Below are positions 1-64,000 of a stretch of 64,000 bases of DNA, piece by piece. How positions within the stretch are numbered: the stretch's first letter is position 1; the number at the start of each line of letters is the position of its first letter. The stretch covers positions 124,001 to 188,000 of the IMG/VR virus record IMGVR_UViG_3300021057_000274, one strand, 5' to 3'. The notes beneath the pieces are model-generated. The model searched no databases and was not told where the DNA came from. It saw nothing but the letters and a program-made list of their open reading frames with translations. The translations under genes were made by a program, and so were the position numbers.

Positions 1-207
1 CTAGTTCGCAGCTCGCTCTCCGCTCACTGCTGCTTCGTCGGGACGGTCATCGACACCGATCGCCCGCACTTTCAAGATAACGCGAAGACGGTGCAGATGG
101 TCGTGAACGGCGAGCTGCTCTACGAGAGCATCTGCGAGGTTTTCGACGAGAGGGACGGCGAGAAGATCGTCCAAGCTCTCAACCTCCTCGAGAAGCTCAG
201 GTCGTGA
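1..207 (+). CDS. 3' end of a hypothetical protein (starts before the window)
   Basis: Open frame ending ...NLLEKLRS-TGA at 205-207, overlapping the next GTG start (GTGA coupling). Confidence 0.5.
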   Translation, partial: LVRSSLSAHCCFVGTVIDTDRPHFQDNAKTVQMVVNGELLYESICEVFDERDGEKIVQALNLLEKLRS

Positions 208-518
208 GCGACGTCCTGATCCTCGCCGGGATGTGCTTTCTCGCGATGGTAGCCTACGGCTACTACCGCAAGGTCAAGTATGGTCCGGTGATCTTAAAGG
301 TTAGAGTGCTCGACTACGTCGACGCCCTCGAGATCCCCTCTCGAGAGGCTCGCAAGCCTGGAAAGCCCCACTACGCCTCTAAGTCCGAGATAAAGCGTTG
401 GTGCGACTCGAGCGTCGTCATGATCAACGGGCGGCCTCGCGGGTGGCGAGAGCAGGTGAAATTTCCTGTCAACAGCCTGGTCTTCTTCCCGAAGGGGAAG
501 CGGATCACGATCTTCTAA
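204..518 (+). CDS. Small membrane-anchored protein with S4-like RNA-binding motif
   Basis: N-terminal hydrophobic segment; ASKSEIKRWCDSSVVMING...PKGKR resembles the S4 pattern. Confidence 0.45.
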   Translation: MSDVLILAGMCFLAMVAYGYYRKVKYGPVILKVRVLDYVDALEIPSREARKPGKPHYASKSEIKRWCDSSVVMINGRPRGWREQVKFPVNSLVFFPKGKRITIF

Positions 519-715
519 TGCGCCCCGAGCCCAAGTTTGGCTTCGATTGGCTTGTCGAGGACACGACAGGCAAGCGCTACGTTGTGGTTGATCGCAACTG
601 GAGCGAGCAAGACGAGACCTGGTGGTACAGGCTCGTCCCGCAATGGTCTCTGCCGCCGGGGAGGTTTCACCGGCTGTACGGGCTCCCCGAAGATTCACTA
701 AAGGAGGTAACATGA
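518..715 (+). CDS. Hypothetical protein (65 aa)
   Basis: TAATG coupling at 516-520; ATGA overlap with the next gene. Confidence 0.6.
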   Translation: MRPEPKFGFDWLVEDTTGKRYVVVDRNWSEQDETWWYRLVPQWSLPPGRFHRLYGLPEDSLKEVT

Positions 716-1263
716 TCGAGCAACGAAACGGCGACGTCCTCAACGTCCCCGAGGGCATCATCGTTCACGGATGCAATTGCCTCGGGGTGATGGGCGCCGG
801 CGTCGCTCTCCAGGTAAAGAGCCGCTTTCCTGAGGCCTTCAAAGCTTACCGCAAGCAATTCGAGTCCTCCTACGTGTTCGGCGTCGACCCGTTCATGAAG
901 AAGTACCACGAGTACAACGGTCTCAACCTCGGCGACATCATCGCGGTTCAAGTAGGCGAGAAAAAGTGGATCATCAACGCGATGACGCAGGAGAAGTTCG
1001 GCACGGACAAGCGGCACGTCAACTACGAAGCCGTAGCTACCTGCTTCGAGAAGGTCAGTGAGTTCGCGCGATCGGTGCTCGCTGAATTTTATGGACGCGG
1101 AGATGGAACGCTCGACCTCCAGAGAGCGATCGATCACCCTCTCCAGATCTGCTTTCCAGCGATCGGAGCAGGTCTCGCTGGAGGAAACTGGAAGATCATC
1201 GCAAACATCATCGACAACACCGTTCCAGACACCTTCAAGAAGGTCCTCTATGTCTACACGTGA
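712..1263 (+). CDS. Macro domain (Appr-1-p / ADP-ribose glycohydrolase family) protein
   Basis: SD AAGGAGG before ATG 712; motifs GDV...IVHGCNCLGVMGAGVA, INAMTQ, FPAIGAGLAGG. Confidence 0.9.
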   Translation: MIEQRNGDVLNVPEGIIVHGCNCLGVMGAGVALQVKSRFPEAFKAYRKQFESSYVFGVDPFMKKYHEYNGLNLGDIIAVQVGEKKWIINAMTQEKFGTDKRHVNYEAVATCFEKVSEFARSVLAEFYGRGDGTLDLQRAIDHPLQICFPAIGAGLAGGNWKIIANIIDNTVPDTFKKVLYVYT

Positions 1264-1343
1264 ACGTTGCGCTGGTTGTCCGTACTTCGTCGTGCACTAC
1301 CCGGAGTACCGCGGGCACGGTGATCGCCCAGCAAAGCTGAAGC

Positions 1344-1370
1344 AGCCGCCTCGATAGAAGGCGGCTATTT
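1344..1370 (+). terminator. Probable intrinsic terminator
   Basis: Stem AGCCGCC / GGCGGCT followed by ATTT, at the end of a gene run. Confidence 0.55.
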
Positions 1371-1409
1371 AGGCGGGCGACTCTGGAAAACACCGCCTCT
1401 TGAGCGTGA

Positions 1410-1415
1410 TAAATA
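1410..1415 (+). promoter_or_regulatory. T4-type late promoter core TAAATA
   Basis: GATAAATA in an intergenic gap; motif recurs before late-type genes. Confidence 0.6.
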
Positions 1416-1462
1416 CCTGCAACGTCGGTGAGACGTTGCCAATCACCTCAGAGGAATACCAG

Positions 1463-1678
1463 ATGACGCCAGAAGAAGTCAGAGCCAAGCTTCGCGACAC
1501 GATCAACGCGCTCATTAAAGATGAGCCGGAGCAAGCCACCAAGTCCCTCCACGACGTGCTCGCCGCAAAGATGCGCGATCGCGTTAACCCACCCGAGCCG
1601 GTTGATCCCGCGGCTACCCCCGAGCCGGTTGATACAGACACGACTCCAGAGCCCAAGCCAGAGGCTGAGGTCGAGTAA
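1463..1678 (+). CDS. Small acidic protein, possibly prohead core (gp67-like)
   Basis: SD GAGGA; late promoter upstream; helical N-terminus LHDVLAAKMRDRV and P/E-rich tail. Confidence 0.4.
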   Translation: MTPEEVRAKLRDTINALIKDEPEQATKSLHDVLAAKMRDRVNPPEPVDPAATPEPVDTDTTPEPKPEAEVE

Positions 1679-2184
1679 TGCTGGTAGTGCCCGTTCCCGG
1701 AGACAAGGTGAGGACGGTTGACGACAGCTCACCGCGCGTCGTCAGCTCCTTCACCAGTCTCAAGGATCAGCCTGCGGTTTACCTTGACCAGGAGACCTCC
1801 AAGGAGCGGTTCATCTACTTCTCTGACATCGTCGAGATCAACGGGGTCACCGTCGAGTACCAGTCTGACAGCAAGGTGTTCAGCGCGCTCGGGCCCCTCA
1901 AGCGCAAGTACAACATCCCGCAGCCGAAGGATGTCATCGTTGTACGGCTGCTCGAGAAGCCACACAACGACGAGAAGGAAGAAGTTGAGGTCACCAAGAT
2001 TCGCCTCCACAGCAAGAAGGAGGGCATCTCTCGCGGGTTGCTCGCTTGCGGGAAGGAGTCTTGCTTCACTCTAGCGGAGGTCCTTGACCTCCGCCGCAGC
2101 TCATGGTCCGAAAAGTTTGACGCTAGCCAGTTCCATCGCTACTACCGAGACTACCTACCGTTCGGCCTGAAGACCAAGGGTTAA
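1678..2184 (+). CDS. Hypothetical protein (168 aa)
   Basis: TAATG coupling; phage-like codon usage. Confidence 0.7.
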   Translation: MLVVPVPGDKVRTVDDSSPRVVSSFTSLKDQPAVYLDQETSKERFIYFSDIVEINGVTVEYQSDSKVFSALGPLKRKYNIPQPKDVIVVRLLEKPHNDEKEEVEVTKIRLHSKKEGISRGLLACGKESCFTLAEVLDLRRSSWSEKFDASQFHRYYRDYLPFGLKTKG

Positions 2185-2196
2185 CCCTCCTCGGGA

Positions 2197-2202
2197 TAAA
2201 TA
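2197..2202 (+). promoter_or_regulatory. Late promoter core TAAATA
   Basis: GATAAATA in the intergenic gap. Confidence 0.6.
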
Positions 2203-2215
2203 GCTCGTCAATCCC

Positions 2216-2833
2216 ATGAGGAGTAGCATGCCAGGCAATCTCAGGTTTTTCCTCCTCCGCGAAGCGCTCCGCCAGGATCATGCCAAGCACTTCATTCGCT
2301 ACTCAGAGCAATACCACAGCGAGGTCTTCGCTGACCTCAAGAAGACGATGTATGAGGATTGGAGCCGTCAGCTTAGCGCGATCGCCAAGCGTTACCCGCC
2401 GCGCGAGGAGCTGATCAAGTCGTCCAAGCTGCGGGATGACAGCTCACCGATCTCGTACGAGGTGACCGACGTGATCGAAAAGATCGCGACGACGCGCCAT
2501 CCGCAACCCATTTCGGTCTCTCCCTCGTTCAAGATCCCATTTGTGGTCGATCAGGACGAGCGCAGCGCGATCATCAAGGAGCTGATGGAGATCGCAGCTA
2601 CCAACTTCGAGGCGATGGCCAAGGGGTGGCGGGAGATCTTTCACTACGAGCACAAGGGGAGATTGACACCTAACTTCAGGGTGCTCTCGGAAAACCATGA
2701 AGTACGCTTTCAGCTAGCCATCGAGGAGGGTGGCCACAACTCTTATCGAACCCTCTACGCCGTGCGCGTCGAGTACGGAAAGAAGGGTGGAAAGAAGGCC
2801 TTCGACAGAGTTTACCTCGTCTCTCTGATCTGA
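2216..2833 (+). CDS. Hypothetical protein, possible internal head protein
   Basis: Follows a late promoter; start may be ATG 2228 (SD GAGGAG); FLLREA motif near the N-terminus. Confidence 0.6.
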   Translation: MRSSMPGNLRFFLLREALRQDHAKHFIRYSEQYHSEVFADLKKTMYEDWSRQLSAIAKRYPPREELIKSSKLRDDSSPISYEVTDVIEKIATTRHPQPISVSPSFKIPFVVDQDERSAIIKELMEIAATNFEAMAKGWREIFHYEHKGRLTPNFRVLSENHEVRFQLAIEEGGHNSYRTLYAVRVEYGKKGGKKAFDRVYLVSLI

Positions 2834-3309
2834 TGACTACCATCGTCGCCGACCAGAAGAGGAAGATCTTAGCGGCGGACTCACTGGTTACCACCTACGG
2901 AGAGGTACCCCACTACTCGACCATGAAGCTCTACCGGGCGAACGGGTCGATCTTCGGCGAGAGCGGCGACGTTGCGGCTGGGCTCCTCTTCAGGAGGTGG
3001 CAGGTCGAGGGTGGGTTGAAGCGCGAGCGCCCGAAGTTTGACTGCTCGGACGACTTCTGCATCCTCGAGATGTCGACCAAGGGCCTCTTCATCTGGGATT
3101 GGACGCTGTCGCGCGAGACCGTCGAGGACGAGATCTTCGCCGTCGGATCTGGGTCTAAGATCGCGATGTACTGCGCGAAGGTTCTCAACTACTCCGCCGA
3201 GCGGTGCATCGCTGAAGTCGCCAAGGTCGAGCTTCACACCGCTCCGCCCATCAAGTTGATAGAGCTAGAAGGTAGCGACGCTCCTCGCATCGTCGTGCCG
3301 ACGTGGTAG
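2833..3309 (+). CDS. Ntn-hydrolase, HslV/proteasome beta-subunit-like peptidase
   Basis: N-terminal M-TTIV, AADS, downstream K, GxSG and AVGSG motifs. Confidence 0.75.
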   Translation: MTTIVADQKRKILAADSLVTTYGEVPHYSTMKLYRANGSIFGESGDVAAGLLFRRWQVEGGLKRERPKFDCSDDFCILEMSTKGLFIWDWTLSRETVEDEIFAVGSGSKIAMYCAKVLNYSAERCIAEVAKVELHTAPPIKLIELEGSDAPRIVVPTW

Positions 3310-3620
3310 AAATCATCCTGGTTTGTCTCGCGATCGGCTTGTTCTGGCTCGTCAAGGAAGTTGAGTTTCGCAAGATCTACACGAAGGTAGATCCAGCGAT
3401 CGTTCCGACGGAGGTGATCTTTGAGCGGTCTGACGAGGTCATCGGATCATACCGGGGGTTGAAGATCCATGAGCTTGTCTGGCTCTCAGATGACCGCCCG
3501 TTTGTGTTCGAGTCGGTTGCGATCGAGGCTGATGAGGGATTTTTCGTCGAGCACCCTGAGCTGCAGTACATCCTCGTGGATGGTTGCCTGCTCTATCGAG
3601 AGCTGGAGCCTACCGAGTAA
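3303..3620 (+). CDS. Hypothetical membrane-anchored protein
   Basis: N-terminal transmembrane segment; overlaps the upstream stop. Confidence 0.6.
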   Translation: MVEIILVCLAIGLFWLVKEVEFRKIYTKVDPAIVPTEVIFERSDEVIGSYRGLKIHELVWLSDDRPFVFESVAIEADEGFFVEHPELQYILVDGCLLYRELEPTE

Positions 3621-3639
3621 CTCTCACCTAGCAGGACAC

Positions 3640-4311
3640 ATGGCCAAGAGGCAACGTTACCAAAAGCAAGAAAACGGCATCAACCTCCGCTCCTTCCACC
3701 CCAAGAACGCGGACCAGGACTTCTACCTCAAGATGCTTCGTGAGGAGACGATCACCTTCTGCACCGGTCCTGCTGGTACGGGTAAGACGTTCATCACCGT
3801 CTACGCCGCCCTCGAAGCCCTCTTCACTCACCAGGTAAGCAAGATCATCTTGACGCGGCCGATCGTCGCGACCGAGGACATCGGTTACCTTCCCGGGGAC
3901 ATGCACGAGAAGATCCATCCCTACATCATGCCTCTCTTTGACGCGGTCGAGATGCACGTCGGTCCGACGAAGGCAAAGGATCTCTACGCCTACGGGGCGA
4001 TCGAGGTGATTCCGCTCGCGTACATGCGCGGGCGCTCTCTACCGCACGCGTTCTTGATCCTCGATGAGGCGCAGAACACCACCCGGGAGCAGATGAAGAT
4101 GTTTCTGACTCGCATGGGTGAGGGATCGCGAGTCGCGGTGAACGGTGACTCGTCACAGTCAGATCTTCCCAAGGGATCTGACAATGGCTTGTGCTGGGCC
4201 GTCGATCGTCTTCGCGGAGCTGAGTCAGGAATTAGCATCAATAATTTTACTTCGCGAAATATCGTGAGACACCCGTTGATCGAGAAGATTATCGGGCTTC
4301 TAGGTGACTAA
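3640..4311 (+). CDS. phoH: PhoH-like ATPase
   Basis: SD AGGA; GPAGTGKT, IGYLPG, YMRGR, ILDEAQN, GDSSQSDL, IVRHPL motifs. Confidence 0.95.
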   Translation: MAKRQRYQKQENGINLRSFHPKNADQDFYLKMLREETITFCTGPAGTGKTFITVYAALEALFTHQVSKIILTRPIVATEDIGYLPGDMHEKIHPYIMPLFDAVEMHVGPTKAKDLYAYGAIEVIPLAYMRGRSLPHAFLILDEAQNTTREQMKMFLTRMGEGSRVAVNGDSSQSDLPKGSDNGLCWAVDRLRGAESGISINNFTSRNIVRHPLIEKIIGLLGD

Positions 4312-4379
4312 AGCTTTTAGAGCTCTCTCACTCTCCAGCTTTGACCGTTGTTTTTGAGTTTAAGAAGGAGCTCTAGAAG

Positions 4380-4408
4380 TTTACTTTGATTCTCTTATTT
4401 GTTAAGAT
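4380..4408 (+). promoter_or_regulatory. Sigma70-like early promoter
   Basis: TTTACT - 17 nt - TAAGAT with TG extension, in an AT-rich gap. Confidence 0.55.
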
Positions 4409-4487
4409 CCTCTCGTGTAAGACGACGTTAGATCGTCTACACCGGTCGTCGAAGTTTTGTTCAACCAGCACCGGGATCTAAAAAGCA

Positions 4488-4799
4488 ATGGAAATCAAGG
4501 CAACGTCACGAAACGGCACGTCCTTCAACCAGGAAAACATCAAGGAGCTCAGCGAAAAGTTCAGTCGCTTGATCAAGCAATTAGGCTCGAACAACAAGAA
4601 AGACTGGAAGAAGGGCACAGAATCCACGCGGTATCGGTTCGAGGTCGAGTTCGCCTACGCGATCAACGAGATCGCGATCTGCCCTGAGTACCTGCAAGGC
4701 AAGATGTTTGACGCCGCGTCTGGCGTCGTCAACAACCTGATCAACCACCTGAAGTCCCTCAAGGAGAAAGCGCCGGCGGCAGAAGCCGTTGCGGCCTAA
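4488..4799 (+). CDS. Hypothetical protein (103 aa)
   Basis: First ORF after the predicted early promoter. Confidence 0.65.
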   Translation: MEIKATSRNGTSFNQENIKELSEKFSRLIKQLGSNNKKDWKKGTESTRYRFEVEFAYAINEIAICPEYLQGKMFDAASGVVNNLINHLKSLKEKAPAAEAVAA

Positions 4800-4805
4800 C
4801 ATCGC

Positions 4806-5048
4806 ATGAAAACCGCTACTCGCAACCACGGAAAGGCCTGGACCTCTGACGAGGTCAAGGTGCTGACCAAGAAGTTCAAGCAGGGTACCGCCCCGAGCAC
4901 GATCGCCGTCTCGCTAGGCCGTACGACCGTCGCGATCGTCGCGAAGCTGAAGGCGCTCGGTTACGTCATCTACAACAAGGGAATTCTCTACAAGCCCTAC
5001 TTCAACATGTTCTCGGGACGGGCGGTCGGCCGCGAGCGCGGCTACTGA
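4806..5048 (+). CDS. Small HTH protein (GcrA N-terminal / Myb-like)
   Basis: WTSDEVKVL...IAVSLGRTTVAI pattern; paralog at 10974. Confidence 0.55.
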   Translation: MKTATRNHGKAWTSDEVKVLTKKFKQGTAPSTIAVSLGRTTVAIVAKLKALGYVIYNKGILYKPYFNMFSGRAVGRERGY

Positions 5049-5049
5049 G

Positions 5050-5652
5050 ATGTCGTACCTCGTCCACCCACCTAAGTTCGGTCTCGCGATCGACTGGGAG
5101 ACGTCTGGCTATACTCCGCCTCCTGGCGGGTACGCTGACCAACACCAGGGCTTGTCGTTCGCGGCCGTCATCTTTGACTTCCAAACCTTCGAACCTGTCG
5201 AGGAGCTGTACCGGGAGTTGAAGTTTGACGCGTCGAAGTATAAGTGGGAGGCCGGGGCGGCCAAGGTCCACGGGCTCACGCAAGAGCACCTCGCTCAGAA
5301 GGGCGTCGAACCCGTGGACGCTGCCGTTGATCTAGGCAGCTTAGTTTACAAATACATGCTGCAAGAGCCAACCATTCTCCTCGGGCACCGAGTTCACTTT
5401 GACGTCGCGTTCACCAAGCAGCTGATGGACACGATCGGCGTCGAGCTCAACCTCTACCCGACGCCAGTCGACTCATCGATCTTCGGGATGGTGCTGATGG
5501 AGACGCCGCGGTCGATCGTCATCTTCGAGACGATGGGCCTTCCGCCGCGGGGCACCCACAACGCGCTCGAGGACATCAAGCAAAACCTCGTCGCGTTCAA
5601 GCGAATGAAGGAGCTCTTCCTCAAGGGCGTCGCTGCGGAGCTCGCCGAATGA
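5050..5652 (+). CDS. DEDDh 3'-5' exonuclease (DnaQ-like)
   Basis: DWETSG (ExoI), GHRVHFD (ExoII), HNALED (ExoIII). Confidence 0.9.
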   Translation: MSYLVHPPKFGLAIDWETSGYTPPPGGYADQHQGLSFAAVIFDFQTFEPVEELYRELKFDASKYKWEAGAAKVHGLTQEHLAQKGVEPVDAAVDLGSLVYKYMLQEPTILLGHRVHFDVAFTKQLMDTIGVELNLYPTPVDSSIFGMVLMETPRSIVIFETMGLPPRGTHNALEDIKQNLVAFKRMKELFLKGVAAELAE

Positions 5653-5867
5653 CCGTTCTCGCCACCATCTTCGGCGTTAGCTTGTTCCTTCTGCTGCTCG
5701 CGGTCGGAGGAACGCTCCTCTACAGGCCCTCACCATCCTCACCGTACGAGGGTGGCCTGATCGAGATCCTCGCGTCTGTCTTCGGGTTCTTCTTTCTGAT
5801 GGTCATCGGCCTCTGGGGTGCGGTGATCAGCGGAGTAGGCATGCTCTCTTGGTGGCTGTTCTCATGA
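5649..5867 (+). CDS. Small membrane protein
   Basis: Two hydrophobic segments; ATGA coupling. Confidence 0.65.
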   Translation: MTVLATIFGVSLFLLLLAVGGTLLYRPSPSSPYEGGLIEILASVFGFFFLMVIGLWGAVISGVGMLSWWLFS

Positions 5868-6028
5868 TCTACTGGCGCGGCGTTCTCGAGCTCTTCAAGT
5901 TTCTCATCCGCGGGTGCTGGGAGGAGATTATCAAGCCCAAGATCATCCTCTGGACCGTCATCGCCTTCGTCACGGCTAGCGTTCTGGCGCTCAGCGTCGG
6001 CTTCGCTCTAGGGGCTCTGTTCTTCTGA
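5864..6028 (+). CDS. Small membrane protein (54 aa)
   Basis: Read by hand (not in the ORF track); ATGA/TGATG coupling. Confidence 0.55.
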   Translation: MIYWRGVLELFKFLIRGCWEEIIKPKIILWTVIAFVTASVLALSVGFALGALFF

Positions 6029-6132
6029 TGGAGTCCTCTGGAGTCATCGAGATCGCGATCAAGGTAATCCTCGCCCTCGCCGCGACTGGATTGTTAGCGA
6101 TCATCTACGTCATCGGAAAGCTCATCCTTTGA
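6028..6132 (+). CDS. Small membrane peptide (34 aa)
   Basis: Read by hand; coupled at both ends; hydrophobic. Confidence 0.45.
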   Translation: MESSGVIEIAIKVILALAATGLLAIIYVIGKLIL

Positions 6133-6365
6133 AGATCATTCCTGCAGGCACGATCAAGCGAATCCACGTCGATCGACGGATCATGGCTCAAAACCGCAAG
6201 CATGGCACAGACCTACCGGCCTACACGATCCAGACCTCAAGGGGTCCGATCAAGGCTCACCTGGTTGAGGTGGTCGGTCAGCTAGTCTTCGACCAGTCAA
6301 AGAAGCAGCTCTCGTGCGGCGCGCGCATGTACGGCGAGACGACGAGCGAGGTTCGCTATCGCTGA
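6129..6365 (+). CDS. Hypothetical phage protein (78 aa)
   Basis: TTGA coupling; IHVD...LSCGAR. Confidence 0.6.
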   Translation: MKIIPAGTIKRIHVDRRIMAQNRKHGTDLPAYTIQTSRGPIKAHLVEVVGQLVFDQSKKQLSCGARMYGETTSEVRYR

Positions 6366-6486
6366 CAAGCTCTACGACCTCTTCGTTGAGCACGGCCTGA
6401 TCAGGCCTCCAGAGGAAGACCGACGTGATTCGAATCATAGCAGCAGCTTTATAGCTAAACACGACGATTTAGATTCTCTCTGGGGC

Positions 6487-6774
6487 GTGCTACGGTCGAT
6501 CGACCTAGGAAGTCGCACCACCTACGACATCTCATGGGGAACAACTAGACTCTCATGCGCAGGTAAGCTCGAGTCGACAAAGCTCAACGTCACCTTTCCT
6601 CTAAGCAGTCTAGAGCTTCTCGAGAAGTACTCCACGTGCAATGGATCCTTTATCGTGACCATATCGTGTTCAACGATCAAGCTGATGTTGGGAGGTTGTC
6701 AGATTCTCAAGTATGAAATTGATCACGACATGATTGACGCCGAGATCGAAGCGATCACCGCTCACAAGATCTGA
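6487..6774 (+). CDS. Hypothetical protein (95 aa)
   Basis: Fits the gene run; GTG start is uncertain. Confidence 0.5.
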   Translation: MLRSIDLGSRTTYDISWGTTRLSCAGKLESTKLNVTFPLSSLELLEKYSTCNGSFIVTISCSTIKLMLGGCQILKYEIDHDMIDAEIEAITAHKI

Positions 6775-6775
6775 T

Positions 6776-6901
6776 ATGCCATTTTCTCCCAAGGATCGCT
6801 TCTTCTGGAGGATGATCATCCTCTCGCTCATTACTTTCTCCGTCGGTGCTACCTGTGTTATTATGCTCATCGTATGGATCTTAAAGCTCTTCTTCTCGTA
6901 G
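6776..6901 (+). CDS. Small membrane peptide (41 aa)
   Basis: Read by hand; single hydrophobic helix. Confidence 0.4.
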   Translation: MPFSPKDRFFWRMIILSLITFSVGATCVIMLIVWILKLFFS

Positions 6902-7473
6902 GACTTCTCGCACTCACTCCCGCGGCTCTCGCGAGATCAACCGCCGCGGCCGCCGTCGGGGCGGGAGCCGCGATCGCGCTGTCAGATTCTCGCGGCTCCA
7001 CGAAGTTCGACAACGCGACCTGCTCGGTCACCTTCTCGCCGAAGCGGGGCGCGACGAAGGTCGTGATCGACACGATCAGTCAGGCCAAGAGGTCGATCCA
7101 CGTGCTGGCCTATAACTACACCTCGCTCCCGATCGGCGAGGCGATCCGCGCCAAGCTCAAGGACGGCGTCAAGGTTCGCATCATCGTTGACAAGGTCTCA
7201 CCCTACCAGAAGAACGCGCAGATCTGGAGGGACAAGGCCGCTGGCGCAGAGACGTACGTGGACAAGTCTCACCGAATCATGCACAACAAGGTGATCATCA
7301 TCGACGAGTTCACCTTCATCACGGGGAGCTTCAACTTCACCGCGAACGCCGAAACGGTCAACGCCGAGAACGTGATGATCTGTAACTCGACGGTCGGCGC
7401 CCAAGCGTACCTCAAGGAGTGGGCGCACCTCAAGACGAAGGCGCAACCCTTGCCAGATCGCGCCGCTAAGTGA
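6874..7473 (+). CDS. Phospholipase D-family (Nuc-like) endonuclease with signal peptide
   Basis: Single HKD motif MHNKVIIID..GSFNFT; FSP and YNYTS motifs; signal-like N-terminus. Confidence 0.88.
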   Translation: MDLKALLLVGLLALTPAALARSTAAAAVGAGAAIALSDSRGSTKFDNATCSVTFSPKRGATKVVIDTISQAKRSIHVLAYNYTSLPIGEAIRAKLKDGVKVRIIVDKVSPYQKNAQIWRDKAAGAETYVDKSHRIMHNKVIIIDEFTFITGSFNFTANAETVNAENVMICNSTVGAQAYLKEWAHLKTKAQPLPDRAAK

Positions 7474-7694
7474 GGGTTGAGATTCCCGGCGTCGATGAGC
7501 TAGACAAGGAGCTCAACTTGAGCTGGATGCTTCGTTGCTTTGCGCTAGTGGTGGCCAACAACTGGGGCGCCGGCGGGTCACGTCGTCTCGAGGCCGCGAG
7601 AATCATCCGTGAGATGATTCAAGGACAATCCGGAGAGGCGAGAGCGAGACTCTTGAAAGATCTCGAGGGCAGCTTGAGGGAGCTCGAGAGATGA
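7470..7694 (+). CDS. Hypothetical protein
   Basis: GTGA coupling. Confidence 0.6.
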   Translation: MRVEIPGVDELDKELNLSWMLRCFALVVANNWGAGGSRRLEAARIIREMIQGQSGEARARLLKDLEGSLRELER

Positions 7695-7939
7695 CCGAGG
7701 TACGAGCTCGACGAATTTGGATCGAAGCGGAGATCGCTCGGTTAAACAGCGAGCTGAAAGAGCTCCAGGTAGCTTGCACGCATCCACCTAAGCGGATGTA
7801 CACCAAGGCGATCCATGAGCGAGACTCAAGCGCCCCGTCGAGCCTGGTCTGCGGCGACTGCCTCGTCAGCGTGCGACTCGTTTACGACGACGAGCTCTGC
7901 AGGGATTGCTTCAATCCTCCGGAAGCCTGCAGTTGCTAA
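7691..7939 (+). CDS. Hypothetical Cys-rich (Zn-binding?) protein
   Basis: CTH, CGDC and CRDC motifs; ATGA coupling. Confidence 0.6.
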   Translation: MTEVRARRIWIEAEIARLNSELKELQVACTHPPKRMYTKAIHERDSSAPSSLVCGDCLVSVRLVYDDELCRDCFNPPEACSC

Positions 7940-8130
7940 CCGATCTACTCTTCATCCTTATCGTGGTTTTAGCATGCAGTGCTCCAGCGATGATCATCGT
8001 CGTCATCTTAGACCATCTCGAGCGTCGCAAGAGGGCTCGTGAAGAGCGAGAGAGAAATTGGTTCTGGGAGGTCGACGGCGGCCCAGCCATGCTTTGGGAT
8101 GAGTTTCGTAGCCGAGGTCTTCACAAGTGA
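7933..8130 (+). CDS. Small membrane protein
   Basis: Transmembrane segment followed by a basic stretch; start uncertain. Confidence 0.5.
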   Translation: MLTDLLFILIVVLACSAPAMIIVVILDHLERRKRAREERERNWFWEVDGGPAMLWDEFRSRGLHK

Positions 8131-8369
8131 ACTACGTCGTCACGGGGTACCAGATCACCGCTTTCACGTTCTCCGTCGCGGCCTTCGTCGCGGTGGTCAC
8201 GATCGCCGCTAACTTCGCGATCGACTTTCTCCACCTCCCTGAGGTCCACGTCAACGCCAAGAACGAGTGCGTCAAGGTGGTGAACTACAAGAACGGAGAC
8301 GGCTACACGTGCCAAGACAAGGACGTTGTGCTCCGTCGTTATCGTGTCGTGAGAAGCAGCCATGCGTGA
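8127..8369 (+). CDS. Small membrane-anchored protein
   Basis: GTGA coupling; transmembrane segment plus a Cys pair. Confidence 0.6.
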   Translation: MNYVVTGYQITAFTFSVAAFVAVVTIAANFAIDFLHLPEVHVNAKNECVKVVNYKNGDGYTCQDKDVVLRRYRVVRSSHA

Positions 8370-8838
8370 GTGGCTAGTGATCGAAGACAGCCGGAAGAAC
8401 AGCGTCTTTGCGCCAGAGGGCGCAAAGGTTCCAAGGGGTTACATCCCTCGTGACGTCGCCGAGCGAGCGCTCGGTCGTGACCTGGGCGGCACGCAGTGGT
8501 TTACCGCGGAGGAGGGAGATCTGATGCGCGCTCAGCCAGAGTGGGAGAGCAGCGAGCTATCATTGCCTCTCGCTCGCGAGCCGCGTCCTGAATTGACAGC
8601 GATCGCGACTCGAACCTCCTTCTGGGAGATCTTCGGAACGGTTCTGATGTACCCCGGGGCGCTCTTGCTAGCGCTTAACGACCCGCTCATGTCGAAGTAC
8701 GCCTACCCGCTGTTCTTCTTCGGCACCGGGATCAGCGCCATCGTCGTTTACAAGCTCAAGCGCCCCTGGCTTCTCAGCCAATACGTCGTCTTCACGCTGA
8801 TCAACGTTCTCGGTCTCTACAATTGGCTCTTGCGGTAA
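8362..8838 (+). CDS. Membrane protein with PnuC-like C-terminal 3-TM region
   Basis: WEIFGT...INVLGLYNW hydrophobic pattern after a soluble N-terminal half. Confidence 0.45.
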   Translation: MREWLVIEDSRKNSVFAPEGAKVPRGYIPRDVAERALGRDLGGTQWFTAEEGDLMRAQPEWESSELSLPLAREPRPELTAIATRTSFWEIFGTVLMYPGALLLALNDPLMSKYAYPLFFFGTGISAIVVYKLKRPWLLSQYVVFTLINVLGLYNWLLR

Positions 8839-8841
8839 ATA
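8836..8841 (+). promoter_or_regulatory. Late promoter core TAAATA, 6 nt before ATG
   Basis: Direct reading. Confidence 0.65.
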
Positions 8842-8847
8842 GCATGG

Positions 8848-10059
8848 ATGAGCGCCTCGGGCTATGTTCTCTTTCGTTGCGACACCTGTTCTCGTGAGAC
8901 AGAGATCACCCACGATCCTCGCCGCCCCGATCCGGTGAGGTGCAACATCACCGCGGCATGCCGCGGAAAGCTTCAGCGGCGGGGCGGAGTCAGGAGCACA
9001 AAGAGGTTTCTCGTCACCCCGCCAGTGGTCGGGCTTGAGGACTTCGTGCCCCGCGGTACGATCTTTCCGACAGGAGCACAAACAGCGGTCACTCCGACGG
9101 TCAATCTCTTCACGTCGTCGACGGGGATCATGGTCCTCGCGATGCTCAAGCGCGAGGTGTCAGGCCCGAGCGCTAACTTCTTCGTCACCGACACTAACAG
9201 CTTGAAGTTCATCCTTGAGACGCAATCATCGTCGGTCCCGCTCCCTCTGACTAGCAAGATCAAGGTTACCCTCTTCGAGCTGACTCCAGAGATCCTGATC
9301 TATCGCAAGTACACCTATCAACGCGTCGGAGCGGTTCAGATCGTCCAGGGCAGCGATGACACCCCCGAGGGCAAGAATCTTCGCTTCACGTCAACGAACA
9401 ACGTCAAGGTCCTCGTCAACGGGATCGAGCTCGACGGCTCAGACTATGATCGATCGATCAATGACCAGATCACCTTCTCTCAGACGATTCTGACCACGAA
9501 CAACGTCATCGAAATCTTCGTCTACGATGACATCGACACGGTCATCGACGGCGCTACGAAGGTCGAGCTAACCTTTGGCCCGCTTGAGGCTGACGACAAC
9601 GACGACAAGCAAGTGCTCGCAGAGACATGCTGGGGTGATCACGGACGGGTCGAGATCAACAACACGGTCTATAACCTGCTCTACTCGACAGACATCTCGT
9701 CTCTCGTGCCGAACAAGAGCTATGGGGTCTCGAAGGTGGAGGGGATCTCGAGCACCGACACCCGTGAGCTGCTGTCGACGGACATGTATCTGCTTCTAGG
9801 CCAGTCGCCCTTCTCGTTCGCCGACAAGGATCTCTACGCGTACATCACCGGAACGTCGCTCATCACCGATGACGCGATCTTGACCTACGAGACAGGCACC
9901 GCTTCTGGCGAGCTTGAGCTCCTCGTGCCCAAGACGTCGATCACCGAGATCTTTAACCCGCTCGAGCCAAGTCAAAAGCTTGACGTCACGTCGTCAGCAC
10001 CCTCGGTCGCGACCGTCTCTGAGACGGTCGAGCGCCGCTACATCATCGGACCTACATGA
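8848..10059 (+). CDS. Probable virion structural protein (403 aa) with N-terminal Cys cluster
   Basis: Late promoter; CDTC..C..C; beta-rich T/S/D composition. Confidence 0.6.
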   Translation: MSASGYVLFRCDTCSRETEITHDPRRPDPVRCNITAACRGKLQRRGGVRSTKRFLVTPPVVGLEDFVPRGTIFPTGAQTAVTPTVNLFTSSTGIMVLAMLKREVSGPSANFFVTDTNSLKFILETQSSSVPLPLTSKIKVTLFELTPEILIYRKYTYQRVGAVQIVQGSDDTPEGKNLRFTSTNNVKVLVNGIELDGSDYDRSINDQITFSQTILTTNNVIEIFVYDDIDTVIDGATKVELTFGPLEADDNDDKQVLAETCWGDHGRVEINNTVYNLLYSTDISSLVPNKSYGVSKVEGISSTDTRELLSTDMYLLLGQSPFSFADKDLYAYITGTSLITDDAILTYETGTASGELELLVPKTSITEIFNPLEPSQKLDVTSSAPSVATVSETVERRYIIGPT

Positions 10060-10562
10060 GCCGAAACTACTACTACGTTCTCACCTACAACATCTCGAAC
10101 AAGGTCGTTCGAGCGATGCTCGACCGCTGCCACCTGTTAGAGTCACAGGTGACGATGGTCGACTTCAAGATTCGTTCACGATTCTTTCCGTCGTTCGCCG
10201 AGGCGACTAGCATCGCCAATGATGACTTCCTCAAGAAGCTTCGGCTGATCTATCCCGACCAGGCCTCCAAGGGAGCTCCAGAGGATCTCATCCGCAACGT
10301 CAAGTCGTTCTCGATCTACAACCCGAAGTTTCACGCGGGCGACGAGTCGGTGCAGCAGCTCCTCGAGCAGTTCAACGGGGACTTTGGCCCGTGGGATGAC
10401 GCGTGCGTCGGCTCTCTCTTCTTCTGTGAGATGCCCTCCGAGAACCAGCTGCCTGACACGTGGATGTTCAAGTACGAGATCTACGCCGTCGACCTCGCGA
10501 TCGAGAGCGCGATCAACGGGGAGCAGATCTTCCGCCCGACCGCGTCGTACGAGTTTCACTAA
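10056..10562 (+). CDS. Hypothetical protein (168 aa)
   Basis: ATGA coupling. Confidence 0.65.
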   Translation: MSRNYYYVLTYNISNKVVRAMLDRCHLLESQVTMVDFKIRSRFFPSFAEATSIANDDFLKKLRLIYPDQASKGAPEDLIRNVKSFSIYNPKFHAGDESVQQLLEQFNGDFGPWDDACVGSLFFCEMPSENQLPDTWMFKYEIYAVDLAIESAINGEQIFRPTASYEFH

Positions 10563-10637
10563 AATTCTCGATTAGCTACACCGAGGATACAATGTCCTCC
10601 TATCGCCGCCAAGCAAGGCAGCGTCTCAAGGACATCC

Positions 10638-10949
10638 ATGAACGATCAGAAGAAGCCGTCGAAGGTCGAGTTTTCTCTCGAGACGATTCGTAACAACTCC
10701 GTCACCCGGAAGCAGCTTGAGGGATTCGTCGACGAGGTCGTGCTCTGCATGCAGAAGATCAAGTCGGAGCAGGAAGCCATCAAGGACATTCGCACCGAGG
10801 CGAAGGAGCAGCTCGGGATCCCAGGCAAGGTTCTCGGCCGTCTCGTCCGAGAGCGGATGCAAGCAGGCTCGATCGAGGCCGAGATCGCCGAGCTCGAGGA
10901 AGCCCAAGCCCTCGCCGACGTGATTGAGGGCAGCAGCAATCAACCGTAA
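10638..10949 (+). CDS. dsDNA-binding protein, T4 DsbA / GapR (DUF2312)-like
   Basis: QLEGFVDEV...EQEAIKDIRTEAKEQLGIPGKVLGRLVR pattern. Confidence 0.7.
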   Translation: MNDQKKPSKVEFSLETIRNNSVTRKQLEGFVDEVVLCMQKIKSEQEAIKDIRTEAKEQLGIPGKVLGRLVRERMQAGSIEAEIAELEEAQALADVIEGSSNQP

Positions 10950-10973
10950 CTCCTCAGGACAAAACTAAACTAC

Positions 10974-11234
10974 ATGAGATCAGACATCGCAGTCACCATC
11001 CCCCGCAATCACCGGAAGGGCTGGACAAACTACCAAGACCGCCGCCTTCTCGAGCTCTTCGAGAACGGAGAGCCAGCTAGCCGCATCGCCGATCGGCTGG
11101 GGCGCACCAAGATCGCCGTGCTCTCCCGCCTCTGCCGTCCGTTCGGCATGTTGTGGCGCGACCAGTACACCGGCGTCTACTACAACGGACGTACCGCGTA
11201 CTACGACCCCAACGTCGGCCGGATGGTGCGGTAA
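10974..11234 (+). CDS. Small HTH protein (GcrA N-terminal / Myb-like), paralog of 4806
   Basis: WTNYQDRRLLELFENG...IADRLGRTKIAV. Confidence 0.55.
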   Translation: MRSDIAVTIPRNHRKGWTNYQDRRLLELFENGEPASRIADRLGRTKIAVLSRLCRPFGMLWRDQYTGVYYNGRTAYYDPNVGRMVR

Positions 11235-11236
11235 GT

Positions 11237-11548
11237 TTGCTTCCGCAAGTTCCCCTCGAGTCGGTCAGGGTCATCGACGACGTTCAAGAGTCGCTTTTAT
11301 ACTGGAGAAGCCAAGAGCGCGCTAATTGCGTGCTTCGAGACTTCACCGCGGGTTACACGCGGTACTTCGGTTGCGGGCATCACCTGTACGTCTTCGTCGC
11401 TGGGTCTCATCGTTCTGACCAGATAATCGACATTCTGCGGCTTGATTGTTACCTTGAGGTGATGCACGGTCTTATCCAGCAACTCACCGAGGATGTAGCG
11501 GTCATGCTCGTTGACGCCGAGTTCGGCAGAATCAGCATCTGGCAATGA
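11237..11548 (+). CDS. Hypothetical protein
   Basis: Fills the gap and couples (ATGA) to the polymerase; TTG start inferred. Confidence 0.5.
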   Translation: MLPQVPLESVRVIDDVQESLLYWRSQERANCVLRDFTAGYTRYFGCGHHLYVFVAGSHRSDQIIDILRLDCYLEVMHGLIQQLTEDVAVMLVDAEFGRISIWQ

Positions 11549-14271
11549 CCTTCATCGCGTCACACCATGACCGCCGGAACGATCGTGTTCTGGTCTGGGA
11601 GAAGACGGAATCAGGGAAACGCATCGTGCGAGAGTACGACGCGCCCTATTACTTTTTTGCTCCAGACAAGGACGGCACCTACGAGGCGATCACCGGGGAG
11701 AGGCTGAAGCGGGTCGATTGTCGCAACAAGCGCGACTTCGAGGAGGAGGTCCTTCGCTATCCTCGCCGCTTTGAGAGCGACCTTCATCCGCTCGAGAAGG
11801 TGATGATGGATAACTACTGCGGCAAGAAGGTGCCGCAGCTGACGATCGGCTTCGTCGACATCGAGGTAAACTATGACCCGAAGATCGGGTTCGCTAGCCC
11901 CGAGAACCCGTACGCTCCGATCAACGCTCTCACGCTCTACCGCAGCGACATCAATGACTACTTCACTCTAGCGGTCGCTCCGCCCGGCTTCACCGGTCGC
12001 CTCCCTGAGGAGATGGAGGCGACGCAATACTTCCTCCTCGACAGCGAGGCGACTCTGCTCAGCTACTTCCTGGACCTCCTCGAGGAGGTTGACGTCGTCT
12101 CGGGGTGGAACTCAGAGTTCTACGATCTCCCGTACATCGGGAAGCGGGTCGAGATGATCTTTGGGCCGAACGGCTTAAAGCGGATGGCCTTCGAGCGCGG
12201 GCAAACGCCGCGCTGGGGTGAGCGTGAACGTTTCAAGAACTCGTCGGCGAAGGACATCGTCCTCATCCTAGACAGCCGAGTCCACCTGGACTACATGCTT
12301 CTGTTTAAGAAGTTCAACCTGGAGGGGAGACCCTCCTTCGCTCTCGCGGCGATCGCCGAGGCCGAGCTCGAGATCGACAAGTTGAAATATGAGGGTACCC
12401 TCAGAGAGCTGTACCACGACAACTTCGTCAAGTTTCTCGAGTACAACCGCCGAGACACCGAGATCCTCGTCAAGCTCAACGAGAAGTTCAAGTACATCGA
12501 GTTAGCCAACGCGATGGTCCACGAGGCGACGGTCAACTTCAACGCGATCTTCGGCTCGGTGCAGCTGATCGACACGGCGATCATGAACTACGCCCACTCG
12601 AAGAAGAACAAGATCCTCTTCGATCGAAAGGGCGGTGAAAAGAAGCAGGTCGAGGGCGCGCTCGTGATGACGCCCAAGCCCGGGCTCAAGCGGTGGATCG
12701 GGATCTGTGACATCAACTCGCTCTACCCGAGTACCTACCGGTCACTCAACCTCTCGCCCGAGAAGATCGTCGCACAGCTGCTCGGCCAGGAGGAGGACTG
12801 GAAGCGCGTTCACCTCGCGCGCAAGTTTCCGAACAACGACATGTATAAGCTCCACCAAGTCAACATGCTCCTCGAGGGTGAGTCGGATCCGGTCAACGTG
12901 ACGGTCGGAGAGCTGATCGAGATGCTCGAGCGCGAGAAGCTGGCGATCTCGGCGCACGGCACGATCCTCGACCAGGGTCACGGCGAGGGCCTCCTCCCCG
13001 AGGTTCTCTCCTACTGGTTCCTGGGACGGAAGGAGATGCAGGCCAAGAAGAAGGAGTATCTCCGCCTAGCCGACGAGCTCGCTGAGAAGCACGGGGACAA
13101 GAACCATTCTGAGGTGATCGAGGCCAAGAAGCAGGCAGATTACTATGACATGCTCCAGGGCGTGCGCAAGGTGCTGCTCAACTCGGCCTACGGCGCGACC
13201 CTCAACCCGTACTGCCGATTTTATGACCAGCGGCTCGGATCATCAACGACCGACACCGGGCGTTACATCACCACCCACATGATCGAGACGATCGCTGAGA
13301 TTCTCCTCGGAGCCAATCACCCGAGAGTCAAGAAGATCGTTGAGATCAACAAGAAGACGGGTGAGGCCGAAAACAAGTACACGATCGAGTCCCCGGACGG
13401 CCTTGGTCCGTTCTACTCCGACACCGACTCGTGTCACTTCACCGTCGCCGACCTGGTCAATAATCTAGAGGAAGCGATCCCCGCGATCGACGCGATCGTC
13501 GACCAGGTCAACGCCAGCTTTCAACCGTTCATGATCGAAGCCTTCATGTGTCAGCCAGAGTTTTCTGACAAGATCAGAGCGGTGCGAGAGATGGTGAACG
13601 AGACCGGAATCTTTCGCGCCAAGAAGAAGTACCTCTACTTCGTCAAGGACAAGGAGGGGAGACTCATCGATCCGGATGACGAGAAGGCGCTCTACACCAA
13701 GGGCAGCGACATCGCCTTGTCGTCGACCCCAGCCGTCGTCAAAGAGTTTCTCAAGACCACGACGATGATGGTGTTGAAGTCTGAGCCAAAGACCAAGATC
13801 GACGAGCTGATCCTCGAGTTTCGCAAGAAGATCAAGAGCGACCCGAACTTCAACGTCCTTGACTTCGCGACGATCACGTCGGTCAAGTCCCTCGATGAAT
13901 ACGTGCTCAAGTGGGAGCGGATCGAAAAGCCCGGGCTAGGACGCGTCAACATGCCAGCCGCTCCGAGGGGCGTCATCAATCACAACACTTGCCTCGAGCT
14001 CTTCGACGACAAGCTGACCCTTCCGATCATGTCTGGGCAAAAGATCAAGATGGTTTGGCTCAAGGAGAACGCTTACGGGTACACCAACATGGCGTTCTCG
14101 TCAGATCTCGATCAGCTCCCCGAGTGGTTCTTCAAGAACTTCGAGATCGACGTCGAGGCGACCGAGACCAAGATGATCGACAACACCATCAAGAAGATCT
14201 TCGACCCGCTCGGGTGGCAGGTACCGACGCCGCAGTCGGTCGCGGTTCAGCGATTGCTGAGCTTCGATTGA
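11545..14271 (+). CDS. gp43: Family B DNA polymerase (T4 gp43-like), no intein
   Basis: Exonuclease motifs DIEV, GWNSEFYD, YNRRD; polymerase motifs DINSLYPS, KVLLNSAYG, YSDTDS, KKKY. Confidence 0.97.
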   Translation: MTFIASHHDRRNDRVLVWEKTESGKRIVREYDAPYYFFAPDKDGTYEAITGERLKRVDCRNKRDFEEEVLRYPRRFESDLHPLEKVMMDNYCGKKVPQLTIGFVDIEVNYDPKIGFASPENPYAPINALTLYRSDINDYFTLAVAPPGFTGRLPEEMEATQYFLLDSEATLLSYFLDLLEEVDVVSGWNSEFYDLPYIGKRVEMIFGPNGLKRMAFERGQTPRWGERERFKNSSAKDIVLILDSRVHLDYMLLFKKFNLEGRPSFALAAIAEAELEIDKLKYEGTLRELYHDNFVKFLEYNRRDTEILVKLNEKFKYIELANAMVHEATVNFNAIFGSVQLIDTAIMNYAHSKKNKILFDRKGGEKKQVEGALVMTPKPGLKRWIGICDINSLYPSTYRSLNLSPEKIVAQLLGQEEDWKRVHLARKFPNNDMYKLHQVNMLLEGESDPVNVTVGELIEMLEREKLAISAHGTILDQGHGEGLLPEVLSYWFLGRKEMQAKKKEYLRLADELAEKHGDKNHSEVIEAKKQADYYDMLQGVRKVLLNSAYGATLNPYCRFYDQRLGSSTTDTGRYITTHMIETIAEILLGANHPRVKKIVEINKKTGEAENKYTIESPDGLGPFYSDTDSCHFTVADLVNNLEEAIPAIDAIVDQVNASFQPFMIEAFMCQPEFSDKIRAVREMVNETGIFRAKKKYLYFVKDKEGRLIDPDDEKALYTKGSDIALSSTPAVVKEFLKTTTMMVLKSEPKTKIDELILEFRKKIKSDPNFNVLDFATITSVKSLDEYVLKWERIEKPGLGRVNMPAAPRGVINHNTCLELFDDKLTLPIMSGQKIKMVWLKENAYGYTNMAFSSDLDQLPEWFFKNFEIDVEATETKMIDNTIKKIFDPLGWQVPTPQSVAVQRLLSFD

Positions 14272-14480
14272 TGGCTAATCTCATGAGATCAGAAAAATCA
14301 AGCCAAGAGCTCTCCGAGGAGCTCTCCGAGATAACCCAGCGCGAGATCAGCAAGGAGCAGGCCTTCGAGATCATCTCTCGTGCCTTCTATCCTCGAATCA
14401 TCGATCTGGTGAGAATCTTCTACCCTAACTTGATCGCTCAGCAGATCGTCGGGTGCAGCCGATGGAGCTCATCCACCTGA
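14271..14480 (+). CDS. Small protein carrying a T4 gp23 major-capsid N-terminal motif; motif continues in the -1 frame
   Basis: PRIIDLVRIFYPNLIAQQIVG, then VQPM in the -1 frame at 14453. Confidence 0.6.
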   Translation: MANLMRSEKSSQELSEELSEITQREISKEQAFEIISRAFYPRIIDLVRIFYPNLIAQQIVGCSRWSSST

Positions 14481-14507
14481 AAATTCCGATTCTAGAAAAG
14501 ATCAACT

Positions 14508-14756
14508 ATGACTTGCCAGAGAAAAAAGTTGAAGAGACTCATCGAGAAGCTAGTAAGCCTAGCTCACCTCTCTTGGGTGACCGATTGCCGGGCTTTCTAC
14601 GGCCGACAGAAACCTATTCCACCACGCTACGCCCCGGGAGGGATGATCTCTCGCCTCTCTCAGGAAGAGCGAGACTTGCTGATGACGGCGACGCCTGAGG
14701 ACTTCTCTGGCTTGCGCCACGACTTCGTTCGTCCAGATCTAAGGAGAGCACGATGA
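14508..14756 (+). CDS. Hypothetical protein (82 aa)
   Basis: ATGA coupling to the next gene. Confidence 0.45.
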   Translation: MTCQRKKLKRLIEKLVSLAHLSWVTDCRAFYGRQKPIPPRYAPGGMISRLSQEERDLLMTATPEDFSGLRHDFVRPDLRRAR

Positions 14757-14977
14757 AAAAGAAGGTGACATTCAAGTGCACGCCCGAGTTTCTCAGAGAC
14801 GTGCTCGGGCTGACGGGCTTTGAGTTTCTACCAGAGATCAGCGTAGACCCCCAGACTCACATGTTTCAGTTCACGCTCGCTACCGACGTCAACCTTGACT
14901 GTGAAGCGATCAAGCTCCAGTATGAGGGACCCTTCTGGCGAGATCGCCCTCTACCCAAGGTCATCCCGATCAAGTGA
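14753..14977 (+). CDS. Hypothetical protein (74 aa)
   Basis: SD AAGGAG; coupled at both ends. Confidence 0.65.
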   Translation: MKKKVTFKCTPEFLRDVLGLTGFEFLPEISVDPQTHMFQFTLATDVNLDCEAIKLQYEGPFWRDRPLPKVIPIK

Positions 14978-15615
14978 CCTTCAAGTACCGCCCGGAGTTC
15001 TTCGACCCGCGAGACATCGACGACGCCAAGAACATCATCCTCGGCTTCGACGACCTGGACCTGGCCAAGCGTTGGGAGCTTGAGACAGAGTGGCTCCGCG
15101 GGCTCTTCAAGGAGCTCAACACCTTTAGCCCTGACTCGAGAGTGCTCGACTTCGGCTGTGGGATCGGCCGGGTGACAAAGGTGCTGATCGAGGTCTTCGG
15201 TTGCAAGGTCTATGGGTATGACATCAGCCCACGGATGCTCGAGCACGCGGTGCCCTACGTCAACGACGCTCGCTTTCACCCGTCGTACGTCTCCCCCTTC
15301 TACCGCAAGAACGCGTTCACTCACGCGATCTCGATCTGGGCGCTCCAGCATAGCGTAAACAGCACGGCCGACATCATCATGATCTCGGAGTGCCTCAAGC
15401 CCGGCGGAGACCTGTTCGTCCTCGAGATGAACCGCAAGTGCGTGCCGATGCAGCCTCTTCCTAGCGGGCAGGCGTACTTTGATAACGGCGAGGACAACCG
15501 ACGCGAGCTCTTCAAGAGGTTCAACGTCGTACGCGAGGGAAAGCTTCCGCTCGGGGTTGCTCGTCAGGACATCGTTGACGCTAGCTGGTGGGCCCTCTTG
15601 AGAAAGAAGACATGA
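14974..15615 (+). CDS. Class I SAM-dependent methyltransferase
   Basis: VLDFGCGIGR, GYDISPRML, LKPGG motifs. Confidence 0.9.
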   Translation: MTFKYRPEFFDPRDIDDAKNIILGFDDLDLAKRWELETEWLRGLFKELNTFSPDSRVLDFGCGIGRVTKVLIEVFGCKVYGYDISPRMLEHAVPYVNDARFHPSYVSPFYRKNAFTHAISIWALQHSVNSTADIIMISECLKPGGDLFVLEMNRKCVPMQPLPSGQAYFDNGEDNRRELFKRFNVVREGKLPLGVARQDIVDASWWALLRKKT

Positions 15616-16073
15616 AAAAGTTAGATCGCGATGACCTCTACGCGTCAGGTTACGTTCTCGGGTTCTACTTCTCTCCCAACGACGCCCGGCTAGTGATGAT
15701 CAAGAAGAAGCGACCCAAGCAACAGGCCAACAAGCTCAACGGTGTCGGAGGGAGAATCAAGGCTGGCGAGAGCCACCTCTCGGCCATGATCCGAGAGTTC
15801 GAGGAGGAGACCGGCGTCCGCGAGGAGACTTGGCGATACCACGGCGTCTACTCGCCTCTCCGCTCTAGGGACGTTTACATCCACGTCTTTTACGGCGTCG
15901 GAGACGTCACGAGATGCCGAACGATGACCGACGAGGAGGTCGTGATCATCGACCTCCAGAGAGAGCTAGGTGACGTCGTGCTAGTTTCCGGCGCTCCTGA
16001 GTGGATCTTCGAGTGCCGCTGTGAACTGGGAAAATATCCTCTCCGAAAGCCAGAAGTTAGAATCATCACCTAA
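15612..16073 (+). CDS. Nudix hydrolase
   Basis: Nudix box GGRIKAGESHLSAMIREFEEETGV. Confidence 0.92.
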   Translation: MKKLDRDDLYASGYVLGFYFSPNDARLVMIKKKRPKQQANKLNGVGGRIKAGESHLSAMIREFEEETGVREETWRYHGVYSPLRSRDVYIHVFYGVGDVTRCRTMTDEEVVIIDLQRELGDVVLVSGAPEWIFECRCELGKYPLRKPEVRIIT

Positions 16074-16095
16074 CCGTAGACTCACAGGGAACATC

Positions 16096-16827
16096 TTGAA
16101 GCTCAATACGAATTCGATTTATCTGTTAGATCAGCTAGTGCAAACCGCGATGGTGGCAGGTCTCACTAAGCTGATCATCGAGAAGGACAAGATCCGTGGG
16201 ATCGACGCCAAGCAAACCGTCGCGTTAGTCTCGACGACGAACGTGCCAGATCTCGACGGAAAGCAAGCTGGCGTCACTCGTCTGAGCGAGCTCGCGGCGC
16301 GCATCTCCCTCGTCAAGTCTCAAGGTGACCTCTCGGTCGACGTCGTCGCCTCGACGGGAAATCCCAACGATGTCGCCGTCCTCGAGTTGAGCGCGGGCAA
16401 GACTCGAGCTCAGTACCGCTGCGCCGCGCTCGACGTAGTCAAGGCCGTGCCGAAGAACATCGCTGACACCCTCGTCTGGGAGATCAAGGTTGATTCCAAG
16501 CTGATCCAGGTGCTTGGTCAAGGAGTCTCGGCGATGGGAGCTGACTACGTCACGATCGCGTCCCCAGACGGCAACGTCGTCAAGGCGGAGTGCGTCGACG
16601 CTACCAAGGACGTCTTCTCGACTAACTTCGAAGATGCTCCAGTCTGGATCGGGGCAGGAGCGAAGGCATCCTCCTTCGTGCAGACCTATCCAGCGAAGAC
16701 GTTGCTCGCTCTCCTCAAGGAGACGAACAAGACCTCCAACCCGGTCTCGATGAAGTTGGGAGAGGGCGGCATCCTGTCGTTCAAGGTCAACGGATTCGAT
16801 CTCTTCGTCATCCCCAAGCAAGGGTAA
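16096..16827 (+). CDS. Putative sliding clamp / polymerase processivity factor (gp45-like)
   Basis: About 243 aa from inferred TTG start (SD AGGGA); clamp-like alpha/beta pattern; between polymerase and RNase H. Confidence 0.55.
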   Translation: MKLNTNSIYLLDQLVQTAMVAGLTKLIIEKDKIRGIDAKQTVALVSTTNVPDLDGKQAGVTRLSELAARISLVKSQGDLSVDVVASTGNPNDVAVLELSAGKTRAQYRCAALDVVKAVPKNIADTLVWEIKVDSKLIQVLGQGVSAMGADYVTIASPDGNVVKAECVDATKDVFSTNFEDAPVWIGAGAKASSFVQTYPAKTLLALLKETNKTSNPVSMKLGEGGILSFKVNGFDLFVIPKQG

Positions 16828-16829
16828 CC

Positions 16830-17045
16830 ATGAAAAATCTCCAGAAGGGCGAAACCTCTAGCGGTGGCATCGGCGTTCTCGGACTCCTCGGAGTAGCTTT
16901 CGTCATTCTCAAGATCGTTGACGTCAAGCCGATCGGCGACTGGTCATGGTGGTGGGTAACCTCACCCTTCTGGGGCGGCTTTCTTCTCGCCGCGGTCATC
17001 ATCGGGATCCTCCTGGTAGCTTCTGCGATGACCGGGAGACGCTAG
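16830..17045 (+). CDS. Small membrane protein
   Basis: GIGVLGLLG...WSWWWVTSPFW with two transmembrane segments. Confidence 0.7.
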   Translation: MKNLQKGETSSGGIGVLGLLGVAFVILKIVDVKPIGDWSWWWVTSPFWGGFLLAAVIIGILLVASAMTGRR

Positions 17046-17584
17046 TGGGCCTTCTCTCCAACCTCTGGCACAAATATCTCTGGGGCAAGGCTAAGCCCTG
17101 GGCCGACTTTCAGTATGACGCTCAGACCTCTAAGCTAGTCATCAAGAATTACAATGAAGCTTTCGTGCAAAAGCTCCGCAACGACCTAGGCACGGTCGCC
17201 GAGGGGAAGCCGGACGAGAAGGTAGTTCAGCTCTACGGCGACCGTGAGACGCTCGAGCACGAGGAGCCCAAGCTCGAGGTTCTTCACATGGGCGTCGACG
17301 AGAACGGCCACGTCAAGATGAAGCTCGACTGGAACAAGGCCTTCATCGATCACATCGCCAAGCATGGCTTTGCGTCTGAGAGCGAGGAGGAGTCAGTTCA
17401 AGCCTATCTCGCTAGCTTGACCATCGACGTCGCGGAAGAACAGGGTCTTCAAGCCCGCGCCCCGACGCTCGATGGTCTTCGTGAGGCCTTCCAGGAGATC
17501 GAGAAGACCGCCGCCGAGGAGCTGAGAGAGGCCGCGGACCAGGTCAAGAAGAGGCCGCGGCGGCGCGTTCAGAGGTCAGGGTGA
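17045..17584 (+). CDS. Hypothetical protein (~179 aa)
   Basis: TAGTG coupling; acidic, with a basic tail. Confidence 0.65.
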   Translation: MGLLSNLWHKYLWGKAKPWADFQYDAQTSKLVIKNYNEAFVQKLRNDLGTVAEGKPDEKVVQLYGDRETLEHEEPKLEVLHMGVDENGHVKMKLDWNKAFIDHIAKHGFASESEEESVQAYLASLTIDVAEEQGLQARAPTLDGLREAFQEIEKTAAEELREAADQVKKRPRRRVQRSG

Positions 17585-18633
17585 GAGAGCCAAAGCGAGT
17601 CCTGATCTACGATGTCGCGAACGTCCTCTTCAGGGTAGCGGCGGTCCAGAAGTACTCTCCCTACGCGCGCGACGCGTCAGAGGAGGACATGGTCGGGCTG
17701 TGCATGCACATGGCTCTCTACTCGATCTACAAGTGGTTCGAGAAGTACCGCCCGGAGTTCGTCGTCTTCGCCTTCGAGGGCTCGAACAACTGGCGAAAGA
17801 AGTACACGGCCGAGACCTACGCTCGCAAGGCCTTTCAGTACAAGGGCAACCGGGTCATTGACCCGGCGATGAAGCACTACTACCAGCTGATTGACTCGTT
17901 CCGTGAGACGATCAAGGCTCACACGTCGATCTGCTGTTTACACATCGACACGATGGAGTGCGACGACGCGATCGCTGGCTATTGCCAGCTCAACGCTCAA
18001 GACGGCAAGGAGATCTTCATCGTCTCTGGAGATCGCGACTTCGTTCAGCTCCTCAAGCTCCCTGGAGTCAAGCTCGTCAACCCTGACGACGGCAAGCTTA
18101 GAAATCAGCCGGGTGACAAGCACTATCAACCCGACATCGACTACTGGCTCTTCGAGAAGTGCGTCCGCGGTGACATGGGTGACTATGTCCCCTCCGCCTA
18201 TCCGCGCGTCAGGGCGACCAAGATCAGGGAAGCCTACCAGAGCGAGTATGCTCGGATCAACTTCATGAACACGATCTGGACGGAGACCCTCGATGACGGC
18301 AAGACCGTCGCGCACCGGGTCGGTGACCTCTTCGAGCACAACGTGCTTCTCCTTGATCTCTACAAGCAACCAACTGAGGTACGGACAGCTCTGCTCCAAG
18401 CTGTGCAAGAGCAGTCCCAGACGCTAGGTCACTACTCTCACTTTCACTTTCTCCGCTTCCTCGACAAGCACCGCCTCGAGAAGGTGCGCGAGAACGCAGT
18501 CAGGTTCGTCGACATGTTTACCAACAACCAGCGCTTCCTCAAGGGCGAACAGATCCTCCAAACCACAAAGCCTCCAGTAAGAGAGGCGGAGGACTCGAAG
18601 CCCGCCCCGAGGGCCGGACTCTTGGAGTTTTGA
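17581..18633 (+). CDS. rnh: RNase H / 5'-3' exonuclease (T4 rnh, FEN-like)
   Basis: LIYDVAN, FAFEG..NWRK, ECDDAIA, VSGDRDFVQL, GDMGDYVP motifs. Confidence 0.92.
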   Translation: MREPKRVLIYDVANVLFRVAAVQKYSPYARDASEEDMVGLCMHMALYSIYKWFEKYRPEFVVFAFEGSNNWRKKYTAETYARKAFQYKGNRVIDPAMKHYYQLIDSFRETIKAHTSICCLHIDTMECDDAIAGYCQLNAQDGKEIFIVSGDRDFVQLLKLPGVKLVNPDDGKLRNQPGDKHYQPDIDYWLFEKCVRGDMGDYVPSAYPRVRATKIREAYQSEYARINFMNTIWTETLDDGKTVAHRVGDLFEHNVLLLDLYKQPTEVRTALLQAVQEQSQTLGHYSHFHFLRFLDKHRLEKVRENAVRFVDMFTNNQRFLKGEQILQTTKPPVREAEDSKPAPRAGLLEF

Positions 18634-18803
18634 TGCTTCACCAACGTTACGCTCAAGCGATCTGTGACGCGCACGAGATCGACTCGTTGATGAGCGACTC
18701 AGAGGAGCGCGAGCTCCTCATCGCTAACAACCAGGATCTCTACTACGCGTACATCGCTCTTCTTCAAGTCGCGTACCCCGAAGATGAGAGATGGTACATT
18801 TGA
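18633..18803 (+). CDS. Hypothetical protein (56 aa)
   Basis: Read by hand; TGATG coupling. Confidence 0.5.
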   Translation: MLHQRYAQAICDAHEIDSLMSDSEERELLIANNQDLYYAYIALLQVAYPEDERWYI

Positions 18804-18856
18804 AAAAGCTCTTATTTATTCATCGTCTTCCTCTTGAGGTCAATCTATCTCCTCAA

Positions 18857-18862
18857 TAAATA
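18857..18862 (+). promoter_or_regulatory. Late promoter core TAAATA
   Basis: AATAAATA in an intergenic gap; downstream gene has an SD. Confidence 0.6.
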
Positions 18863-18910
18863 CTCGCACAACAGCGGACCCCCGCTCAACATACGAGATC
18901 CAGAGGAACT

Positions 18911-19423
18911 ATGCCGAGAGGAGTTAAGAACCAACCTGCTGCCGAACAGCCGCAGCAACTAGCCGCTCCAGCTGCTCCACGTCGCTCGCCCGCCGACCTT
19001 GGTCGTCGCCTGCGTCCGACCAAGCTTCACCACGTCTTTCACTTCGACATCGCTGGAGACAACAAGTTCCGCGAGGTTGCGGTGGTCAAGATGGCCAAGA
19101 CCGCTGACGGCACGATCCAATCGGTGTACTACATCGACGTCGGGCTGTGCGACCAGGTCGACAAGGGACGCATGAAGACGATCGTCACGAGCGTACACGC
19201 CGACAAGTATGAGCTCTGGGACCTGCTCTCGCAGACCACGCTCAACAACGGCAAGAACGCTCTCGACTACTTTCACCAGCTCGTCAAGGTAGTGCACGGA
19301 CCCGGCGCGGTGACCTCAAGCCCGGCTAGTAGCCTCAGCCTGGTGCGCGCTGAGAGCGGCAACATGGTAGGATCTGAGTTCACGGATCCAGCCAGCGGCG
19401 CGGTCGACCCGACGCACAATTAA
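18911..19423 (+). CDS. Hypothetical protein (170 aa)
   Basis: SD GAGGA; bracketed by a promoter and a terminator. Confidence 0.75.
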   Translation: MPRGVKNQPAAEQPQQLAAPAAPRRSPADLGRRLRPTKLHHVFHFDIAGDNKFREVAVVKMAKTADGTIQSVYYIDVGLCDQVDKGRMKTIVTSVHADKYELWDLLSQTTLNNGKNALDYFHQLVKVVHGPGAVTSSPASSLSLVRAESGNMVGSEFTDPASGAVDPTHN

Positions 19424-19440
19424 GAAACATCATAAGCAGA

Positions 19441-19476
19441 GCGAGAGGCTCACTTCGGTGAGCCTCTCGCCTATTT
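19441..19476 (+). terminator. Intrinsic terminator
   Basis: Perfect 13-bp stem GCGAGAGGCTCAC / GTGAGCCTCTCGC with C-TTCG-G loop, then CTATTT. Confidence 0.85.
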
Positions 19477-19510
19477 GTCTTCCCTCTCCGTGATAAGATA
19501 CAATCACAGC

Positions 19511-19831
19511 ATGTCTGACGCGCTCTACAAGGTCTTCAAGGAAGCTGGTCTCATCAGGGATCCTGAGAAGACAGCGGTCTCTCTAGATGAAGCGACCGAC
19601 GAGATGATTCGTCGCGCGATCGCTGAGGACCGAGTCAAAGATCTAGGCCACGACGCGCACGAGCTCATCAAAGACAGAATCAGAAAGAAGATCGACGAGG
19701 AACTCGCCAGGATCAAATATGAGAAGAAGATCTACGGCAACATCAAGAAAGCTAACGAAATCGATGATGAGGATGCCGGTGACTTCATCGACGAGGAAGA
19801 GTGGGAACTGGAGGACGAGAGACTAGACTAG
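19511..19831 (+). CDS. Hypothetical acidic protein, possible head protein
   Basis: SLDEA motif; acidic C-terminus. Confidence 0.6.
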   Translation: MSDALYKVFKEAGLIRDPEKTAVSLDEATDEMIRRAIAEDRVKDLGHDAHELIKDRIRKKIDEELARIKYEKKIYGNIKKANEIDDEDAGDFIDEEEWELEDERLD

Positions 19832-19859
19832 AGTACTAGCCCCGCTAGGGCAGATCATC

Positions 19860-20633
19860 ATGACGATGATCTCACAAGCCATGGCTCAATCTACCGAGCC
19901 GCAACTCAAGGAGAAATCTTACATGAAACTGATCAGCAGCATGTGCTTCATCATCTCGATCATCATCACCGCCAGCGCCTTCACCTACTTGAAGGCTTAT
20001 CTAGTCCCAGAGAACGGCACGGCGGTCATCTACGTTCCAGGATCATCACACGGCGGACAACCAGTCACCGTGAAGCTCCCCGAGAACATGACCGCGAAGC
20101 AGCACGAGGTCTTGACCTTCGCGCTCAAGGTAGCTCAAGATGACGGGTACAAGAATCCTCGCTATCTCCAGGGAATCTTGATGCAAGAGTCTCACGCTTG
20201 CGCCGTCAAGGACTTTCGAGTGGCCGGCTTGACAAACAAGGTCGGAGACCGCTACTTCGGCTGCGGACAGATCAAGCTCGCCGCGGCGAGGGACGTGATG
20301 AGAGCGTACCCGACGATGTGGAGCTATCTCGACACGAGAACCGACGAGGAGCTCCAAGCTCGCCTGATCTTGGACAACGAGTTCAACATTCGGGTCGCGA
20401 GTAAATATGCTCTCCTGATGGGCATCAACCATGACCCCGCTCGAGCGATCACTCGCTACAACCTGGGTGAGGGCGGCGCGCAGAGCGTCAACCCACAGGA
20501 TCATCACTACACCTCTGGAGTGAAGAGACACGTCGATAGGCTTAATGTACCGGCCGAGCGGCGAAAGTTACAATCACATAATGCTTCTACTCCCGAAGTT
20601 TCTCTCCAGCTCGCACGAGCTGAGCGTCAATGA
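19860..20633 (+). CDS. Lytic transglycosylase (SLT / lysozyme-like) with N-terminal TM
   Basis: ILMQES catalytic Glu, GCGQIK, NIRVA, RYNLG motifs. Confidence 0.8.
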   Translation: MTMISQAMAQSTEPQLKEKSYMKLISSMCFIISIIITASAFTYLKAYLVPENGTAVIYVPGSSHGGQPVTVKLPENMTAKQHEVLTFALKVAQDDGYKNPRYLQGILMQESHACAVKDFRVAGLTNKVGDRYFGCGQIKLAAARDVMRAYPTMWSYLDTRTDEELQARLILDNEFNIRVASKYALLMGINHDPARAITRYNLGEGGAQSVNPQDHHYTSGVKRHVDRLNVPAERRKLQSHNASTPEVSLQLARAERQ

Positions 20634-20651
20634 TCCTCGTCAGGTCTTCTC

Positions 20652-21668
20652 TTGATCCAGAGAGAAGACCTGGAACACCTCATCCGACGACATGTCGTTC
20701 TAGGAAAGAGGTCAGCTAAGGGGTACGAGAGCGTCAAGTGCGCCTCGTGCAACGATTACAAGTACAGAGGCGGATTCAAGTTTGAGGGCGGATCCGTCAT
20801 CTACAAGTGCTTCAACTGCGGAGTCAAGGGCGTCTACGACGGCGGCGAAGAGCTGTCTGCGAGGATGCGAGACATCCTCCTCGCCTTCGGCGTCCCTCGC
20901 GACGAGTTCGAAGCTAGCGTCAACGCTAAGTTCTACCAGGAGAAGCTGAGCGGCCTCTCTACCCCGATCAAGAAGAAGACCGGGATGCCGATCGTTGAGG
21001 TGCCGCTCCCGGAGCGCTCATTCGTCTGCACCGACATCAAGTCGCCTTGGTGCGACGTCGGGAGAGAGTATCTCCACCTGAGGGGGCTCTCATACATCGC
21101 AGATCACATGTTCGTCTCCGAGGACCCGAAGTACCTCGGAAGAATTATCATCCCGTGCTTCTTCCGGGATAGAATCATCTACTGGCAAGCTCGCGCCATG
21201 GACGACTCGGTGGGAGAGCGATACAAGAACCCGCTCGTCTCGACCGACAACGTCTTCTTCAACATGGACGAGCTCTATAGATATACAGATGAGCCCTTGT
21301 TTGTGACGGAGGGCTTCTTCGACGCCGCATCGATCGGAAGGTTAGCTGTCGCCCTCGCGGGAAGCAACCTCACCGAGTTTAAGCTCGACGAGCTGAAGAA
21401 AGCGGCCTCTCGACGGAAGGTGATCTTCGTCATCGACAAGGACTTGAACGGCTTCAATCTGGGGATGAGGGTCCTCGCGGCCGGGGTAAGCAACTTCTAC
21501 GTGGCTTGCTTCCCCGACAACATCGACGACGCCAACACCGCCCTCCAGAGGCTGGGCAAGCTTTGGATGCTCAACCACCTCGGCTCGACCGCGGTGAAGG
21601 GCTTCGAGGCAGAACTCTTGCTGCGCTTCAAGTATCAGCGAGAGCCTTCCTCGAAGCAGAGATCTTAG
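20652..21668 (+). CDS. gp61: DNA primase (T4 gp61-like)
   Basis: Zn-binding CASC and CFNC; TOPRIM VTEGFFDA and DKD; DDAN. Confidence 0.92.
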   Translation: MIQREDLEHLIRRHVVLGKRSAKGYESVKCASCNDYKYRGGFKFEGGSVIYKCFNCGVKGVYDGGEELSARMRDILLAFGVPRDEFEASVNAKFYQEKLSGLSTPIKKKTGMPIVEVPLPERSFVCTDIKSPWCDVGREYLHLRGLSYIADHMFVSEDPKYLGRIIIPCFFRDRIIYWQARAMDDSVGERYKNPLVSTDNVFFNMDELYRYTDEPLFVTEGFFDAASIGRLAVALAGSNLTEFKLDELKKAASRRKVIFVIDKDLNGFNLGMRVLAAGVSNFYVACFPDNIDDANTALQRLGKLWMLNHLGSTAVKGFEAELLLRFKYQREPSSKQRS

Positions 21669-22287
21669 CTTTAGTTTCAGCAGACAATTTTCTCCCCTTA
21701 AGGTAGGAGTAGTCACGGCTTTTAGCTTTCATAGATATTTTAAGCTTGGCTTCTTCCGAATGTTTTGTGCCAAATCGTGGATTCGCTTCTCCGCGTTTAC
21801 CAAACATAGGGTGGTTTTCACCAGACATCTGAAGCTTTTGAGCTTTGGAGAGCTTTTTTCCGGTACGTGCTCCAGGCTTTCCAAAGAAAGGGTGATTTTC
21901 TCCAGACATCTTACGTCGATGCTCTTCGGACCATTTTCGCCCATGATGTAATTCTGAGAGAGCTTTGCTGAATTTTTGTCTTAAATTTTGATAGGTTCTA
22001 GAATTGATTTTCACTTCTCGTTGATGGATTCGATTTCGCCGCCTAGTCATACCAAAGGCCGCAAAGACCATCTTATTTTTGAACTTTCCTTCTACCATTT
22101 TTGTTAGCAAAATATGGCAGATGAAATGTTCTCTAGCAGTCAACTTGACAAGATTAGAAGAAGCATTTATTCCTCCAAGAGATTTTGGAAGGATGTGATG
22201 CTTTTCGGAATACCCGCTTGGAGAAAATTTCAATCGGTGATCAATGATCCGATAATACCACTTAGTATACTTGTTAAATAGAAACAT
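21628..22287 (-). mobile_element. Free-standing HNH homing endonuclease with NUMOD3 repeats
   Basis: EKHHILPKSLGG..NLVKLTAREHFICH; HSEEAKLKIS and LSAETKAKIS repeats; AT-rich; true start MFLFNKY at 22287. Confidence 0.9.
22275..22280 (+). promoter_or_regulatory. Late promoter core TAAATA, 5 nt before helicase ATG
   Basis: Direct reading; lies inside the HNH coding sequence. Confidence 0.5.
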
Positions 22288-23677
22288 GGAAACCTCGGTA
22301 GAAAAACAAAAACTTCTTCTTTCGTATTTAGTATCGTCACAAGACCTCTTCATCAAGACGTCACCCATCCTCAAGGCGGGGTACTTTGACCCGTCCTTGA
22401 AGAAGGCCGTGCAGTTCGTCCTCGGGTACTTTAACGAGTACAAGGCTCCGCCGTCGCTCGAGCAGATCAAGGCGGAGACCGGGCTCACCCTCTCAGGCAA
22501 GGAGCTGTCGAAGGCCGAGATCTCCTACGCTGAGAACCAGTTCGAGACGTTCTGTCGGAACTCGGCTTGCAAGGAAGCTGCCTTCATGCTCCCCTCCCTC
22601 CTCAAGGAGGCGAAGTACGGAGACATGCTGAAGGTTATGCAAGAGGCGATCCAGATCAGCCTCTCCAGAGACATCGGCATCAACTACTTCGATGACCCCG
22701 AGGCTCGCCTCAAGATCCTCACGCTGAACAACAACACCATCCCGACCCTCATCCACAAGCTAGATGAGAACCTGGGCGGAGGCATCACGCGAAAGGAGAT
22801 GATCATCTTCGCCGCGCCGTCTGGGGTCGGTAAGTCGATCACGATGTCGAACGTCGCCAAGAATCTGGCCAAGCAAGGACTTCACGGCGTCTACTTCACC
22901 CTCGAGCTGTCCGAGGAGATCGTCGCCAAGCGCTTCGACTCGATGTTCTCCGGAATAGCTCAACACGCGATCCTCTACAACATCACTCAAACCGCGATCG
23001 AGGTACGCAAGCAGTCAGAGAGCTCTGGGCGCTTGTTCATCAAGCGAATGCCTGAGTCCTCCACGAACGCGAACCACCTCAGAGCTTACTTGAAGGAGTT
23101 CGAGATCGTCAACGGGTTCGTCCCGGACTTCATCGTCGTTGATTACCTCGACCTGATGGCTTCGGTGCAATCGGTGTCCGTCGAGAACCAGTTCGTCAAG
23201 GATAAGTACGTTTCGGAGGAGTTGCGAGCGATCGCAAACGACTACAACGCCTTCATGATCACGGCGTCCCAGCTCAATCGCGGAGCTCAACAGCTCGAGA
23301 GCCTAGATGACTTGAGCCAAGCACACATCGCGGGCGGCATCTCGAAGGTCAACACCACCGACGTGCTCTGCGCGATCATCCAAACCGCTCAGATGAAAGC
23401 TCGTCAAGAGATGATGTTCAAGCTCCTCAAGACTAGAAACTCGAGCGGTGTAGGCAACTACTTCATGGTCAAGTTCAACCCGGCCAGCCTGCTTCTGGAG
23501 AACCTCGAGGAGGGGGAAACGCGCCCCGATCGCACCCTGTCCTCCGTGCTGCGCGGAAAGCTGGCGCGGGACCGCAAGCCTGACGATCCAGCAGCTCCAA
23601 CCGTCGTCGAACCTAACAAGCCGAGACCGACCGGTCCCGGCGGCATGGGCATCAATAACATCCCCTTTCAAGTGTGA
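22286..23677 (+). CDS. gp41: Replicative helicase (DnaB / T4 gp41-like)
   Basis: Walker A AAPSGVGKS, FTLELSE, IVVDYLDLM, ASQLNR, KTRN. Confidence 0.95.
   Translation: METSVEKQKLLLSYLVSSQDLFIKTSPILKAGYFDPSLKKAVQFVLGYFNEYKAPPSLEQIKAETGLTLSGKELSKAEISYAENQFETFCRNSACKEAAFMLPSLLKEAKYGDMLKVMQEAIQISLSRDIGINYFDDPEARLKILTLNNNTIPTLIHKLDENLGGGITRKEMIIFAAPSGVGKSITMSNVAKNLAKQGLHGVYFTLELSEEIVAKRFDSMFSGIAQHAILYNITQTAIEVRKQSESSGRLFIKRMPESSTNANHLRAYLKEFEIVNGFVPDFIVVDYLDLMASVQSVSVENQFVKDKYVSEELRAIANDYNAFMITASQLNRGAQQLESLDDLSQAHIAGGISKVNTTDVLCAIIQTAQMKARQEMMFKLLKTRNSSGVGNYFMVKFNPASLLLENLEEGETRPDRTLSSVLRGKLARDRKPDDPAAPTVVEPNKPRPTGPGGMGINNIPFQV
22325..22330 (-). promoter_or_regulatory. Late promoter core TAAATA for the HNH gene, inside the helicase CDS
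   Basis: TATTTA on + strand, 37 nt upstream of the HNH ATG. Confidence 0.5.
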
Positions 23678-23683
23678 GGAAAC

Positions 23684-23911
23684 ATGAGCGTCGTCTCTAT
23701 CGGCAACAAGATGTACCCGTTCGACAAGCTTCCCCAGCACGCGCAAAACCTCGTCAAGGTCTACCAGGGTTGGGAGGAAGAGCTGATCAAGGCCCAGATC
23801 GAGTGCCTCAAGCTTGAGGCGGCGATGCGTGCGGTCTCGCGAGAGGTGGAGGAGATCATCACTGGTCTCCCGCCGATTCAAGCCGTTCCAGACGAACCGA
23901 AAACTGAGTAA
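23684..23911 (+). CDS. Hypothetical coiled-coil protein (75 aa)
   Basis: SD GAGGA. Confidence 0.7.
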   Translation: MSVVSIGNKMYPFDKLPQHAQNLVKVYQGWEEELIKAQIECLKLEAAMRAVSREVEEIITGLPPIQAVPDEPKTE

Positions 23912-23964
23912 GGTGGTTACCTACCTCATCACATGGATGAGATAGCACCGGATAGCTCACCTTC

Positions 23965-24168
23965 ATGATCGCGGCTAGGCTACTTTCTTGTCTCTTACTG
24001 GCGGGATGCGCTGCTTCTGACTCGATGCAAATTCCGGAGTCATGCTTTCTCGCCCCGAGGGAGCAAGTGCTGACATCAGATCGCATCTTGTTCATGCACG
24101 TGATCATCTGTGACGAACCTCACGTTAAACCTGACTTCGGCTGGTCGATTCCCTTGGATCTCAGGTGA
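23965..24168 (+). CDS. Small lipoprotein-like protein
   Basis: LLLAGC lipobox; GTGA coupling. Confidence 0.45.
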   Translation: MIAARLLSCLLLAGCAASDSMQIPESCFLAPREQVLTSDRILFMHVIICDEPHVKPDFGWSIPLDLR

Positions 24169-24992
24169 ATCCCTTCACCGTTCTCGAGCTCCCCGACGGA
24201 GCCTCTAAGCGAGATGTCAAGCAAGCCTACCGCCGTCTCGCCGGAAAATACCATCCTGACAAGAACCCGAACCCCGGGGCGACCGAGAGGTTCAAGCTAG
24301 TCAAGGAGGCTTACGAGTTCTTGACGACCGGGCGATCGGCGTCAAAGATCTTCGGCCAGTCCCAGGTCAACCCAGTTAAGCCACCTCACTACCAGCCGCC
24401 GATGTACCGGCCGCCTGTCGAGCCTGAGGGCTTCGCGCCACCGATCGAGGTGAAGCTCTCGTTCGCTGACGTCTTCAGCGCCGGACGACAACGAGTGCCG
24501 TGGACAAATTACTACTTCAACCTCCCGGCCTACGTCAGAGACGGTCAGCTCTATAGAGCCAAAGCGTGGGATGACTCGATGGACTTCAGGTACTACAACC
24601 TTAAGTTCAAGCTCTTTGACCCGACTGACTTCTACAAGATCGAGAAGGGGAAGGTAGTTTGTAATGTTGACGTGACGATCGGCCAGGTTCTCGCTGGGGC
24701 TGACATCTTCATCAAGAACCTCAACCCCGACCTCCCTGACGTCTCGATCGGTCGAGAGGTGACTGACAAAGCGGTGACCCTCTTATGTGCTAACCACAAG
24801 AGGATCATGAGCGATGCAGATCGCCTCGCTCAAGTAGACGAGGCCGGGCTCTACGGGCCGCGGAAGCGTGACCCGATCTGGGTGCGAGTCAACCTCGTCT
24901 ACAAGTCGCTAGAGGGAGAGGATTATCACACGCTTCTCGAGCTGAAGAAGACGATCGACGGCATCTTAAGCAACTACGAACACATCCGCTAG
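24165..24992 (+). CDS. DnaJ-domain protein
   Basis: KQAYRRLAGKYHPDKNP...FKLVKEAYE J-domain; C-terminal region resembles the DnaJ C-domain. Confidence 0.9.
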   Translation: MNPFTVLELPDGASKRDVKQAYRRLAGKYHPDKNPNPGATERFKLVKEAYEFLTTGRSASKIFGQSQVNPVKPPHYQPPMYRPPVEPEGFAPPIEVKLSFADVFSAGRQRVPWTNYYFNLPAYVRDGQLYRAKAWDDSMDFRYYNLKFKLFDPTDFYKIEKGKVVCNVDVTIGQVLAGADIFIKNLNPDLPDVSIGREVTDKAVTLLCANHKRIMSDADRLAQVDEAGLYGPRKRDPIWVRVNLVYKSLEGEDYHTLLELKKTIDGILSNYEHIR

Positions 24993-25003
24993 GTCAGGAA
25001 TCA

Positions 25004-25009
25004 TAAATA
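25004..25009 (+). promoter_or_regulatory. Late promoter core TAAATA, 7 nt before GTG
   Basis: Direct reading. Confidence 0.65.
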
Positions 25010-25016
25010 CCTGGCC

Positions 25017-26522
25017 GTGAAGACCTCATTCAAAACTCTCCTAGAGGGAGCTCCAGATTACCACGTCAAGCACGTCGAGGATCTCGACGTCGAGACGTTC
25101 ATCCGCGTCATCGAGCGCGTCCACGAGCTTGACGCCGTTCAAAAGCTAGACGGCGCGAACCTCCGGGGCGGCATCGATGAGGACGCTAAGCTGTACACCT
25201 CGCGAGAACAGAAGGGCGGCAAACGGTTCTACTCGCTCAAGGACTTTCCGAAGCGCTCTGCCTTCGACGGGTTCAGAGCTGCTCACGCCGTGCTCGAGCA
25301 GGTCGAGCACGTCATCAAGGACATCGTCGCGCCAGGTGAGGCCTTCAACATGGAGGTGATCTACGGCGAGCAGCCGAACACCGTGCTCTACGGCAAGGAT
25401 CGCTTGAACTACCTCGCCATCCTCGAGATGGTACCGGGAGATGATCCGACGATCGATCCCGACCAGCGCAAGACCAAGCAACTGATCGAAGCTCTCAATG
25501 ACCACGTCATCACGGTCGACACGCTGGCCCACGAGACGCATGACGGCTCGGTCATCGTGTCGGCTCCGAAGATCACCGACTGGAAGATCGTCGGCTCTGA
25601 CAAGATCTCGAAGCACGACCTCGAGGAGCTTGACTTTAGCGAGGAGCTAGGCAACCTCAAAAAGTTCCTCGAGACCGACAACGAGGTAGCGAGGAAGGAG
25701 GGAAAGATCCTCACCAACTTCGAGGTGCTCAAGGACAAGTCACCCAAGCTCAGCGAGGAGCGCAAGAAGGTCGACGAGAAGATCCGGAACGACTTCAAGC
25801 TTCCGATCAAGGAGAAGCTGATGCGGATCGTCAAGAAGCAGAAGCCGTCCCTGCGCGGTGAGACGACCGACTCGGGGCAGAACGCGGGAACCTACACCGG
25901 CATCGAGGGGATCATCTTCACCGACAAGAAGACGCGCGAGCGATTCAAGGTCGTCGATCGAGACGTCTTCACCAAGATCAATCAGTTCAACTACGAGGTC
26001 CGCAAGTCGATCAACTCGACGCTGAAGACCTCGAACACCGACCTACCCGTCGAGGAGCGCGGCGGCCTGGTCGGCGAGGCGCACATCCGCTCGGTGAGGC
26101 TGCTCGGTCTGCCCGGTGCCGAGATGCCAGCCCAGGTGAAGCGGGTCATCGAGAAGCTCAAGGGCGAATCTCGTGACGCGACGGTCAAGAACATCATCGA
26201 CTCGCTCCACCAGCTTAACTTTCAAGCGATCCGTCGAAAGATCCAAGCCGTTTACATCTCGACGATCGACGACGTCGACGACGCGCGCGACTCCTTCAAG
26301 CAAAACGCTGACACTTACTCGCTCAAGCTGAGCGACGACCAGGAGATCAAGTATACTCCGGAGATCAAGCGTCGGACGCTGATGGTCTTCGCCGAGGCGC
26401 GCAAGACGCTCGAGGAGATCCTGGTCAAGGTCAAAAAGACGCAAGACATGGAGGACTTGATCGAGCTCCTCTTCAAGAAGTACATCGACGAGCTACACGG
26501 AGGGGATGATGACGAGTTCTAA
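25017..26522 (+). CDS. RNA-ligase-like nucleotidyltransferase domain protein, probable head protein
   Basis: QKLDGAN (motif I), EVIYG (III), EGIIF (IV), FKVV (V); LLE N-terminal motif. Confidence 0.6.
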   Translation: MKTSFKTLLEGAPDYHVKHVEDLDVETFIRVIERVHELDAVQKLDGANLRGGIDEDAKLYTSREQKGGKRFYSLKDFPKRSAFDGFRAAHAVLEQVEHVIKDIVAPGEAFNMEVIYGEQPNTVLYGKDRLNYLAILEMVPGDDPTIDPDQRKTKQLIEALNDHVITVDTLAHETHDGSVIVSAPKITDWKIVGSDKISKHDLEELDFSEELGNLKKFLETDNEVARKEGKILTNFEVLKDKSPKLSEERKKVDEKIRNDFKLPIKEKLMRIVKKQKPSLRGETTDSGQNAGTYTGIEGIIFTDKKTRERFKVVDRDVFTKINQFNYEVRKSINSTLKTSNTDLPVEERGGLVGEAHIRSVRLLGLPGAEMPAQVKRVIEKLKGESRDATVKNIIDSLHQLNFQAIRRKIQAVYISTIDDVDDARDSFKQNADTYSLKLSDDQEIKYTPEIKRRTLMVFAEARKTLEEILVKVKKTQDMEDLIELLFKKYIDELHGGDDDEF

Positions 26523-27492
26523 CTTTCTGCTCGGGCTAGACGAGTCAGCTCACCTGAACCGGCTCCAGGGAAAGAGCATGGATGACGTCAAGAACGCGTT
26601 CATGGCTAACCTCCTCGCGACGTTGCTCATCCTCCGCACGCAAGATCTTGACGGGCTCGTGCTGGTCAATGACCGGTCTGACCACAAGATCAAGAGCTTC
26701 TCGCCACAGATGCGTGACCTGAAGTTCTGGGGACGCGCCCTCTTCCACCCAGAGGACAAGGAGGTGAAGAAGCGGATCCTTCCCGGCCACGCCGACCTGC
26801 TTCACCGCGAGTCAGGGCGGATCTTCAACTCTAGGATCGAGTGGCTGATGAAGTTGCCGAGCACCTCTCCAGAGAACATCAACTGGCATGAGGTTACCTC
26901 ATGCCTCTTGCTCCTCCGTCACCGCTACACGATGCGGAGCTCGTACATGGATCGCATCATCAGCGCGATCTACCTCTGGGACCGCATCAAGGACACTCAG
27001 AAGCGCAAGGCGATCAACGACGCGTTCATGTACCTCCTGCAGAGCGACCAGAAGTCAGCTCTCTTGACCAGGATGCGGGCGCTGTCGACACGATCGCTCC
27101 TCAGCGCAACCGTCGCCGCGATGGCTCAACGCGTGATCGGCTTCAAGCGCCTCCACGAGAACGAGAGCATCTCGGTCGGAGGGATCGCCTCAGGCGGCAA
27201 CGCGATCGTGGGCGCCAACTCGGGGGCCTCCGCGATCACTCAGCCCGAGATGGACCAAACCGTTTCTAACCTCTACGGCTTGTCGAAGCTCTCGCAGATC
27301 CAAGTGCAAAAGCGAGGTAAATACATGTTCCGGGACAACAAGATCGTCAAGAAGAAGCCGAAGAAGTTCAAGGCGATCAAGTTCAAGGCCCCGAAACACA
27401 TGAAGTTGGATCGAACTCCCAACAAGGGAAAGAAGAACAAGCTGGGCTACGGCGCGGCTGAACTAGACGGAGCAGACGGAGGTAGCGAGTGA
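26506..27492 (+). CDS. Hypothetical late protein, probable virion protein
   Basis: LDES and LHENES possible processing sites; same operon. Confidence 0.65.
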   Translation: MMTSSNFLLGLDESAHLNRLQGKSMDDVKNAFMANLLATLLILRTQDLDGLVLVNDRSDHKIKSFSPQMRDLKFWGRALFHPEDKEVKKRILPGHADLLHRESGRIFNSRIEWLMKLPSTSPENINWHEVTSCLLLLRHRYTMRSSYMDRIISAIYLWDRIKDTQKRKAINDAFMYLLQSDQKSALLTRMRALSTRSLLSATVAAMAQRVIGFKRLHENESISVGGIASGGNAIVGANSGASAITQPEMDQTVSNLYGLSKLSQIQVQKRGKYMFRDNKIVKKKPKKFKAIKFKAPKHMKLDRTPNKGKKNKLGYGAAELDGADGGSE

Positions 27493-28835
27493 GTGACGTC
27501 AGACTGAAGAAGTCGTTTCGCGACATGGCGCAAGAGTTTGGTGTCCTCGTTCAAGAGTTCACCGCGCCGACCACGACGCCTGCGCCGAACCCCGCGATCC
27601 AGGCTACCCAAGCCAAGCAGCAGTCCGGTAACTTGCAAGACATCGAGAAGCAGGTGCAGGGCAAGCTCGACCGTTCAGAGAAGCTTGACGAGATCGACAC
27701 GGTGACGTTCGGCCTCGAGACCGACGACAACAAGATCGTCAAGGTCTACGTCAAGGCCGAGCAGGCCGATGACTTCGAGAAAGAGCTAGCGGAGCAGCTG
27801 GGAGAGTCCGACAACATCGAGGACGTGCTCAATGAGCTCTCCAAGAAGTACGAGATCGTCGACGTCGAGTGGCCTGACGATGAGGATGACGAGACGACGA
27901 AGCCAGACGAGGAGGACGAGGACGCTGAGTCCGACGGCTCAGAAGCGCTAAACGACAAGGTCTACAACAAGGATGACCAGATGGCAAAGGAAGATCTCAA
28001 TTTCGGAGAGCGCGCAACTCTAACTCTCCTCGAGGGCAACGACTCTGGACCGATCGAGCAACGTCTCAACACTCCGGCGCAGCTCATGGTCTACAACGCG
28101 ATCATCGAGCTGGGAATTCCTGAGGTCGTCCTGAACAAGAGCCCGTACAAGCCCGCGATCATCCAGGGCATCCGCGCGAAGGGCCTTGAGCTGATGAGAA
28201 ACTCCTCGCTCAAGCAAGCGCTCAAGCTCTTCATCACCCGGTCGAACGACTATGAGAACCTCAACCATGACTCGTACGCTCGCAAGGATAAGAAAGACGC
28301 GAAGGCAGATCCGAAGGCGAAGGACGCGAAGCCTGGAGCAGCTAGGCCGACCGCCAAGCAATCGGTCAAGGAGAGCGTCGAGAGCGCTAAGACCGATTGG
28401 AAGTTCGAGCGAGAGGGAGAGACCTTCAACATCTCTTGTGACTCGTTCGAGATTCACCTCGACGACGAGCAGACCGAGAAGCTTCTCAAGAGCGTCTCGA
28501 ACAAGGACGCCGTCGCGGTCAAGGACGCCGAGGACAACTCGAGCTTCATCTTCTCACCCCGGGGGGTCAACCTCCTAGTGAAGAAGAAGGGCGAGCAGCT
28601 GACGAAGCTCATGACAGCCGCGCAGCTCGACCAGATGTTCACGTCGCTCGGTGACATGGCTGCCGAAGGGTTGACTGAGGCGCTTGACCCGCAGTGCCCG
28701 GTCGTCAAGACCTTCCTGGCGACGACGGTTGACCCGAAGGCCCCAGAGTCGAAGGAGGACGCCGAGTTTCGCAAGATGCACCCGACCAAGTGTGCGCGCT
28801 GCAAGATGTACTCCCGGCGCAAGCTGACCGCTTGA
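27489..28835 (+). CDS. Hypothetical acidic late protein, probable virion protein
   Basis: GTGA coupling; D/E-rich tract; LLEG, VKES and LTEA motifs. Confidence 0.7.
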   Translation: MSDVRLKKSFRDMAQEFGVLVQEFTAPTTTPAPNPAIQATQAKQQSGNLQDIEKQVQGKLDRSEKLDEIDTVTFGLETDDNKIVKVYVKAEQADDFEKELAEQLGESDNIEDVLNELSKKYEIVDVEWPDDEDDETTKPDEEDEDAESDGSEALNDKVYNKDDQMAKEDLNFGERATLTLLEGNDSGPIEQRLNTPAQLMVYNAIIELGIPEVVLNKSPYKPAIIQGIRAKGLELMRNSSLKQALKLFITRSNDYENLNHDSYARKDKKDAKADPKAKDAKPGAARPTAKQSVKESVESAKTDWKFEREGETFNISCDSFEIHLDDEQTEKLLKSVSNKDAVAVKDAEDNSSFIFSPRGVNLLVKKKGEQLTKLMTAAQLDQMFTSLGDMAAEGLTEALDPQCPVVKTFLATTVDPKAPESKEDAEFRKMHPTKCARCKMYSRRKLTA

Positions 28836-29488
28836 CCTTCAACTATCAAGACTACGAGGCGCTCAACGTAGAGGGAAAGCGGATCTACCAGATCTCCGCT
28901 GAAAAGTACTATCCCTCGATCACGACGATCTTAGGGCAGACCCAAGAGCCTGAGAAGCGTAACGCGCTCGACGCGTGGCGCGCGCGGGTCGGGGTGCAGA
29001 AAGCGAACAAGATCACGAGCGACGCGGCGACTCGCGGGACAAACACCCACTTGATGCTCGAGCGCTTCCTCAACGGCGAGGATCCTCGTCTCGAGGAGTT
29101 TCCAGAGGCTCACTCTCGGATCTTCAAGAGCCTCAGGCTCCAGCTCCAGCGCATAAATAAGGTCTACGGGCAAGAGGTGGTCTTGTTCTCCGACATCCTC
29201 GGAGTTGCCGGTCGATGTGACCTCGTGGCTGAGTACGACGGCACGCTCTCGATCGTCGACTACAAGACCTCCTCGAGGGTAAAGTCAGCCGACGAGATCG
29301 GTGACTACTGGTTGCAGGCCGCGTTCTACGCGATCGCGCACAACGAGATGTTTGGAACCGAGATCAGCAAGCTAGTCATCATGATGGGCGTTGAAAATCA
29401 CCTTCCCCTGATCTTCCGCAAGCAGATCGATGACGAGCTGCTGCTCAAGCTGGCGACTCGCGTCAGCGAGTTCTACGCGAGGATCTGA
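28832..29488 (+). CDS. PD-(D/E)XK exonuclease (Cas4-like phage family)
   Basis: YPSITTIL, RGTNTH, AGRCDL, IVDYKTS, LQAAFYA motifs. Confidence 0.9.
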   Translation: MTFNYQDYEALNVEGKRIYQISAEKYYPSITTILGQTQEPEKRNALDAWRARVGVQKANKITSDAATRGTNTHLMLERFLNGEDPRLEEFPEAHSRIFKSLRLQLQRINKVYGQEVVLFSDILGVAGRCDLVAEYDGTLSIVDYKTSSRVKSADEIGDYWLQAAFYAIAHNEMFGTEISKLVIMMGVENHLPLIFRKQIDDELLLKLATRVSEFYARI

Positions 29489-29489
29489 G

Positions 29490-30332
29490 ATGAAGCTAGA
29501 TTCTCTCGTTCTCGTTGAGCGCGAACAGCTTCCGCAATACAAGAAGGAGCTGACAGAGCACCGCTTCGTCGACTTGCTTAACTCGCACTGCAAGAACTCG
29601 CACAACGTCGCCAAGCGAATCCCGCTGTACGTGCGCATGACCGGGGCTGACTTCATCCAGATCGACCCGCTCCAACGCGAGGAGCGCTCCCCGTTTTGGA
29701 TCGATCGCCTGATCAAGGAGATGACGGCCTGGAAGATGTTCCCGAGCCGCAGCCGCTGCTTGAAGGTCTTCACCGACAAGGACGGCATCGGCGACGGTGA
29801 CCTCTACGTCGTCTTCCCGTATGACAAGGCCAGGATCGGCGTTTGCTCGGGCAGTACGTTCTACAAGAGCTTCACCCACCTCAAGAAAGCCGTCGACGTC
29901 TCTCGAGTCGACAACACGGCGCTCCACAACTGGATCAAGAAGCTCATCTCGGCGCTGAACAAGGTCGAGTCCAAGATCAGGATTAACGTCGAGGACGACC
30001 ACGGCACCTTCAGCGAGTTCAAGAAGCTGCTCGACAAGGTCACCAAGGAGGTCACCGAGCACGGCTTCCAGAAGCTTCACAAAGCGCTCGTCAAGAGCGA
30101 CTCCCCGACCGACGAGGAGATGAAGATCGCCAAGAACTTCCTCGATCGTCACCTATCGGCTGACCGGTACCTCGAGGTGATGCTAGATCCGGGAACTAAT
30201 GATTTTGTCACGATGAGGATCGAGAGCTTGCAGAAGCCCTACTCTGGTCGTGAGATGTGGGTGAGCGCTCCGTGCTTACTCATCAAGCGAGACAAGTACG
30301 TCGAGATGCACGAGAGAGGGGACATCAAGTGA
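29490..30332 (+). CDS. Hypothetical protein, probable internal head protein
   Basis: N-terminus MKLDSLVLVE. Confidence 0.65.
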   Translation: MKLDSLVLVEREQLPQYKKELTEHRFVDLLNSHCKNSHNVAKRIPLYVRMTGADFIQIDPLQREERSPFWIDRLIKEMTAWKMFPSRSRCLKVFTDKDGIGDGDLYVVFPYDKARIGVCSGSTFYKSFTHLKKAVDVSRVDNTALHNWIKKLISALNKVESKIRINVEDDHGTFSEFKKLLDKVTKEVTEHGFQKLHKALVKSDSPTDEEMKIAKNFLDRHLSADRYLEVMLDPGTNDFVTMRIESLQKPYSGREMWVSAPCLLIKRDKYVEMHERGDIK

Positions 30333-30616
30333 AGCTAAGCGACATCTACGAGAAGTCAGCATACATCGCCACGGGGAACTCTGAGGATCTGGACGATAAC
30401 CTCACGACCTTTGAGGTGATCGGCGAAAACGAAGAGGAAGCATACAGCGTCGTCATCACCAAGGACGGCAAGGTCGACAGCGTCAATCCTGAGCCAAATG
30501 CCGATCGCGAGGCGATCATCAAGCCTGCGCTCGATCTGTTCAAAAAGCGCGGACGCGGGTCATACACCGATCTGCCTGCTAGCCAAAACGTCGGCAACAT
30601 CAAGCCAGCCAAGTGA
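30329..30616 (+). CDS. Hypothetical protein, probable internal head protein
   Basis: N-terminus MKLSDIYE; GTGA coupling. Confidence 0.6.
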   Translation: MKLSDIYEKSAYIATGNSEDLDDNLTTFEVIGENEEEAYSVVITKDGKVDSVNPEPNADREAIIKPALDLFKKRGRGSYTDLPASQNVGNIKPAK

Positions 30617-32154
30617 AGCTCCTCATCTTCACCGCCGAACCGAAGAACTTCGTCCCTGTCAAGATCGCAGAGGCGGCGGAGAAGGCTGGGTTCGAGTCGG
30701 CGGAGATCATCGACGTCACCCGTCTCATCCTCCTCGACTGGGAGAACGCTGAGATCTTCCGCGTCGTTCACGCCGAGCAGAGAGAGGGCGAGGAACCTGT
30801 CGAGCCCCAGATCGAGACTCTCCAGATCGACGAGAGCACCGTCATCATCCCGAGGCTCAACGAGCACCACCTCGACGTCAAGCTGTCAATCCTCAAGCGC
30901 GCCCAGCTCAAGGGCGCGAAGATGGTCAACTCGCCCGAGAGCATGGAGCTCTGCAACGACAAGCTGATGTCACAGGTGCTGCTGTCGAGCAATGGGGTCA
31001 TGACGCCAATCACTTACACGATTCCAGGCTGCGAGAAGTCGCTCGAGCCAGCGGTGATGCACATCGAGAAGTCAGGCATGAAGTTCCCGATGATCCTGAA
31101 GACCCTCCGAGGCACCCACGGAATCGGAGTCATGCGCGTCGACTCAAAGGCGTCGCTGACCTCGGTCGCACAGACGCTCTGCAAGGAAGGACTAGACGTT
31201 CTCATCCAGCAATACATCGAGCACGAGCACTCGTTCCGTATGATCATGGTCGGTCAAGAGCTGCTCGCCGCAAACAAGCGGGGTCAACCCAAGGACAAGG
31301 GCGAGTTTAGAACGAACGCGCATCTCGGCTCTCAGACGGAGGCCTACGAGCCTACCCAAGCCGAGATCGACCTCGGCAAGAAGATTGTCGCTCTCTTCGG
31401 CTGTAACTTCTGCGCGATCGACTACATCATGCTAGACGACAAGATCATCGTTCTTGAGGTCAACGGCTCACCAGGGCTCGAGAACATCCAGTCGAACTAC
31501 CCCGACCGTGATCTCCCGGCAAAGGTCGCAGAGTACGCGTTGACCTTCGTGAACGGGATCGCCGATCTAAAGACTGATGCCAACAGCGCTCCACCGACCG
31601 AGGACGAGATGGCGGTGGACAATCAAGCTCTGGCCGAACCTCCTGCTCTAGCAACTGATCTGGCGCCAGTCGAGCCAGCCACTGAGCCTACCGCGCCGAC
31701 GACGGAGCCGACCAACGACCGCTCTCCCGGCCAGATCAGCGAGGTTGAGCAGGTGATCATTCACCAGATCATCGAGGAACCTGTTGAGGCTAGGGTTGAC
31801 ACTGGAGCTAAGACGTCGTCACTTCACGTCGACAAGCTCGAGTTTGATGATGACTGGGCGAAGTTCACTCGTAAGGATTCTACCTTCAAGGTTCCTGTCG
31901 CACGCATCATCAAGGTCAAGAACGTCCACGGCGGTGACAACAGCCGCCGACCGGTGGTCAAGCTCGACGTCACGATCAACGACAAGCGTTATAACCGAGT
32001 TGAGTTCTCGCTCAACAACCGTGAGCAGATGAAGTATCAGGTGATCGTCGGTCGCAACCTGATTGAACTAGTCGGACTTCCTGTGACCGTCAAGACCAAC
32101 TCTGAACAGGCCCAAGACGCTCCTGAGGCGAAGGTCGAGATCGAAGAAGAGTAG
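30613..32154 (+). CDS. rimK: RimK-family ATP-grasp ligase fused to a RimB-like retropepsin protease
   Basis: CNDKL, KTLRGTHGIGV, FRTNAHLG, VLEVNGSPG; C-terminal ARVDTGAKTSSLH...IVGRN. Confidence 0.9.
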   Translation: MKLLIFTAEPKNFVPVKIAEAAEKAGFESAEIIDVTRLILLDWENAEIFRVVHAEQREGEEPVEPQIETLQIDESTVIIPRLNEHHLDVKLSILKRAQLKGAKMVNSPESMELCNDKLMSQVLLSSNGVMTPITYTIPGCEKSLEPAVMHIEKSGMKFPMILKTLRGTHGIGVMRVDSKASLTSVAQTLCKEGLDVLIQQYIEHEHSFRMIMVGQELLAANKRGQPKDKGEFRTNAHLGSQTEAYEPTQAEIDLGKKIVALFGCNFCAIDYIMLDDKIIVLEVNGSPGLENIQSNYPDRDLPAKVAEYALTFVNGIADLKTDANSAPPTEDEMAVDNQALAEPPALATDLAPVEPATEPTAPTTEPTNDRSPGQISEVEQVIIHQIIEEPVEARVDTGAKTSSLHVDKLEFDDDWAKFTRKDSTFKVPVARIIKVKNVHGGDNSRRPVVKLDVTINDKRYNRVEFSLNNREQMKYQVIVGRNLIELVGLPVTVKTNSEQAQDAPEAKVEIEEE

Positions 32155-32160
32155 CAAGAG

Positions 32161-32166
32161 TAAATA
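32161..32166 (+). promoter_or_regulatory. Late promoter core TAAATA
   Basis: Intergenic, 20 nt before ATG. Confidence 0.55.
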
Positions 32167-32186
32167 GAACAATAACATAGACGGAT

Positions 32187-32813
32187 ATGCAACCAAAATC
32201 TCCCTTCCTAGTGTTTCAAGACCTGCTTGACGGCCCGACCTGCGATCGCATCGCTGAGACCGTGCGTGTCGAGCCCTCCAAGGACGATGAAAATCGACCC
32301 TTAGCGATGGAGCGCTACCACGTTCCCTCTGAGGAGGTCGTCTTTGACGCGTTCAAGCAGCACATCCCAACCTTAGCGAAGCACTACGAGGGATTCGTTT
32401 ACCGAGGCACCGAGCATCTGGTCTTTCAGCAGTTTCCCGTCAACGGCAAGATCGCAGAGAAGCCGCACTGTGAGAACGCGGTCTTCAAGCGAAAGAAGTG
32501 GATCAAGATCAAGGACCGCGACCTGACAGGAGTGCTCTGGTTGAAAGACTTTCAGGACGTTCCGCCGTTCAACATCAAGACGCAGGTGCTCGGCGGCAAG
32601 CTCGAGTTTCCGGCCTACAACTTTGGCTTCCAGCCTCAGAAGGGGACGCTCGTAGTCTATCCAGCTTGCCCTCGCTTCATCAGCCTAGTCTCTCAGATCA
32701 TGGTGGGAGAGCTCCAGCAGATCCGATTTCACATCTGTGGAGAGGGGATATGGACCTATAACCCGGAGAGATACCCGGGAGATTTCCGCGACTGGTTCAA
32801 GGAAATAGTGTAG
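32187..32813 (+). CDS. 2OG-Fe(II) oxygenase-like protein
   Basis: PHCE, RDLTGVLWL, GGKLEFP, GTLVVYP pattern; distal His not evident. Confidence 0.75.
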   Translation: MQPKSPFLVFQDLLDGPTCDRIAETVRVEPSKDDENRPLAMERYHVPSEEVVFDAFKQHIPTLAKHYEGFVYRGTEHLVFQQFPVNGKIAEKPHCENAVFKRKKWIKIKDRDLTGVLWLKDFQDVPPFNIKTQVLGGKLEFPAYNFGFQPQKGTLVVYPACPRFISLVSQIMVGELQQIRFHICGEGIWTYNPERYPGDFRDWFKEIV

Positions 32814-32822
32814 TCTTACCTG

Positions 32823-32850
32823 TTTACTTCCGCTTCGTCCGTGTTATAAT
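32823..32850 (+). promoter_or_regulatory. Sigma70-like promoter with extended -10
   Basis: TTTACT - 16 nt - TATAAT with TGn extension. Confidence 0.65.
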
Positions 32851-32865
32851 GACTCCAGTGTCATT

Positions 32866-33075
32866 TTGCACGGGAACTGGATGTCTCACGAGATTGAGGT
32901 AAATTACTCGATTCTGAACGGAAGCATCCGAGGGAAGCGGTCATTTCCGCTCATCTCGAAGAAGTCTGGCAAAGCTCTCAGGGCGGTCGCTGAAGCCAAG
33001 GCTCGTCTCATCGTTCAGAAGATGATCAAGTGCGATCCGCAGCAGATCATCATCAATCACCTGTCGATCGGTTAA
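32866..33075 (+). CDS. Hypothetical protein (start may be ATG 32881)
   Basis: Follows the sigma70-like promoter. Confidence 0.5.
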   Translation: MHGNWMSHEIEVNYSILNGSIRGKRSFPLISKKSGKALRAVAEAKARLIVQKMIKCDPQQIIINHLSIG

Positions 33076-33078
33076 ATA
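33073..33078 (+). promoter_or_regulatory. Late promoter core TAAATA, 5 nt before the release factor ATG
   Basis: Direct reading. Confidence 0.6.
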
Positions 33079-33083
33079 GGGAC

Positions 33084-33758
33084 ATGAAGATCCTCATCGA
33101 GATCCGCCCCGGCGAGGGCGGGGACGACGCCAAGCTGCTCGTCCAAGACCAAGGCAAGATCTACCTCCGCTACGCGGAGCGCAACGGCCTGAGTGCGGAC
33201 GTCGATCTCGACAAGGGTTGACTGACGATCGAGCTGTCTGGAGAGGATAAGCTCGTCAAACCTCTCCTCCTCGAGGCCGGGGGACACCGTTGGCAGAGAA
33301 TTCCACCGACGGAGAAGCGAGGCCGAGTCCACACCAGCACCGTTACCGTCGCGGTCTTACAGCTCGGTGACGAGAGAACCTATCGTCTTCGTGATCAAGA
33401 CATCCAGGTCTTCACGAAGCGCGGAAGCGGCCCGGGTGGGCAGCATCGTAACAAGACCGAATCGGACGTCGTCATGCGCCACCTTCCGACAGGTCTAGAG
33501 GCGATCGCGACTAGCAAGTCACAGCACAACAACCGGAAGACCGCTCGAGCGATCCTAGAGGCTCGGGTTGCCGCGCTCTACGCCGAACGAGCTGCTGGAG
33601 CTAGAGACGCAGAGCGAGCGAAGCAAGTAGGAAGCGGAATGCGCGGCGACAAGATCAGAACCTACCGGGAGAGAGACGACGTCGTCACTGATCACCGAAC
33701 AGAGCGAAAGTGCCGACTTAGTGACGTGCAACGAGGGCTGCTTGAGCGACTTAGGTGA
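33084..33758 (+). CDS. Class I peptide release factor, RF1-like and lacking domain 1, with in-frame TGA at 33219-33221
   Basis: IEIRPGEGGDDA...DKG*LTIELSG...EAGGHRWQRIPPTEKRGRVHTS...GPGGQHRNK; one frame throughout (224 aa with readthrough). Confidence 0.9.
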
Positions 33759-34086
33759 TCTTCCAGAACTCTGCGTGCACGATCGACGCAGCTTCTGAGA
33801 TCACTTGAATGTTCGTCTTGCCGTAACAGTTGAAGAACCGCGTTGTGCCAGCTGGAATCGGGATCGCACCAGTGCCATCTGTTGTGTCAGCCGAGACCGA
33901 CGGAGCCGTATTGAACTTAAAGAAGACGTGATCCTTGAGAGCGGTCAGGGCGACGACATGTCCGTCCGTCGGAATCACGATCGTTTCCGCCGAAGCCGCA
34001 CCTAACACTCGTACGTTGACCGTGTCGCTCGCGGTCAGGGCATAGTGGCCCTGATTCAGATCGCTGATAGATTCGAACTTGTTCAC
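33751..34086 (-). CDS. Hypothetical protein, last gene of the late operon
   Basis: Coupled to the o-spanin gene; overlaps the release factor stop. Confidence 0.65.
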   Translation of the reverse strand: MNKFESISDLNQGHYALTASDTVNVRVLGAASAETIVIPTDGHVVALTALKDHVFFKFNTAPSVSADTTDGTGAIPIPAGTTRFFNCYGKTNIQVISEAASIVHAEFWKIT

Positions 34087-34451
34087 TTGCTCTCGTACCT
34101 CTTGGTCTCTTCGGCCATCTTCTTCTGAGCATCCTCGTGCATCTTCTTGACCTGCTCATTCTTGACGGCGTTTTGAGACTTGTAGACCTGCAGGAGATTC
34201 TCAAGCTGGTCGGCGTAGGAGGTGAGTTGCTCAAGCGCAAGAGCGTTGAGACGTACGGTGATCTGTGAGATGACCTCATCCTTACGATCGGCCTCGGTGA
34301 TCACGACGAAGGCGGGACGCTGAGGAAGATCGGGGTTTGGGCACTCGATCGCGACCGGCTCTTTGACGAAGACCGGGATCTCCTTCTTCGGGAGGAAGCT
34401 GCAACCCCCCAAGAGGGCCAGTGCTGCTACCGCTACTATAACTGTTCTCAT
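34083..34451 (-). CDS. o-spanin (Rz1-like lipoprotein)
   Basis: Lipobox LLGG-C, Pro-rich segment, directly after the i-spanin. Confidence 0.75.
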   Translation of the reverse strand: MRTVIVAVAALALLGGCSFLPKKEIPVFVKEPVAIECPNPDLPQRPAFVVITEADRKDEVISQITVRLNALALEQLTSYADQLENLLQVYKSQNAVKNEQVKKMHEDAQKKMAEETKRYESK

Positions 34452-34873
34452 CTTCTTCTCCCCTTGTCGTTCCAGCGGGTGACGGTCTTGTTATACTCGT
34501 CGGCTAGCCATCGCATCGCGCCAGGGCAGTCTTGCGGCACCTTCGCTTGAACGATATGCTGCTGACGAACCATCGAGGCGGTCGCGATGGTTTGGTTGGT
34601 CATGACCGCCTTGTCGAGCAAGCTCTGGAGAGCGACGCCCTGGTTCTTCCAAGTGTCGATCGCCTCATTTTGATGCTGGATCGAGGTCTTGAGCTGGGCT
34701 TTCTCGACTTGAAGCTGTCCGATCTCCTCATTCTTCTTCTTGACGTCGCTCTCGAGGGAGGAGACTTGCACCTTCAGCAAGAGCACGAACGCGAGGAGCA
34801 CGACGACCGCGACGGCCGCGATCACCGTCGTTACCTTGCCTGCGAGGGGTAGAGCTGCGAAAAATGGCAACAT
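34448..34873 (-). CDS. i-spanin (Rz-like)
   Basis: N-terminal TM, long coiled coil, C-terminal Cys. Confidence 0.75.
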   Translation of the reverse strand: MLPFFAALPLAGKVTTVIAAVAVVVLLAFVLLLKVQVSSLESDVKKKNEEIGQLQVEKAQLKTSIQHQNEAIDTWKNQGVALQSLLDKAVMTNQTIATASMVRQQHIVQAKVPQDCPGAMRWLADEYNKTVTRWNDKGRRR

Positions 34874-34876
34874 GAG

Positions 34877-35278
34877 TTACTCCGGCTTCTCTGGTTTGTC
34901 TTTCTTGTCTTCCTTCTTCGTCGGCTCTGGCGTCGGAAGAGTTTGCCCGCCCGTAAACTTCTTGTCAAGGAAGCCACGGAACCACTTTCCGAAGCCCTCG
35001 ACGCCTGCGATGAAGAGGAGCCAGAGACCGAAGAGCTCCCAGCCCAGACTCAACATGTAAGCGTACCAGCCGATGAAGAGCGTCGAGAAGACGATGCCGA
35101 CACAGATCCCGAGCTTGTTCGCGTCACCGTATTGCTTTCCGTCAGCTCCGCGACTTGAGAAGAAGTGCCACCACTCGATCGGGTTTTCGGGGTCGTTGAT
35201 GACTCGCACGAGCCCCCAGACAAAGACGAGGAGCAAGACTACTCCCATGATCGCTTCTAGTTCTAACGTCAGTTCCAT
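34877..35278 (-). CDS. Putative holin
   Basis: Three TM segments, charged C-terminal tail, upstream of the spanins. Confidence 0.55.
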   Translation of the reverse strand: MELTLELEAIMGVVLLLVFVWGLVRVINDPENPIEWWHFFSSRGADGKQYGDANKLGICVGIVFSTLFIGWYAYMLSLGWELFGLWLLFIAGVEGFGKWFRGFLDKKFTGGQTLPTPEPTKKEDKKDKPEKPE

Positions 35279-37287
35279 TATGCGTATCTGATCCAGATGT
35301 CGCCGTCGACTCCGCCTGAGGGGCCGCTGGTGGAGACCGTCTTAGCCGAGTTGCCCCAGAGGGTCGCGTTGTTCGCGTTCGTCGCTGTCGTTGCGTTGTT
35401 CGCGTTCGTCGCCGTGGTAGCCGTCGTCGCCGTGTCAGCGTTGCCTTGTAGCGCTCCGATGAAGGTGGTCGCAGTAACGTTACGGGCCGCAAAGTCGCCG
35501 TTGTTGTCACGGAGCACGATCTTATTAGCGGTGTTGGTGGAGACCGCCTCGATCGTCGCACTGTTTTGCTGGCCGGTGATGCTGCTTGCGGTGGTGGCCG
35601 TCGTCGCGGACGTAGCCGTCGTCGCGGACGTAGCCGTCGTCGCGTTGCCTTGCAACGCCCCGATGAAAGTCGTCGCTGTGACGATGCGAGCGGCGAAGTC
35701 GCCGTTGCTGTCACGGAGCACGATCTTGTTAGCGGTATTGGTAGAAACCGCCTCGATCGTCGCGCTGTTTTGCTGATTCGTGATCGTCGACGCGGTGGTC
35801 GCCGTCGTCGCGTTGCCCGTAACGTTGCCCGTGACGTTGCCGGTCAAGTTGCCGACGACGTTGCCCGTGACGTTGCCAGTGAGAGGCCCGAGGAACACGG
35901 TCGCGGTGATCTCACGAGCTGCGAAGTCTCCGTCGGCGTCACGAAGGACGATGCGATCGCCGATGTTATTTGCGGTCGCGGTGATCGTCGCGCTGTTGGC
36001 TTGGCCGACGATGCTCACCGCTGACATCGTCTGATCTGCCCAACCCACGCGAATCGCGGCGCCGTGTGAGGATGTAAAGTTCCAACGCGACCCGTCCCAC
36101 GCGATCGAGTTGGTGTAGGTGGACCCGTGCGACGTCGTGTACAAGTTGGTCGCGTTCGTCGCGGTAGTCGCGGTAGTCGCCGTGGTAGCAGTGGTCGCGG
36201 TGGTCGCGGTGGTCGCGGTGGTAGCTGTAGTCGCGGTAGTCGCCGTGGTAGCTGAGGTGGCGTTCCCCGTGAGCGCTCCGACGAACGTGGTCGCTGTAAC
36301 CACGTTCGCTGAAAAGTCACCGTTGCTGTCTCGCAGAACGATGCGGTTTGCGGTGTTGGTCGACGTCGCGACTATCGTCGCGCTGTTCGCTTGATTGGTG
36401 ATGGTACCAGCCGTAGTTGCGGTGGTCGCGGAAGTCGCCGTGGTAGCCGTCGTCGCGGTCGTTGCGGTGGTAGCGTTAGTCGCGTTAGTGGCATTAGTTG
36501 CGTTAGTCGCATTGGTAGCATTCGTCGCAAAGTTGACCCGGGTCGGGCCGATGGGACGCCACCTCAGAGTCGTGCCGTCGTATCGTACGGTGAACGACTC
36601 GGCGGCGGCGATCGCAAAGTCCTCAGAGCCGTTGAGAGCGAAGCGGTTAGCCGCGGTCGAGTTGGTGCTCTCGTTCTTGAGCACGATCGGGAACGAGCCG
36701 ATGTTGTGGATGATCAAGACCCGCTCAGGCGTCGTCGGCACGATGCCCGTGATGTCACGGCTGGCGTCAGTCGAGACGCGCAAGATGTTAGCTGTATCGA
36801 GGCCTGTAGGGTTGTAATTGTTTTGATTACCCGTGATCTGGGCCGGCGAGATGACCTCAGGGAGCGTGAAGAGGGCGACCTGAGACTCGACGGCTACCCA
36901 GTTTCCACCGTTGTCATAGACCTTGAGAACGTCATTGACCGTGTCATACCAGAGGTCGCCAGAGTAGTGGGTTCCAGTCGGCTCGGCTCCAGCGTCGATC
37001 CTGCGATACGCGAGGTCGTTCCACGCAGCTGTGTGGTAGACGTAGAGGCGCTTGTCGCTCGACTTGAACCAGAGCTGTCCGGTGGTCGGGGCGGCTGGAG
37101 CGTTCGCCGAGGCCGAGTGCTCGAGCATCCGGATCAAATTTTCCTGGAGCTTCTCGCCCCAGTTTGCTACGCCCTTTCCTGTGAGGGTCAGTGACGTCGA
37201 CGTAGTGTCGACGGTGCGGGCGGAGAGCACAAACGGGGGCTTGAGCCCGTCGTCTGACCAATTCAGGGTATAGTTGTTGGTGACCAC
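35278..37287 (-). CDS. Tail fibre protein 1
   Basis: N-terminal module shared with fibre 2; NAT/TAT repeats; four IVLRDxxGDF modules; GTG 37287 inferred as start. Confidence 0.85.
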   Translation of the reverse strand: MVTNNYTLNWSDDGLKPPFVLSARTVDTTSTSLTLTGKGVANWGEKLQENLIRMLEHSASANAPAAPTTGQLWFKSSDKRLYVYHTAAWNDLAYRRIDAGAEPTGTHYSGDLWYDTVNDVLKVYDNGGNWVAVESQVALFTLPEVISPAQITGNQNNYNPTGLDTANILRVSTDASRDITGIVPTTPERVLIIHNIGSFPIVLKNESTNSTAANRFALNGSEDFAIAAAESFTVRYDGTTLRWRPIGPTRVNFATNATNATNATNATNATNATTATTATTATTATSATTATTAGTITNQANSATIVATSTNTANRIVLRDSNGDFSANVVTATTFVGALTGNATSATTATTATTATTATTATTATTATTATTATTATNATNLYTTSHGSTYTNSIAWDGSRWNFTSSHGAAIRVGWADQTMSAVSIVGQANSATITATANNIGDRIVLRDADGDFAAREITATVFLGPLTGNVTGNVVGNLTGNVTGNVTGNATTATTASTITNQQNSATIEAVSTNTANKIVLRDSNGDFAARIVTATTFIGALQGNATTATSATTATSATTATTASSITGQQNSATIEAVSTNTANKIVLRDNNGDFAARNVTATTFIGALQGNADTATTATTATNANNATTATNANNATLWGNSAKTVSTSGPSGGVDGDIWIRYA
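35380..36530 (-). repeat. Tandem 9-nt (TAT/NAT tripeptide) repeats and four ~45-aa module repeats in fibre 1
   Basis: Visible in translation; two modules nearly identical in DNA (~35460-35580 and ~35660-35775). Confidence 0.9.
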
Positions 37288-37291
37288 ACGG

Positions 37292-37297
37292 TATTTA
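37292..37297 (-). promoter_or_regulatory. Late promoter core TAAATA, 4 nt before GTG
   Basis: Direct reading. Confidence 0.65.
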
Positions 37298-37314
37298 TCT
37301 CCGTGAGGACTCAC

Positions 37315-38406
37315 CTACTCGATGTAGTATTTCCTCGTGAAAAAGTTAGGAGACGACTCAAGACCAGCTCTTAGGCACCTAGCGTATCCCTCTCTCAAGA
37401 TCTTGGTCCACCTAGTGATCACCTCTTCGTGTTGCTTTTTCGTGACCCAGCGATCCCAGTCTTGGAGATAACTAGTCCCCGTGAACTTTTCACATAACCC
37501 TCCGCGCACCGTCCACCCAGGATACAGCCACTCATCTAAGGAGCTGAACGAGACAGACGCGCCGTACTTTGAGCGAACGACCCACTTCGAGCTAGTGATA
37601 GACGGATCCACGAACCCAGAGTGAAATCGATCAAGATTTTCCCTTACGACGCTGCACTGCTTGATCAAGATCGGCGCCGCCTCGGGGTCCCAGTAAAACA
37701 AGACCTGATCGAAGGGGAGAGTTAGCTCGTTCCTCTTCGTGTAGAGATGGTTGTCTGAGAGGGCAAAGAAGTATCTCTTGTTAGAGGATTGAAGGATCGT
37801 CTTATCATGCCCCCAGATCACCGCAACTCTCCTGCCAGAGTCAGCGAGCTTTCGATATCTCTCGTCACAATAGAGCCAGTGGCCGCGCCTGAGCGGATGA
37901 CTAAACGTTGAGGGTGATGAGAAATAACCCTCTAGAGGATGCTTGACGTTTCGATAATAGTCGATCAGCACTTGCCGGCTATCGATCAAGGTATAGATCG
38001 TCGCTGGATGTTTAGCTTGATAAGCTTCTACGTCATGAGCAGCTGTTTCAAAGATCTCTCGGCTCAGCAGCGAGGAGCGATCATCGGTGAACCCGACGTC
38101 ATGATAGCTGACGATCTCATCGATCGGGAGATTCGCTTTGTCAAACGATCGTAAGACGTTCCAGCTGTCAGCGCCGCCAGAATAGCAGAGGATCAGATAG
38201 TCATACTTCTCTCTTAGCTGGCGTACGCGATCTTCATAGAGCGAAGTCAGAGGGAGAGGAGACGGCAGCTGCCAATTTTGGCTGAGCCAGAAGCTGTCGT
38301 TCCAGTGAAACGTAACTTGGTCTCTAAATTGCACTCGCTCAAGCGCTTCTAGCTTGTTAGAGTAGAACTTCTCGCCAGCTCGATAGAGACCGTAAGCGTC
38401 GTTCAT
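37315..38406 (-). CDS. PP-loop (adenine nucleotide alpha-hydrolase-like) protein, copy 1
   Basis: ILCYSGGADSWNV; paralog of 38403; ATG 38406 overlaps the upstream stop. Confidence 0.8.
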   Translation of the reverse strand: MNDAYGLYRAGEKFYSNKLEALERVQFRDQVTFHWNDSFWLSQNWQLPSPLPLTSLYEDRVRQLREKYDYLILCYSGGADSWNVLRSFDKANLPIDEIVSYHDVGFTDDRSSLLSREIFETAAHDVEAYQAKHPATIYTLIDSRQVLIDYYRNVKHPLEGYFSSPSTFSHPLRRGHWLYCDERYRKLADSGRRVAVIWGHDKTILQSSNKRYFFALSDNHLYTKRNELTLPFDQVLFYWDPEAAPILIKQCSVVRENLDRFHSGFVDPSITSSKWVVRSKYGASVSFSSLDEWLYPGWTVRGGLCEKFTGTSYLQDWDRWVTKKQHEEVITRWTKILREGYARCLRAGLESSPNFFTRKYYIE

Positions 38407-39491
38407 TCGATGAAATAGGGTCGTGAGGAGAAGATCGGAGATGAGACGCCAGCCTTCTTGTAATAATTGGCGGCCATCTTGACCACGGTTGCCCACTTTT
38501 GTACCAGAGGATCGCTGAGGTGATCAAGAACCCAGAAATCTTGCTCAGAGAGAAAGGGAGAACCTCCGAACCGCCCCTCTGAAAAGGTTGCTGGATTCCA
38601 CCCGTAGAGCAGAGCGTTGATCGTCGTGAACGAAACCCGATGCCCTGTCTTAGACCGCTGAAAAGCTACCTTCTTCGCTTTAAGATTGATCGGATAAGGG
38701 TCTATGAATTTACCCGGCAAGCGATCTAAGAAGCTCTTGACCTGGTGACAACTCTTGATCAAGAGAGCAGGAAGGTCCGTAGAAAAGTAAAAGAACTCAT
38801 CGGTGACGGGAAGGTGGCTCTTGGCGTAAGCTTGTGAGATGTAGTCGATGAACTGAAAGCAATAGCGTCCGTCAGTGATCTTGAGATGTACCTTGTCAAA
38901 GCCCCAGAGCAAGCATACCCTCTTTCCAGACTCTAGCAGCTTCTGGTACCTATCTACGCCGTGCATGAAACACCCGCCCCTGATCGGTGACAAGGGACTG
39001 ACGGGAGAGACGTAGTATCCAGAAAGTAACTCTTCAGCGCTCGTTCGAGCCCAAACGTCTAGCAAGAGCGGCTTGGCGTCGATCAACGTAAAGCGGCTGT
39101 TGGGAACCCGCTTCACGTAATCTAGAGCTACCGGTTCGGCTACCGTGAAGATCTCTGAGCTAGCTTTTGAGAGACGATCACCTGTAAAGCCGTAGTCATG
39201 GTAGCTGACGATCTCATCAAGAAAGATGCCTGCGTCGTCAAAAGTTTTTAAGACGTTCCAGCTGTCAGCGCCGCCAGAGTAAGCTAAAATGATGTAGTCG
39301 TACTTGCTTCGAAGCTGTTCAGCTCTAGCGCGATAGAGCTCCCTGAGAGGAACGTCTGGGGGTGCTAGCCAATCTTGCTTGGCCCAGATCTCGTCTTGAA
39401 AGTAAAACTTCGGTGCAGTCCCCCTTGCGGCGTCGATCGCTTCAAACTTGTTTCGAAAGAGCTTCTCGCCGACGAGATAACCGCTGATCAC
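38403..39491 (-). CDS. PP-loop protein, copy 2
   Basis: ILAYSGGADSWNV; LLWGFDK. Confidence 0.8.
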   Translation of the reverse strand: MISGYLVGEKLFRNKFEAIDAARGTAPKFYFQDEIWAKQDWLAPPDVPLRELYRARAEQLRSKYDYIILAYSGGADSWNVLKTFDDAGIFLDEIVSYHDYGFTGDRLSKASSEIFTVAEPVALDYVKRVPNSRFTLIDAKPLLLDVWARTSAEELLSGYYVSPVSPLSPIRGGCFMHGVDRYQKLLESGKRVCLLWGFDKVHLKITDGRYCFQFIDYISQAYAKSHLPVTDEFFYFSTDLPALLIKSCHQVKSFLDRLPGKFIDPYPINLKAKKVAFQRSKTGHRVSFTTINALLYGWNPATFSEGRFGGSPFLSEQDFWVLDHLSDPLVQKWATVVKMAANYYKKAGVSSPIFSSRPYFIE

Positions 39492-40426
39492 TCAGGTTGA
39501 ATGCCAGCGGCGGTGATCTGCTTTTGCCAAGTCGCTCTCTCCTCACTGAGGACCCGACGCGCGTGAGAGAGATCTCCGCCGCGATCAACGATTCCTAGAG
39601 CATCTAACCGGTTTGACACCGTAGCCATCATGTTGACGATCTGAGCGTCTCGATTCAACTTTCTAAGCTGATCTTCGGTCATCACCGCTGGAGCGGTGAT
39701 GACCATCCAACCTGCTCCGTGAAAGCCTGGAATGACCTCTGATAAAGCTTGCGTCGAGGGGTACTTTTCGATCCTCTTTCTAGTAGCAGCCGCGACTACC
39801 TTCATCTTTCCTGCTTCTACGTGAGCTCTCACGAACGCTTCTCCGTCGATGAACCCATCGATTCGACCAGCAACGACGTCTAGAATTCCGTTCGACGTGC
39901 TCTGCCCGGTGTAAGGGATGAAGTAGATCTCACCTCCCACGGTGCGCGCAAACGCGTTCAGCGCGATGTGTGGCAAGTTGTTCATGTTGCTGACGCCGAT
40001 CGAGAGCTTGTTCGGTTTCATTTTGATATAGCTGATCAGCTCTCTCAGGTCGTTGACAGGCACGTTCTGCCCGACCGCTACTACGTTCGTAAACCAGCCG
40101 ACGCTGAACACCGGCGTAAGCTCCGTGTCGGGGTCATAGGGAAGTTTCTTGTAAACTAACTTGTTGAGAACTAGCGAGGTCGATGACCCCAACAAGATCG
40201 TGTCGTCATCAGCTCTCGCCGCCGCAAGAGCTCCGGGAATTCCCGCCGCGCCTGGGCGATTGATGACGGCCACAGGTTTCTTGTAGAGATCACCCAGCCC
40301 TGCTGCATATACCCTCGCGATGACGTCGGTGACCGTGCCTGGAGCGCCCGGCACGATGATCTTTAGAGCTTGCGCGCTTGCAGCTTGCGTGATCACTAGG
40401 AGCAGAATTAAGAGAAGCTTGTTCAT
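39488..40426 (-). CDS. Bug/TctC tripartite tricarboxylate transporter substrate-binding protein
   Basis: Signal peptide; IIVPGAPG..DVIAR...VINRPGAAG; YDP..ELTPV; W..QITAAGIQPE. Confidence 0.9.
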   Translation of the reverse strand: MNKLLLILLLVITQAASAQALKIIVPGAPGTVTDVIARVYAAGLGDLYKKPVAVINRPGAAGIPGALAAARADDDTILLGSSTSLVLNKLVYKKLPYDPDTELTPVFSVGWFTNVVAVGQNVPVNDLRELISYIKMKPNKLSIGVSNMNNLPHIALNAFARTVGGEIYFIPYTGQSTSNGILDVVAGRIDGFIDGEAFVRAHVEAGKMKVVAAATRKRIEKYPSTQALSEVIPGFHGAGWMVITAPAVMTEDQLRKLNRDAQIVNMMATVSNRLDALGIVDRGGDLSHARRVLSEERATWQKQITAAGIQPE

Positions 40427-40776
40427 TTCAACAACCCTTCGAGGGGATCAGCCATGGGTTCGGCTTGAGGCTGCATTACTTCGACCTTAAATGACTTTCC
40501 GACCGTCTCGGCGTAATCGCTCGGGATCGTCATCTCTCTTCGAAGCTCTTCACGAGCAAGCGCTTCAACGGGACAACTAACGTTGAGGAGTTCCTTCATC
40601 TTCTCCATGGAGACGAGCTTCCCCTCATAGTCGAGCGGGATGTCATACGACCACGGCCCCACCCACCACGTCGGCTGACCGGTTTCGTCGACCGCATCGG
40701 CGTAAAAATAGCGGGCTTCTAAGCGAAGCCTGGCGACATCAACATGAGTGATCTGGTACTTGATTTCTCTGGACAC
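40423..40776 (-). CDS. Hypothetical protein, possibly a fibre assembly chaperone
   Basis: Coupled within the cassette; position downstream of fibre genes. Confidence 0.5.
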   Translation of the reverse strand: MSREIKYQITHVDVARLRLEARYFYADAVDETGQPTWWVGPWSYDIPLDYEGKLVSMEKMKELLNVSCPVEALAREELRREMTIPSDYAETVGKSFKVEVMQPQAEPMADPLEGLLK

Positions 40777-41596
40777 GATCTTGAATCCACTTAGAGAGAG
40801 GAATCGAAAATTTTCGCTGGAACAGCTTATTTTGAGGCAATCTTATCATGGACCTGTTCCAATAGATCTTTTCACGTGGGGACAAACCAAACCGTTCTTG
40901 ATAAACGTGCTTCTTGGCCTCACCGAAATTTTTATATCTAAGCCAGATCGGGTCTAAGACCCACGAGTTAAAGAGCTCCGTAGACCAAAAGAAGAAGTGC
41001 GGTGTCCCCTCGATTCCGTAGTGCATCCTGAGCTTATACTCGCTGTAGAAGATCTCATACTCAACGAGGTACCACGCACGGTCGTATTCGAACTCTGGAA
41101 TTCCACCCATGATCAAAACTTTATCTCGATTCTCTAAGATAGATTTAAAGATAGGTAAAACTGACGCCGCTCCGCACTGAAACTGATCCATGAGCTTCAA
41201 CGCCGTCGTGCTTCTTGACCAATCTTCAAAGTCATACGACTCGATCTTGTAATCTAGAGAATTCTGATCAATGAACCGTCTGGCGTAACGAAGCTCCTCC
41301 CAGTTCACGCCCTTGGTGTCATGCAGAACGACAACCTTGAACGGAACATTAAGCTGTTGAAACGCCCACACTACGGCTTCAGAGTCAAGACCCCCGCTGT
41401 AGTAGACGTAGAGCTGCTCACCGTGGTAGCGCTCAGCGAGCTCACGAGCAGCATTTAGAGTTTCGGTCTTAAGGTCTAAGAGCTTGCGACGTACCGGCAG
41501 AGCGTCGAAGGTAAAGCGATCGTCGATCTTGGTGCTGTAGGTCCAGGGGCGATCGTTGTAACCGAAGACGACAGAGCCGTCACAAAATCTTACCAC
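40739..41596 (-). CDS. PP-loop protein, copy 3 (divergent)
   Basis: VYYSGGLDSE; AT-rich. Confidence 0.75.
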   Translation of the reverse strand: MVRFCDGSVVFGYNDRPWTYSTKIDDRFTFDALPVRRKLLDLKTETLNAARELAERYHGEQLYVYYSGGLDSEAVVWAFQQLNVPFKVVVLHDTKGVNWEELRYARRFIDQNSLDYKIESYDFEDWSRSTTALKLMDQFQCGAASVLPIFKSILENRDKVLIMGGIPEFEYDRAWYLVEYEIFYSEYKLRMHYGIEGTPHFFFWSTELFNSWVLDPIWLRYKNFGEAKKHVYQERFGLSPREKIYWNRSMIRLPQNKLFQRKFSIPLSKWIQDRVQRNQVPDHSC

Positions 41597-42354
41597 GAGA
41601 GGATGACACGTCCGTTTCCGCCTGGTCCGCCAGATCCGCCATTCGAGGATCCTCCTGCACCCCCGCCACCTCCGCCGCCCGATCCGTCAGCGCCAGAGCT
41701 GCCAGGATTTCCCGGGTTTCCGCCGCCGGAGCCTCCCCCGCCGCCTCCTGCATAAAAGTTGCCGCCGCCGTCGCCGCCCTCGAACGCGCCGTCGGTGTTT
41801 CCAGCTTCACCGGCGTTGCCGTTGGGGGATCCGCCTGCTCCCCCAGCTCCAGGTAATACCGATTCCCCGCTAGGCCCAGGCGCGCCGCCTCCTGCACCTC
41901 CGGTAAACGTCAATCCTCCCAAAACGGTATTTCCACCTGCGTTGCCAGCGGTGCCTTGAGTAGTATTACCAGTGCCTGGGCCTCCAGAACCCCCTGTCCC
42001 GATCGTGATCGAGATCTGCTGCCCGGGAGTTACCGAGATGTTTCCTGAGCCAAAGCCACCCGAGCCCCCGCCGCCCGCGCCGACTCCGACCGACGGCGCA
42101 GCTGCTCCGCCGCCCCCTCCGCCCGCGCCAGACGCTGAGTACGCGATGCTATAGATTCCCGGGGGAACGGTGAAGGTATAGCCGCCTGGAGACTGATAGT
42201 TAGCGCTACCGGTGTCTGGAAATGACTGTTGCCAGGTCCCGCTCACCTTGTTCCACACCCCGGTGACCGCGCGCCACGTGCCTGAGACCTTGATGAAGAC
42301 CTCTTGGACTTGACGCCAGGTGCCGCTGACCTTGACGTAGAGCTCTCTAGGCAT
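41590..42354 (-). CDS. Glycine-rich tail fibre tip / adhesin-like protein
   Basis: Triple KVSGTW repeat; GGGGG tracts; directly after fibre 2. Confidence 0.75.
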   Translation of the reverse strand: MPRELYVKVSGTWRQVQEVFIKVSGTWRAVTGVWNKVSGTWQQSFPDTGSANYQSPGGYTFTVPPGIYSIAYSASGAGGGGGGAAAPSVGVGAGGGGSGGFGSGNISVTPGQQISITIGTGGSGGPGTGNTTQGTAGNAGGNTVLGGLTFTGGAGGGAPGPSGESVLPGAGGAGGSPNGNAGEAGNTDGAFEGGDGGGNFYAGGGGGGSGGGNPGNPGSSGADGSGGGGGGGAGGSSNGGSGGPGGNGRVILSW

Positions 42355-44759
42355 TACGCGTACCTAAACCAGACGTCATTGTCAGAGCCGCCGGACGGAC
42401 CGCCCGTCGACACGAGACGTGCTCCGCCGGCCCACCTGGTCGAGTCAGCCGCGGAGCCAGTGATGTTGATGCCGTAGGTTCCGCCGTTATTGTAGACGCC
42501 GTTCGTCACCGTTCCAGCGTTTCCGGTGACGCTGATGCTCCAGGTGCCACTGTTGATGACGACAGACGTGCCCTGGACGTTCGGCGTCGCGCCGAAGGTG
42601 GCGACGTTGTTCTCGAGGTTGATCGCGAGCGGCCAGTAGCCACCCAGCGACTGTTCCGTGATCGAGTCAGCCCCGTTGGCTCGAAGCACGTAGAACGTAC
42701 CTCCGTCAACGCGAAGCATGCCAGATCTATGCTCGGTGTCGCGCAAGAAGACCGTCGGAGCGGCGTTTCTGATGTAGAGGTTATCAACCGCGTCGGTGGC
42801 GTTTTTCATGAGGCCGCTAGCATGAATTCCGTCGACCGTGTCAGCGTCTAGCCCGGATCCAGGGCCGTCATTTCCAGCTGACCAGATCGTGCCGCCGTTC
42901 GCTGTCCAGGTGCCGTTCTCGAGGAAGCCGCCTGTGTTGTTGCCTGAGTTCGCGCGCACGACCCAGTTGCCTAGGTTGTTCTGGAGACCGAACTCCTGGC
43001 TAGTGTTACCGAAGAGAGCCCCCGCGATCGTGCCTGATCCGCCCGCCGTGACGCGCACCCTGACGCCAGCGTTGCCCGCGTAGGCGACGTTCCAGTATCC
43101 CCCGTCAGAGAACCACGTGTTCGTGGTCGCGTCGTTCTTCAATCCCTCGCCGCTCGTGGTGTTCCTGAACCAGTTGGTTGCGATCACCTCGTCGAACGTC
43201 GGCGAGGACGTCGTCTTGACCGCCTGGTTGAGGTAATCGGTGAACTGCGCGCCGTCCCAGAGGTCAGCGTCGAGACCCGAGCTAGCTCCGTCGTTACCGT
43301 CATGCCAGAGCTGGCGCCAGGACTTGAGATCGGTCCCCCAGCCTGACCTGAAGTAGGGCCCGCTCTGGTTGACGTCTCCGCTTGACGCGTGGTGTGAGAC
43401 GTAGAGCTGGAAGCGTGAGTCAGTCGACGAGAGGTTGATTAAGCCGCCCCAAGCGTAGCCGACCGGGCCGTTGTTGTCACGCTGTGAGACGCCGTTGTAG
43501 GTGCCCGGCGTTTGAATCATCGTGTCGACCGCGGTTGCGTCGGCGCCCCGATTCTTCCGCATGAACACCGTCTCATTGAGACCGTCGAGCAAGTCAGCGT
43601 CGAGACCAGAGCCAGATCCGTCGTTCGAGGAGGTCCAGATGCCAGCGGCGCTCAACACGTGCGCGAGTGAGGCCTTGCGCACCTTGTTGTCAGTGCCGTT
43701 CGTCACCATGACCTGAGAGACGGTCGGGTTCTCGTTGTTCGCCGTTTCGGCGAACACCGCGTTGACGAAGATGTCCTTGTTCGCGTCGCGCAACACGATG
43801 CGGTTAGCGGTTGCGGTCGTCGTTGCTTCGATCGTCGCGCTGTTCTGTTGGCCAGAGATCGCGTTAGCTAGGGTCGCGTTGGTGGCGTTTGTAGCCGTCG
43901 TCGCGTTACCCGCGTTCGTCGCAAACGCGGCCGTCGTCGCGTTGGTGGCGTTCGTCGCGTTGGTGGCGTTCGTCGCGTTGGTGGCGTTCGTCGCGTTGGT
44001 GGCGTCGGTCGCGAAGTTGACGCGGTTCGGGCCCCAGAGACGCCACCTTGACGAGGCTCCGTCATAGCGCAGGGTGAGGGTCTCGCTCTGAGAGATCGTC
44101 ACGTCGGCGTTCAGCGCGAACCGGTTAGCCGCCGTCGAGCTCGCGTTCTCGTTCTTGAGCACGATCGGGTTCGTGCCCACGTTGTGAATCATCACGACGC
44201 GTCCCTGCACTCCTGACGCTAGACCCGTGATGTCGCGCGACGCGTTCGTAGACAAGCGAAGAACGTTGCTAGTGCTGAAGTTCGCCGGGTTGTAGTTGTT
44301 TTGATTCGCGGTGATCTGCGGAGGGGTAAGCTCCTCAGCGATCAAGAAGAGGTCAACGGCCTTCTCGAGAGGTACCCAGGTCGTCGCGTTCGTGTAAACC
44401 TTGAGGACGTCTGAAGCGGTGTCGTACCAGAGATCGCCCGGGTAGTTCGGCCCAGTCGGCGTCGTGCCAGAGTCGATGCGGCGATTCGCTAGCTCGTTCC
44501 AGGTATCGGTGTGATAGACGTAGAGCTTCTTGTCGGTCGACTTGAACCAGAGCTGGCCGAGGGTCGCGTGAGTCGGAGAGACGTCAGACGCGAAGTGCTC
44601 CAAGAGGCGAATCAGGTTTTCCTGGTGCTTCTCTCCCCAGTTAGACACTCCCCGCCCGGTCAGCGTCAACGACGTTGACGTCGAGTCAACGGTGTTTGGT
44701 GCTAGGGTAAACGGCGCCTTGAGGACGTCGTTCTGCCAGTTCAGGGTATAGGTGGTCAC
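42354..44759 (-). CDS. Tail fibre protein 2
   Basis: Shared N-terminal module; GSGLDADLLDG-type motifs; C-terminal GGPSGG..DVWFRYA. Confidence 0.88.
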   Translation of the reverse strand: MTTYTLNWQNDVLKAPFTLAPNTVDSTSTSLTLTGRGVSNWGEKHQENLIRLLEHFASDVSPTHATLGQLWFKSTDKKLYVYHTDTWNELANRRIDSGTTPTGPNYPGDLWYDTASDVLKVYTNATTWVPLEKAVDLFLIAEELTPPQITANQNNYNPANFSTSNVLRLSTNASRDITGLASGVQGRVVMIHNVGTNPIVLKNENASSTAANRFALNADVTISQSETLTLRYDGASSRWRLWGPNRVNFATDATNATNATNATNATNATNATNATTAAFATNAGNATTATNATNATLANAISGQQNSATIEATTTATANRIVLRDANKDIFVNAVFAETANNENPTVSQVMVTNGTDNKVRKASLAHVLSAAGIWTSSNDGSGSGLDADLLDGLNETVFMRKNRGADATAVDTMIQTPGTYNGVSQRDNNGPVGYAWGGLINLSSTDSRFQLYVSHHASSGDVNQSGPYFRSGWGTDLKSWRQLWHDGNDGASSGLDADLWDGAQFTDYLNQAVKTTSSPTFDEVIATNWFRNTTSGEGLKNDATTNTWFSDGGYWNVAYAGNAGVRVRVTAGGSGTIAGALFGNTSQEFGLQNNLGNWVVRANSGNNTGGFLENGTWTANGGTIWSAGNDGPGSGLDADTVDGIHASGLMKNATDAVDNLYIRNAAPTVFLRDTEHRSGMLRVDGGTFYVLRANGADSITEQSLGGYWPLAINLENNVATFGATPNVQGTSVVINSGTWSISVTGNAGTVTNGVYNNGGTYGINITGSAADSTRWAGGARLVSTGGPSGGSDNDVWFRYA
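43941..44006 (-). repeat. Perfect 18-bp tandem repeat (about 3.6 copies)
   Basis: GTTGGTGGCGTTCGTCGC units; encodes (ATN)n. Confidence 0.9.
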
Positions 44760-44762
44760 GCT

Positions 44763-44981
44763 TTACCTCCTCGCTGCGGTGGTCAACGCCTTGATCTCGT
44801 GGTTCAGAGCTCTAGGCTCAACTAGCGCTTGACCGAGGTCATACTCGTCGATCACGCCACCGGTGACGCCGCTGAAGACGAACGTGCCCTTGTTGCCGTT
44901 CTTCACGATCTCCACCAGGCGGAAGCTCTTCACCTTCAGGTACGCGGCTAACACGATGTCGGTCGTTTCGAAGTTTTTCAT
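44763..44981 (-). CDS. Small DUF5659-like protein
   Basis: ETTDIVLAAYL...FVF pattern; late promoter 5 nt upstream. Confidence 0.55.
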   Translation of the reverse strand: MKNFETTDIVLAAYLKVKSFRLVEIVKNGNKGTFVFSGVTGGVIDEYDLGQALVEPRALNHEIKALTTAARR

Positions 44982-44986
44982 GAAGC

Positions 44987-44992
44987 TATTTA
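44987..44992 (-). promoter_or_regulatory. Late promoter core TAAATA, 5 nt before ATG
   Basis: Direct reading. Confidence 0.65.
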
Positions 44993-45001
44993 GCTCTTAT
45001 T

Positions 45002-45571
45002 TCAGCTCGCCGAGATCGTTAGAGTGTAGGTGATGAGGAACGCTCGGTTTGCGGTCTTCTCGATCGGCGAGAAGATCAAGTGGGAGAGGAGAAGATCGTC
45101 CTCGGTCTTAAGCCCGATCTCGTCAAAGACGAAGATGCCCTCAGGATCCGTAGTGATGTTGTCAGCGACCTCCTGGCCTGGCGGCTCGTTCGAGTTGAGC
45201 TGCGCGATCACGGTAACGATCGTCGAGATCGAGGGGCTGGGCGCAGCGACGGAGACGACGGAGTTGGTGGCTGGGGTCGACGGATCCTGATCATCGACCT
45301 GTACCTCCCAGGTCTCGTTGTAAAGCGTCGCCGAGCCGATCGTGTTCGGGGACCTGAAGATCAAGGTCTGGCTAGAGTTGAAAAAGGTCCCCCCGTTACC
45401 GAAGGCCATCTTGAAGACAGGGCCGTTCGAGTCACGAGCCAGAGAGCGTCCGATCGCACGCCCCAAGTTTTGCGGGTGCACGGCGTTGCGCTTCTCCATG
45501 ATCAGCTCACCGGTAACTCGGTCAGTGATCCTGCAGTGACCGATGAACTTGAACCTTCCGTTGTCTCTCAT
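45002..45571 (-). CDS. Virion structural protein (baseplate/tail)
   Basis: GHCRI...NAV..., MAFGNGG, FDEIGL pattern; lies in the tail operon. Confidence 0.65.
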   Translation of the reverse strand: MRDNGRFKFIGHCRITDRVTGELIMEKRNAVHPQNLGRAIGRSLARDSNGPVFKMAFGNGGTFFNSSQTLIFRSPNTIGSATLYNETWEVQVDDQDPSTPATNSVVSVAAPSPSISTIVTVIAQLNSNEPPGQEVADNITTDPEGIFVFDEIGLKTEDDLLLSHLIFSPIEKTANRAFLITYTLTISAS

Positions 45572-45783
45572 GGCTTGAACTCTCCCGGATCCATCTCAGT
45601 GACGACTCCGTTGTCTACGATGCGAATCTTTTCCGGCGTCTGCGTCTCAACCGCTCGGATCTGCGCTTGCCCTTGCCGTTGGATCTTGGTGACCAGCTCA
45701 AACACCTCACCGAACGGACGGAACGACAGCGCGTGAATCAGGTAGTTGACTTCCTTCTCTTCCAGGTCTAGTTTGATCTTCAT
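45568..45783 (-). CDS. Hypothetical protein (71 aa)
   Basis: ATGA coupling. Confidence 0.6.
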   Translation of the reverse strand: MKIKLDLEEKEVNYLIHALSFRPFGEVFELVTKIQRQGQAQIRAVETQTPEKIRIVDNGVVTEMDPGEFKP

Positions 45784-45798
45784 CTCAGCTCTCTATGG

Positions 45799-46488
45799 TT
45801 ATGGTCCAGCATCTCTCCACGAGCCGCCGCTGTAGAAATACAGCTTGTGGTTCGTCGAGTCGATCACGATCGGAAGGGTGCCGGTGTAGGCCGTCGGAGT
45901 GCCCGAGGGAGTGCCGGCGCAAGTCGGGACGTACGTGAAGCCTGTCGTCGCGTTGGTGGCTAGCGCGCTCCCTGAAGCGTTGAGGACGACGCTGCCGTTG
46001 CTCTTGATCGAGAAGCGATCGGTCAGGTTGCCTGCCGGGACACGAAGCGAGAAGACGAGCGATCCGCCCAAGCCGTTCAGCGCGTTCGTGATGGTGTCGG
46101 CCTTGACCGACATCGTGAAGTTGTTGACGTATCCACCGGTCGCCCCGACGTAGCCGAGAGCGTTGATCTGGAGAACGTTGTCGTCGTCGGTAATCGCCGT
46201 GTCGTCAAGGAGACCGCCGCGGGCCTTGAAGAAGTTGATGAGCGCCGCGTCTGCGTCCGTCGAGTACCTGATGAAGTTCATCCCGCGGTTCGCAGACGCG
46301 CTGATGAAGTTCATCTGGCGCGCCGAGAAGCCGATCTTGTTCGGAAGCGAGTCGTTTCCGACGTTCACCTGTTGAGTCGTCGTCAGGGTAACTCCGTCCC
46401 AATCAAACGCCTCAAAGACGAGGCTATCGACGTCGTTGAGCCAATCCTTGGTGGCGACGGTACCAGACTTAAAGTCGATCGTAGGCAT
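45799..46488 (-). CDS. Short tail-fibre-like structural protein
   Basis: Beta-rich; C-terminal KLYFYSGGSW; late promoter 4 nt upstream. Confidence 0.6.
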   Translation of the reverse strand: MPTIDFKSGTVATKDWLNDVDSLVFEAFDWDGVTLTTTQQVNVGNDSLPNKIGFSARQMNFISASANRGMNFIRYSTDADAALINFFKARGGLLDDTAITDDDNVLQINALGYVGATGGYVNNFTMSVKADTITNALNGLGGSLVFSLRVPAGNLTDRFSIKSNGSVVLNASGSALATNATTGFTYVPTCAGTPSGTPTAYTGTLPIVIDSTNHKLYFYSGGSWRDAGP

Positions 46489-46492
46489 GAAC

Positions 46493-46498
46493 TATTTA
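46493..46498 (-). promoter_or_regulatory. Late promoter core TAAATA, 4 nt before ATG
   Basis: Direct reading. Confidence 0.65.
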
Positions 46499-49400
46499 CT
46501 CTGTGGTGACTAGCGCGGGATCAACGTTGTCGACGATCGCGTAATCGGCTTGCATGTAATCGGCCTGCATCAGAGAGCCGGTTTGTACGAACTTCTCGCT
46601 CTCGTAGGCCCACTCACCGACGCGCTCCTGGATGATCTCAGCGGCCGGGCTTCCGCTCGTGTTGACCGTCCAAGTGGTTCCTGTCTTCTGAGAGACTCCA
46701 GAAGCAGCTCCCGGCCGCAGGTCAAGCGCGTTGAAGTTCGCTCCCCACCCGTCGCTCGGCGACGTCGACGCGTTAGTGAGAGAGCCGGTGATGAAAAAAT
46801 CGCCCTCGCGGCCGTGGTTGAGACGATAGTTGGCTGGCGCCTCGCCCTCATCGAGGTGGAGGTGAATCACTGGGGTGCTAAGGTCGGCGATGAGACCCTT
46901 CAGCTTGAACGGGCTGACCGGCTTACCGTCCTCGGTGATCACCTTTCGACGATTAGCCTCAATTCCCCAGTCGTAGTAGACGTTCGGCCAGAAGAGAAGC
47001 TCGCCGATCGCGCCGTTGAAGGTGTTTTGTCCGTCTGAGCGAGCTCCGATCACCCAGTCATTGACGGTGTAGTCGATCGTGTCGTCGGTATAGGTCGTGA
47101 TGAGCGAGAGCTCAGAGTCATCGCCAACGTAGAGCTTGCGCTTAGCGGTGTCGGAGAGGTCAAATGATCCCATGATGCACAGCCAGGCCGCGCCAGAGTT
47201 GTACGTCGCTGGCGTTGATACGTTGAGGATCACGGTGCCCGCGGTGTTAAAGGCTCGCACGGTCCATCTGCTTGACGCGTAAGACAACTGGAGTCCCTTC
47301 GGGGTTGAGCTACCCGGGGTGTCAGCCGCTGAGAAGACGTTCTGTTGAGTGCCAGGCCCGATGAGCGAACCGTCAAGTCTCACCCAAGCCACGAAGGTAC
47401 CGAGCTTAGAGTCGACCGATCCCGGGATCGGGTCGTTCGACTTCATGTACACGGTTCCGTCAAAGTCAGCACCATCCATCAGGTAGATCTCGTCCTCGTC
47501 GCTGATCGACCCTCTGACATCTACCTGGTAGACCTTCCCGGCAAGCTTGTCGGTGTTCACGTGAGAGACCCCGATCGCGACTCGAGCCGTGCTCTTGTAG
47601 ATGCTAGAGTTAATCGCGCCGAGCGTTGGGCTTCCGATCAGGTCCCAGAGTGACCCGTCCTCTGACTTGTAGAACTTGAGAGTTCCGCCCACTCCGCTCG
47701 CGTCGTTCTCTAGCGATACCCGCACCCAGTGAGTCGAGTTGTTGGCGAAGCTCAACAGATCGCTCGTGAACGAGTGCTCCGCGACGTTGTCTGGCGACCA
47801 CTTAAAGCCGATCCTGCCGGTAGTGGTGATGTACATCTTGTACGAGAGCTGGCCCGTCTCATACTTGCTGATGATCGTTTGATCGGTTCCAGGAGTCCAG
47901 TCATCTAGCTTCAAGTGAGCTGAGATTTGGATGTCACCCGTGACGTCGTGGCGACGACCAGTCGGTGACGTGACGTGGTTGCCGTCCGTGCCAGGAAGGA
48001 GCAGGTGGTGGAAGTTCTTGGTCGGGGAGTAGAGACCTTGAACTTCGATCTCCTCCTCAGCTTGCAAGATCTGCACGATGCTGAGAAAGTCGGTCGCCGT
48101 CACGCTGACGTGGGGATTGTACTGAGCGTTCTGCTCGATCCTCAGCTCGACGTACGTGTTCTTCTTCGGGATGTTGTCTAGGACGAAGGTGTAGTACTCT
48201 CCGTGCTCGTTGACCGCCTTCTTGATCTTCCCGAACTGGATCAGCTGCATCGGAGCGTGGTTGCTGGGCACCGGATCCGTCAAGACGCCGTGTTGGGTCT
48301 TCAGGTCGAGATTGACGAGAAAGTCAGAGACGTCGTGGGCCTGGCCGAGAAGACCAGCGTACGAGCCCGGGTCAGTCAGGAGGTAGTAAGGCGTCCAATC
48401 ACCGTCGATCGTGAACGCGATCTTGCCGTTGTCGAACGGAATCTTGAAGCTCGCGTAGTAGAGCGGGCCGAGAGCCGGCACGGTCTGCTGAACTTGAAAC
48501 TTCCAGGGACCGATCGCGGTCACCTCCCAGACGTCGCCGTCGGCCGAGGTGTTGTAGATGTTCCTGACCGTCAAGCTTCCCTTCCGCAGAGACGCGTCGG
48601 CGATCGAGTTGTAGAACGTCACCGTGCTCGTCTCGTCCGACGCGTCAACCACGGTGATCGTGAACCTGTCCGCGTCATCGGTGTCCGGGTTCTCGTCCTC
48701 GTTGTCGTACGAGAGATCGTCGTAGCCTCCCTCGTCGAAGTTTCTCGTGACGCCGAAGTCGAACGGTGAGAGAAAGCGCAAGAAGAGCCGATCGGCCTTG
48801 AAGAGATTGACGTCGATCTTCTTCGCGTCGTAGCCAGAGTTTCCGAGGATGCTGTTCGGGAGAAACTGGATGAACGAGCGCGAGCGATCGACCACGAAGT
48901 CGGTCTGAAACACCGCGGCCACGCCGTCGACGCGTACGCGGCACCCCTGGTGGTGAGGAACGCGATAGCGGCGTGTGTCTTGCCAATAGACCGAGACAGG
49001 CTGGAGCTGACGATAAGCGGCGAAGAGCGAGTAGAACGACGAGTCTAAGCCGCCCGGGACCATCGCGACCTCGTTGTTTGGGATCGTGTAAGTGCCCGTC
49101 AAGCCGTCAACGCTGAAGTTGCTGCCGAGCCTGGTGAACGTCAGGTACTCGGTCTCCCCGACGAAGACCTTGACCGCCGAGTCTTGAAAGCCGAACGCGA
49201 TCGCCTCGGCCGCGTCGATCGTGAAGTGAATCGAGTACTCGTACTCGTAGACCGTGCCGTTCAAGAAGGACTGGGTGATCTCGACGCGCAGGTCCGAGAC
49301 TCTGGCGGCGACCGCGATCTCGTCATCACCGTTGAAGTGAGAGGAGCTCTGGTCACCTGTCCACGTCTGCTCGCTGTCAGGGATGCCGTTCGTGTTCAAG

Positions 49401-49741
49401 TCAGTCAGGTCAGAGGTAGCCGGATCGTGGCCGTGCGGAGTCTGTCCGAAGTTGAGAGAGTCGTTGAGCGAGAAGCGAGGGAAGATCGCCCACGGGATGT
49501 TGAAGGTCAGGTCGCTCGCGTCGCCGGTCATGATCCGAACTAGGCTCTCGCCCCCTCGGTCAGCCGCGTCCCAGATTCCCTGCATCATCACCTCGGTGAA
49601 CTGCTTCTCCTGCACGTTGACGTGGATGAGCTCCTCGTTGAAGAAGAGCTCTGAGGTCAGGTCGTTCAGCTTCGAGTGGTAGGGCTTGACGTCGTTGAAG
49701 TACCCGACCAGCGACTGGAGCAGCTTAGTGTTGTCGGTCAC
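46496..49741 (-). CDS. Large virion protein with two LamG/concanavalin-like domains
   Basis: YFNDVKPYHSKL N-terminus; THWVRVS..IG and WLCIMGS..IGA..FNGAIGEL patterns. Confidence 0.7.
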   Translation of the reverse strand: MTDNTKLLQSLVGYFNDVKPYHSKLNDLTSELFFNEELIHVNVQEKQFTEVMMQGIWDAADRGGESLVRIMTGDASDLTFNIPWAIFPRFSLNDSLNFGQTPHGHDPATSDLTDLNTNGIPDSEQTWTGDQSSSHFNGDDEIAVAARVSDLRVEITQSFLNGTVYEYEYSIHFTIDAAEAIAFGFQDSAVKVFVGETEYLTFTRLGSNFSVDGLTGTYTIPNNEVAMVPGGLDSSFYSLFAAYRQLQPVSVYWQDTRRYRVPHHQGCRVRVDGVAAVFQTDFVVDRSRSFIQFLPNSILGNSGYDAKKIDVNLFKADRLFLRFLSPFDFGVTRNFDEGGYDDLSYDNEDENPDTDDADRFTITVVDASDETSTVTFYNSIADASLRKGSLTVRNIYNTSADGDVWEVTAIGPWKFQVQQTVPALGPLYYASFKIPFDNGKIAFTIDGDWTPYYLLTDPGSYAGLLGQAHDVSDFLVNLDLKTQHGVLTDPVPSNHAPMQLIQFGKIKKAVNEHGEYYTFVLDNIPKKNTYVELRIEQNAQYNPHVSVTATDFLSIVQILQAEEEIEVQGLYSPTKNFHHLLLPGTDGNHVTSPTGRRHDVTGDIQISAHLKLDDWTPGTDQTIISKYETGQLSYKMYITTTGRIGFKWSPDNVAEHSFTSDLLSFANNSTHWVRVSLENDASGVGGTLKFYKSEDGSLWDLIGSPTLGAINSSIYKSTARVAIGVSHVNTDKLAGKVYQVDVRGSISDEDEIYLMDGADFDGTVYMKSNDPIPGSVDSKLGTFVAWVRLDGSLIGPGTQQNVFSAADTPGSSTPKGLQLSYASSRWTVRAFNTAGTVILNVSTPATYNSGAAWLCIMGSFDLSDTAKRKLYVGDDSELSLITTYTDDTIDYTVNDWVIGARSDGQNTFNGAIGELLFWPNVYYDWGIEANRRKVITEDGKPVSPFKLKGLIADLSTPVIHLHLDEGEAPANYRLNHGREGDFFITGSLTNASTSPSDGWGANFNALDLRPGAASGVSQKTGTTWTVNTSGSPAAEIIQERVGEWAYESEKFVQTGSLMQADYMQADYAIVDNVDPALVTTE

Positions 49742-52700
49742 GAGACGATCCTGACGTCGTTGAGCGAGACGTACGACGTCTTGAAGAAGTCCTTGAGCTC
49801 GGGAGTCTTAGCGAGCGAGTCCTCGAGGACCTCAAAGAAGATCTCGCTCAGCTGCTTCGGGTTGGCGAAGCGCCAGAGGTCGGCCATGAGCTTCTTGATC
49901 TCCGCCGTCGTCGACAGATAAGTGTCGAGCTTGTTGATGTCGAACCCCTCGTATGAGATGTAGTGTGGAACCTTGGCTCCGTCGACGAGCCGGGTCACCT
50001 GTGTATTTAAGATCGTGTACTTGACGGTCTCCCTCGCGATCTTCGGGTCAACCATGATCTGCTCTCCGGACAAGCCGTAGCGGATCGATGACTCGTTGCG
50101 CTGGTCATAGATCTCGCGCACGCTGAACGGGAGCGGATCACCGACCTGCGACTCGCCGCAGAGGGAGTCAGTCAAGGTGTCCCAGAGCTTCTTTGGAATT
50201 CGAGTCGGTTGAAACTTCCGTAGCAAGATCCACTCGGTGTGGACGTTCTTGAGCTCAGCCGTCGGGTCGCTCCGCAGAGTTTGGTCAAGCGTCAAGCGGA
50301 GCTTGTACGAGTCGTTCTCCTTGACGTGCCGACGCAGTCCTTGAACCGACAGGATCGCGTATCGGTTCGGGCGGCCGTCAAGCTGGTTGTACCACTTGAG
50401 CCCCTGAGGCACCGCGTAGAGCCCATCGTGGTTGGTCAGCAGCGCCGCGATCTGATTTACCGCGAGCGCCTTGCCGCGCGCCGGGCTGCGCTTCTCCTTG
50501 ACCCAGAAGTAGTAGACGTTGACGCTCAATCCGCTCACCTCATCGCGGCGCAGCTCGCGCACGTGCGGGAAGTCATGCTTGTACTGCACTAGCTTGTACG
50601 GATCCGTGTCGGCGACGTCAGGGTCAAACTCGAGGTCCTCGGTCGTAACCTCAGCCGGAACTAGCTTGAAGGTGATCACGTCACCCTCTGAGGCGATCGC
50701 CTCATCGGTAACTTGTACAAAGGCGTCTACACCGTTCTGGGAAACCGTCCAGTCCGCGTGCCTGATCATCGTACCGTTTAGATATAGGTAACCCCGTTCC
50801 TTTACATCCGCCGCAAGCATGGAAGCGTACGTAAACTTGTCCTCGAGGAAATCGTTCAGCGTGTCGCTGCCGGTGACGAAGTACTTGGCCTCTCTGAAGT
50901 CGTCAACCACCTTCGTCCAGGTCGTCCAGGTGGAGCGATACGGGGTGTAATCGGCGCCTCCAAACCAGGTCCAAGGGTCGGCCATGTGGCTAGAGATGTC
51001 GCTCGCGAGGTCGATCAAGAAGTCGTCGACCTCCACCCACTCTCCCGCGACGGGAGAGTACGGGTTCAAGTTCTTGTTCGTAACCAGGTTCGGGTTTTCG
51101 ATCGGATCATTCCAAGCGATCCACCCGTTAGTGGTCAAGTCGGCGGTGGCGTCCAGGGTAGTGTAGGTTGTCACTCCGTCGACGAACGCGATCGGCGAGA
51201 AGACCGTGACCGTGCTGCGGAGGTAGATGTCGTGGGCCGCGTTGCCGATCGCGGTCGCCATCGTTGACTTCCGCTGCGCCTCGGACGGTACTCCGCCGAT
51301 CGGGGCTGGCCACGTGTCGGCGTGGCCGTACGTGACCGTGTAGAAGATCTTGATCCCGAGCTGGTCGAAGAAGTAAGAGTCCTTGGTGCCGGCCTGGACA
51401 GGCGTGTCATGCACCTCGATGATCTGGTTCTTTCCCGACGGAGCCTGGAGCTTGATGTAGTCGACCCCGCCGTCCGTGAAGTTAGACAGGTTGTAGTCAC
51501 CTAGCTCGCCGTTGAACGCGTAGGTCTGGTCATCGATCTCGAGCGTGAACGTGGTGACGAAGTTAGAGGACGCGAACGTGGGGCCACCCGTGTAGGCCGC
51601 GGCGGTTCCAACCGAGATCGTTGACGACTCCGAGGTGACCTCTGCCATCCCGAAGATGCGGGCGAGGTTCGCGTCGGTCTTCGTCGTCGAAGTGTAGATC
51701 GCGCCTGCGATCTTCGTCCCCCTCACGACGCCGTAATCCTCAAACTTGCCAGCGTTGACGACGAGGGTGCCGTGGCCGTTCGTCAAGAAGGTCTTAAGCT
51801 TGGCTGGCTGATACGCGAGAAACTTGATCACTCCGTCCGTCGGGTTCTTGACCTTCCAAGCGACGACGCGCTGCCACCAGACCCGATCTCTCGTGACCAG
51901 GTAGCTCTGCGCGACCTCACCCTCGGTCTCGCTCCCGTACTCCGCCGGCGGCACCTCAGACCTCACCCACTCGTAGACGTTTACCTTCGAGAAGTCAGCG
52001 AGAGCGCCCCAGTGACGAAGACGATCATTGACGTCCTCGAAGATCTTCGAGTCATGGTACGGCTTCCAGTCTAGGTCGGCGGTGTCCCACCACAGCTTGC
52101 CGACCTGCTTCTCTCCCCAGGTCCTGAGCGGATCGCTGTTTCGGCCCAAGCTCGTTTGGTTGTACTTCGCGGGATCCGCCGCCTGCTCGTAGCTGATCAG
52201 CGAGTGCGCCTCCGGGTGGTGGTGCCCGCGCGCGGGGTCCCACCAGATGATGTCGCTGCGCACGAGATCACCGGTCTTGTAGTTGTAGAGAGCGACGGGT
52301 GAGTATTGCTCGAAGTTCGGCCCGTAAGCAACGACCTTGATGATTCGATTGAGGAGAGCGACGTCGTTGATCTTGATCGTTGAGGCGTTGACGCGCTCGA
52401 ACTTCGCGGTCGAGTACTCAGCTGGATCTGTGGCGGCGACGTAGTCCCCGCGCTCTCGATAGACGCCGCTGCTCTCGGTCTCGTCAGCGAGCTCGACGTT
52501 GATCAGCTCGAAGCAATCAGCTCTCACCGGATTTCCGCTCTTGTCGGTGATCGAGTAGAGCTTGTCGAGAGAGTCGGGAACGATCGTCATCTCAGCGAGG
52601 ACCTTGAGCTGAAACGACGTGAGCGCCTTGAGGTCGTCGTACTTGTGCCACCGTGTCTCGTCGTCAGGGAAGACGATGATCATGTTGGTCGCGTCAAAGA

Positions 52701-55700
52701 GCTCGATCCCCTCGGCCGACGTCAGGTCATAGATCGTGCTGAAGTCGAACAGCGACTCGTCGTACTCCCCCTCGTCGAACCTCTTCATCGCGAACAGCGA
52801 CTCATCCTCCTCGAGGAAGAGGTAGCTCGTGCGCTCACCGGTGCAATCATCCGCCTCGACCCGCAGCTCAGGGAAGAGCCGCTTGCGGGCGTCGCCGTAC
52901 TCAGCGTAGCGGTACGCCCAGTACTCGTCGAGGTTCGCTGTCTCGAACTTGGAGGAGTTGATGAAGGCGTTGAGGGAGAGGTTCGTGCCCTTGTTAGCGA
53001 TCAACCCTTGCCAGAACTTGAACTCGGAGATCTCAGACGTCTCACGATCCTCAAAGTACCTCTTGCGATCGAAGCCGAGGATCGAGCGAGCGCGATCGAT
53101 CTCGGGGCTCGCTGCGACGTTAGGGTCGTAGAGCTTGCTCAACCCGTTGACCGAGCTCTCGATGTTCTTCTTGACCTCATCCCCGACGATGAAGTGACCG
53201 CCGAAGTCGAGCTTTCCGGTGAACGCGGCTTGCCGGCGACCGGAGAAGAGGACCTTCTTGGCCTGCTGCCCGAGGAACGGATCGTAGATCAGCGCCTTGC
53301 CGACCGTGTAGTTCTCGAGGAGGATGACGTGCTCGTACTCGCTCGTGAGCGCGTGGAGAGTGAAGACTGGCTCGTCGAAGACCAATTGCGTGACGTCATC
53401 CTGGCGGAAGACGCGCACCTGGTCGGGCCGGAGCTTCTTCTTGTGCTGAGTGAGGATCGAGCAAACGGTTTCTTGCTCGAGGCCGAGCGCCTCAAAGACG
53501 TTCGAGAGCATCCCGCGCGGCGTCATGAACCACGCCTTGCGGTAGAACGGGTTGAAGAGGAACGATGACCCGGCGTCGACGCCAGAGAACTGCTGCACGA
53601 TGAACTTCTCTGCCAGGAACTGGTAATCGATCGTGCGGTGCCACTGCGGGTCGATGATCGGGTTCTCGACGTCGGTGAATCTCCACCCCTCGTCGTGCAT
53701 CTTGTCGGCGTACCCGAAGATGAAGTTTAGGAAGTTCTGGATGCCGGTGACCAGAAACGGAGTGCGATAATTGACGACCGCTGAGGGGGTCTTGTAGCGC
53801 TTCCACGACATCGAGGCTTGGAGCCCGTCAAGCGCCGTGAAGGTGGTGTGCTCGCCGTTGAGATCGAACTGATACCAAGCGAGACCCGGGCGCTCGCTGT
53901 TGTACGCGTCAACTCGGAAGATCCAGTCCTCTCCGTAAGATCCGGTCGGCCCGATCGCCGGAACAGAGACGTTGTTCGAGAAGACCGTCGCGCCGCGATG
54001 CACCAGCTGAACGCGTAGCGCGTTGATCCACGAGCTAGTGTGAAACTTGTTCTCCTTCAGCCGCACCGCGTAGGCCGGCGTCTCGATCACCTCAGAGCCG
54101 ACGCGCATCTTGAGCGAGTCGGTGTTGATCAAGCCGGCGCAACGATAGCTAAGCTTCGGGGTCCAGCTCTTGAGAAGGGTCGAGTTGAGCGAGATCGCGA
54201 CGTCCTCACCGAAGTTGCGCGAGTACTGCACGTAGATCTGGTTGAGGCCCTCGGCCCTGAAGTACGTCTGTGGGACGACCTCCACGGTCAGCTCGGGCAC
54301 TTCAGCGTCGATCTTGACCTTAAACGTGTCACCCCAGAAGAAGCCGCGCTTCTTCTCCGTCAGCGTTACGTTGATGAACGCGTTAGAATACGTGAAGTTG
54401 GTGATGAATTGAGGAGTGATGATCCCCGTGCCTGTCACCTTGAAGATCCCGTCCTGTCGACTGACGCACGTGAGCACGTACTCCTGGTCGAAGCCCGGGA
54501 GCGAAGTCATCGTCGCCGTGATCCAGGTCGCGTCGATCAGTTCGGTGAGCGGCTCACCGTGGAGAGAGATGTCGACCGGCGCCTTCTTCTTGCCGACGTC
54601 GGCGTAGAACGTGTACTCGCCGAGCGTCTTTTGCTTCGTGCCCCACGTGTGGTAGACGTAGCTGAGAGGATCAAGCTTGAAGAAAACCTTCTGCTCGGAG
54701 TACAGGAAGTCGAGCGTCTTTCGCCAGAAGATCTCGATCGGCCCCATGTCGCCGAAGAAGTACTTGTCAGCGACGCCTGTCGGCGGAACGCTGAGGAGCG
54801 ACTCTGGGTCCGTCGAGTAGGGCGGGAGGAGCTCCGCGGTTGCGGTCTTGACGCTGAACTTTTGCGGCCGTCCCAGCAAGACCAAGCGAGCTCGCAAGAA
54901 GGTAAGCACCTCAAAGTCGGTCCAGAAGATCGGGAGCCACTCGGTAGTTCCGCCCGGGAGAGCACCTGCGCCGACCAGCGCAGCCATCAGCGTCGCCTCG
55001 TCGGCGTATCCCGCGAGGATCCAAGGCTCGAGGTCGGGGCGCGACGTCCCGTAGACGTCGAGGTAGACCTCTTGCCACGCGGCGTGCTGTGACGTCGTGC
55101 CGGGGATCGTTGCAGAGATGTAATTCCAGGTGAACGCGTTTGCCTGGTCGAAGATCGTGCTGTAGACGTCAGGAACGTTGTACTTTGCTCCGAACCTCTC
55201 AAACTCGAGCTTCATGAAGTCAAAGTAGTTTACCGAGGCCCTGAGCGGAGCCGGATCAAACGCTTGAGTCAACGTTGGGCAGTGATCGAAGAGCTCTTGC
55301 TCGATGACTAGCGTCAAGTTTTGCGCGAGGAGGTCGAGCTTGACGAGCGTCCACGGAGCCCCGACTTGAACGACGGAGGAGCCGATCTCGACCCAAGCGC
55401 CGTTGAACTGCCAGAGGACGTTGTTGAGACGATCGTAGGAGTAGTCGCCGTTCTCGGCGTCATCGGGGCGCTCTCCCTGGTCCGAGATGACCCGGTAGAT
55501 GAAGAGCTCCTTCGTCGACGTCTTGTACCAAAACTGCCCGCGGTAGGGACGAGCTGGAAACTCGGTGCCGATCACTCCGGGAGTCTCGTTACCGAAGGTG
55601 CGCTTGAAGCGCTTCGTCACGATCTTCTTGAGCACGTCGTCCGAGGTCGGCAACAGCTTCGACCGGTGGCCGTCGTGGTGGATGAGCATCTCGAGGTTGA

Positions 55701-58305
55701 GCTCAGGGTCGAGCACCTTTTGCGGAGCGACCTTAGGGACGAGTCCGAGGTACGGGAGCGTCGCGATCAGGTTGTAGATGCTCGAGGTCGAGTCGTAGAA
55801 GAGAGTGACGATGAACTCATCGAGGATCGACGGGCTCGCGGCGGTGACTGGAGAGCGAGACGCGAAAAACTCCTTGAACTCGACGACGAGATCAGGGTCG
55901 ATCGAGTCACCCGAGGAGGGCGGAGTGACGCGACCCTCGACCAGGAGATCAGGCACCTTGCTCTCGATGAACTCTCTGATCATGCTGAAGAGATGCTCGT
56001 AGCTCTGGCGCGCGAACTCGAGGAGAACGGGGATCGTGATCCCCTCCTGAATCATCACCGAGATGAACTTCGCGACCTCCTTGTCGTACTGCTTGATCGT
56101 GCCGCCGGCCCCCATCGCCTTGGAGACGAGGGATCTCCAGTTGTTCTTTCCAGACGCCGATCCGGTCAGCCCGTCCTGCGCCTCGATGATCGAGATGAAG
56201 TGAGTGTAGAGGTCACCCTGCTTGATGACGGTTCGCGTCTCGTTTTGCACGTTCCACTTGAGCTGCGGTGGGATCTCCCAGGTGCCGTCTCGGTCGGCTG
56301 GCGTCGCCTCGATGAGCAGGTCGGTGTCGGCCTCAGACAGGATCGCGGAGGGGGTCTCGAGGGTCCGATAGGTTCCGTCAACCTTGACGTAGAGCTTTCG
56401 GCTCTCGTAGACGTAGCTGCGGATCTCGAGGATGAACTTGTCACCTGCGACGAACGGCGTCGAGCCAGCGATCGGCGTGAAGGTCAAGCCTGACACCGTC
56501 GCGGGAGCACCGACCGGGACGTTAGCATGAGCTCCGCTGACCGTTCCAGTGACCGTGAACGAGTTGGTCGGTTGGAAATACTCGAGGGTGAGAAGCTCAG
56601 GAAGACACGTCACCGCGGTCTTCATGCTCGAGATCGTGCCGTTGCCCATGGCGTCCACCTCTACGATCCGCGCCGAATATCCGTACACCGCGCCGTCTCG
56701 TTCAGGCATGTAACGGCCTGTGGACAGACCCTGGATGTAGGCTTCCCCGTTGATCGTGACGCACTGGTTCAAGAGCTGAGGTGTCGTCTCGATCGCGGTT
56801 TTAGCGATCGGAAGATCCGCGACGCGCGCAAAGAGCTTGCGTTGGAGGTACGCGTCATTGAGGTTCGGGTCGGTGGCCTCTGGGAGAATCTTGAAAGTGT
56901 CGTCAGCGTTGTCGAGCAAGTAGTGCTTGAAGCGCGGTAGCTCACCGAGCTCGACCTTCGCGGCGATCAGCTCGCTCTCGAGCTTGACGTTGAACTCGAT
57001 GATCGGACGCGTCGCTTGAGAGTACAGCTGAAGCGAGTCACGGTTGAGGTTTGAGACGTGGGTCCAGTAGTTGTAGACCGACCACGCAGACGTGCCGCCG
57101 GTCTCGATCACGTAGTACTCCGGGTCACCGGTGACGTTGAACGCGGGAAGCTCGTTCGCCGGGCGGTCGATCCCGGTCCAGTAGTAGTTCCGGAAGTTCG
57201 TGATCTTGTCCTGGTTGATCAGGGTACCTGAGGTGTCGTACTTGACGTACCTCGGCCCTGCGTCAGCCCCTGCTCTCCAGATCGTGCGGAGCGTGCCGTT
57301 GACGTCGCTCGAGTTGTTATAATGCTTGTAGAAACGCACGCGACCAGAGTCATCGGCGAGCGCGTGCTCGAAGATGTAGTCGTTGCTGGCGTCGGTGACG
57401 ATGCGGCGCTCGATGACCGAGTCAACCGGATACGTCGGGTCCTCCTGGTAGTAAAAGATCGCGGAGGCGACGCCGAGGTGAGTCGAGTCAACGTCATAGA
57501 GATCGAACAGCGGGAGCTGGTTCTTTCGTTTCTTTGACTGTCCGAAGGTCGTGCCCGTCTCGCTCGGAGCCAAGCTTACGTCCTGAACGGTGCTCAAGCG
57601 AATCCCGCGCGAGTACTCGATGATCGGGCGTGTCGCCTGGATGAGGTCCTCAAACCCGATCAAGCCGCCGTGAGCGTCGATGAACTCCGAGACCTCCTCC
57701 CGGTGGATCCACATGTTGGTCATCGCCCAGTCGGACCAGGACGCGAGGTTGGGGGCCGGCGAGACCGGCGTCGTGCCGCTCAGCGCGCCGCGCTCGATGA
57801 CGTAGTACTCCGGCTTCTCGCCTGTCTCACCGTAGGTGTTGAAGACGGCCGCGGCCGTCGCGGCGGGCGGAAGGCCGAGCGTCTCAAACGGTAGCGACGG
57901 CGCCGACGTGACCCACTTGCCTACCCAGAAGTACTGGTTATGGTTGCAAAACTTGTCGAGATCGATCGGTGGAACAAAGTTATAGCTCTTGCTCGAGAAC
58001 CAGTCGCCGATCTTCTCATAGTTGCAGCCGAGGAGCACGAGCTTCTGAACGATGTCAGGCCACGAGTAGATGCGCTTCTCGGTCGCATGCTCGGCGTAGA
58101 TGAGCGGCGACAGCTGGTTGAGCTGCCGCTCGAGAGTCAGCTCCTTGAGGTGAACGTCACCAGCGTCAGGATCACCCAGATACCCGTAGACCCCAACCGA
58201 GTCCTCCTTCGAGAGGTGACGATTGAAGAGGTTCCTGAAGAGGGTGTCAACCGTCTTGTCACGGTACCTCTGAGGAAGAAGCTTTAGGAGATCGAGCGAC
58301 GGCAT
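49738..58305 (-). CDS. Giant virion structural protein (2855 aa), baseplate-associated
   Basis: Uninterrupted ORF in the baseplate operon; late promoter 8 nt upstream. Confidence 0.8.
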   Translation of the reverse strand: MPSLDLLKLLPQRYRDKTVDTLFRNLFNRHLSKEDSVGVYGYLGDPDAGDVHLKELTLERQLNQLSPLIYAEHATEKRIYSWPDIVQKLVLLGCNYEKIGDWFSSKSYNFVPPIDLDKFCNHNQYFWVGKWVTSAPSLPFETLGLPPAATAAAVFNTYGETGEKPEYYVIERGALSGTTPVSPAPNLASWSDWAMTNMWIHREEVSEFIDAHGGLIGFEDLIQATRPIIEYSRGIRLSTVQDVSLAPSETGTTFGQSKKRKNQLPLFDLYDVDSTHLGVASAIFYYQEDPTYPVDSVIERRIVTDASNDYIFEHALADDSGRVRFYKHYNNSSDVNGTLRTIWRAGADAGPRYVKYDTSGTLINQDKITNFRNYYWTGIDRPANELPAFNVTGDPEYYVIETGGTSAWSVYNYWTHVSNLNRDSLQLYSQATRPIIEFNVKLESELIAAKVELGELPRFKHYLLDNADDTFKILPEATDPNLNDAYLQRKLFARVADLPIAKTAIETTPQLLNQCVTINGEAYIQGLSTGRYMPERDGAVYGYSARIVEVDAMGNGTISSMKTAVTCLPELLTLEYFQPTNSFTVTGTVSGAHANVPVGAPATVSGLTFTPIAGSTPFVAGDKFILEIRSYVYESRKLYVKVDGTYRTLETPSAILSEADTDLLIEATPADRDGTWEIPPQLKWNVQNETRTVIKQGDLYTHFISIIEAQDGLTGSASGKNNWRSLVSKAMGAGGTIKQYDKEVAKFISVMIQEGITIPVLLEFARQSYEHLFSMIREFIESKVPDLLVEGRVTPPSSGDSIDPDLVVEFKEFFASRSPVTAASPSILDEFIVTLFYDSTSSIYNLIATLPYLGLVPKVAPQKVLDPELNLEMLIHHDGHRSKLLPTSDDVLKKIVTKRFKRTFGNETPGVIGTEFPARPYRGQFWYKTSTKELFIYRVISDQGERPDDAENGDYSYDRLNNVLWQFNGAWVEIGSSVVQVGAPWTLVKLDLLAQNLTLVIEQELFDHCPTLTQAFDPAPLRASVNYFDFMKLEFERFGAKYNVPDVYSTIFDQANAFTWNYISATIPGTTSQHAAWQEVYLDVYGTSRPDLEPWILAGYADEATLMAALVGAGALPGGTTEWLPIFWTDFEVLTFLRARLVLLGRPQKFSVKTATAELLPPYSTDPESLLSVPPTGVADKYFFGDMGPIEIFWRKTLDFLYSEQKVFFKLDPLSYVYHTWGTKQKTLGEYTFYADVGKKKAPVDISLHGEPLTELIDATWITATMTSLPGFDQEYVLTCVSRQDGIFKVTGTGIITPQFITNFTYSNAFINVTLTEKKRGFFWGDTFKVKIDAEVPELTVEVVPQTYFRAEGLNQIYVQYSRNFGEDVAISLNSTLLKSWTPKLSYRCAGLINTDSLKMRVGSEVIETPAYAVRLKENKFHTSSWINALRVQLVHRGATVFSNNVSVPAIGPTGSYGEDWIFRVDAYNSERPGLAWYQFDLNGEHTTFTALDGLQASMSWKRYKTPSAVVNYRTPFLVTGIQNFLNFIFGYADKMHDEGWRFTDVENPIIDPQWHRTIDYQFLAEKFIVQQFSGVDAGSSFLFNPFYRKAWFMTPRGMLSNVFEALGLEQETVCSILTQHKKKLRPDQVRVFRQDDVTQLVFDEPVFTLHALTSEYEHVILLENYTVGKALIYDPFLGQQAKKVLFSGRRQAAFTGKLDFGGHFIVGDEVKKNIESSVNGLSKLYDPNVAASPEIDRARSILGFDRKRYFEDRETSEISEFKFWQGLIANKGTNLSLNAFINSSKFETANLDEYWAYRYAEYGDARKRLFPELRVEADDCTGERTSYLFLEEDESLFAMKRFDEGEYDESLFDFSTIYDLTSAEGIELFDATNMIIVFPDDETRWHKYDDLKALTSFQLKVLAEMTIVPDSLDKLYSITDKSGNPVRADCFELINVELADETESSGVYRERGDYVAATDPAEYSTAKFERVNASTIKINDVALLNRIIKVVAYGPNFEQYSPVALYNYKTGDLVRSDIIWWDPARGHHHPEAHSLISYEQAADPAKYNQTSLGRNSDPLRTWGEKQVGKLWWDTADLDWKPYHDSKIFEDVNDRLRHWGALADFSKVNVYEWVRSEVPPAEYGSETEGEVAQSYLVTRDRVWWQRVVAWKVKNPTDGVIKFLAYQPAKLKTFLTNGHGTLVVNAGKFEDYGVVRGTKIAGAIYTSTTKTDANLARIFGMAEVTSESSTISVGTAAAYTGGPTFASSNFVTTFTLEIDDQTYAFNGELGDYNLSNFTDGGVDYIKLQAPSGKNQIIEVHDTPVQAGTKDSYFFDQLGIKIFYTVTYGHADTWPAPIGGVPSEAQRKSTMATAIGNAAHDIYLRSTVTVFSPIAFVDGVTTYTTLDATADLTTNGWIAWNDPIENPNLVTNKNLNPYSPVAGEWVEVDDFLIDLASDISSHMADPWTWFGGADYTPYRSTWTTWTKVVDDFREAKYFVTGSDTLNDFLEDKFTYASMLAADVKERGYLYLNGTMIRHADWTVSQNGVDAFVQVTDEAIASEGDVITFKLVPAEVTTEDLEFDPDVADTDPYKLVQYKHDFPHVRELRRDEVSGLSVNVYYFWVKEKRSPARGKALAVNQIAALLTNHDGLYAVPQGLKWYNQLDGRPNRYAILSVQGLRRHVKENDSYKLRLTLDQTLRSDPTAELKNVHTEWILLRKFQPTRIPKKLWDTLTDSLCGESQVGDPLPFSVREIYDQRNESSIRYGLSGEQIMVDPKIARETVKYTILNTQVTRLVDGAKVPHYISYEGFDINKLDTYLSTTAEIKKLMADLWRFANPKQLSEIFFEVLEDSLAKTPELKDFFKTSYVSLNDVRIVS

Positions 58306-58313
58306 GGGTCAGG

Positions 58314-58319
58314 TATTTA
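58314..58319 (-). promoter_or_regulatory. Late promoter core TAAATA, 8 nt before ATG
   Basis: Direct reading. Confidence 0.65.
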
Positions 58320-58349
58320 CAACACCTACCCAAGTGAGCCAGACCGTCT

Positions 58350-61300
58350 CTACGCCTTTTGCTTGAGCGTCGACTTGTCAATGCCCTCGATGATCTCGAT
58401 GTTCTCGAGACTAGCAGCCGAGACGAAGATCTCGTCGGCGGCGCTGCGGAGGTAGAAGAGGTCACCGAAGTAGTTCGTCGGGTAGGACGGCACAAGCACC
58501 GCCGACGAGATCTCGTTGCCGAGGTCCTTGTGGATCTGAGAGCAGAGATCAGTCGCGTAGAAGCTCTGCCCGAAGTTCCACTTCTCGATCGAGAAGTAGT
58601 CCTCGATGACGTCGAGAGCGCGCGCTCTGATCTGGTTGCCCGTCATCTTGGCCGCCGGACTGATGACGATCCTAAACCGTCCGCGAAGCTCTGGGCGCGC
58701 CGCGTCACCGAAGAGATACTTGATCTTTCCCGAGTGCATGATCACCGTGTCGGACATCATCTTGCTCAAGATCGTGTCCCGGTACGTGCTGCGCAGCTCG
58801 AGACTAGACGGCGGGAGCGGCTCGACGGCCTCGATCCCCTTGACGAAGTTTCTCACCCGGGAGTAGTACCCTCGCGTGAGGATGTACATGTCGATGATGT
58901 TTGTTGAGGTCGGGTCGAGAAGATGATCATGGCGCGCGAAGTGCTGCCACATGAAGTAGAGCCCGTCACGCCCGCGTCTGCGAACGTACTTTCCTGACAC
59001 GTCATCGGTGTAGGTCAGGGTCTCGATGAAGAGGGTGCGCTTGACTGGGGTTAGCTTTCCCGCGTCATCCTTGGTGAAGTAAACGTAGTCGCTCGAGCTG
59101 AACAGCTTGAGAAATTCAGGGTTTTGGATCGCTCCGTCACCCGAGAAGGTGAGCTGGGTCGGGTCAGCTGGAGTGACCGAGATCGCGTTGATGTTCGTGT
59201 CACCGTTAGTGTAGTTGACGTCACTGATCACCGAGTAGAGGTGGTCCTCACCGAGCGGCGCCGCGCGCGCCGCGTCAAGGTTCGACTTGAGCAAGCGAAC
59301 CGTGTCGAAGACGCGAGTCTTGGTCTCAGGATCGATGACCGGCTCGCTCCTCTCGAAGAAGAACTTGGTAGTCGGGCTCTCGGCGATCAGCTTGAAGTTG
59401 CGCTTCGTGATCGTCCAGTACAGGAGGTTGCCGTTGCTGTCGTCGGTTCGCTCAACGAGCATGACCCAGGAGGCCGGGAGAGAGTCGAGCGAGTAAGCCT
59501 CGGTCTCGGGCGTCGAGGAGAGCGCCGAGTCGTCGATCATCTTGAAGCGACCCTGGAGGTTGCGCTTGTGGAGAGTCGGGGTTAGGGTGCTGCCCACCGT
59601 CACTACGACGATGATGAAAGCGTCGCCGATCTGAATCTCACGATCAACGTCAGCCGTCGGGAAGTCGATGAGGAACGAGAGGATGCCGTTGTCATAGTTC
59701 TCGCCGATCTGTCCGTTGCCGGTGTCACCGGTGACCGAGCCGTAGACCGCGAAGTTGCCGTCAGCGTCGAGGATCTCGATCGTCCACGTCTCCTCCTTGC
59801 CCGCGCTCTGATCGATGCGCGCCGAGGTGAAGGCGTCGACCGTGATCGTCGTGGTGTCCTCTGGCACGATCTTGAGCGTCGACCCGAACGTGCGGATCGG
59901 GTCGAACGCGATCCCGAAGCGCTTCTGAGAACCAGTGATCTGGAGACCTGACACTGAACCAGGGTTCGAGACGAGGGTATACACTCCGGTCAGCGTGTTC
60001 TTCGTCACCATCTTTAAGTTGGCGTCGTAGATGCGCTTGTCGGTGTCACCGTTGACGACGCCGTACGCCGTCTTGGAGTTGCTCGAGGACTCTGAGAGGT
60101 TTGAGTCGAGAAGAACGGTTGAGTCAGGTTCACCGTACCAGTGACGGTCTAGCAACCCTTGGATCTCGGTCTTCTCCATCACCTGGAATCCGTCAGAGAG
60201 CACCAACCCCGAGTCCTCAACGAACCTCGTTCGCGGCCGCACGAGGGCCAGGTTAAAGGGCGACGCGCTGATCGAGAAGGCGTAGGTGATCAGGTTGTAG
60301 ATGCCGGGCTCCGAGAGAATCGGCTCGATCACCTCGTCGATCAAGCTCCGCGGAGAGATCTGGGAGACGGTCGTCTCAGCCGAGATCTCGTAGTACATCC
60401 GCAAGTCATTACCGAAGATCTTGACGTTGCGGTACTTGCCGGAGGCGTCGTTGACTAAAATCCCCTTCGACTCGCCGGCGTACGTGCGGTTGATCGACTT
60501 GAGACGGAGGATCGACGGGTCGCTGAGCGGAAAGCTGTTGTAGTCCTCACCGTTCACCATCCGGTTCTGAGTGAAGTAGACGCCCGGGGCGACCTTGCGG
60601 ATGTGCTCGATGTCCTCGCTCGGCGCCGAGTTTTGGAGCGGGGCAGTTAGCGAGTAGGTGAGAGTGCAACTCTCTTGCCGCCCGAGCTTGGAGGTGTAGA
60701 GAAACGTCGCGTTCTCGTTCGCGATCTCGTTCTTGGCGACCGTCGCGCTTCCGCTCTCAGATTGGCGAACCCAGATGTGAAAGACGCCGGTCGGGATGTC
60801 AGCGAAGTCACCGTCGCCGAAGATGAGCCTGATCTGATCGTTCTCGAGGGTCTCGACAGAGTACTTGGTGCGGGTGGCGACGTTGTTGAAGGCGAGGTTG
60901 CGACCGACGACGCTCGGTACGTTCTCCCAGTGCTCGAGGATCTCCCCCCGTGAGTCCACCTTCTGCACCCAGACGTCGACGTCGTTGATGTTGTTCAAGC
61001 CGATCTCGAGGACGCGGTCGAGGAGCTTGGTGTCGAAGACGTGGACGAGCTTCTGGAGAGTACCTTGCTTCGTGTACATCATGAAGCCGGTCGTGTCCGA
61101 CGAGTAGCCGTAGCCGTCGTCGAGGTAGAGGATCGAGAAGAAGTCATTCGGGTTTGGCGCCCGCTCAAAAGCCCCGCTCTCGTCAACGTCGGCAGGAACA
61201 AGCTCGAAGCTGAGGTCCTGGCCGTTGACAGGGGCCTTCAGCTTGAGGACGCCGTTGCGAAACGAGCTGCGATTGTTGTCGCTCTCGAGGATGTTCTTGA

Positions 61301-61841
61301 GTTGGTATTGCTGAAAGATCGTGTTGTCGACCTGAAACGACTTGAGCGGATGCCCGAACTGCTGGGTGAGCACCCGGTTCAAGACGATGAAGAACTGCTC
61401 ATGCCACAGCGGATTGTTCGCGTCGTTCCAGCGAATGACTCGGTTCGCGAGCGAGTTACCCTGTGAGTCCCGAATGTCCTCAGAGATCGAGATCGACGTG
61501 ATCTTGACCAGTCCCCGGAGCGGAATGTTTCTAGTCGCCGAGTACGAGATCATCTTCGCCATGCGGAGGATGCTCTGCTTTCGCTGGGCGTCCGTGATCG
61601 CGTTCTCGTGACCGATCAGATCGGTCCGGTACGCCATCAGCTCCGCGACGTAGGCGAACGTCGAGATGAGAGCCATCGTCTGGCTCGTCTCGATGTAGTC
61701 GTTGAAGTTCTCTGGGTAGTAGAACTTGAGGTAGTCGATCAACGATTGCTTGACCGCGTCATAGTCGTACGCGGTGAAGTTGATCTCCTCAAAAGCCTTA
61801 TAGACTTTTTCCCAGGACTCGGCCGCGGTGGAGAGATGCAT
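58350..61841 (-). CDS. gp6: Baseplate wedge subunit (T4 gp6-like, extended)
   Basis: FTAYDYDAVKQSLIDY..FNDY..AYVAELMAYRTD..AQRKQSILRMAKMISY; RMVNGEDY. Confidence 0.85.
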   Translation of the reverse strand: MHLSTAAESWEKVYKAFEEINFTAYDYDAVKQSLIDYLKFYYPENFNDYIETSQTMALISTFAYVAELMAYRTDLIGHENAITDAQRKQSILRMAKMISYSATRNIPLRGLVKITSISISEDIRDSQGNSLANRVIRWNDANNPLWHEQFFIVLNRVLTQQFGHPLKSFQVDNTIFQQYQLKNILESDNNRSSFRNGVLKLKAPVNGQDLSFELVPADVDESGAFERAPNPNDFFSILYLDDGYGYSSDTTGFMMYTKQGTLQKLVHVFDTKLLDRVLEIGLNNINDVDVWVQKVDSRGEILEHWENVPSVVGRNLAFNNVATRTKYSVETLENDQIRLIFGDGDFADIPTGVFHIWVRQSESGSATVAKNEIANENATFLYTSKLGRQESCTLTYSLTAPLQNSAPSEDIEHIRKVAPGVYFTQNRMVNGEDYNSFPLSDPSILRLKSINRTYAGESKGILVNDASGKYRNVKIFGNDLRMYYEISAETTVSQISPRSLIDEVIEPILSEPGIYNLITYAFSISASPFNLALVRPRTRFVEDSGLVLSDGFQVMEKTEIQGLLDRHWYGEPDSTVLLDSNLSESSSNSKTAYGVVNGDTDKRIYDANLKMVTKNTLTGVYTLVSNPGSVSGLQITGSQKRFGIAFDPIRTFGSTLKIVPEDTTTITVDAFTSARIDQSAGKEETWTIEILDADGNFAVYGSVTGDTGNGQIGENYDNGILSFLIDFPTADVDREIQIGDAFIIVVVTVGSTLTPTLHKRNLQGRFKMIDDSALSSTPETEAYSLDSLPASWVMLVERTDDSNGNLLYWTITKRNFKLIAESPTTKFFFERSEPVIDPETKTRVFDTVRLLKSNLDAARAAPLGEDHLYSVISDVNYTNGDTNINAISVTPADPTQLTFSGDGAIQNPEFLKLFSSSDYVYFTKDDAGKLTPVKRTLFIETLTYTDDVSGKYVRRRGRDGLYFMWQHFARHDHLLDPTSTNIIDMYILTRGYYSRVRNFVKGIEAVEPLPPSSLELRSTYRDTILSKMMSDTVIMHSGKIKYLFGDAARPELRGRFRIVISPAAKMTGNQIRARALDVIEDYFSIEKWNFGQSFYATDLCSQIHKDLGNEISSAVLVPSYPTNYFGDLFYLRSAADEIFVSAASLENIEIIEGIDKSTLKQKA

Positions 61842-61845
61842 GGGG

Positions 61846-61851
61846 TATTTA
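61846..61851 (-). promoter_or_regulatory. Late promoter core TAAATA, 4 nt before ATG
   Basis: Direct reading. Confidence 0.65.
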
Positions 61852-61884
61852 CATCATGTAGATCTTGCTAGCAGCGTCAAGAAT

Positions 61885-62769
61885 CTACATCACGTAGATC
61901 TTTCCCTTAGCTAAATGGAAGGCATTTTTCACTTCCTCCTCCGCGATTCTAGGTAATCTCGCCCAGAGTTGTAGCGCCTTCTTCCACTTTCGCTCATCCC
62001 TAGTGCGTGGATGATCGTCATGAAACTTCTCTGGAAGGGGATTCAGCTCGATTTGCCCCTTGAGAATGTACTGAGCGAACAACTCATAGATAAACTCAAA
62101 GTAAGTCACGAGGTTTTTCTTCCTCGCAGAGCGCATCGTCCCGAGATGATGCGCCAGGTGCTTGATGAGAGCGTTCATCGCGTCCTCCCAGACATGGTAA
62201 TTGTTTAAGTGACTAGGATGGCCCGGATCTGCTTCCTCAACGTCATATCCAGTCTTGATGATTTCTAATAAGGACTTTTCTAATCTCGTGATGAAGCCTG
62301 TGAGTGGACTGTGGCTCTTTGGCCCTCCAGTTAGAGCATGGGCAAACCGGTGAGCTAGCATCCAGGGTGTCAGGCTAACCAGCTTTTCGTCAGACAGATT
62401 GTTCGTGATGATGACAGAGATGTTGCTCGAGTTGCTAGTTTTGCTCGCCCACTCAGCCGCGTTCTTTCCTAAATGCTCCTTGATCCATGACACTGGCTTG
62501 CTTCCTACCTGAACGGGAGCAGATTCAATTCCATAATACATGATGGTACCCTTAGACGGTTTGCTACCGTCCGCTTTCCTTGAATCCGGGTCCCAAAAGT
62601 AAAAATTGACGTCTACGGGTACCTTCTTAAAGAATTCACGATACTTTTCTTGATGTTCAGAGCTAGGAATTCTCTTAGAATCAGAGCTAGCGTAACCCTT
62701 TCCTGAAAACCCATCAGCGACCTTAAGATCTGCGATGGGCGCTTCGACGAGAAGGTCCGTGAGTTTCAT
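61885..62769 (-). CDS. AT-richer hypothetical protein, probable internal head protein, with HRxxH motif
   Basis: MKLTDLLVEAP N-terminus; PWMLAHRFAHAL. Confidence 0.65.
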   Translation of the reverse strand: MKLTDLLVEAPIADLKVADGFSGKGYASSDSKRIPSSEHQEKYREFFKKVPVDVNFYFWDPDSRKADGSKPSKGTIMYYGIESAPVQVGSKPVSWIKEHLGKNAAEWASKTSNSSNISVIITNNLSDEKLVSLTPWMLAHRFAHALTGGPKSHSPLTGFITRLEKSLLEIIKTGYDVEEADPGHPSHLNNYHVWEDAMNALIKHLAHHLGTMRSARKKNLVTYFEFIYELFAQYILKGQIELNPLPEKFHDDHPRTRDERKWKKALQLWARLPRIAEEEVKNAFHLAKGKIYVM

Positions 62770-64000
62770 CAGCTCGGGATCGTGATCTGGAGGTTCTTCG
62801 TCACGTTGAACTCGTGATAATTGAGCTTCGCTACGGCGATGATCGCGTGATCGTTGGGTGACGAAAAGACCTCCAAGCCGAGCACCGTAACGCGAGGATC
62901 TCGATCAAAGACTTGCTGCAGGTCTTCTCGAATCACTGCTAGAGTCTGAGCGTCGATCGGCTCAAACATGCTGCTTGGAATTCGTGTGCCGAAGCTGTCA
63001 ACCATGCGAAGCCTCTCACCGCGCATCGTGAGGATCTCGTTGAGCAGATCCTCCTCGACGCACTTGACGTTGTAGATCTCGAAGGTACCTCCCTGCTCCT
63101 CGTAGTTGCGAGTTGTATGGCCCTTGTAGAACTTCGTGAAGGTACCGATGTTTCGAGGTGCCGGAAGGACGGGCTGATTGATGACGGCCACGAGAGGATC
63201 CGTGGTCGTCCCGATCGGAGCAAATTGAGGAGTAGCTCCACCGCGAATGATCGAGCCGATGATGATTGGGGTGCATGCGACCGTGCCGCTTGAGGCCGCG
63301 AGAGCGTTCGAGACGCCGAGCACGCTCGAGGGATTCTCGACGAGCGAGAAGCCAGCCGTCGTCGCCGTCGCGGTGAGCTGACCGTTGACGATCGCCATGC
63401 TTGTGATCGTCGCTGGAGCACCCATGCGAGCGATCGCTTCGGCGACGCCAGCAGCTGAAACGGTGACCTCGGCGAGCGCGTTCGACGAGCTAGCGACCGT
63501 CGCCGCCGCTGAGGCAGCAGCTATGGCTCCAGCGAGAGCGGTCGACGTTGCGCCAGCGGAGGTAGCAGCTATGGCTCCAGCGAGAGCGGTCGACGTTGCG
63601 CCAGCGGTCGCCGTCGCGGTCATTCCTGCCAAGCCAGTTACGGATGCGACGGCGGTCGAGCTGCCTGTGAGGTGAGCCGTCGCGTTGAGAACACCGTTAA
63701 CTGAGGCGGCACCTGTAGACGTCGCCGTCGCGGCCATGAGAGCGTTGACTTGCGCTTGTCCGGCGGCGGTCGCTTGCGCTCCAGAGAGCGACCCGGCGGT
63801 CGCAACTCCTGCGGCGGTGAACGTGGATCCTGCTAGAGCGCTGACGGTCGCAGAGGCCGAGGTAGAGGCCGTCATTCCTGCGAGAGCCGACGCGACAGCA
63901 GATCCCGCGGCGAGGAACGTAGCGCCAGCTAGCGCTGAGGTTGTAGCTACACCGTTGCCGTTCGTGAGGAGAGCCCCAGCGAGGGCTTGGACGATCGCTG
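62769..64000 (-). CDS. gp25-like baseplate domain fused to a long Ala/Thr/Ser-rich region (start lies beyond the window)
   Basis: C-terminal DLLNEILTMRGER..FGTRI..FEP..DPRV; frame stays open from 63875 to 64000. Confidence 0.75.
   Translation of the reverse strand, partial: AIVQALAGALLTNGNGVATTSALAGATFLAAGSAVASALAGMTASTSASATVSALAGSTFTAAGVATAGSLSGAQATAAGQAQVNALMAATATSTGAASVNGVLNATAHLTGSSTAVASVTGLAGMTATATAGATSTALAGAIAATSAGATSTALAGAIAAASAAATVASSSNALAEVTVSAAGVAEAIARMGAPATITSMAIVNGQLTATATTAGFSLVENPSSVLGVSNALAASSGTVACTPIIIGSIIRGGATPQFAPIGTTTDPLVAVINQPVLPAPRNIGTFTKFYKGHTTRNYEEQGGTFEIYNVKCVEEDLLNEILTMRGERLRMVDSFGTRIPSSMFEPIDAQTLAVIREDLQQVFDRDPRVTVLGLEVFSSPNDHAIIAVAKLNYHEFNVTKNLQITIPS

What the first reader, a model, noticed from the sequence alone, without database searches (positions are those of the whole stretch)
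33084..33758. RF1-like release factor interrupted by one in-frame UGA: candidate readthrough-controlled switch
Seen: ATG 33084 runs 45 codons to GGT-TGA-CTG (33219-33221), then continues in the same frame through GGHRWQRIPPT and GGQ to 33758. Both halves align colinearly with RF1, a Trp or aromatic residue would fit (DKG*LTIELSG), and the next in-frame ATG is downstream of GGQ, so an active protein needs readthrough or a non-canonical restart. TGA ends many other genes here and long late ORFs are intact in code 11, so this is not genome-wide recoding. Known: PxT marks RF1 (UAA/UAG), prfB autoregulates through an internal UGA-C, and UGA-C is a weak terminator. Inference: the factor is made only when UGA termination is poor, as a sensor of host RF2 limitation or as negative feedback if this domain-1-less factor also reads UGA. 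Alternatives are a recent nonsense mutation or a sequencing error.
Basis: partly seen in the sequence, partly recalled or inferred. Interest (0 to 1): 0.85.

Follow-up and report, generated by a model that had tools for sequence, protein, structure and literature searches.

The report
Phage release factor gated by UGA
A jumbo phage carries a shortened RF1-type translation release factor whose gene is interrupted by an in-frame UGA. That stop is conserved in distant relatives, so the factor can only be made when ribosomes read through a stop codon, an unreported variant of the self-regulating trick known from bacterial RF2.

Summary
ATG 33084 is followed by 45 codons, TGA at 33219-33221, then 178 codons in the same frame with PPT and GGQ, ending at TGA 33756-33758.

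It is not a mutation or a sequencing error. Twelve other genes (50-65% identical, synonymous sites saturated) carry a stop at the same column, and both halves are under purifying selection.

The gene belongs to a large family of RF1-like factors that lack domain 1, found in phages and prophages. Almost every member needs recoding:
- 98 distinct genes carry a prfB-like cassette (SD-like, 3 nt, CTT-stop) that needs a +1 frameshift.
- 52 carry an in-frame stop (50 TGA).
- Only 5 are intact.

The in-frame TGAs are followed by A or C in 48 of 50 cases and never by T. Real TGA terminators nearby often have T.

TGA is the commonest true terminator in the window, and none of 938 tRNAs next to relatives is a suppressor, so this is not code 4.

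Best reading: programmed UGA readthrough, probably by tRNA-Trp, gates synthesis of the factor according to UGA termination efficiency. Whether it senses host RF2, feeds back on itself or simply attenuates is untested. No description was found in the literature searched.

The parts
32823..32850 (+). Promoter-like site (TTTACT, 16 nt spacer, TG-TATAAT) ahead of a 69-aa ORF and the RF gene
   Evidence: This is a consensus match only and is no more frequent than in shuffled sequence, so it is weak evidence.
33078..33082 (+). SD-like AGGGA one base before the start codon. The preceding 69-aa ORF stops at 33073-33075, so translational coupling is possible.
   Evidence: Read from the sequence. Inference.
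33084..33218 (+). N piece, 45 codons: first strand, recognition helix and second strand of RF domain 2
   Evidence: PCRF profile positions 101-138, E 1e-07. prfA model positions 105-143. RF1 2fvo residues 87-125. pN 0.31 against pS 0.76 among 12 relatives. Secondary structure is taken from the model of the intact relative P0112.
33111..33122 (+). GEGG motif at the N-terminal tip of the helix. By homology with RF1 this element contacts the first base (U) of the stop codon.
   Evidence: Aligned to GTGG of T. maritima RF1. The role in codon recognition rests on my knowledge of RF1-ribosome structures and was not tested.
33219..33221 (+). In-frame TGA, the recoding site. The -1 codon is GGT (Gly) and the +4 base is C (33222).
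   Evidence: There is a stop at the same column in L002-L004, L006-L010, L162, L170, L209 and L241. The +4 base is A or C in 48 of 50 in-frame TGAs of the family, against 89 of 172 real TGA terminators nearby (p = 6e-10).
33222..33755 (+). C piece, 178 codons: rest of domain 2, then domain 3 (GGQ) and domain 4 of an RF1-type factor
   Evidence: prfA NF001859 E 5.8e-49, against prfB 2.2e-28 and prfH 4.5e-18. PDB RF1 E 2.7e-34. No in-frame start before 33474.
33303..33311 (+). PPT tripeptide (CCA CCG ACG), at the place of the PxT 'anticodon' of RF1
   Evidence: PPT occurs in most family members, with variants PPN, PPS, SPT, PAT and PET.
33435..33443 (+). GGQ catalytic motif (GGT GGG CAG)
   Evidence: Invariant in alignments A1 and A3.
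33756..33758 (+). True terminator of the gene: TGA followed by T
   Evidence: The relatives' C-termini align here. All six readthrough-type relatives that also end in TGA have T at +4.

Best explanation
The gene encodes a 224-residue RF1-type class-I release factor without domain 1. Its synthesis requires programmed readthrough of the UGA at 33219-33221. Most ribosomes terminate there on host RF2 and release a 45-residue fragment. A fraction decode the UGA, most likely with near-cognate tRNA-Trp(CCA), and continue in frame through PPT and GGQ. The yield of the factor is therefore inversely coupled to how efficiently UGA is terminated in the infected cell. This is the same logic as the prfB frameshift, realised as readthrough.

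Shown: the stop is real, conserved, in a leaky context and specific to this gene. Both halves are under selection. The break lies inside the domain-2 sheet. No independent start exists for the second half. Sister clades use a prfB-like +1 frameshift cassette at a stop codon in the same region.

Inferred: that readthrough is how the stop is passed, that Trp is inserted, and that the biological purpose is sensing or feedback. By its PPT and Gln/Thr recognition residues the factor should read UAA and UAG, not UGA. My preferred version is therefore cross-regulation. When host RF2 is limiting, the phage makes an RF1-type factor that takes over UAA and UAG termination (47% of the window's genes) and frees RF2 for UGA (53%).
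For: - Stop confirmed.
- Twelve further genes with 50-65% identical proteins keep a stop at the same column: TGA in 11, TAG in L009.
- Among these genes synonymous sites are saturated (pS 0.76 and 0.82) while pN is 0.31 for the N piece and 0.35 for the C piece.
- Family census, distinct sequences: 98 +1-frameshift genes, all with P-site CTT, stops TGA 76, TAG 19, TAA 3, and a recognisable SD-like motif upstream in 78 of 98, the commonest (GGAGG, 51 of 98) typically 3 nt before CTT. There are 52 in-frame-stop genes (TGA 50, TAG 2) and 5 intact genes.
- At least 9 switches of recoding type on the tree.
- +4 base of in-frame TGA: A 36, C 12, G 2, T 0. Real TGA terminators in the same loci: A 50, C 39, G 29, T 54 (p = 6e-10). 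The same genes end in TAA (43), TGA-T (6) or TAG (3).
- Standard code: TGA ends 34 of 64 window genes and 43% of 344 neighbour genes in readthrough-type loci. No locus looks recoded. No other in-frame stop candidate in the window.
- No suppressor anticodon among 938 tRNAs in all loci, and no tRNA in the window.
- In the site-1 clade the stop replaces the Trp of the RF1 motif G-W-K.
- The AF2 model of the intact relative P0112 (pLDDT 86) places the equivalent residue, Phe47, at the start of the third strand of the domain-2 sheet. Its best structural matches are ribosome-bound RF1 (TM 0.84-0.87).
- No start codon before 33474.
Against: - There is no direct evidence of readthrough: no proteomics, ribosome profiling or reporter.
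- The factor looks RF1-type, so a UGA gate is not classical autoregulation. The purpose is a guess.
- Stop identity at the site switches often between TGA and TAG among close relatives with identical recognition loops (at least 23 changes). This fits 'any weak stop' better than a specific sensor.
- No conserved stimulatory RNA structure follows the stop (z = -0.35), so efficiency may be only a few per cent.
- A subgroup (L036, L088, L188, L202, L218) has two in-frame TGAs 8 codons apart in standard-code loci. That is hard to pass by leaky readthrough alone and hints at dedicated decoding in some phages.
- Only 64 kb of the 389-kb genome could be scanned for tRNAs.
- The family statistics are not corrected for shared ancestry, and the +1 codon is also constrained by the protein.
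Confidence: 0.7

Rival explanations
1. Dedicated decoding by a phage tRNA. The UGA is read efficiently by a phage-encoded tRNA that lies outside the window. This could be a tRNA(UCA) suppressor, or a tRNA-Trp(CCA) with an unpaired 27:43 pair ('4-bp anticodon stem'). The factor would then appear only after the phage's tRNA set is expressed, making the stop a phage-controlled timer rather than a host-RF2 sensor.
For: - In relatives the RF gene sits inside phage tRNA arrays of up to 34 tRNAs, often close to tRNA-Trp(CCA).
- 4 of 9 tRNA-Trp genes in readthrough-type loci have 27:43 unpaired (L044, L058, L064, L213), against 0 of 8 in frameshift-type loci and 103 of 912 other tRNAs.
- Such tRNA-Trp variants read UGA in E. 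coli (PMC13092985).
- The double-TGA subgroup needs efficient decoding.
Against: - No anticodon UCA, CUA or UUA among 938 tRNAs.
- The tRNA-Trp genes in the window's own clade (L006, L007) have normal 5-bp stems.
- The window has no tRNA.
- TGA terminates 53% of the window's genes, so an efficient UGA reader would be costly.
- Numbers are small and L044 and L064 are close kin.
Confidence: 0.15
2. Fixed attenuator. The stop does not sense anything. It only holds expression of a potentially toxic factor to a few per cent. The factor may be toxic because, lacking domain 1, it cannot be recycled by RF3.
For: - TGA and TAG interchange freely at the site.
- The leaky context is selected.
- RF overexpression is harmful in B. 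subtilis (PMC12421855).
- That RFs without domain 1 do not respond to RF3 rests on my knowledge of truncation experiments and was not checked here.
Against: - A weak ribosome-binding site would achieve the same result more cheaply.
- Near-universal use of a stop codon, in two mechanistic forms, specifically in a gene for a stop-codon reader argues for coupling to termination.
- TAA, read by both host factors, is avoided at the site: 3 of 150.
Confidence: 0.1
3. Broken gene or artefact: a recent nonsense mutation, a pseudogene or a sequencing error.
For: A single contig is the only source of the window (L001). TGG to TGA is one transition.
Against: The stop is at the same column in 12 other genes at saturated synonymous divergence, with both halves under purifying selection. 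The context is selected.
Confidence: 0.02
4. Other ways past the stop: genome-wide code 4, selenocysteine insertion, ribosome hopping, or two separately made polypeptides that assemble.
For: Public gene callers translated some relatives with code 4, which at first sight looks like TGA = Trp.
Against: - TGA is the commonest terminator here and in relatives, and also ends this gene.
- No SECIS-like or conserved hairpin, and L009 has TAG.
- The codons after the stop encode a conserved strand, so they are translated.
- No start codon, and the break is inside a beta-sheet.
Confidence: 0.03

Closest known systems
prfB (bacterial RF2) programmed +1 frameshift autoregulation
   Same: A release-factor gene is interrupted by a premature stop in a weak context (UGA-C), so synthesis depends on poor termination. 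Sister clades of this family carry the same cassette: SD-like GGAGG, 3 nt, CTT, stop, C.
   Different: - The window gene needs in-frame readthrough, not a frameshift.
- The site lies in domain 2, not at codon 26 of domain 1.
- The factor is RF1-type and lacks domain 1.
- The family uses TAG at the site in 19 of 98 cassettes, whereas TAG was found in none of 8,164 prfB genes, and no programmed frameshift was found in prfA (PMC12421855).
Mimivirus/Megavirus class-I release factor gene (Jeudy et al. 2012, PMC3521657)
   Same: A virus-encoded release factor whose translation passes internal stop codons by recoding, including a readthrough. It was interpreted as bacterial-style autoregulation.
   Different: That factor is eRF1/aRF1-type in a eukaryotic virus and needs both a frameshift and a readthrough in one gene. 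Here the factor is a bacterial RF1-type in phages, and each gene has one event (two in a small subgroup).
RF1/RF2 genes of stop-codon-recoded phages (Borges et al., bioRxiv 10.1101/2021.08.26.457843)
   Same: Phage-encoded class-I release factors located next to tRNA genes as part of a translation module.
   Different: Those phages reassign TAG or TGA genome-wide in late genes and carry suppressor tRNAs, and their code-change genes are written in standard code. Here the genome is standard-code, no suppressor tRNA was found, and the stop is inside the RF gene itself.
PrfH (RF homologue without domain 1, partner of RtcB2)
   Same: Lacks domain 1 and keeps GGQ. Similar size.
   Different: The score against the PrfH model is far below its cut-off (65.5 against 166.65). 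Among the three adjacent upstream genes scanned, none matched RtcB. The window protein keeps the RF1 codon-recognition elements and resembles RF1 far more closely.
UGA readthrough by near-cognate tRNA-Trp (for example the phage Qbeta A1 protein), and UGA-reading tRNA-Trp variants (Hirsh G24A, 4-bp anticodon stem; PMC13092985)
   Same: A UGA in an A or C context is decoded at low frequency as Trp without a suppressor anticodon. In the family's site-1 clade the stop replaces a conserved Trp.
   Different: In Qbeta, readthrough extends a complete protein. Here it is needed to make any functional protein, and the gene product is itself a termination factor. The Qbeta comparison rests on my own knowledge.

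Membership tests
RF1 (prfA; NCBIfam TIGR00019 / NF001859) | PCRF and RF-1 domains in RF1 order, with a better score against prfA than prfB | tested here: met
   prfA 167 bits against prfB 99 bits for the C piece, and the N piece also scores best against prfA; best sequence and structure matches in the PDB are RF1.
RF1 (prfA; NCBIfam TIGR00019 / NF001859) | GGQ catalytic motif and PxT codon-recognition tripeptide | tested here: met
   GGQ at 33435-33443 and PPT at 33303-33311. Gln of HRWQR and Thr of HTS are kept as in RF1.
RF1 (prfA; NCBIfam TIGR00019 / NF001859) | Full-length architecture with N-terminal domain 1, and a score above the equivalog cut-off | tested here: not met
   The protein starts at model position ~105 of 347. 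Scores are 167 and 32 bits against a cut-off of 400. The upstream frame is closed by stops in nearly all relatives. It is therefore an RF1 derivative, not an RF1 equivalog.
RF1 (prfA; NCBIfam TIGR00019 / NF001859) | UAA/UAG-dependent peptide release on the ribosome | not testable with these tools
   Needs an in vitro release assay.
Programmed stop-codon readthrough gene | In-frame stop conserved at the same column in diverged relatives, with purifying selection on both sides | tested here: met
Programmed stop-codon readthrough gene | Leaky stop context, distinct from real terminators | tested here: met
   The window has TGA-C. In the family, 48 of 50 have A or C at +4 and none has T, against 89 of 172 for real terminators.
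Programmed stop-codon readthrough gene | Downstream stimulatory RNA structure | tested here: not met
   z = -0.35 and no consensus structure. This feature is not required in bacterial cases.
Programmed stop-codon readthrough gene | Readthrough product detected | not testable with these tools
   Needs a reporter assay or mass spectrometry.
prfB-type programmed +1 frameshift | CTT-stop-C slippery site, SD-like element 3 nt upstream, downstream frame +1 | tested here: not met
   The window continues in frame 0. The feature is met in 98 sister genes, including the closest cellular relatives L081 and L082.
Stop-codon-reassigned (code 4) phage | TGA not used as a terminator, many genes with in-frame TGA, and a tRNA(UCA) | tested here: not met
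   TGA ends 34 of 64 genes, there is no other in-frame candidate, and there is no tRNA in the window. The rest of the 389-kb genome was not available.
PrfH | Score above the TIGR03072 cut-off and an adjacent RtcB ligase | tested here: not met
   65.5 against 166.65 bits. Only the three upstream genes were scanned: a RimK-like protein and two without Pfam hits. The genes downstream on the minus strand were not scanned.
ArfB / ICT1 | Score above the NF006718 cut-off, a GGQ domain plus a C-terminal tail, and no codon-recognition domain | tested here: not met
   29.8 against 100 bits. The domain-2 recognition elements are present.

The most novel reading that the evidence does not exclude
Phages and prophages of many hosts carry a mobile RF1-type factor without domain 1. 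Its synthesis is wired to the termination efficiency of a stop codon that the factor itself should not read (UGA). This would be a cross-regulatory 'termination load' sensor that couples host RF2 status to phage RF1 supply. In some lineages the gate would be opened by a phage tRNA-Trp(CCA) with a 4-bp anticodon stem, giving a two-component translational timer. The family would also be the first RF1-type genes with programmed frameshifting, including UAG-gated cassettes that are absent from prfB.
Probability: 0.3. Interest if true: 0.9.

Novelty: new variant of a known kind. Interest (0 to 1): 0.8.

Why it matters
Recoding inside release-factor genes is the textbook case of translational autoregulation. 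So far it is known for bacterial RF2 (+1 frameshift) and for giant-virus eRF1 homologues. A 2025 survey of more than 12,000 genomes found no programmed frameshift in prfA and never TAG in the prfB motif (PMC12421855).

This window is one member of a large, unannotated phage family that breaks both rules:
- RF1-type genes are gated by an in-frame UGA or by prfB-like cassettes.
- The cassettes use UGA, UAG or UAA.
- The family has switched between the two mechanisms at least 9 times.

It offers a natural series for asking what a stop-codon gate measures. It also shows that phages tune termination as well as tRNA supply. Finally, it exposes an annotation problem: public databases list these genes as 176-aa 'PCRF domain-containing' fragments, or as false Trp-containing proteins called with code 4.

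Tried and rejected
1. Public 'intact' homologues with Trp at the stop column (P0014, P0044, P0049, P0052, P0057, P0080) were first taken as evidence for TGG. The DNA of P0049 (L241) shows a stop, so the Trp comes from code-4 gene calling on contigs under 2.2 kb. The claim was withdrawn. The other five are inferred to be the same; P0044 had no retrievable DNA.
2. Code 4 or code 15 in relatives: the ORF-density comparison shows no recoded locus, and TGA is a frequent terminator.
3. SECIS or a stimulatory hairpin after the stop: none found.
4. Synteny: none of 11 window neighbours has a homologue in any relative's locus. The RimK-like neighbour is therefore not part of a conserved module.
5. Close relatives among deposited phage genomes: tblastn gives at most 45% identity, mostly bacterial-type RF1, and the DNA search found nothing relevant.
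6. Correlation between the stop used at the site and the tripeptide (PPT, PPN, SPT): none seen.
7. Context in Archangium gephyra (L084): Pfam hits on neighbours are uninformative.
8. Hirsh-type A24 in phage tRNA-Trp: inspected by eye only and inconclusive.
9. Literature: five full-text searches found no description of this family. Subscription journals are not covered.
10. Walking along the 389-kb contig to find its tRNAs was judged too costly for the expected return and was not done.

Full report
**1. The observation**

The sequence is as described. ATG 33084 opens a frame of 45 codons that ends at GGT TGA CTG, with TGA at 33219-33221. The same frame continues for 178 codons through GGHRWQRIPPT (PPT at 33303-33311) and GGQ (33435-33443) to TGA 33756-33758.

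The first ATG, GTG or TTG in that frame after the internal stop is ATG 33474, which lies beyond GGQ. The second half therefore cannot be made by ordinary initiation.

Both halves match RF1 in order:
- Pfam PCRF: the N piece covers positions 101-138 and the C piece 164-194, followed by the RF-1 domain.
- NCBIfam prfA: the N piece covers positions 105-143 and the C piece 160-333 of 347. The scores are well above those for prfB, prfH and ArfB but far below the full-length cut-off.
- PDB: T. maritima RF1 residues 87-125 and 152-314.

The protein starts where RF1 domain 2 starts, so domain 1 is missing.

**2. The setting**

The window is positions 124001-188000 of a 389,331-bp viral contig, IMGVR_UViG_3300021057_000274. 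This is a jumbo phage.
- Genes run on the + strand up to the RF gene and on the - strand after it. The minus-strand genes include ORFs of 2855, 1163 and 1081 aa.
- Under the standard code 90% of the window is coding.
- TGA is the commonest terminator (34 of 64 genes, against TAA 21 and TAG 9). It also ends the RF gene itself, there followed by T.
- No other pair of coding stretches is separated by a single stop without its own start.
- There is no tRNA gene in the window.

TGA is therefore a stop in this phage, and the internal TGA is peculiar to this gene.

**3. Relatives**

A search with the second half returned thousands of proteins. Most of the best 120 (57-69% identical) are only 163-197 aa long, which is just the second half. 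This suggested that the break is common.

I fetched 240 loci from viral, genome and metagenome collections. Each was classified by the frame and content between the N-terminal EIRxGEGG motif and the GGHRWQ anchor.

Excluding ordinary cellular RF1 genes, nearly every member of this family needs recoding. Counts are for distinct sequences:
- **+1 frameshift: 98 genes.** The P-site codon is CTT in 98 of 98. The stop is TGA in 76, TAG in 19 and TAA in 3. The +4 base is C in 78. A recognisable SD-like motif lies upstream in 78 of 98; the commonest is GGAGG (51 of 98), typically 3 nt before CTT. This is the prfB cassette, but it sits inside domain 2.
- **In-frame stop: 52 genes.** TGA in 50 and TAG in 2.
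- **Intact: 5 genes.**

The window's clade (98% local support) holds the in-frame stop at exactly the window's column in L002-L004, L006-L010, L162, L170, L209 and L241. L009 has TAG there. The clade also contains CTT-TGA-C frameshift genes within a few codons of that column, including L081 (Hydrogenophilales MAG) and L082 (Thiobacillus denitrificans DSM 12475).

A second clade of 35 genes has the in-frame TGA at another site, where cellular RF1 has the Trp of G-W-K.

On a tree of 159 genes the recoding type changes at least 9 times and the identity of the stop at least 23 times.

**4. A correction**

Some public proteins of 223-249 aa seemed to be intact and showed Trp at the window's stop column. 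The DNA behind one of them, P0049, has a stop there. The look-up reports that the gene does not translate to the protein under table 11.

These proteins all come from contigs under 2.2 kb, so they were evidently called with code 4. They count as further stop-bearing members, not as TGG alleles. Truly intact relatives have Phe at this column (P0112, P0070).

**5. Selection**

Among 12 genes of the window's clade, synonymous sites are saturated (median pS 0.76 in the first half and 0.82 in the second). Non-synonymous differences are 0.31 and 0.35. Both halves are therefore maintained as coding, and the stop has survived complete turnover of silent sites.

The context is also selected:
- In-frame TGAs are followed by A (36), C (12), G (2) and never T.
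- Real TGA terminators of neighbouring genes in the same loci have A 50, C 39, G 29, T 54 (Fisher p = 6e-10 for A/C against G/T).
- The readthrough-type RF genes themselves end in TAA (43), TGA-T (6) or TAG (3).
- +4 U is the known strong-termination signal (PMC5289835, abstract seen).

These counts are not corrected for shared ancestry, and the next codon is also constrained by the protein.

**6. Not a changed code**
- In readthrough-type loci, 43% of 344 neighbouring genes end in TGA.
- No locus shows the collapse of ORFs expected for code 4 or code 15.
- In many relatives the RF gene sits inside large phage tRNA arrays, and in three next to a tmRNA gene.
- Among 938 tRNAs in all loci, none has anticodon UCA, CUA or UUA.

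**7. Structure**

An AlphaFold model of the intact relative P0112 (pLDDT 86, pTM 0.71) gives a strand, a long helix, then a sheet. The residue at the window's stop column (Phe47) is the first residue of the third strand. The first half therefore supplies two strands and the helix whose GxGG tip, in RF1, contacts the first base of the stop codon (my knowledge of RF1-ribosome structures). It cannot be dispensed with.

The model superposes on ribosome-bound RF1 with TM 0.84-0.87 and rmsd 2.4-3.1 Å.

No conserved RNA structure follows the stop. This speaks against selenocysteine insertion and against a structured readthrough stimulator.

**8. Mechanism**

The common principle of the family is that a stop codon in a weak context must be passed to make a termination factor. 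For the window the only route consistent with the frame is readthrough.

Trp insertion by near-cognate tRNA-Trp is the classical route for UGA in bacteria. It would restore the ancestral residue in the site-1 clade and put an aromatic residue where intact relatives have Phe.

What the gate measures is open:
- By its recognition elements (PPT, the Gln of HRWQR, the Thr of HTS) the factor should read UAA and UAG, so a UGA gate would report host RF2 activity rather than its own.
- I favour load sharing: when RF2 is limiting, an RF1-type factor takes over UAA and UAG and frees RF2 for the phage's many UGA stops.
- A fixed attenuator, and dedicated decoding by a phage tRNA, remain possible.
- Loci with TAG at the site use TAG somewhat more often as a terminator (32% against 21%).

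**9. A lead for the tRNA alternative**

Four of nine tRNA-Trp(CCA) genes in readthrough-type loci have the top pair of the anticodon stem unpaired: L044 (33 nt before the RF gene), L064, L058 and L213. None of eight in frameshift-type loci does.

Such '4-bp stem' tRNA-Trp variants read UGA in E. coli (PMC13092985). A subgroup with two in-frame TGAs (L036, L088, L188, L202, L218) would need efficient decoding.

The tRNA-Trp genes in the window's own clade are ordinary, and the window's genome could not be scanned beyond 64 kb.

**10. Comparison and novelty**

The closest known systems are these:
- The prfB +1 frameshift.
- The Mimivirus and Megavirus RF gene, which needs a frameshift and a readthrough (PMC3521657).
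- RF genes of recoded phages.
- PrfH.

The gene is an RF1 derivative, not an RF1 equivalog, and not PrfH or ArfB.

A 2025 survey reports no programmed frameshift in prfA and no TAG in the prfB motif. This family shows both.

Public annotation calls members 'PCRF domain-containing protein' or 'hypothetical', at 176 aa. Five full-text searches found no description, but subscription journals are outside that library.

**Verdict:** a real, conserved recoding site, and a new variant of a known kind.

Noticed in passing
window 30613-32154 (+): A 513-aa fusion of a RimK-like ATP-grasp domain (the ribosomal protein S6 glutamylase family) with a Zn_protease/retropepsin-like domain lies two genes upstream of the RF gene. 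It is a possible second ribosome-directed function, but it is not syntenic with the RF gene in any relative.
   Followed up: partly
L058, L063, L005, L082, L044, L077 (whole loci); tmRNA at L078:7877-8216, L213:4598-4977, L231:4053-4513: In many relatives the truncated RF gene is embedded in same-strand phage tRNA arrays (22-34 tRNAs in 9-12 kb). In three it lies near a phage tmRNA gene. The window has no tRNA within 64 kb.
   Followed up: partly
L044:5769-5841, L064:1480-1553, L058:4368-4443, L213:828-902: Phage tRNA-Trp(CCA) genes with an unpaired 27:43 pair (C:U, C:U, G:A, A:C) lie next to RF genes that carry an in-frame UGA. The count is 4 of 9 in readthrough-type loci against 0 of 8 in frameshift-type loci. 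Such tRNAs read UGA in E. coli (PMC13092985).
   Followed up: partly
L036, L088, L188, L202, L218 (for example L036, 69 and 45 nt before the GGHRWQ anchor): A subgroup of the family has two in-frame TGAs eight codons apart (…EH*KEGLVSI*…), at both recoding sites, in loci that otherwise look standard-code.
   Followed up: no
L036:4352-4428 and L036:4904-5323: A tRNA-like gene with an 8-nt anticodon loop (ARAGORN reports the four-base anticodon 'ccta'; Rfam tRNA 44 bits) and a GOLLD RNA (188 bits) lie just upstream of the RF gene. L005:2602-2697 has another odd tRNA, 'acca', 96 nt long.
   Followed up: no
P0049 / L241:370-1050; by inference P0014, P0044, P0052, P0057, P0080: Public protein collections hold 'full-length' versions of these genes with Trp at the stop, because short contigs were translated with code 4. 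Long contigs hold only the 163-197-aa second half.
   Followed up: yes
L031, L045, L052, L059, L071, L075, L084 (Archangium gephyra chromosome), L090 and others: prfB-like cassettes with TAG (19 of 98) or TAA (3 of 98) at the shift site. Close sisters often differ between TGA and TAG. In prfB, TAG was never seen.
   Followed up: partly
window 35278-37314 (-): A 678-aa protein with long runs of T-A-T / N-A-T triplet repeats. A short DNA match falls in a 'hyaluronase tail fiber protein' of an uncultured Caudoviricetes record. It is probably a tail fibre.
   Followed up: no
window 49738-58305 (-), 58350-61841 (-), 46496-49741 (-): Very large uninterrupted ORFs (2855, 1163 and 1081 aa) in the minus-strand block. 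They were not characterised and served only as evidence that the standard code holds.
   Followed up: no
window 33084-33758: The base composition by codon position of the RF gene (C piece GC1/2/3 = 0.69/0.48/0.63) departs from the window's typical 0.55/0.38/0.78. Together with the lack of synteny this suggests a horizontally acquired cassette.
   Followed up: no

What the first reader, a model, noticed from the sequence alone, without database searches (positions are those of the whole stretch)
37315..41596. Three PP-loop enzymes plus a Bug/TctC receptor embedded in the tail-fibre operon: candidate new system
Seen: an AT-richer ~4.3 kb block of five genes, each overlapping its neighbour, continuing the fibre 2 / Gly-rich transcript and ending just before fibre 1's own promoter. 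Three genes carry SGGxDS, and two are full-length paralogs. Known: PP-loop enzymes (AsnB, QueC, TilS/TtcA, lasso cyclases) adenylate carboxyl or carbonyl groups for amide or thio transfer, and Bug/TctC proteins bind carboxylates in the periplasm. I know of no described pathway with this combination. Inference: a cassette that chemically modifies fibres, the host receptor or envelope (exclusion), or tRNA/nucleotides using a captured carboxylate.
Basis: partly seen in the sequence, partly recalled or inferred. Interest (0 to 1): 0.75.

Follow-up and report, generated by a model that had tools for sequence, protein, structure and literature searches.

The report
Phage carboxylate-receptor plus amide-synthetase cassette
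A soil jumbo phage carries, between its two tail-fibre genes, a borrowed block encoding a secreted carboxylate-binding protein and three ATP-using enzymes that resemble asparagine synthetase; the same combination turns up in many uncultivated phages and has not been described, but what it acts on is unknown.

Summary
Five minus-strand genes at 37315-41596 overlap each other by 4-38 nt. This is the lowest-GC 4.3 kb of the window (51.4% against 57.2%). Three genes carry SGGxDS, D and E are 38% identical paralogues, and C is a full-length Bug/TctC receptor with a signal peptide.

The PP-loop proteins form two remotely related families, which I call PPL (D, E) and PPA (A). Neither has a Pfam, PHROG or NCBIfam model, and neither appears in 50,697 cultured phage records. 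PPL is almost absent from prokaryote genomes (3 MAG contigs) but has 377 matches in IMG/VR. Confident models place both families closest to the synthetase domain of asparagine synthetase B, beta-lactam synthetase and carbapenam synthetase. They lack the glutaminase domain and have no conserved cysteine.

PPL sits directly beside a secreted TctC, a DctP-like protein or TctA in 35 of 92 distinct cases, usually with a 4-nt overlap. PPA+TctC+PPL sets recur.

In three related contigs the cassette again follows fibre and Gly-rich genes. Most distant copies are not near recognisable fibre genes. The nearest cultured relative, RsoM2USA, lacks the cassette.

The best reading is a mobile accessory module: TctC captures a carboxylate for import through host TctAB, and the PP-loop enzymes adenylate and amidate it. 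Substrate and purpose are unknown. It is a new variant of a known kind, of moderate to high interest.

The parts
40739..41596 (-). A: 285-aa PP-loop enzyme of the PPA family (YYSGGLDSE). It resembles the asparagine-synthetase synthetase domain and has no glutaminase domain.
   Evidence: Model pLDDT 95.3. Best folds are AsnB Z 14.7, human ASNS 14.1, beta-lactam synthetase 13.9 and carbapenam synthetase 12.3. 415 representative proteins match at E<=1e-3 and 78 at E<=1e-10. It has no Pfam or PHROG hit of its own. Other family members weakly hit QueC, Asn_synthase and NAD_synthase.
40423..40776 (-). B: 117-aa protein of unknown function.
   Evidence: No Pfam, PHROG or NCBIfam hit. The only homologue found is a 123-aa protein at 36% identity in L089, at the same place in the cassette. 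The atlas search gave only weak leads.
39488..40426 (-). C: Bug/TctC-family periplasmic carboxylate-binding protein with a Sec signal peptide (MNKLLLILLLVITQAASAQA).
   Evidence: Pfam TctC E=3.6e-36, full length. Best solved relatives by sequence are the chain of 5oei (1.3e-36; the adipate-binding AdpC, named from my own knowledge, as the entry title does not say so), terephthalate-binding proteins, and 2dvz (BugE, also from my own knowledge). It is 30-34% identical to Burkholderiales Bug proteins and 50% to P0210 in the related phage contig L089. Atlas structure TM is 0.87 to bacterial Bug proteins.
38403..39491 (-). D: 362-aa PP-loop enzyme of the PPL family (AYSGGADSW).
   Evidence: Model pLDDT 90.9. 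Best folds are AsnB Z 12.6, ASNS 11.9, beta-lactam synthetase 10.9 and carbapenam synthetase 9.6, against 7-8 for LarE, NadE and TilS. 58 protein clusters and 377 IMG/VR stretches match. All 11 invariant family positions are kept.
37315..38406 (-). E: 363-aa PPL paralogue of D (CYSGGADSW). The start was reassigned to the ATG at 38406.
   Evidence: 38% identical to D, E=3e-81. 50% identical to the single PPL of L089. All invariant positions are kept.
41590..42354 (-). Context: Gly-rich fibre-tip or adhesin-like protein directly upstream. It shares the cassette's low GC3.
   Evidence: Pfam Gly_rich_2 E=3e-12. PHROG 863 'tail fiber assembly' and 12796 'tail fiber protein'. GC3 0.62. A Gly-rich gene also precedes the cassette in L089, L088 and the 235-kb JGI contig.
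42354..44759 (-). Context: fibre 2 (801 aa).
   Evidence: Mosaic tblastn matches to annotated tail-fibre and virion structural proteins. Tail and structural PHROG hits.
35278..37314 (-). Context: fibre 1 (678 aa ORF; likely start is a GTG near 37287).
   Evidence: Its N-terminus is paralogous to fibre 2. The sequence at the junction is shown.

Best explanation
The block is a horizontally acquired accessory cassette inserted into the fibre operon of a roughly 389-kb soil jumbo phage. It is one instance of a module that recurs widely among uncultivated phages.

The module's core is one or more glutaminase-less, asparagine-synthetase-like PP-loop enzymes. They belong to two virus-restricted families: PPL (D and E) and PPA (A). 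The core is coupled to a secreted solute receptor of the tripartite tricarboxylate transporter type (C).

Proposed mechanism:
1. C is exported by its signal peptide and binds a di- or tricarboxylate in the periplasm.
2. C hands the ligand to the host's own TctAB permease. This phage encodes no TctA.
3. In the cytoplasm, A, D and E each use ATP to adenylate a carboxyl group of that compound or a derivative. The acyl-adenylate is then resolved with ammonia or an amine to give an amide.

The module therefore captures and chemically commits an external carboxylate for the phage's benefit.

Shown here: gene content, fold class, intact PP-loop motifs, signal peptides, recurrent translationally coupled adjacency, virus restriction, and the compositional signature of acquisition.

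Inferred: the enzymes are active, the chemistry is amide formation, TctC's ligand is the enzymes' substrate, and host TctAB is used.

Unknown: the substrate and the physiological pay-off.
For: Fold. Both families are closest to the AsnB, ASNS, beta-lactam synthetase, carbapenam synthetase and TsnB9 synthetase domains. Z is 12.6-8.4 for D and 14.7-11.9 for A, above other PP-loop enzymes at 7-10. SGGxDS is invariant in PPL and nearly so (at least 90%) in PPA. Neither family has a conserved cysteine, so Fe-S or persulfide chemistry is unlikely.

Coupling to transport.
- 35 of 92 distinct PPL genes have a TctC, DctP or TctA gene as immediate neighbour, and 43 of 92 have one within two genes. The commonest gap is -4 nt, and both gene orders occur.
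- All 35 distinct phage TctC sequences listed have signal peptides.
- Some phages add TctA and a TctC-like protein beside PPL: L041, L045 and L073.
- The receptor is the variable partner. C is 30-34% identical to Burkholderiales Bug proteins but only 17-24% to other phage TctCs. PPL proteins, by contrast, stay 24-47% identical to D. This fits a receptor that must dock with each host's permease.

Accessory and mobile nature.
- This is the lowest-GC stretch of the window, with low GC3.
- The cassette is absent from the syntenic fibre module of RsoM2USA and from all 50,697 cultured phage records.
- PPL is found in only 3 MAG contigs among 185,579 species genomes, against 377 IMG/VR stretches.
- Distant copies lie among accessory genes: hsp20, clpS, purD, AdoMet decarboxylase, metallophosphoesterase.

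Precedent, from my own knowledge: cyanophage PstS is a phage-encoded periplasmic binding protein that feeds a host transporter. Viral tctA has been listed as an auxiliary gene of unknown role (PMC4164917).
Against: - No substrate is identified and no activity is shown.
- About half of PPL genes have no adjacent receptor.
- Co-transcription with late fibre genes is odd timing for a nutrient-capture function. It would suit a role in virion or adhesin maturation better.
- In four related contigs the cassette always follows fibre and Gly-rich genes, and the Gly-rich gene shares its GC3. That hints at a functional tie the uptake model does not explain.
- Arrays of up to eight PP-loop paralogues in some phages (L057, L066, L030) look more like a biosynthetic or diversifying system than a simple salvage step.
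- Phage DctP-like neighbours lack signal peptides, so not all partner binding proteins are periplasmic.
- Whether viral TctC genes occur without PPL could not be tested, because the search failed.
Confidence: 0.42

Rival explanations
1. Host-envelope or receptor remodelling. The AsnB-like enzymes amidate carboxyl groups of envelope precursors, such as uronic acids of O-antigen or capsule, or meso-diaminopimelate in peptidoglycan precursors. This would change the surface that fibres recognise, giving superinfection exclusion or preventing progeny from sticking to debris. The secreted TctC would act in the periplasm in the same process.
For: - The genes sit beside receptor-binding genes in this phage lineage. 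From my own knowledge, receptor-blocking and O-antigen-modifying phage genes typically lie there.
- Also from my own knowledge, AsnB-family amidotransferases are known to amidate peptidoglycan and O-antigen uronic acids.
- A secreted partner protein is present.
- A's weak best NCBIfam hit is an exopolysaccharide-system amidotransferase (E=0.0016, far below the cut-off).
Against: - No glycosyltransferase, flippase or other envelope gene was found in the cassette.
- This reading gives no role to a TctC receptor, or to TctA in other phages.
- Most distant copies are not near fibre genes.
- The known envelope amidotransferases keep the glutaminase domain, which is absent here.
Confidence: 0.2
2. 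Virion protein modification. The PP-loop enzymes adenylate a small carboxylate brought in through TctC, or Asp/Glu side chains, and form amide or isopeptide bonds on the Gly-rich adhesin or the fibres. This would alter stability or receptor specificity.
For: - Gene order Gly-rich then PP-loop/TctC in four related contigs, with shared low GC3.
- Overlapping genes imply co-transcription with late fibre genes.
- Gly-rich or collagen-like fibre proteins lie within a few genes of PPL in some distant loci: L040, L068, L080.
- PP-loop enzymes can modify proteins. A Cap9-CdnD entry (9nto) appears among the weaker fold matches. Lasso cyclases are AsnB-like (my own knowledge).
Against: - The families mostly occur away from structural genes.
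- The nearest cultured relative builds the homologous fibre module without them.
- No leader-peptide, protease or recognition-element partner was found.
- No test of modification was possible.
Confidence: 0.15
3. Nucleic-acid or nucleotide modification. The enzymes act like TilS, QueC or NadE on tRNA, DNA bases or nucleotide cofactors, for example in deazapurine or NAD-type chemistry.
For: - PPA members weakly hit QueC (19 of 60) and NAD_synthase (10 of 60) profiles.
- These folds appear among matches at Z 7-10.
- Bug27, a TctC relative matched at 2.7e-17, binds nicotinate (my own knowledge).
Against: - AsnB-class folds score clearly higher: Z 12-15 against 7-10.
- There is no conserved Cys or Zn site as in QueC and the thiolases.
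- The window has no tRNA genes.
- The Pfam scans of the cassette, its flanking genes and the sampled recurrent neighbours showed no transglycosylase (DpdA/TGT-type) or other base-modification partner.
Confidence: 0.08

Closest known systems
Asparagine synthetase B, beta-lactam synthetase and carbapenam synthetase (synthetase domains)
   Same: Best structural matches for both families, covering most of each model. They share the PP-loop SGGxDS. The expected chemistry is also shared: an acyl-adenylate formed on a carboxylate, then amide formation.
   Different: - No N-terminal glutaminase domain; only a short beta remnant is left.
- No significant sequence match beyond the PP-loop. hhalign against E. 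coli AsnB gives probability 2%, and D and E have no Pfam Asn_synthase hit.
- The proteins are 285-363 aa, against about 500-550.
- The families are restricted to viruses.
Bug/TctC solute receptors of tripartite tricarboxylate transporters (for example AdpC, TphC, BugD, BugE)
   Same: C is a full-length family member with a signal peptide.
   Different: It is phage-encoded, and this genome has no TctA. Its gene is translationally coupled to PP-loop enzymes rather than to a permease or catabolic genes. Its ligand is unknown.
Cyanophage PstS and other phage-encoded transporter components (auxiliary metabolic genes); viral tctA
   Same: A phage supplies a periplasmic binding protein that presumably plugs into a host permease. 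tctA has been noted on viral contigs (PMC4164917, PMC6359870).
   Different: Here the receptor belongs to the TTT family and is paired with dedicated ATP-dependent enzymes. No function has been shown for either.
Lasso-peptide cyclases and Cap9 (QueC-like) protein-modifying PP-loop enzymes
   Same: They are PP-loop or AsnB-like enzymes that form amide bonds on peptides or proteins. This would be the mechanism if the fibre-modification reading is correct.
   Different: No precursor peptide, leader protease or recognition-element partner, and no CD-NTase or TGT partner, is present. Fold similarity to Cap9 is weak (Z 6-9).

Membership tests
PP-loop (N-type) ATP pyrophosphatase superfamily | SGGxDS PP-loop at the end of the first strand of a Rossmann-like alpha/beta domain | tested here: met
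   The motif is present in A, D and E. It is invariant in the 44-sequence PPL alignment; in the 60-sequence PPA alignment G-G is invariant and S, D, S are at least 90% conserved. Confident models match many PP-loop structures.
Asparagine synthetase B family (Pfam Asn_synthase plus class-II glutaminase) | Synthetase-domain fold | tested here: met
   AsnB 1ct9 is the top hit: Z 12.6 for D (276 residues aligned) and Z 14.7 for A (242 residues aligned). These stand above other PP-loop folds.
Asparagine synthetase B family (Pfam Asn_synthase plus class-II glutaminase) | Sequence match to the family profile | tested here: not met
   D, E and A have no Asn_synthase hit. 0 of 44 PPL members and 10 of 60 PPA members hit it, and only weakly (best 1e-5). 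hhalign of the PPL alignment against E. coli AsnB gives probability 2%, covering the PP-loop only.
Asparagine synthetase B family (Pfam Asn_synthase plus class-II glutaminase) | N-terminal Ntn glutaminase domain with Cys1 | tested here: not met
   The proteins are 285-363 aa. The models align only from AsnB residue 73 (A) or 142 (D) onward. There is no GATase Pfam hit.
tRNA thiolases, LarE and QueC (Cys/Fe-S or Zn-dependent PP-loop enzymes) | Conserved cysteines for an Fe-S cluster, persulfide or Zn site | tested here: not met
   No alignment column has more than 52% Cys in PPL or more than 48% in PPA.
Lasso-peptide cyclase system | Adjacent precursor peptide, leader protease (transglutaminase-like) and PqqD-like recognition element | tested here: not met
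   No such Pfam or PHROG domains were found in the cassette or its neighbours. Small precursor ORFs were not searched for specifically.
Bug/TctC solute-binding proteins (PF03401) | Full-length profile match, periplasmic targeting and family fold | tested here: met
   125.5 bits against a cut-off of 27, covering 272 of 274 profile positions. Signal peptide present. PDB relatives score 1e-36 to 1e-10. TM 0.87 to bacterial Bug models.
Complete tripartite tricarboxylate transporter (TctABC) | TctA permease, and TctB, encoded together with TctC | tested here: not met
   No TctA is found in the 389-kb genome. TctB was not searched for. TctA does accompany PPL in other phages: L041, L045, L073.
Active acyl-adenylate-forming amide synthetase | Carboxylate-dependent ATP to AMP + PPi turnover | not testable with these tools
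   This requires enzyme assays.

The most novel reading that the evidence does not exclude
PPL and PPA are virus-specific ligases that attach an imported carboxylate, or form isopeptide links, on Gly-rich tail-fibre adhesins. The swappable receptor would determine which compound decorates the virion. This would be a chemical, post-translational route to changing phage adsorption or host range.
Probability: 0.12. Interest if true: 0.9.

Novelty: new variant of a known kind. Interest (0 to 1): 0.6.

Why it matters
Two sizeable enzyme families that are restricted to viruses and have no model in Pfam, PHROGs or NCBIfam are genetically welded to secreted carboxylate receptors in many uncultivated phages from soil and water. 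Matches number in the hundreds: 377 IMG/VR stretches for PPL and 415 representative proteins for PPA.

If the uptake-and-amidate reading is right, phages reprogramme what their hosts import and how it is committed. That would be a new class of auxiliary metabolism beyond phosphate and photosynthesis genes.

If the fibre or envelope readings are right, it would be a new chemical layer of host-range or exclusion control.

Either way the enzymes are tractable. They are small and soluble-looking with confident models, and the receptor offers a direct experimental handle on the substrate through ligand screening.

Tried and rejected
- Sequence searches of D, E and A against Pfam, PHROGs and NCBIfam gave nothing above any cut-off.
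- A profile search of PPL against PDB sequences gave no match even at E<=10.
- hhalign of PPL against E. coli AsnB aligned only the PP-loop. Residue-level mapping of AsnB's aspartate-binding residues was therefore not possible.
- tblastn of A and D against 50,697 cultured phage records gave no match. C gave one weak partial hit.
- The word-indexed homologue search for A found only itself. The exhaustive search was needed to find relatives.
- The predicted D+E heterodimer returned 'no answer' (score 0.00). This is not evidence either way.
- A mirror-tree test of PPL against adjacent TctC gave Mantel r=0.67. The signal comes only from close kin and vanishes for divergent pairs (r=-0.05), so it adds nothing beyond co-inheritance.
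- Searches of viral contigs with the broad PPA alignment and with the phage TctC alignment failed for lack of conserved stretches. Whether viral TctC genes occur without PPL is therefore untested.
- Four literature searches found no description of the pairing.
- The promoter and terminator scan was at chance level.
- Considered and set aside: a thiolation or Fe-S enzyme (no conserved Cys); a lasso-peptide system (no partner genes); a recent capture of C from the host (at most 34% identity to any bacterial protein).

Full report
**What is there.** The window is part of a 389,331-bp viral record that is estimated 98% complete. The window covers bases 124001-188000 of that record. The sequence comes from soil metagenomes. 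Its 2855-aa protein is 32% identical to a protein of Ralstonia jumbo phage RsoM2USA.

On the minus strand the gene order is as follows:
- fibre 2 (42354-44759)
- a Gly_rich_2 protein (41590-42354)
- A (40739-41596, 285 aa)
- B (40423-40776, 117 aa)
- C (39488-40426, 312 aa)
- D (38403-39491, 362 aa)
- E (ORF 37315-38496)
- fibre 1 (35278-37314)

E most likely starts at the ATG at 38406. That start overlaps D's stop as ATGA, and the D/E alignment begins there. Neighbouring genes overlap by 7, 38, 4, 4 and 4 nt.

The cassette is the lowest-GC 4.3-kb stretch of the window: 0.514 against a mean of 0.572 (sd 0.018). Its genes have GC3 of 0.57-0.64, against 0.72-0.81 in the flanking phage genes. The Gly-rich gene shares the low GC3. 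The one exception is a separate promoter for fibre 1, which I did not find. There is only a GGAGA ribosome-binding site and a likely GTG start about 27 nt after E's stop.

**What the proteins are.** C is a standard Bug/TctC receptor.
- It matches Pfam TctC at 125.5 bits over the whole profile and has a Sec signal peptide.
- Its best solved relatives by sequence are the chain of 5oei (the adipate-binding AdpC, named from my own knowledge), terephthalate-binding proteins, and 2dvz (BugE, also from my own knowledge).
- Its nearest bacterial relatives are Burkholderiales Bug proteins at 30-34% identity.

A, D and E have no hit above threshold in Pfam, PHROGs or NCBIfam. D and E are 38% identical. 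A is a remote homologue of D and E, with profile-profile probability 98%. I call the D/E family PPL and the A family PPA.

AlphaFold models are confident: pLDDT 90.9 for D and 95.3 for A. An exhaustive structural comparison puts both closest to the synthetase domains of the following:

| Solved structure | Z for D | Z for A |
|---|---|---|
| E. coli AsnB | 12.6 | 14.7 |
| human asparagine synthetase | 11.9 | 14.1 |
| beta-lactam synthetase | 10.9 | 13.9 |
| carbapenam synthetase | 9.6 | 12.3 |
| TsnB9 | 8.4 | 11.9 |

LarE, NadE, TilS, QueC, GMP synthase and the PAPS reductases score lower, at Z 6-10.

The models start inside or after AsnB's N-terminal domain, so there is no glutaminase. SGGxDS is invariant in PPL and at least 90% conserved in PPA. 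No cysteine is conserved in either family. That argues against Fe-S or persulfide chemistry such as that of TtcA, TtuA, MnmA and LarE, and against a QueC-type Zn site. At sequence level only the PP-loop aligns with AsnB. These are new families within the superfamily, not AsnB members.

**Distribution.**
- PPL has 58 protein clusters in the large metagenome collection, none carrying a Pfam domain.
- PPL has 377 confirmed stretches in IMG/VR.
- PPL has only 3 hits among the genomes of 185,579 prokaryote species. All three are MAG contigs, one of them binned as Polynucleobacter.
- PPL has no hit in 50,697 cultured phage records.
- The structurally nearest ESM Atlas clusters are 100% viral.
- PPA has 415 representative relatives at E<=1e-3 and 78 at E<=1e-10, and likewise no cultured-phage hit.
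- TctC is essentially absent from cultured phages, with one weak partial hit.

**Recurrence of the association.** I called ORFs in the 80 fetched PPL loci and clustered them.
- The largest cluster is PPL, with 116 members in 78 loci, often as tandem pairs or triplets.
- The second is TctC, with 42 members in 31 loci.
- The third is PPA, with 21 members in 13 loci.

Of 92 distinct PPL genes, 35 have a TctC, DctP-family or TctA gene as immediate neighbour, and 43 have one within two genes. The commonest spacing is a 4-nt overlap, and both gene orders occur. All 35 distinct phage TctC sequences listed carry signal peptides.

Some phages place TctA and a TctC-like protein next to PPL: L041, L045 and L073. 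Sets resembling the window's recur:
- L097: PPL-TctC-PPA-PPL
- L028 and L038: PPL-x-PPA-TctC-PPL-TctC
- L088: PPL-TctC-GNAT-PPA-PPL-TctC
- L089: B-like-PPA-TctC-PPL

**The link to fibres.** Three related contigs repeat the window's context.
- L089: fibre, Gly_rich_2, B-like protein, PPA, TctC (50% identical to C), PPL (50% identical to E).
- L088: fibre, Gly-rich, fibre, then PPL-TctC and the rest.
- A 235-kb JGI contig: two Gly_rich_2 genes, PPL, TctC, a 410-aa protein, PPL, then tail sheath about 5 kb on.

A few distant loci have Gly-rich or collagen-like fibre proteins within a few genes of PPL: L040, L068 and L080. Most do not. There the genes sit among hsp20, ClpS, a cytidylyltransferase-like gene, an Rv2179c-type exoribonuclease, metallophosphoesterase, MoxR/CobS-like AAA, PurD, AdoMet decarboxylase, Rieske and desaturase-like genes.

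In one closer relative the pair lies among small early-type genes, with IF3 and Acb1 nearby. RsoM2USA has the homologous fibre N-terminus and module but no PPL, PPA or TctC. The cassette is thus accessory to fibre construction. The fibre operon is a lineage-specific site for it, possibly with the Gly-rich gene as a travelling companion.

**Mechanism.** The best-supported logic is capture followed by commitment.
1. C is exported and binds a di- or tricarboxylate.
2. C uses host TctAB, since this phage genome has none.
3. The cytoplasmic PP-loop enzymes adenylate carboxyl groups and form amides with ammonia or an amine, as AsnB-class enzymes do.

One observation supports a genuine transport role. 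The receptor is the fast-changing or replaceable partner. C is 17-24% identical to other phage TctCs but 30-34% to Burkholderiales Bug proteins. DctP-type proteins or an added TctA take its place in some phages. PPL itself stays 24-47% identical to D across phages. This is what one expects if the receptor must fit each host's permease.

Having three enzymes could mean three carboxyl groups or three successive steps. That is speculation.

Several facts weigh against a simple nutrient-salvage reading:
- late co-transcription with fibres;
- the repeated Gly-rich neighbourhood;
- large paralogue arrays in some phages;
- cytoplasmic DctP-like partners.

I therefore keep envelope or receptor amidation and virion-protein modification as live rivals, and nucleic-acid or cofactor modification as a weak one.

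**Comparison with known systems, and novelty.** The enzymes plausibly work like AsnB, beta-lactam synthetase and carbapenam synthetase, but they fail two membership features of that family: the profile match and the glutaminase domain. C is a true Bug/TctC member. Phage-encoded binding proteins feeding host transporters have a precedent in cyanophage PstS (my own knowledge). Viral tctA has been listed as an auxiliary gene of unknown role (PMC4164917, PMC6359870). I found no description of the PP-loop/TctC pairing.

**Verdict.**
- It is a real, recurrent and undescribed viral module, a new variant of a known kind.
- The substrate and the biological purpose are unknown.
- Confidence in the capture-and-amidate model is about 0.4.
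- Interest is 0.6.

Noticed in passing
window 35278-37314 and 42354-44759: The two fibre proteins share a homologous N-terminal region of about 250 aa. Both contain long period-3 runs of NAT/TAT triplets (NATNATNAT...TATTATTAT), which are also strings of N-x-T sequons. Fibre 2 is a mosaic of pieces matching fibres of unrelated phages.
   Followed up: partly
window 41590-42354: The Gly_rich_2 gene has the same low GC3 (0.62) as the cassette, unlike the fibres on either side (0.77-0.81). This suggests it arrived together with the cassette. Its N-terminus has three 'KVSGTW' repeats.
   Followed up: partly
window 40714-40730 (minus strand): A terminator-like hairpin plus T-run lies just after A's stop codon but inside the B ORF. 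The number of such sites in the region is at chance level.
   Followed up: no
L008, L010, L016, L019, L040, L046, L066 (the f12 genes next to PPL): Phage DctP-family (TRAP) solute-binding proteins adjacent to PPL lack signal peptides, unlike the phage TctCs. They would be cytoplasmic binding proteins.
   Followed up: partly
L057:7900-19176, L066:8670-16295, L030:7860-18880: These are arrays of 6-8 PP-loop genes (PPL plus up to 5 PPA). They are interleaved with AdoMet decarboxylase, a Rieske protein, a fatty-acid-desaturase-like membrane protein and a GNAT, and PurD lies just upstream in L066. They look like a biosynthetic cluster.
   Followed up: partly
L088:10194-13579: Directly after the second PPL-TctC pair come a B12-binding radical SAM enzyme, a ferredoxin and an FAD oxidoreductase.
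   Followed up: no
L017:2985-3611 and other f6 genes (L037, L045, L053, L055, L073): A recurrent protein of about 200 aa sits next to PPL and TctC. It has no Pfam hit, and a language-model search gives only weak leads to 2OG-Fe(II) oxygenase and Asp/Asn hydroxylase.
   Followed up: partly
window 49738-58305: A 2855-aa protein is 32% identical over 88% of its length to a hypothetical protein of Ralstonia phage RsoM2USA. It has weaker relatives in Xanthomonas and Stenotrophomonas jumbo phages, some annotated as virion structural proteins.
   Followed up: no
whole record (G000): IMG/VR classes the 389-kb record as a provirus, although it is a near-complete (98%) jumbo-phage genome. The same contig is about 395.7 kb in other sources.
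   Followed up: no
JGI contig holding P0006 (no DNA held): A closer PPL-TctC pair lies among small early-type genes, together with a translation initiation factor IF3 homologue and an Acb1 (anti-CBASS) homologue.
   Followed up: no
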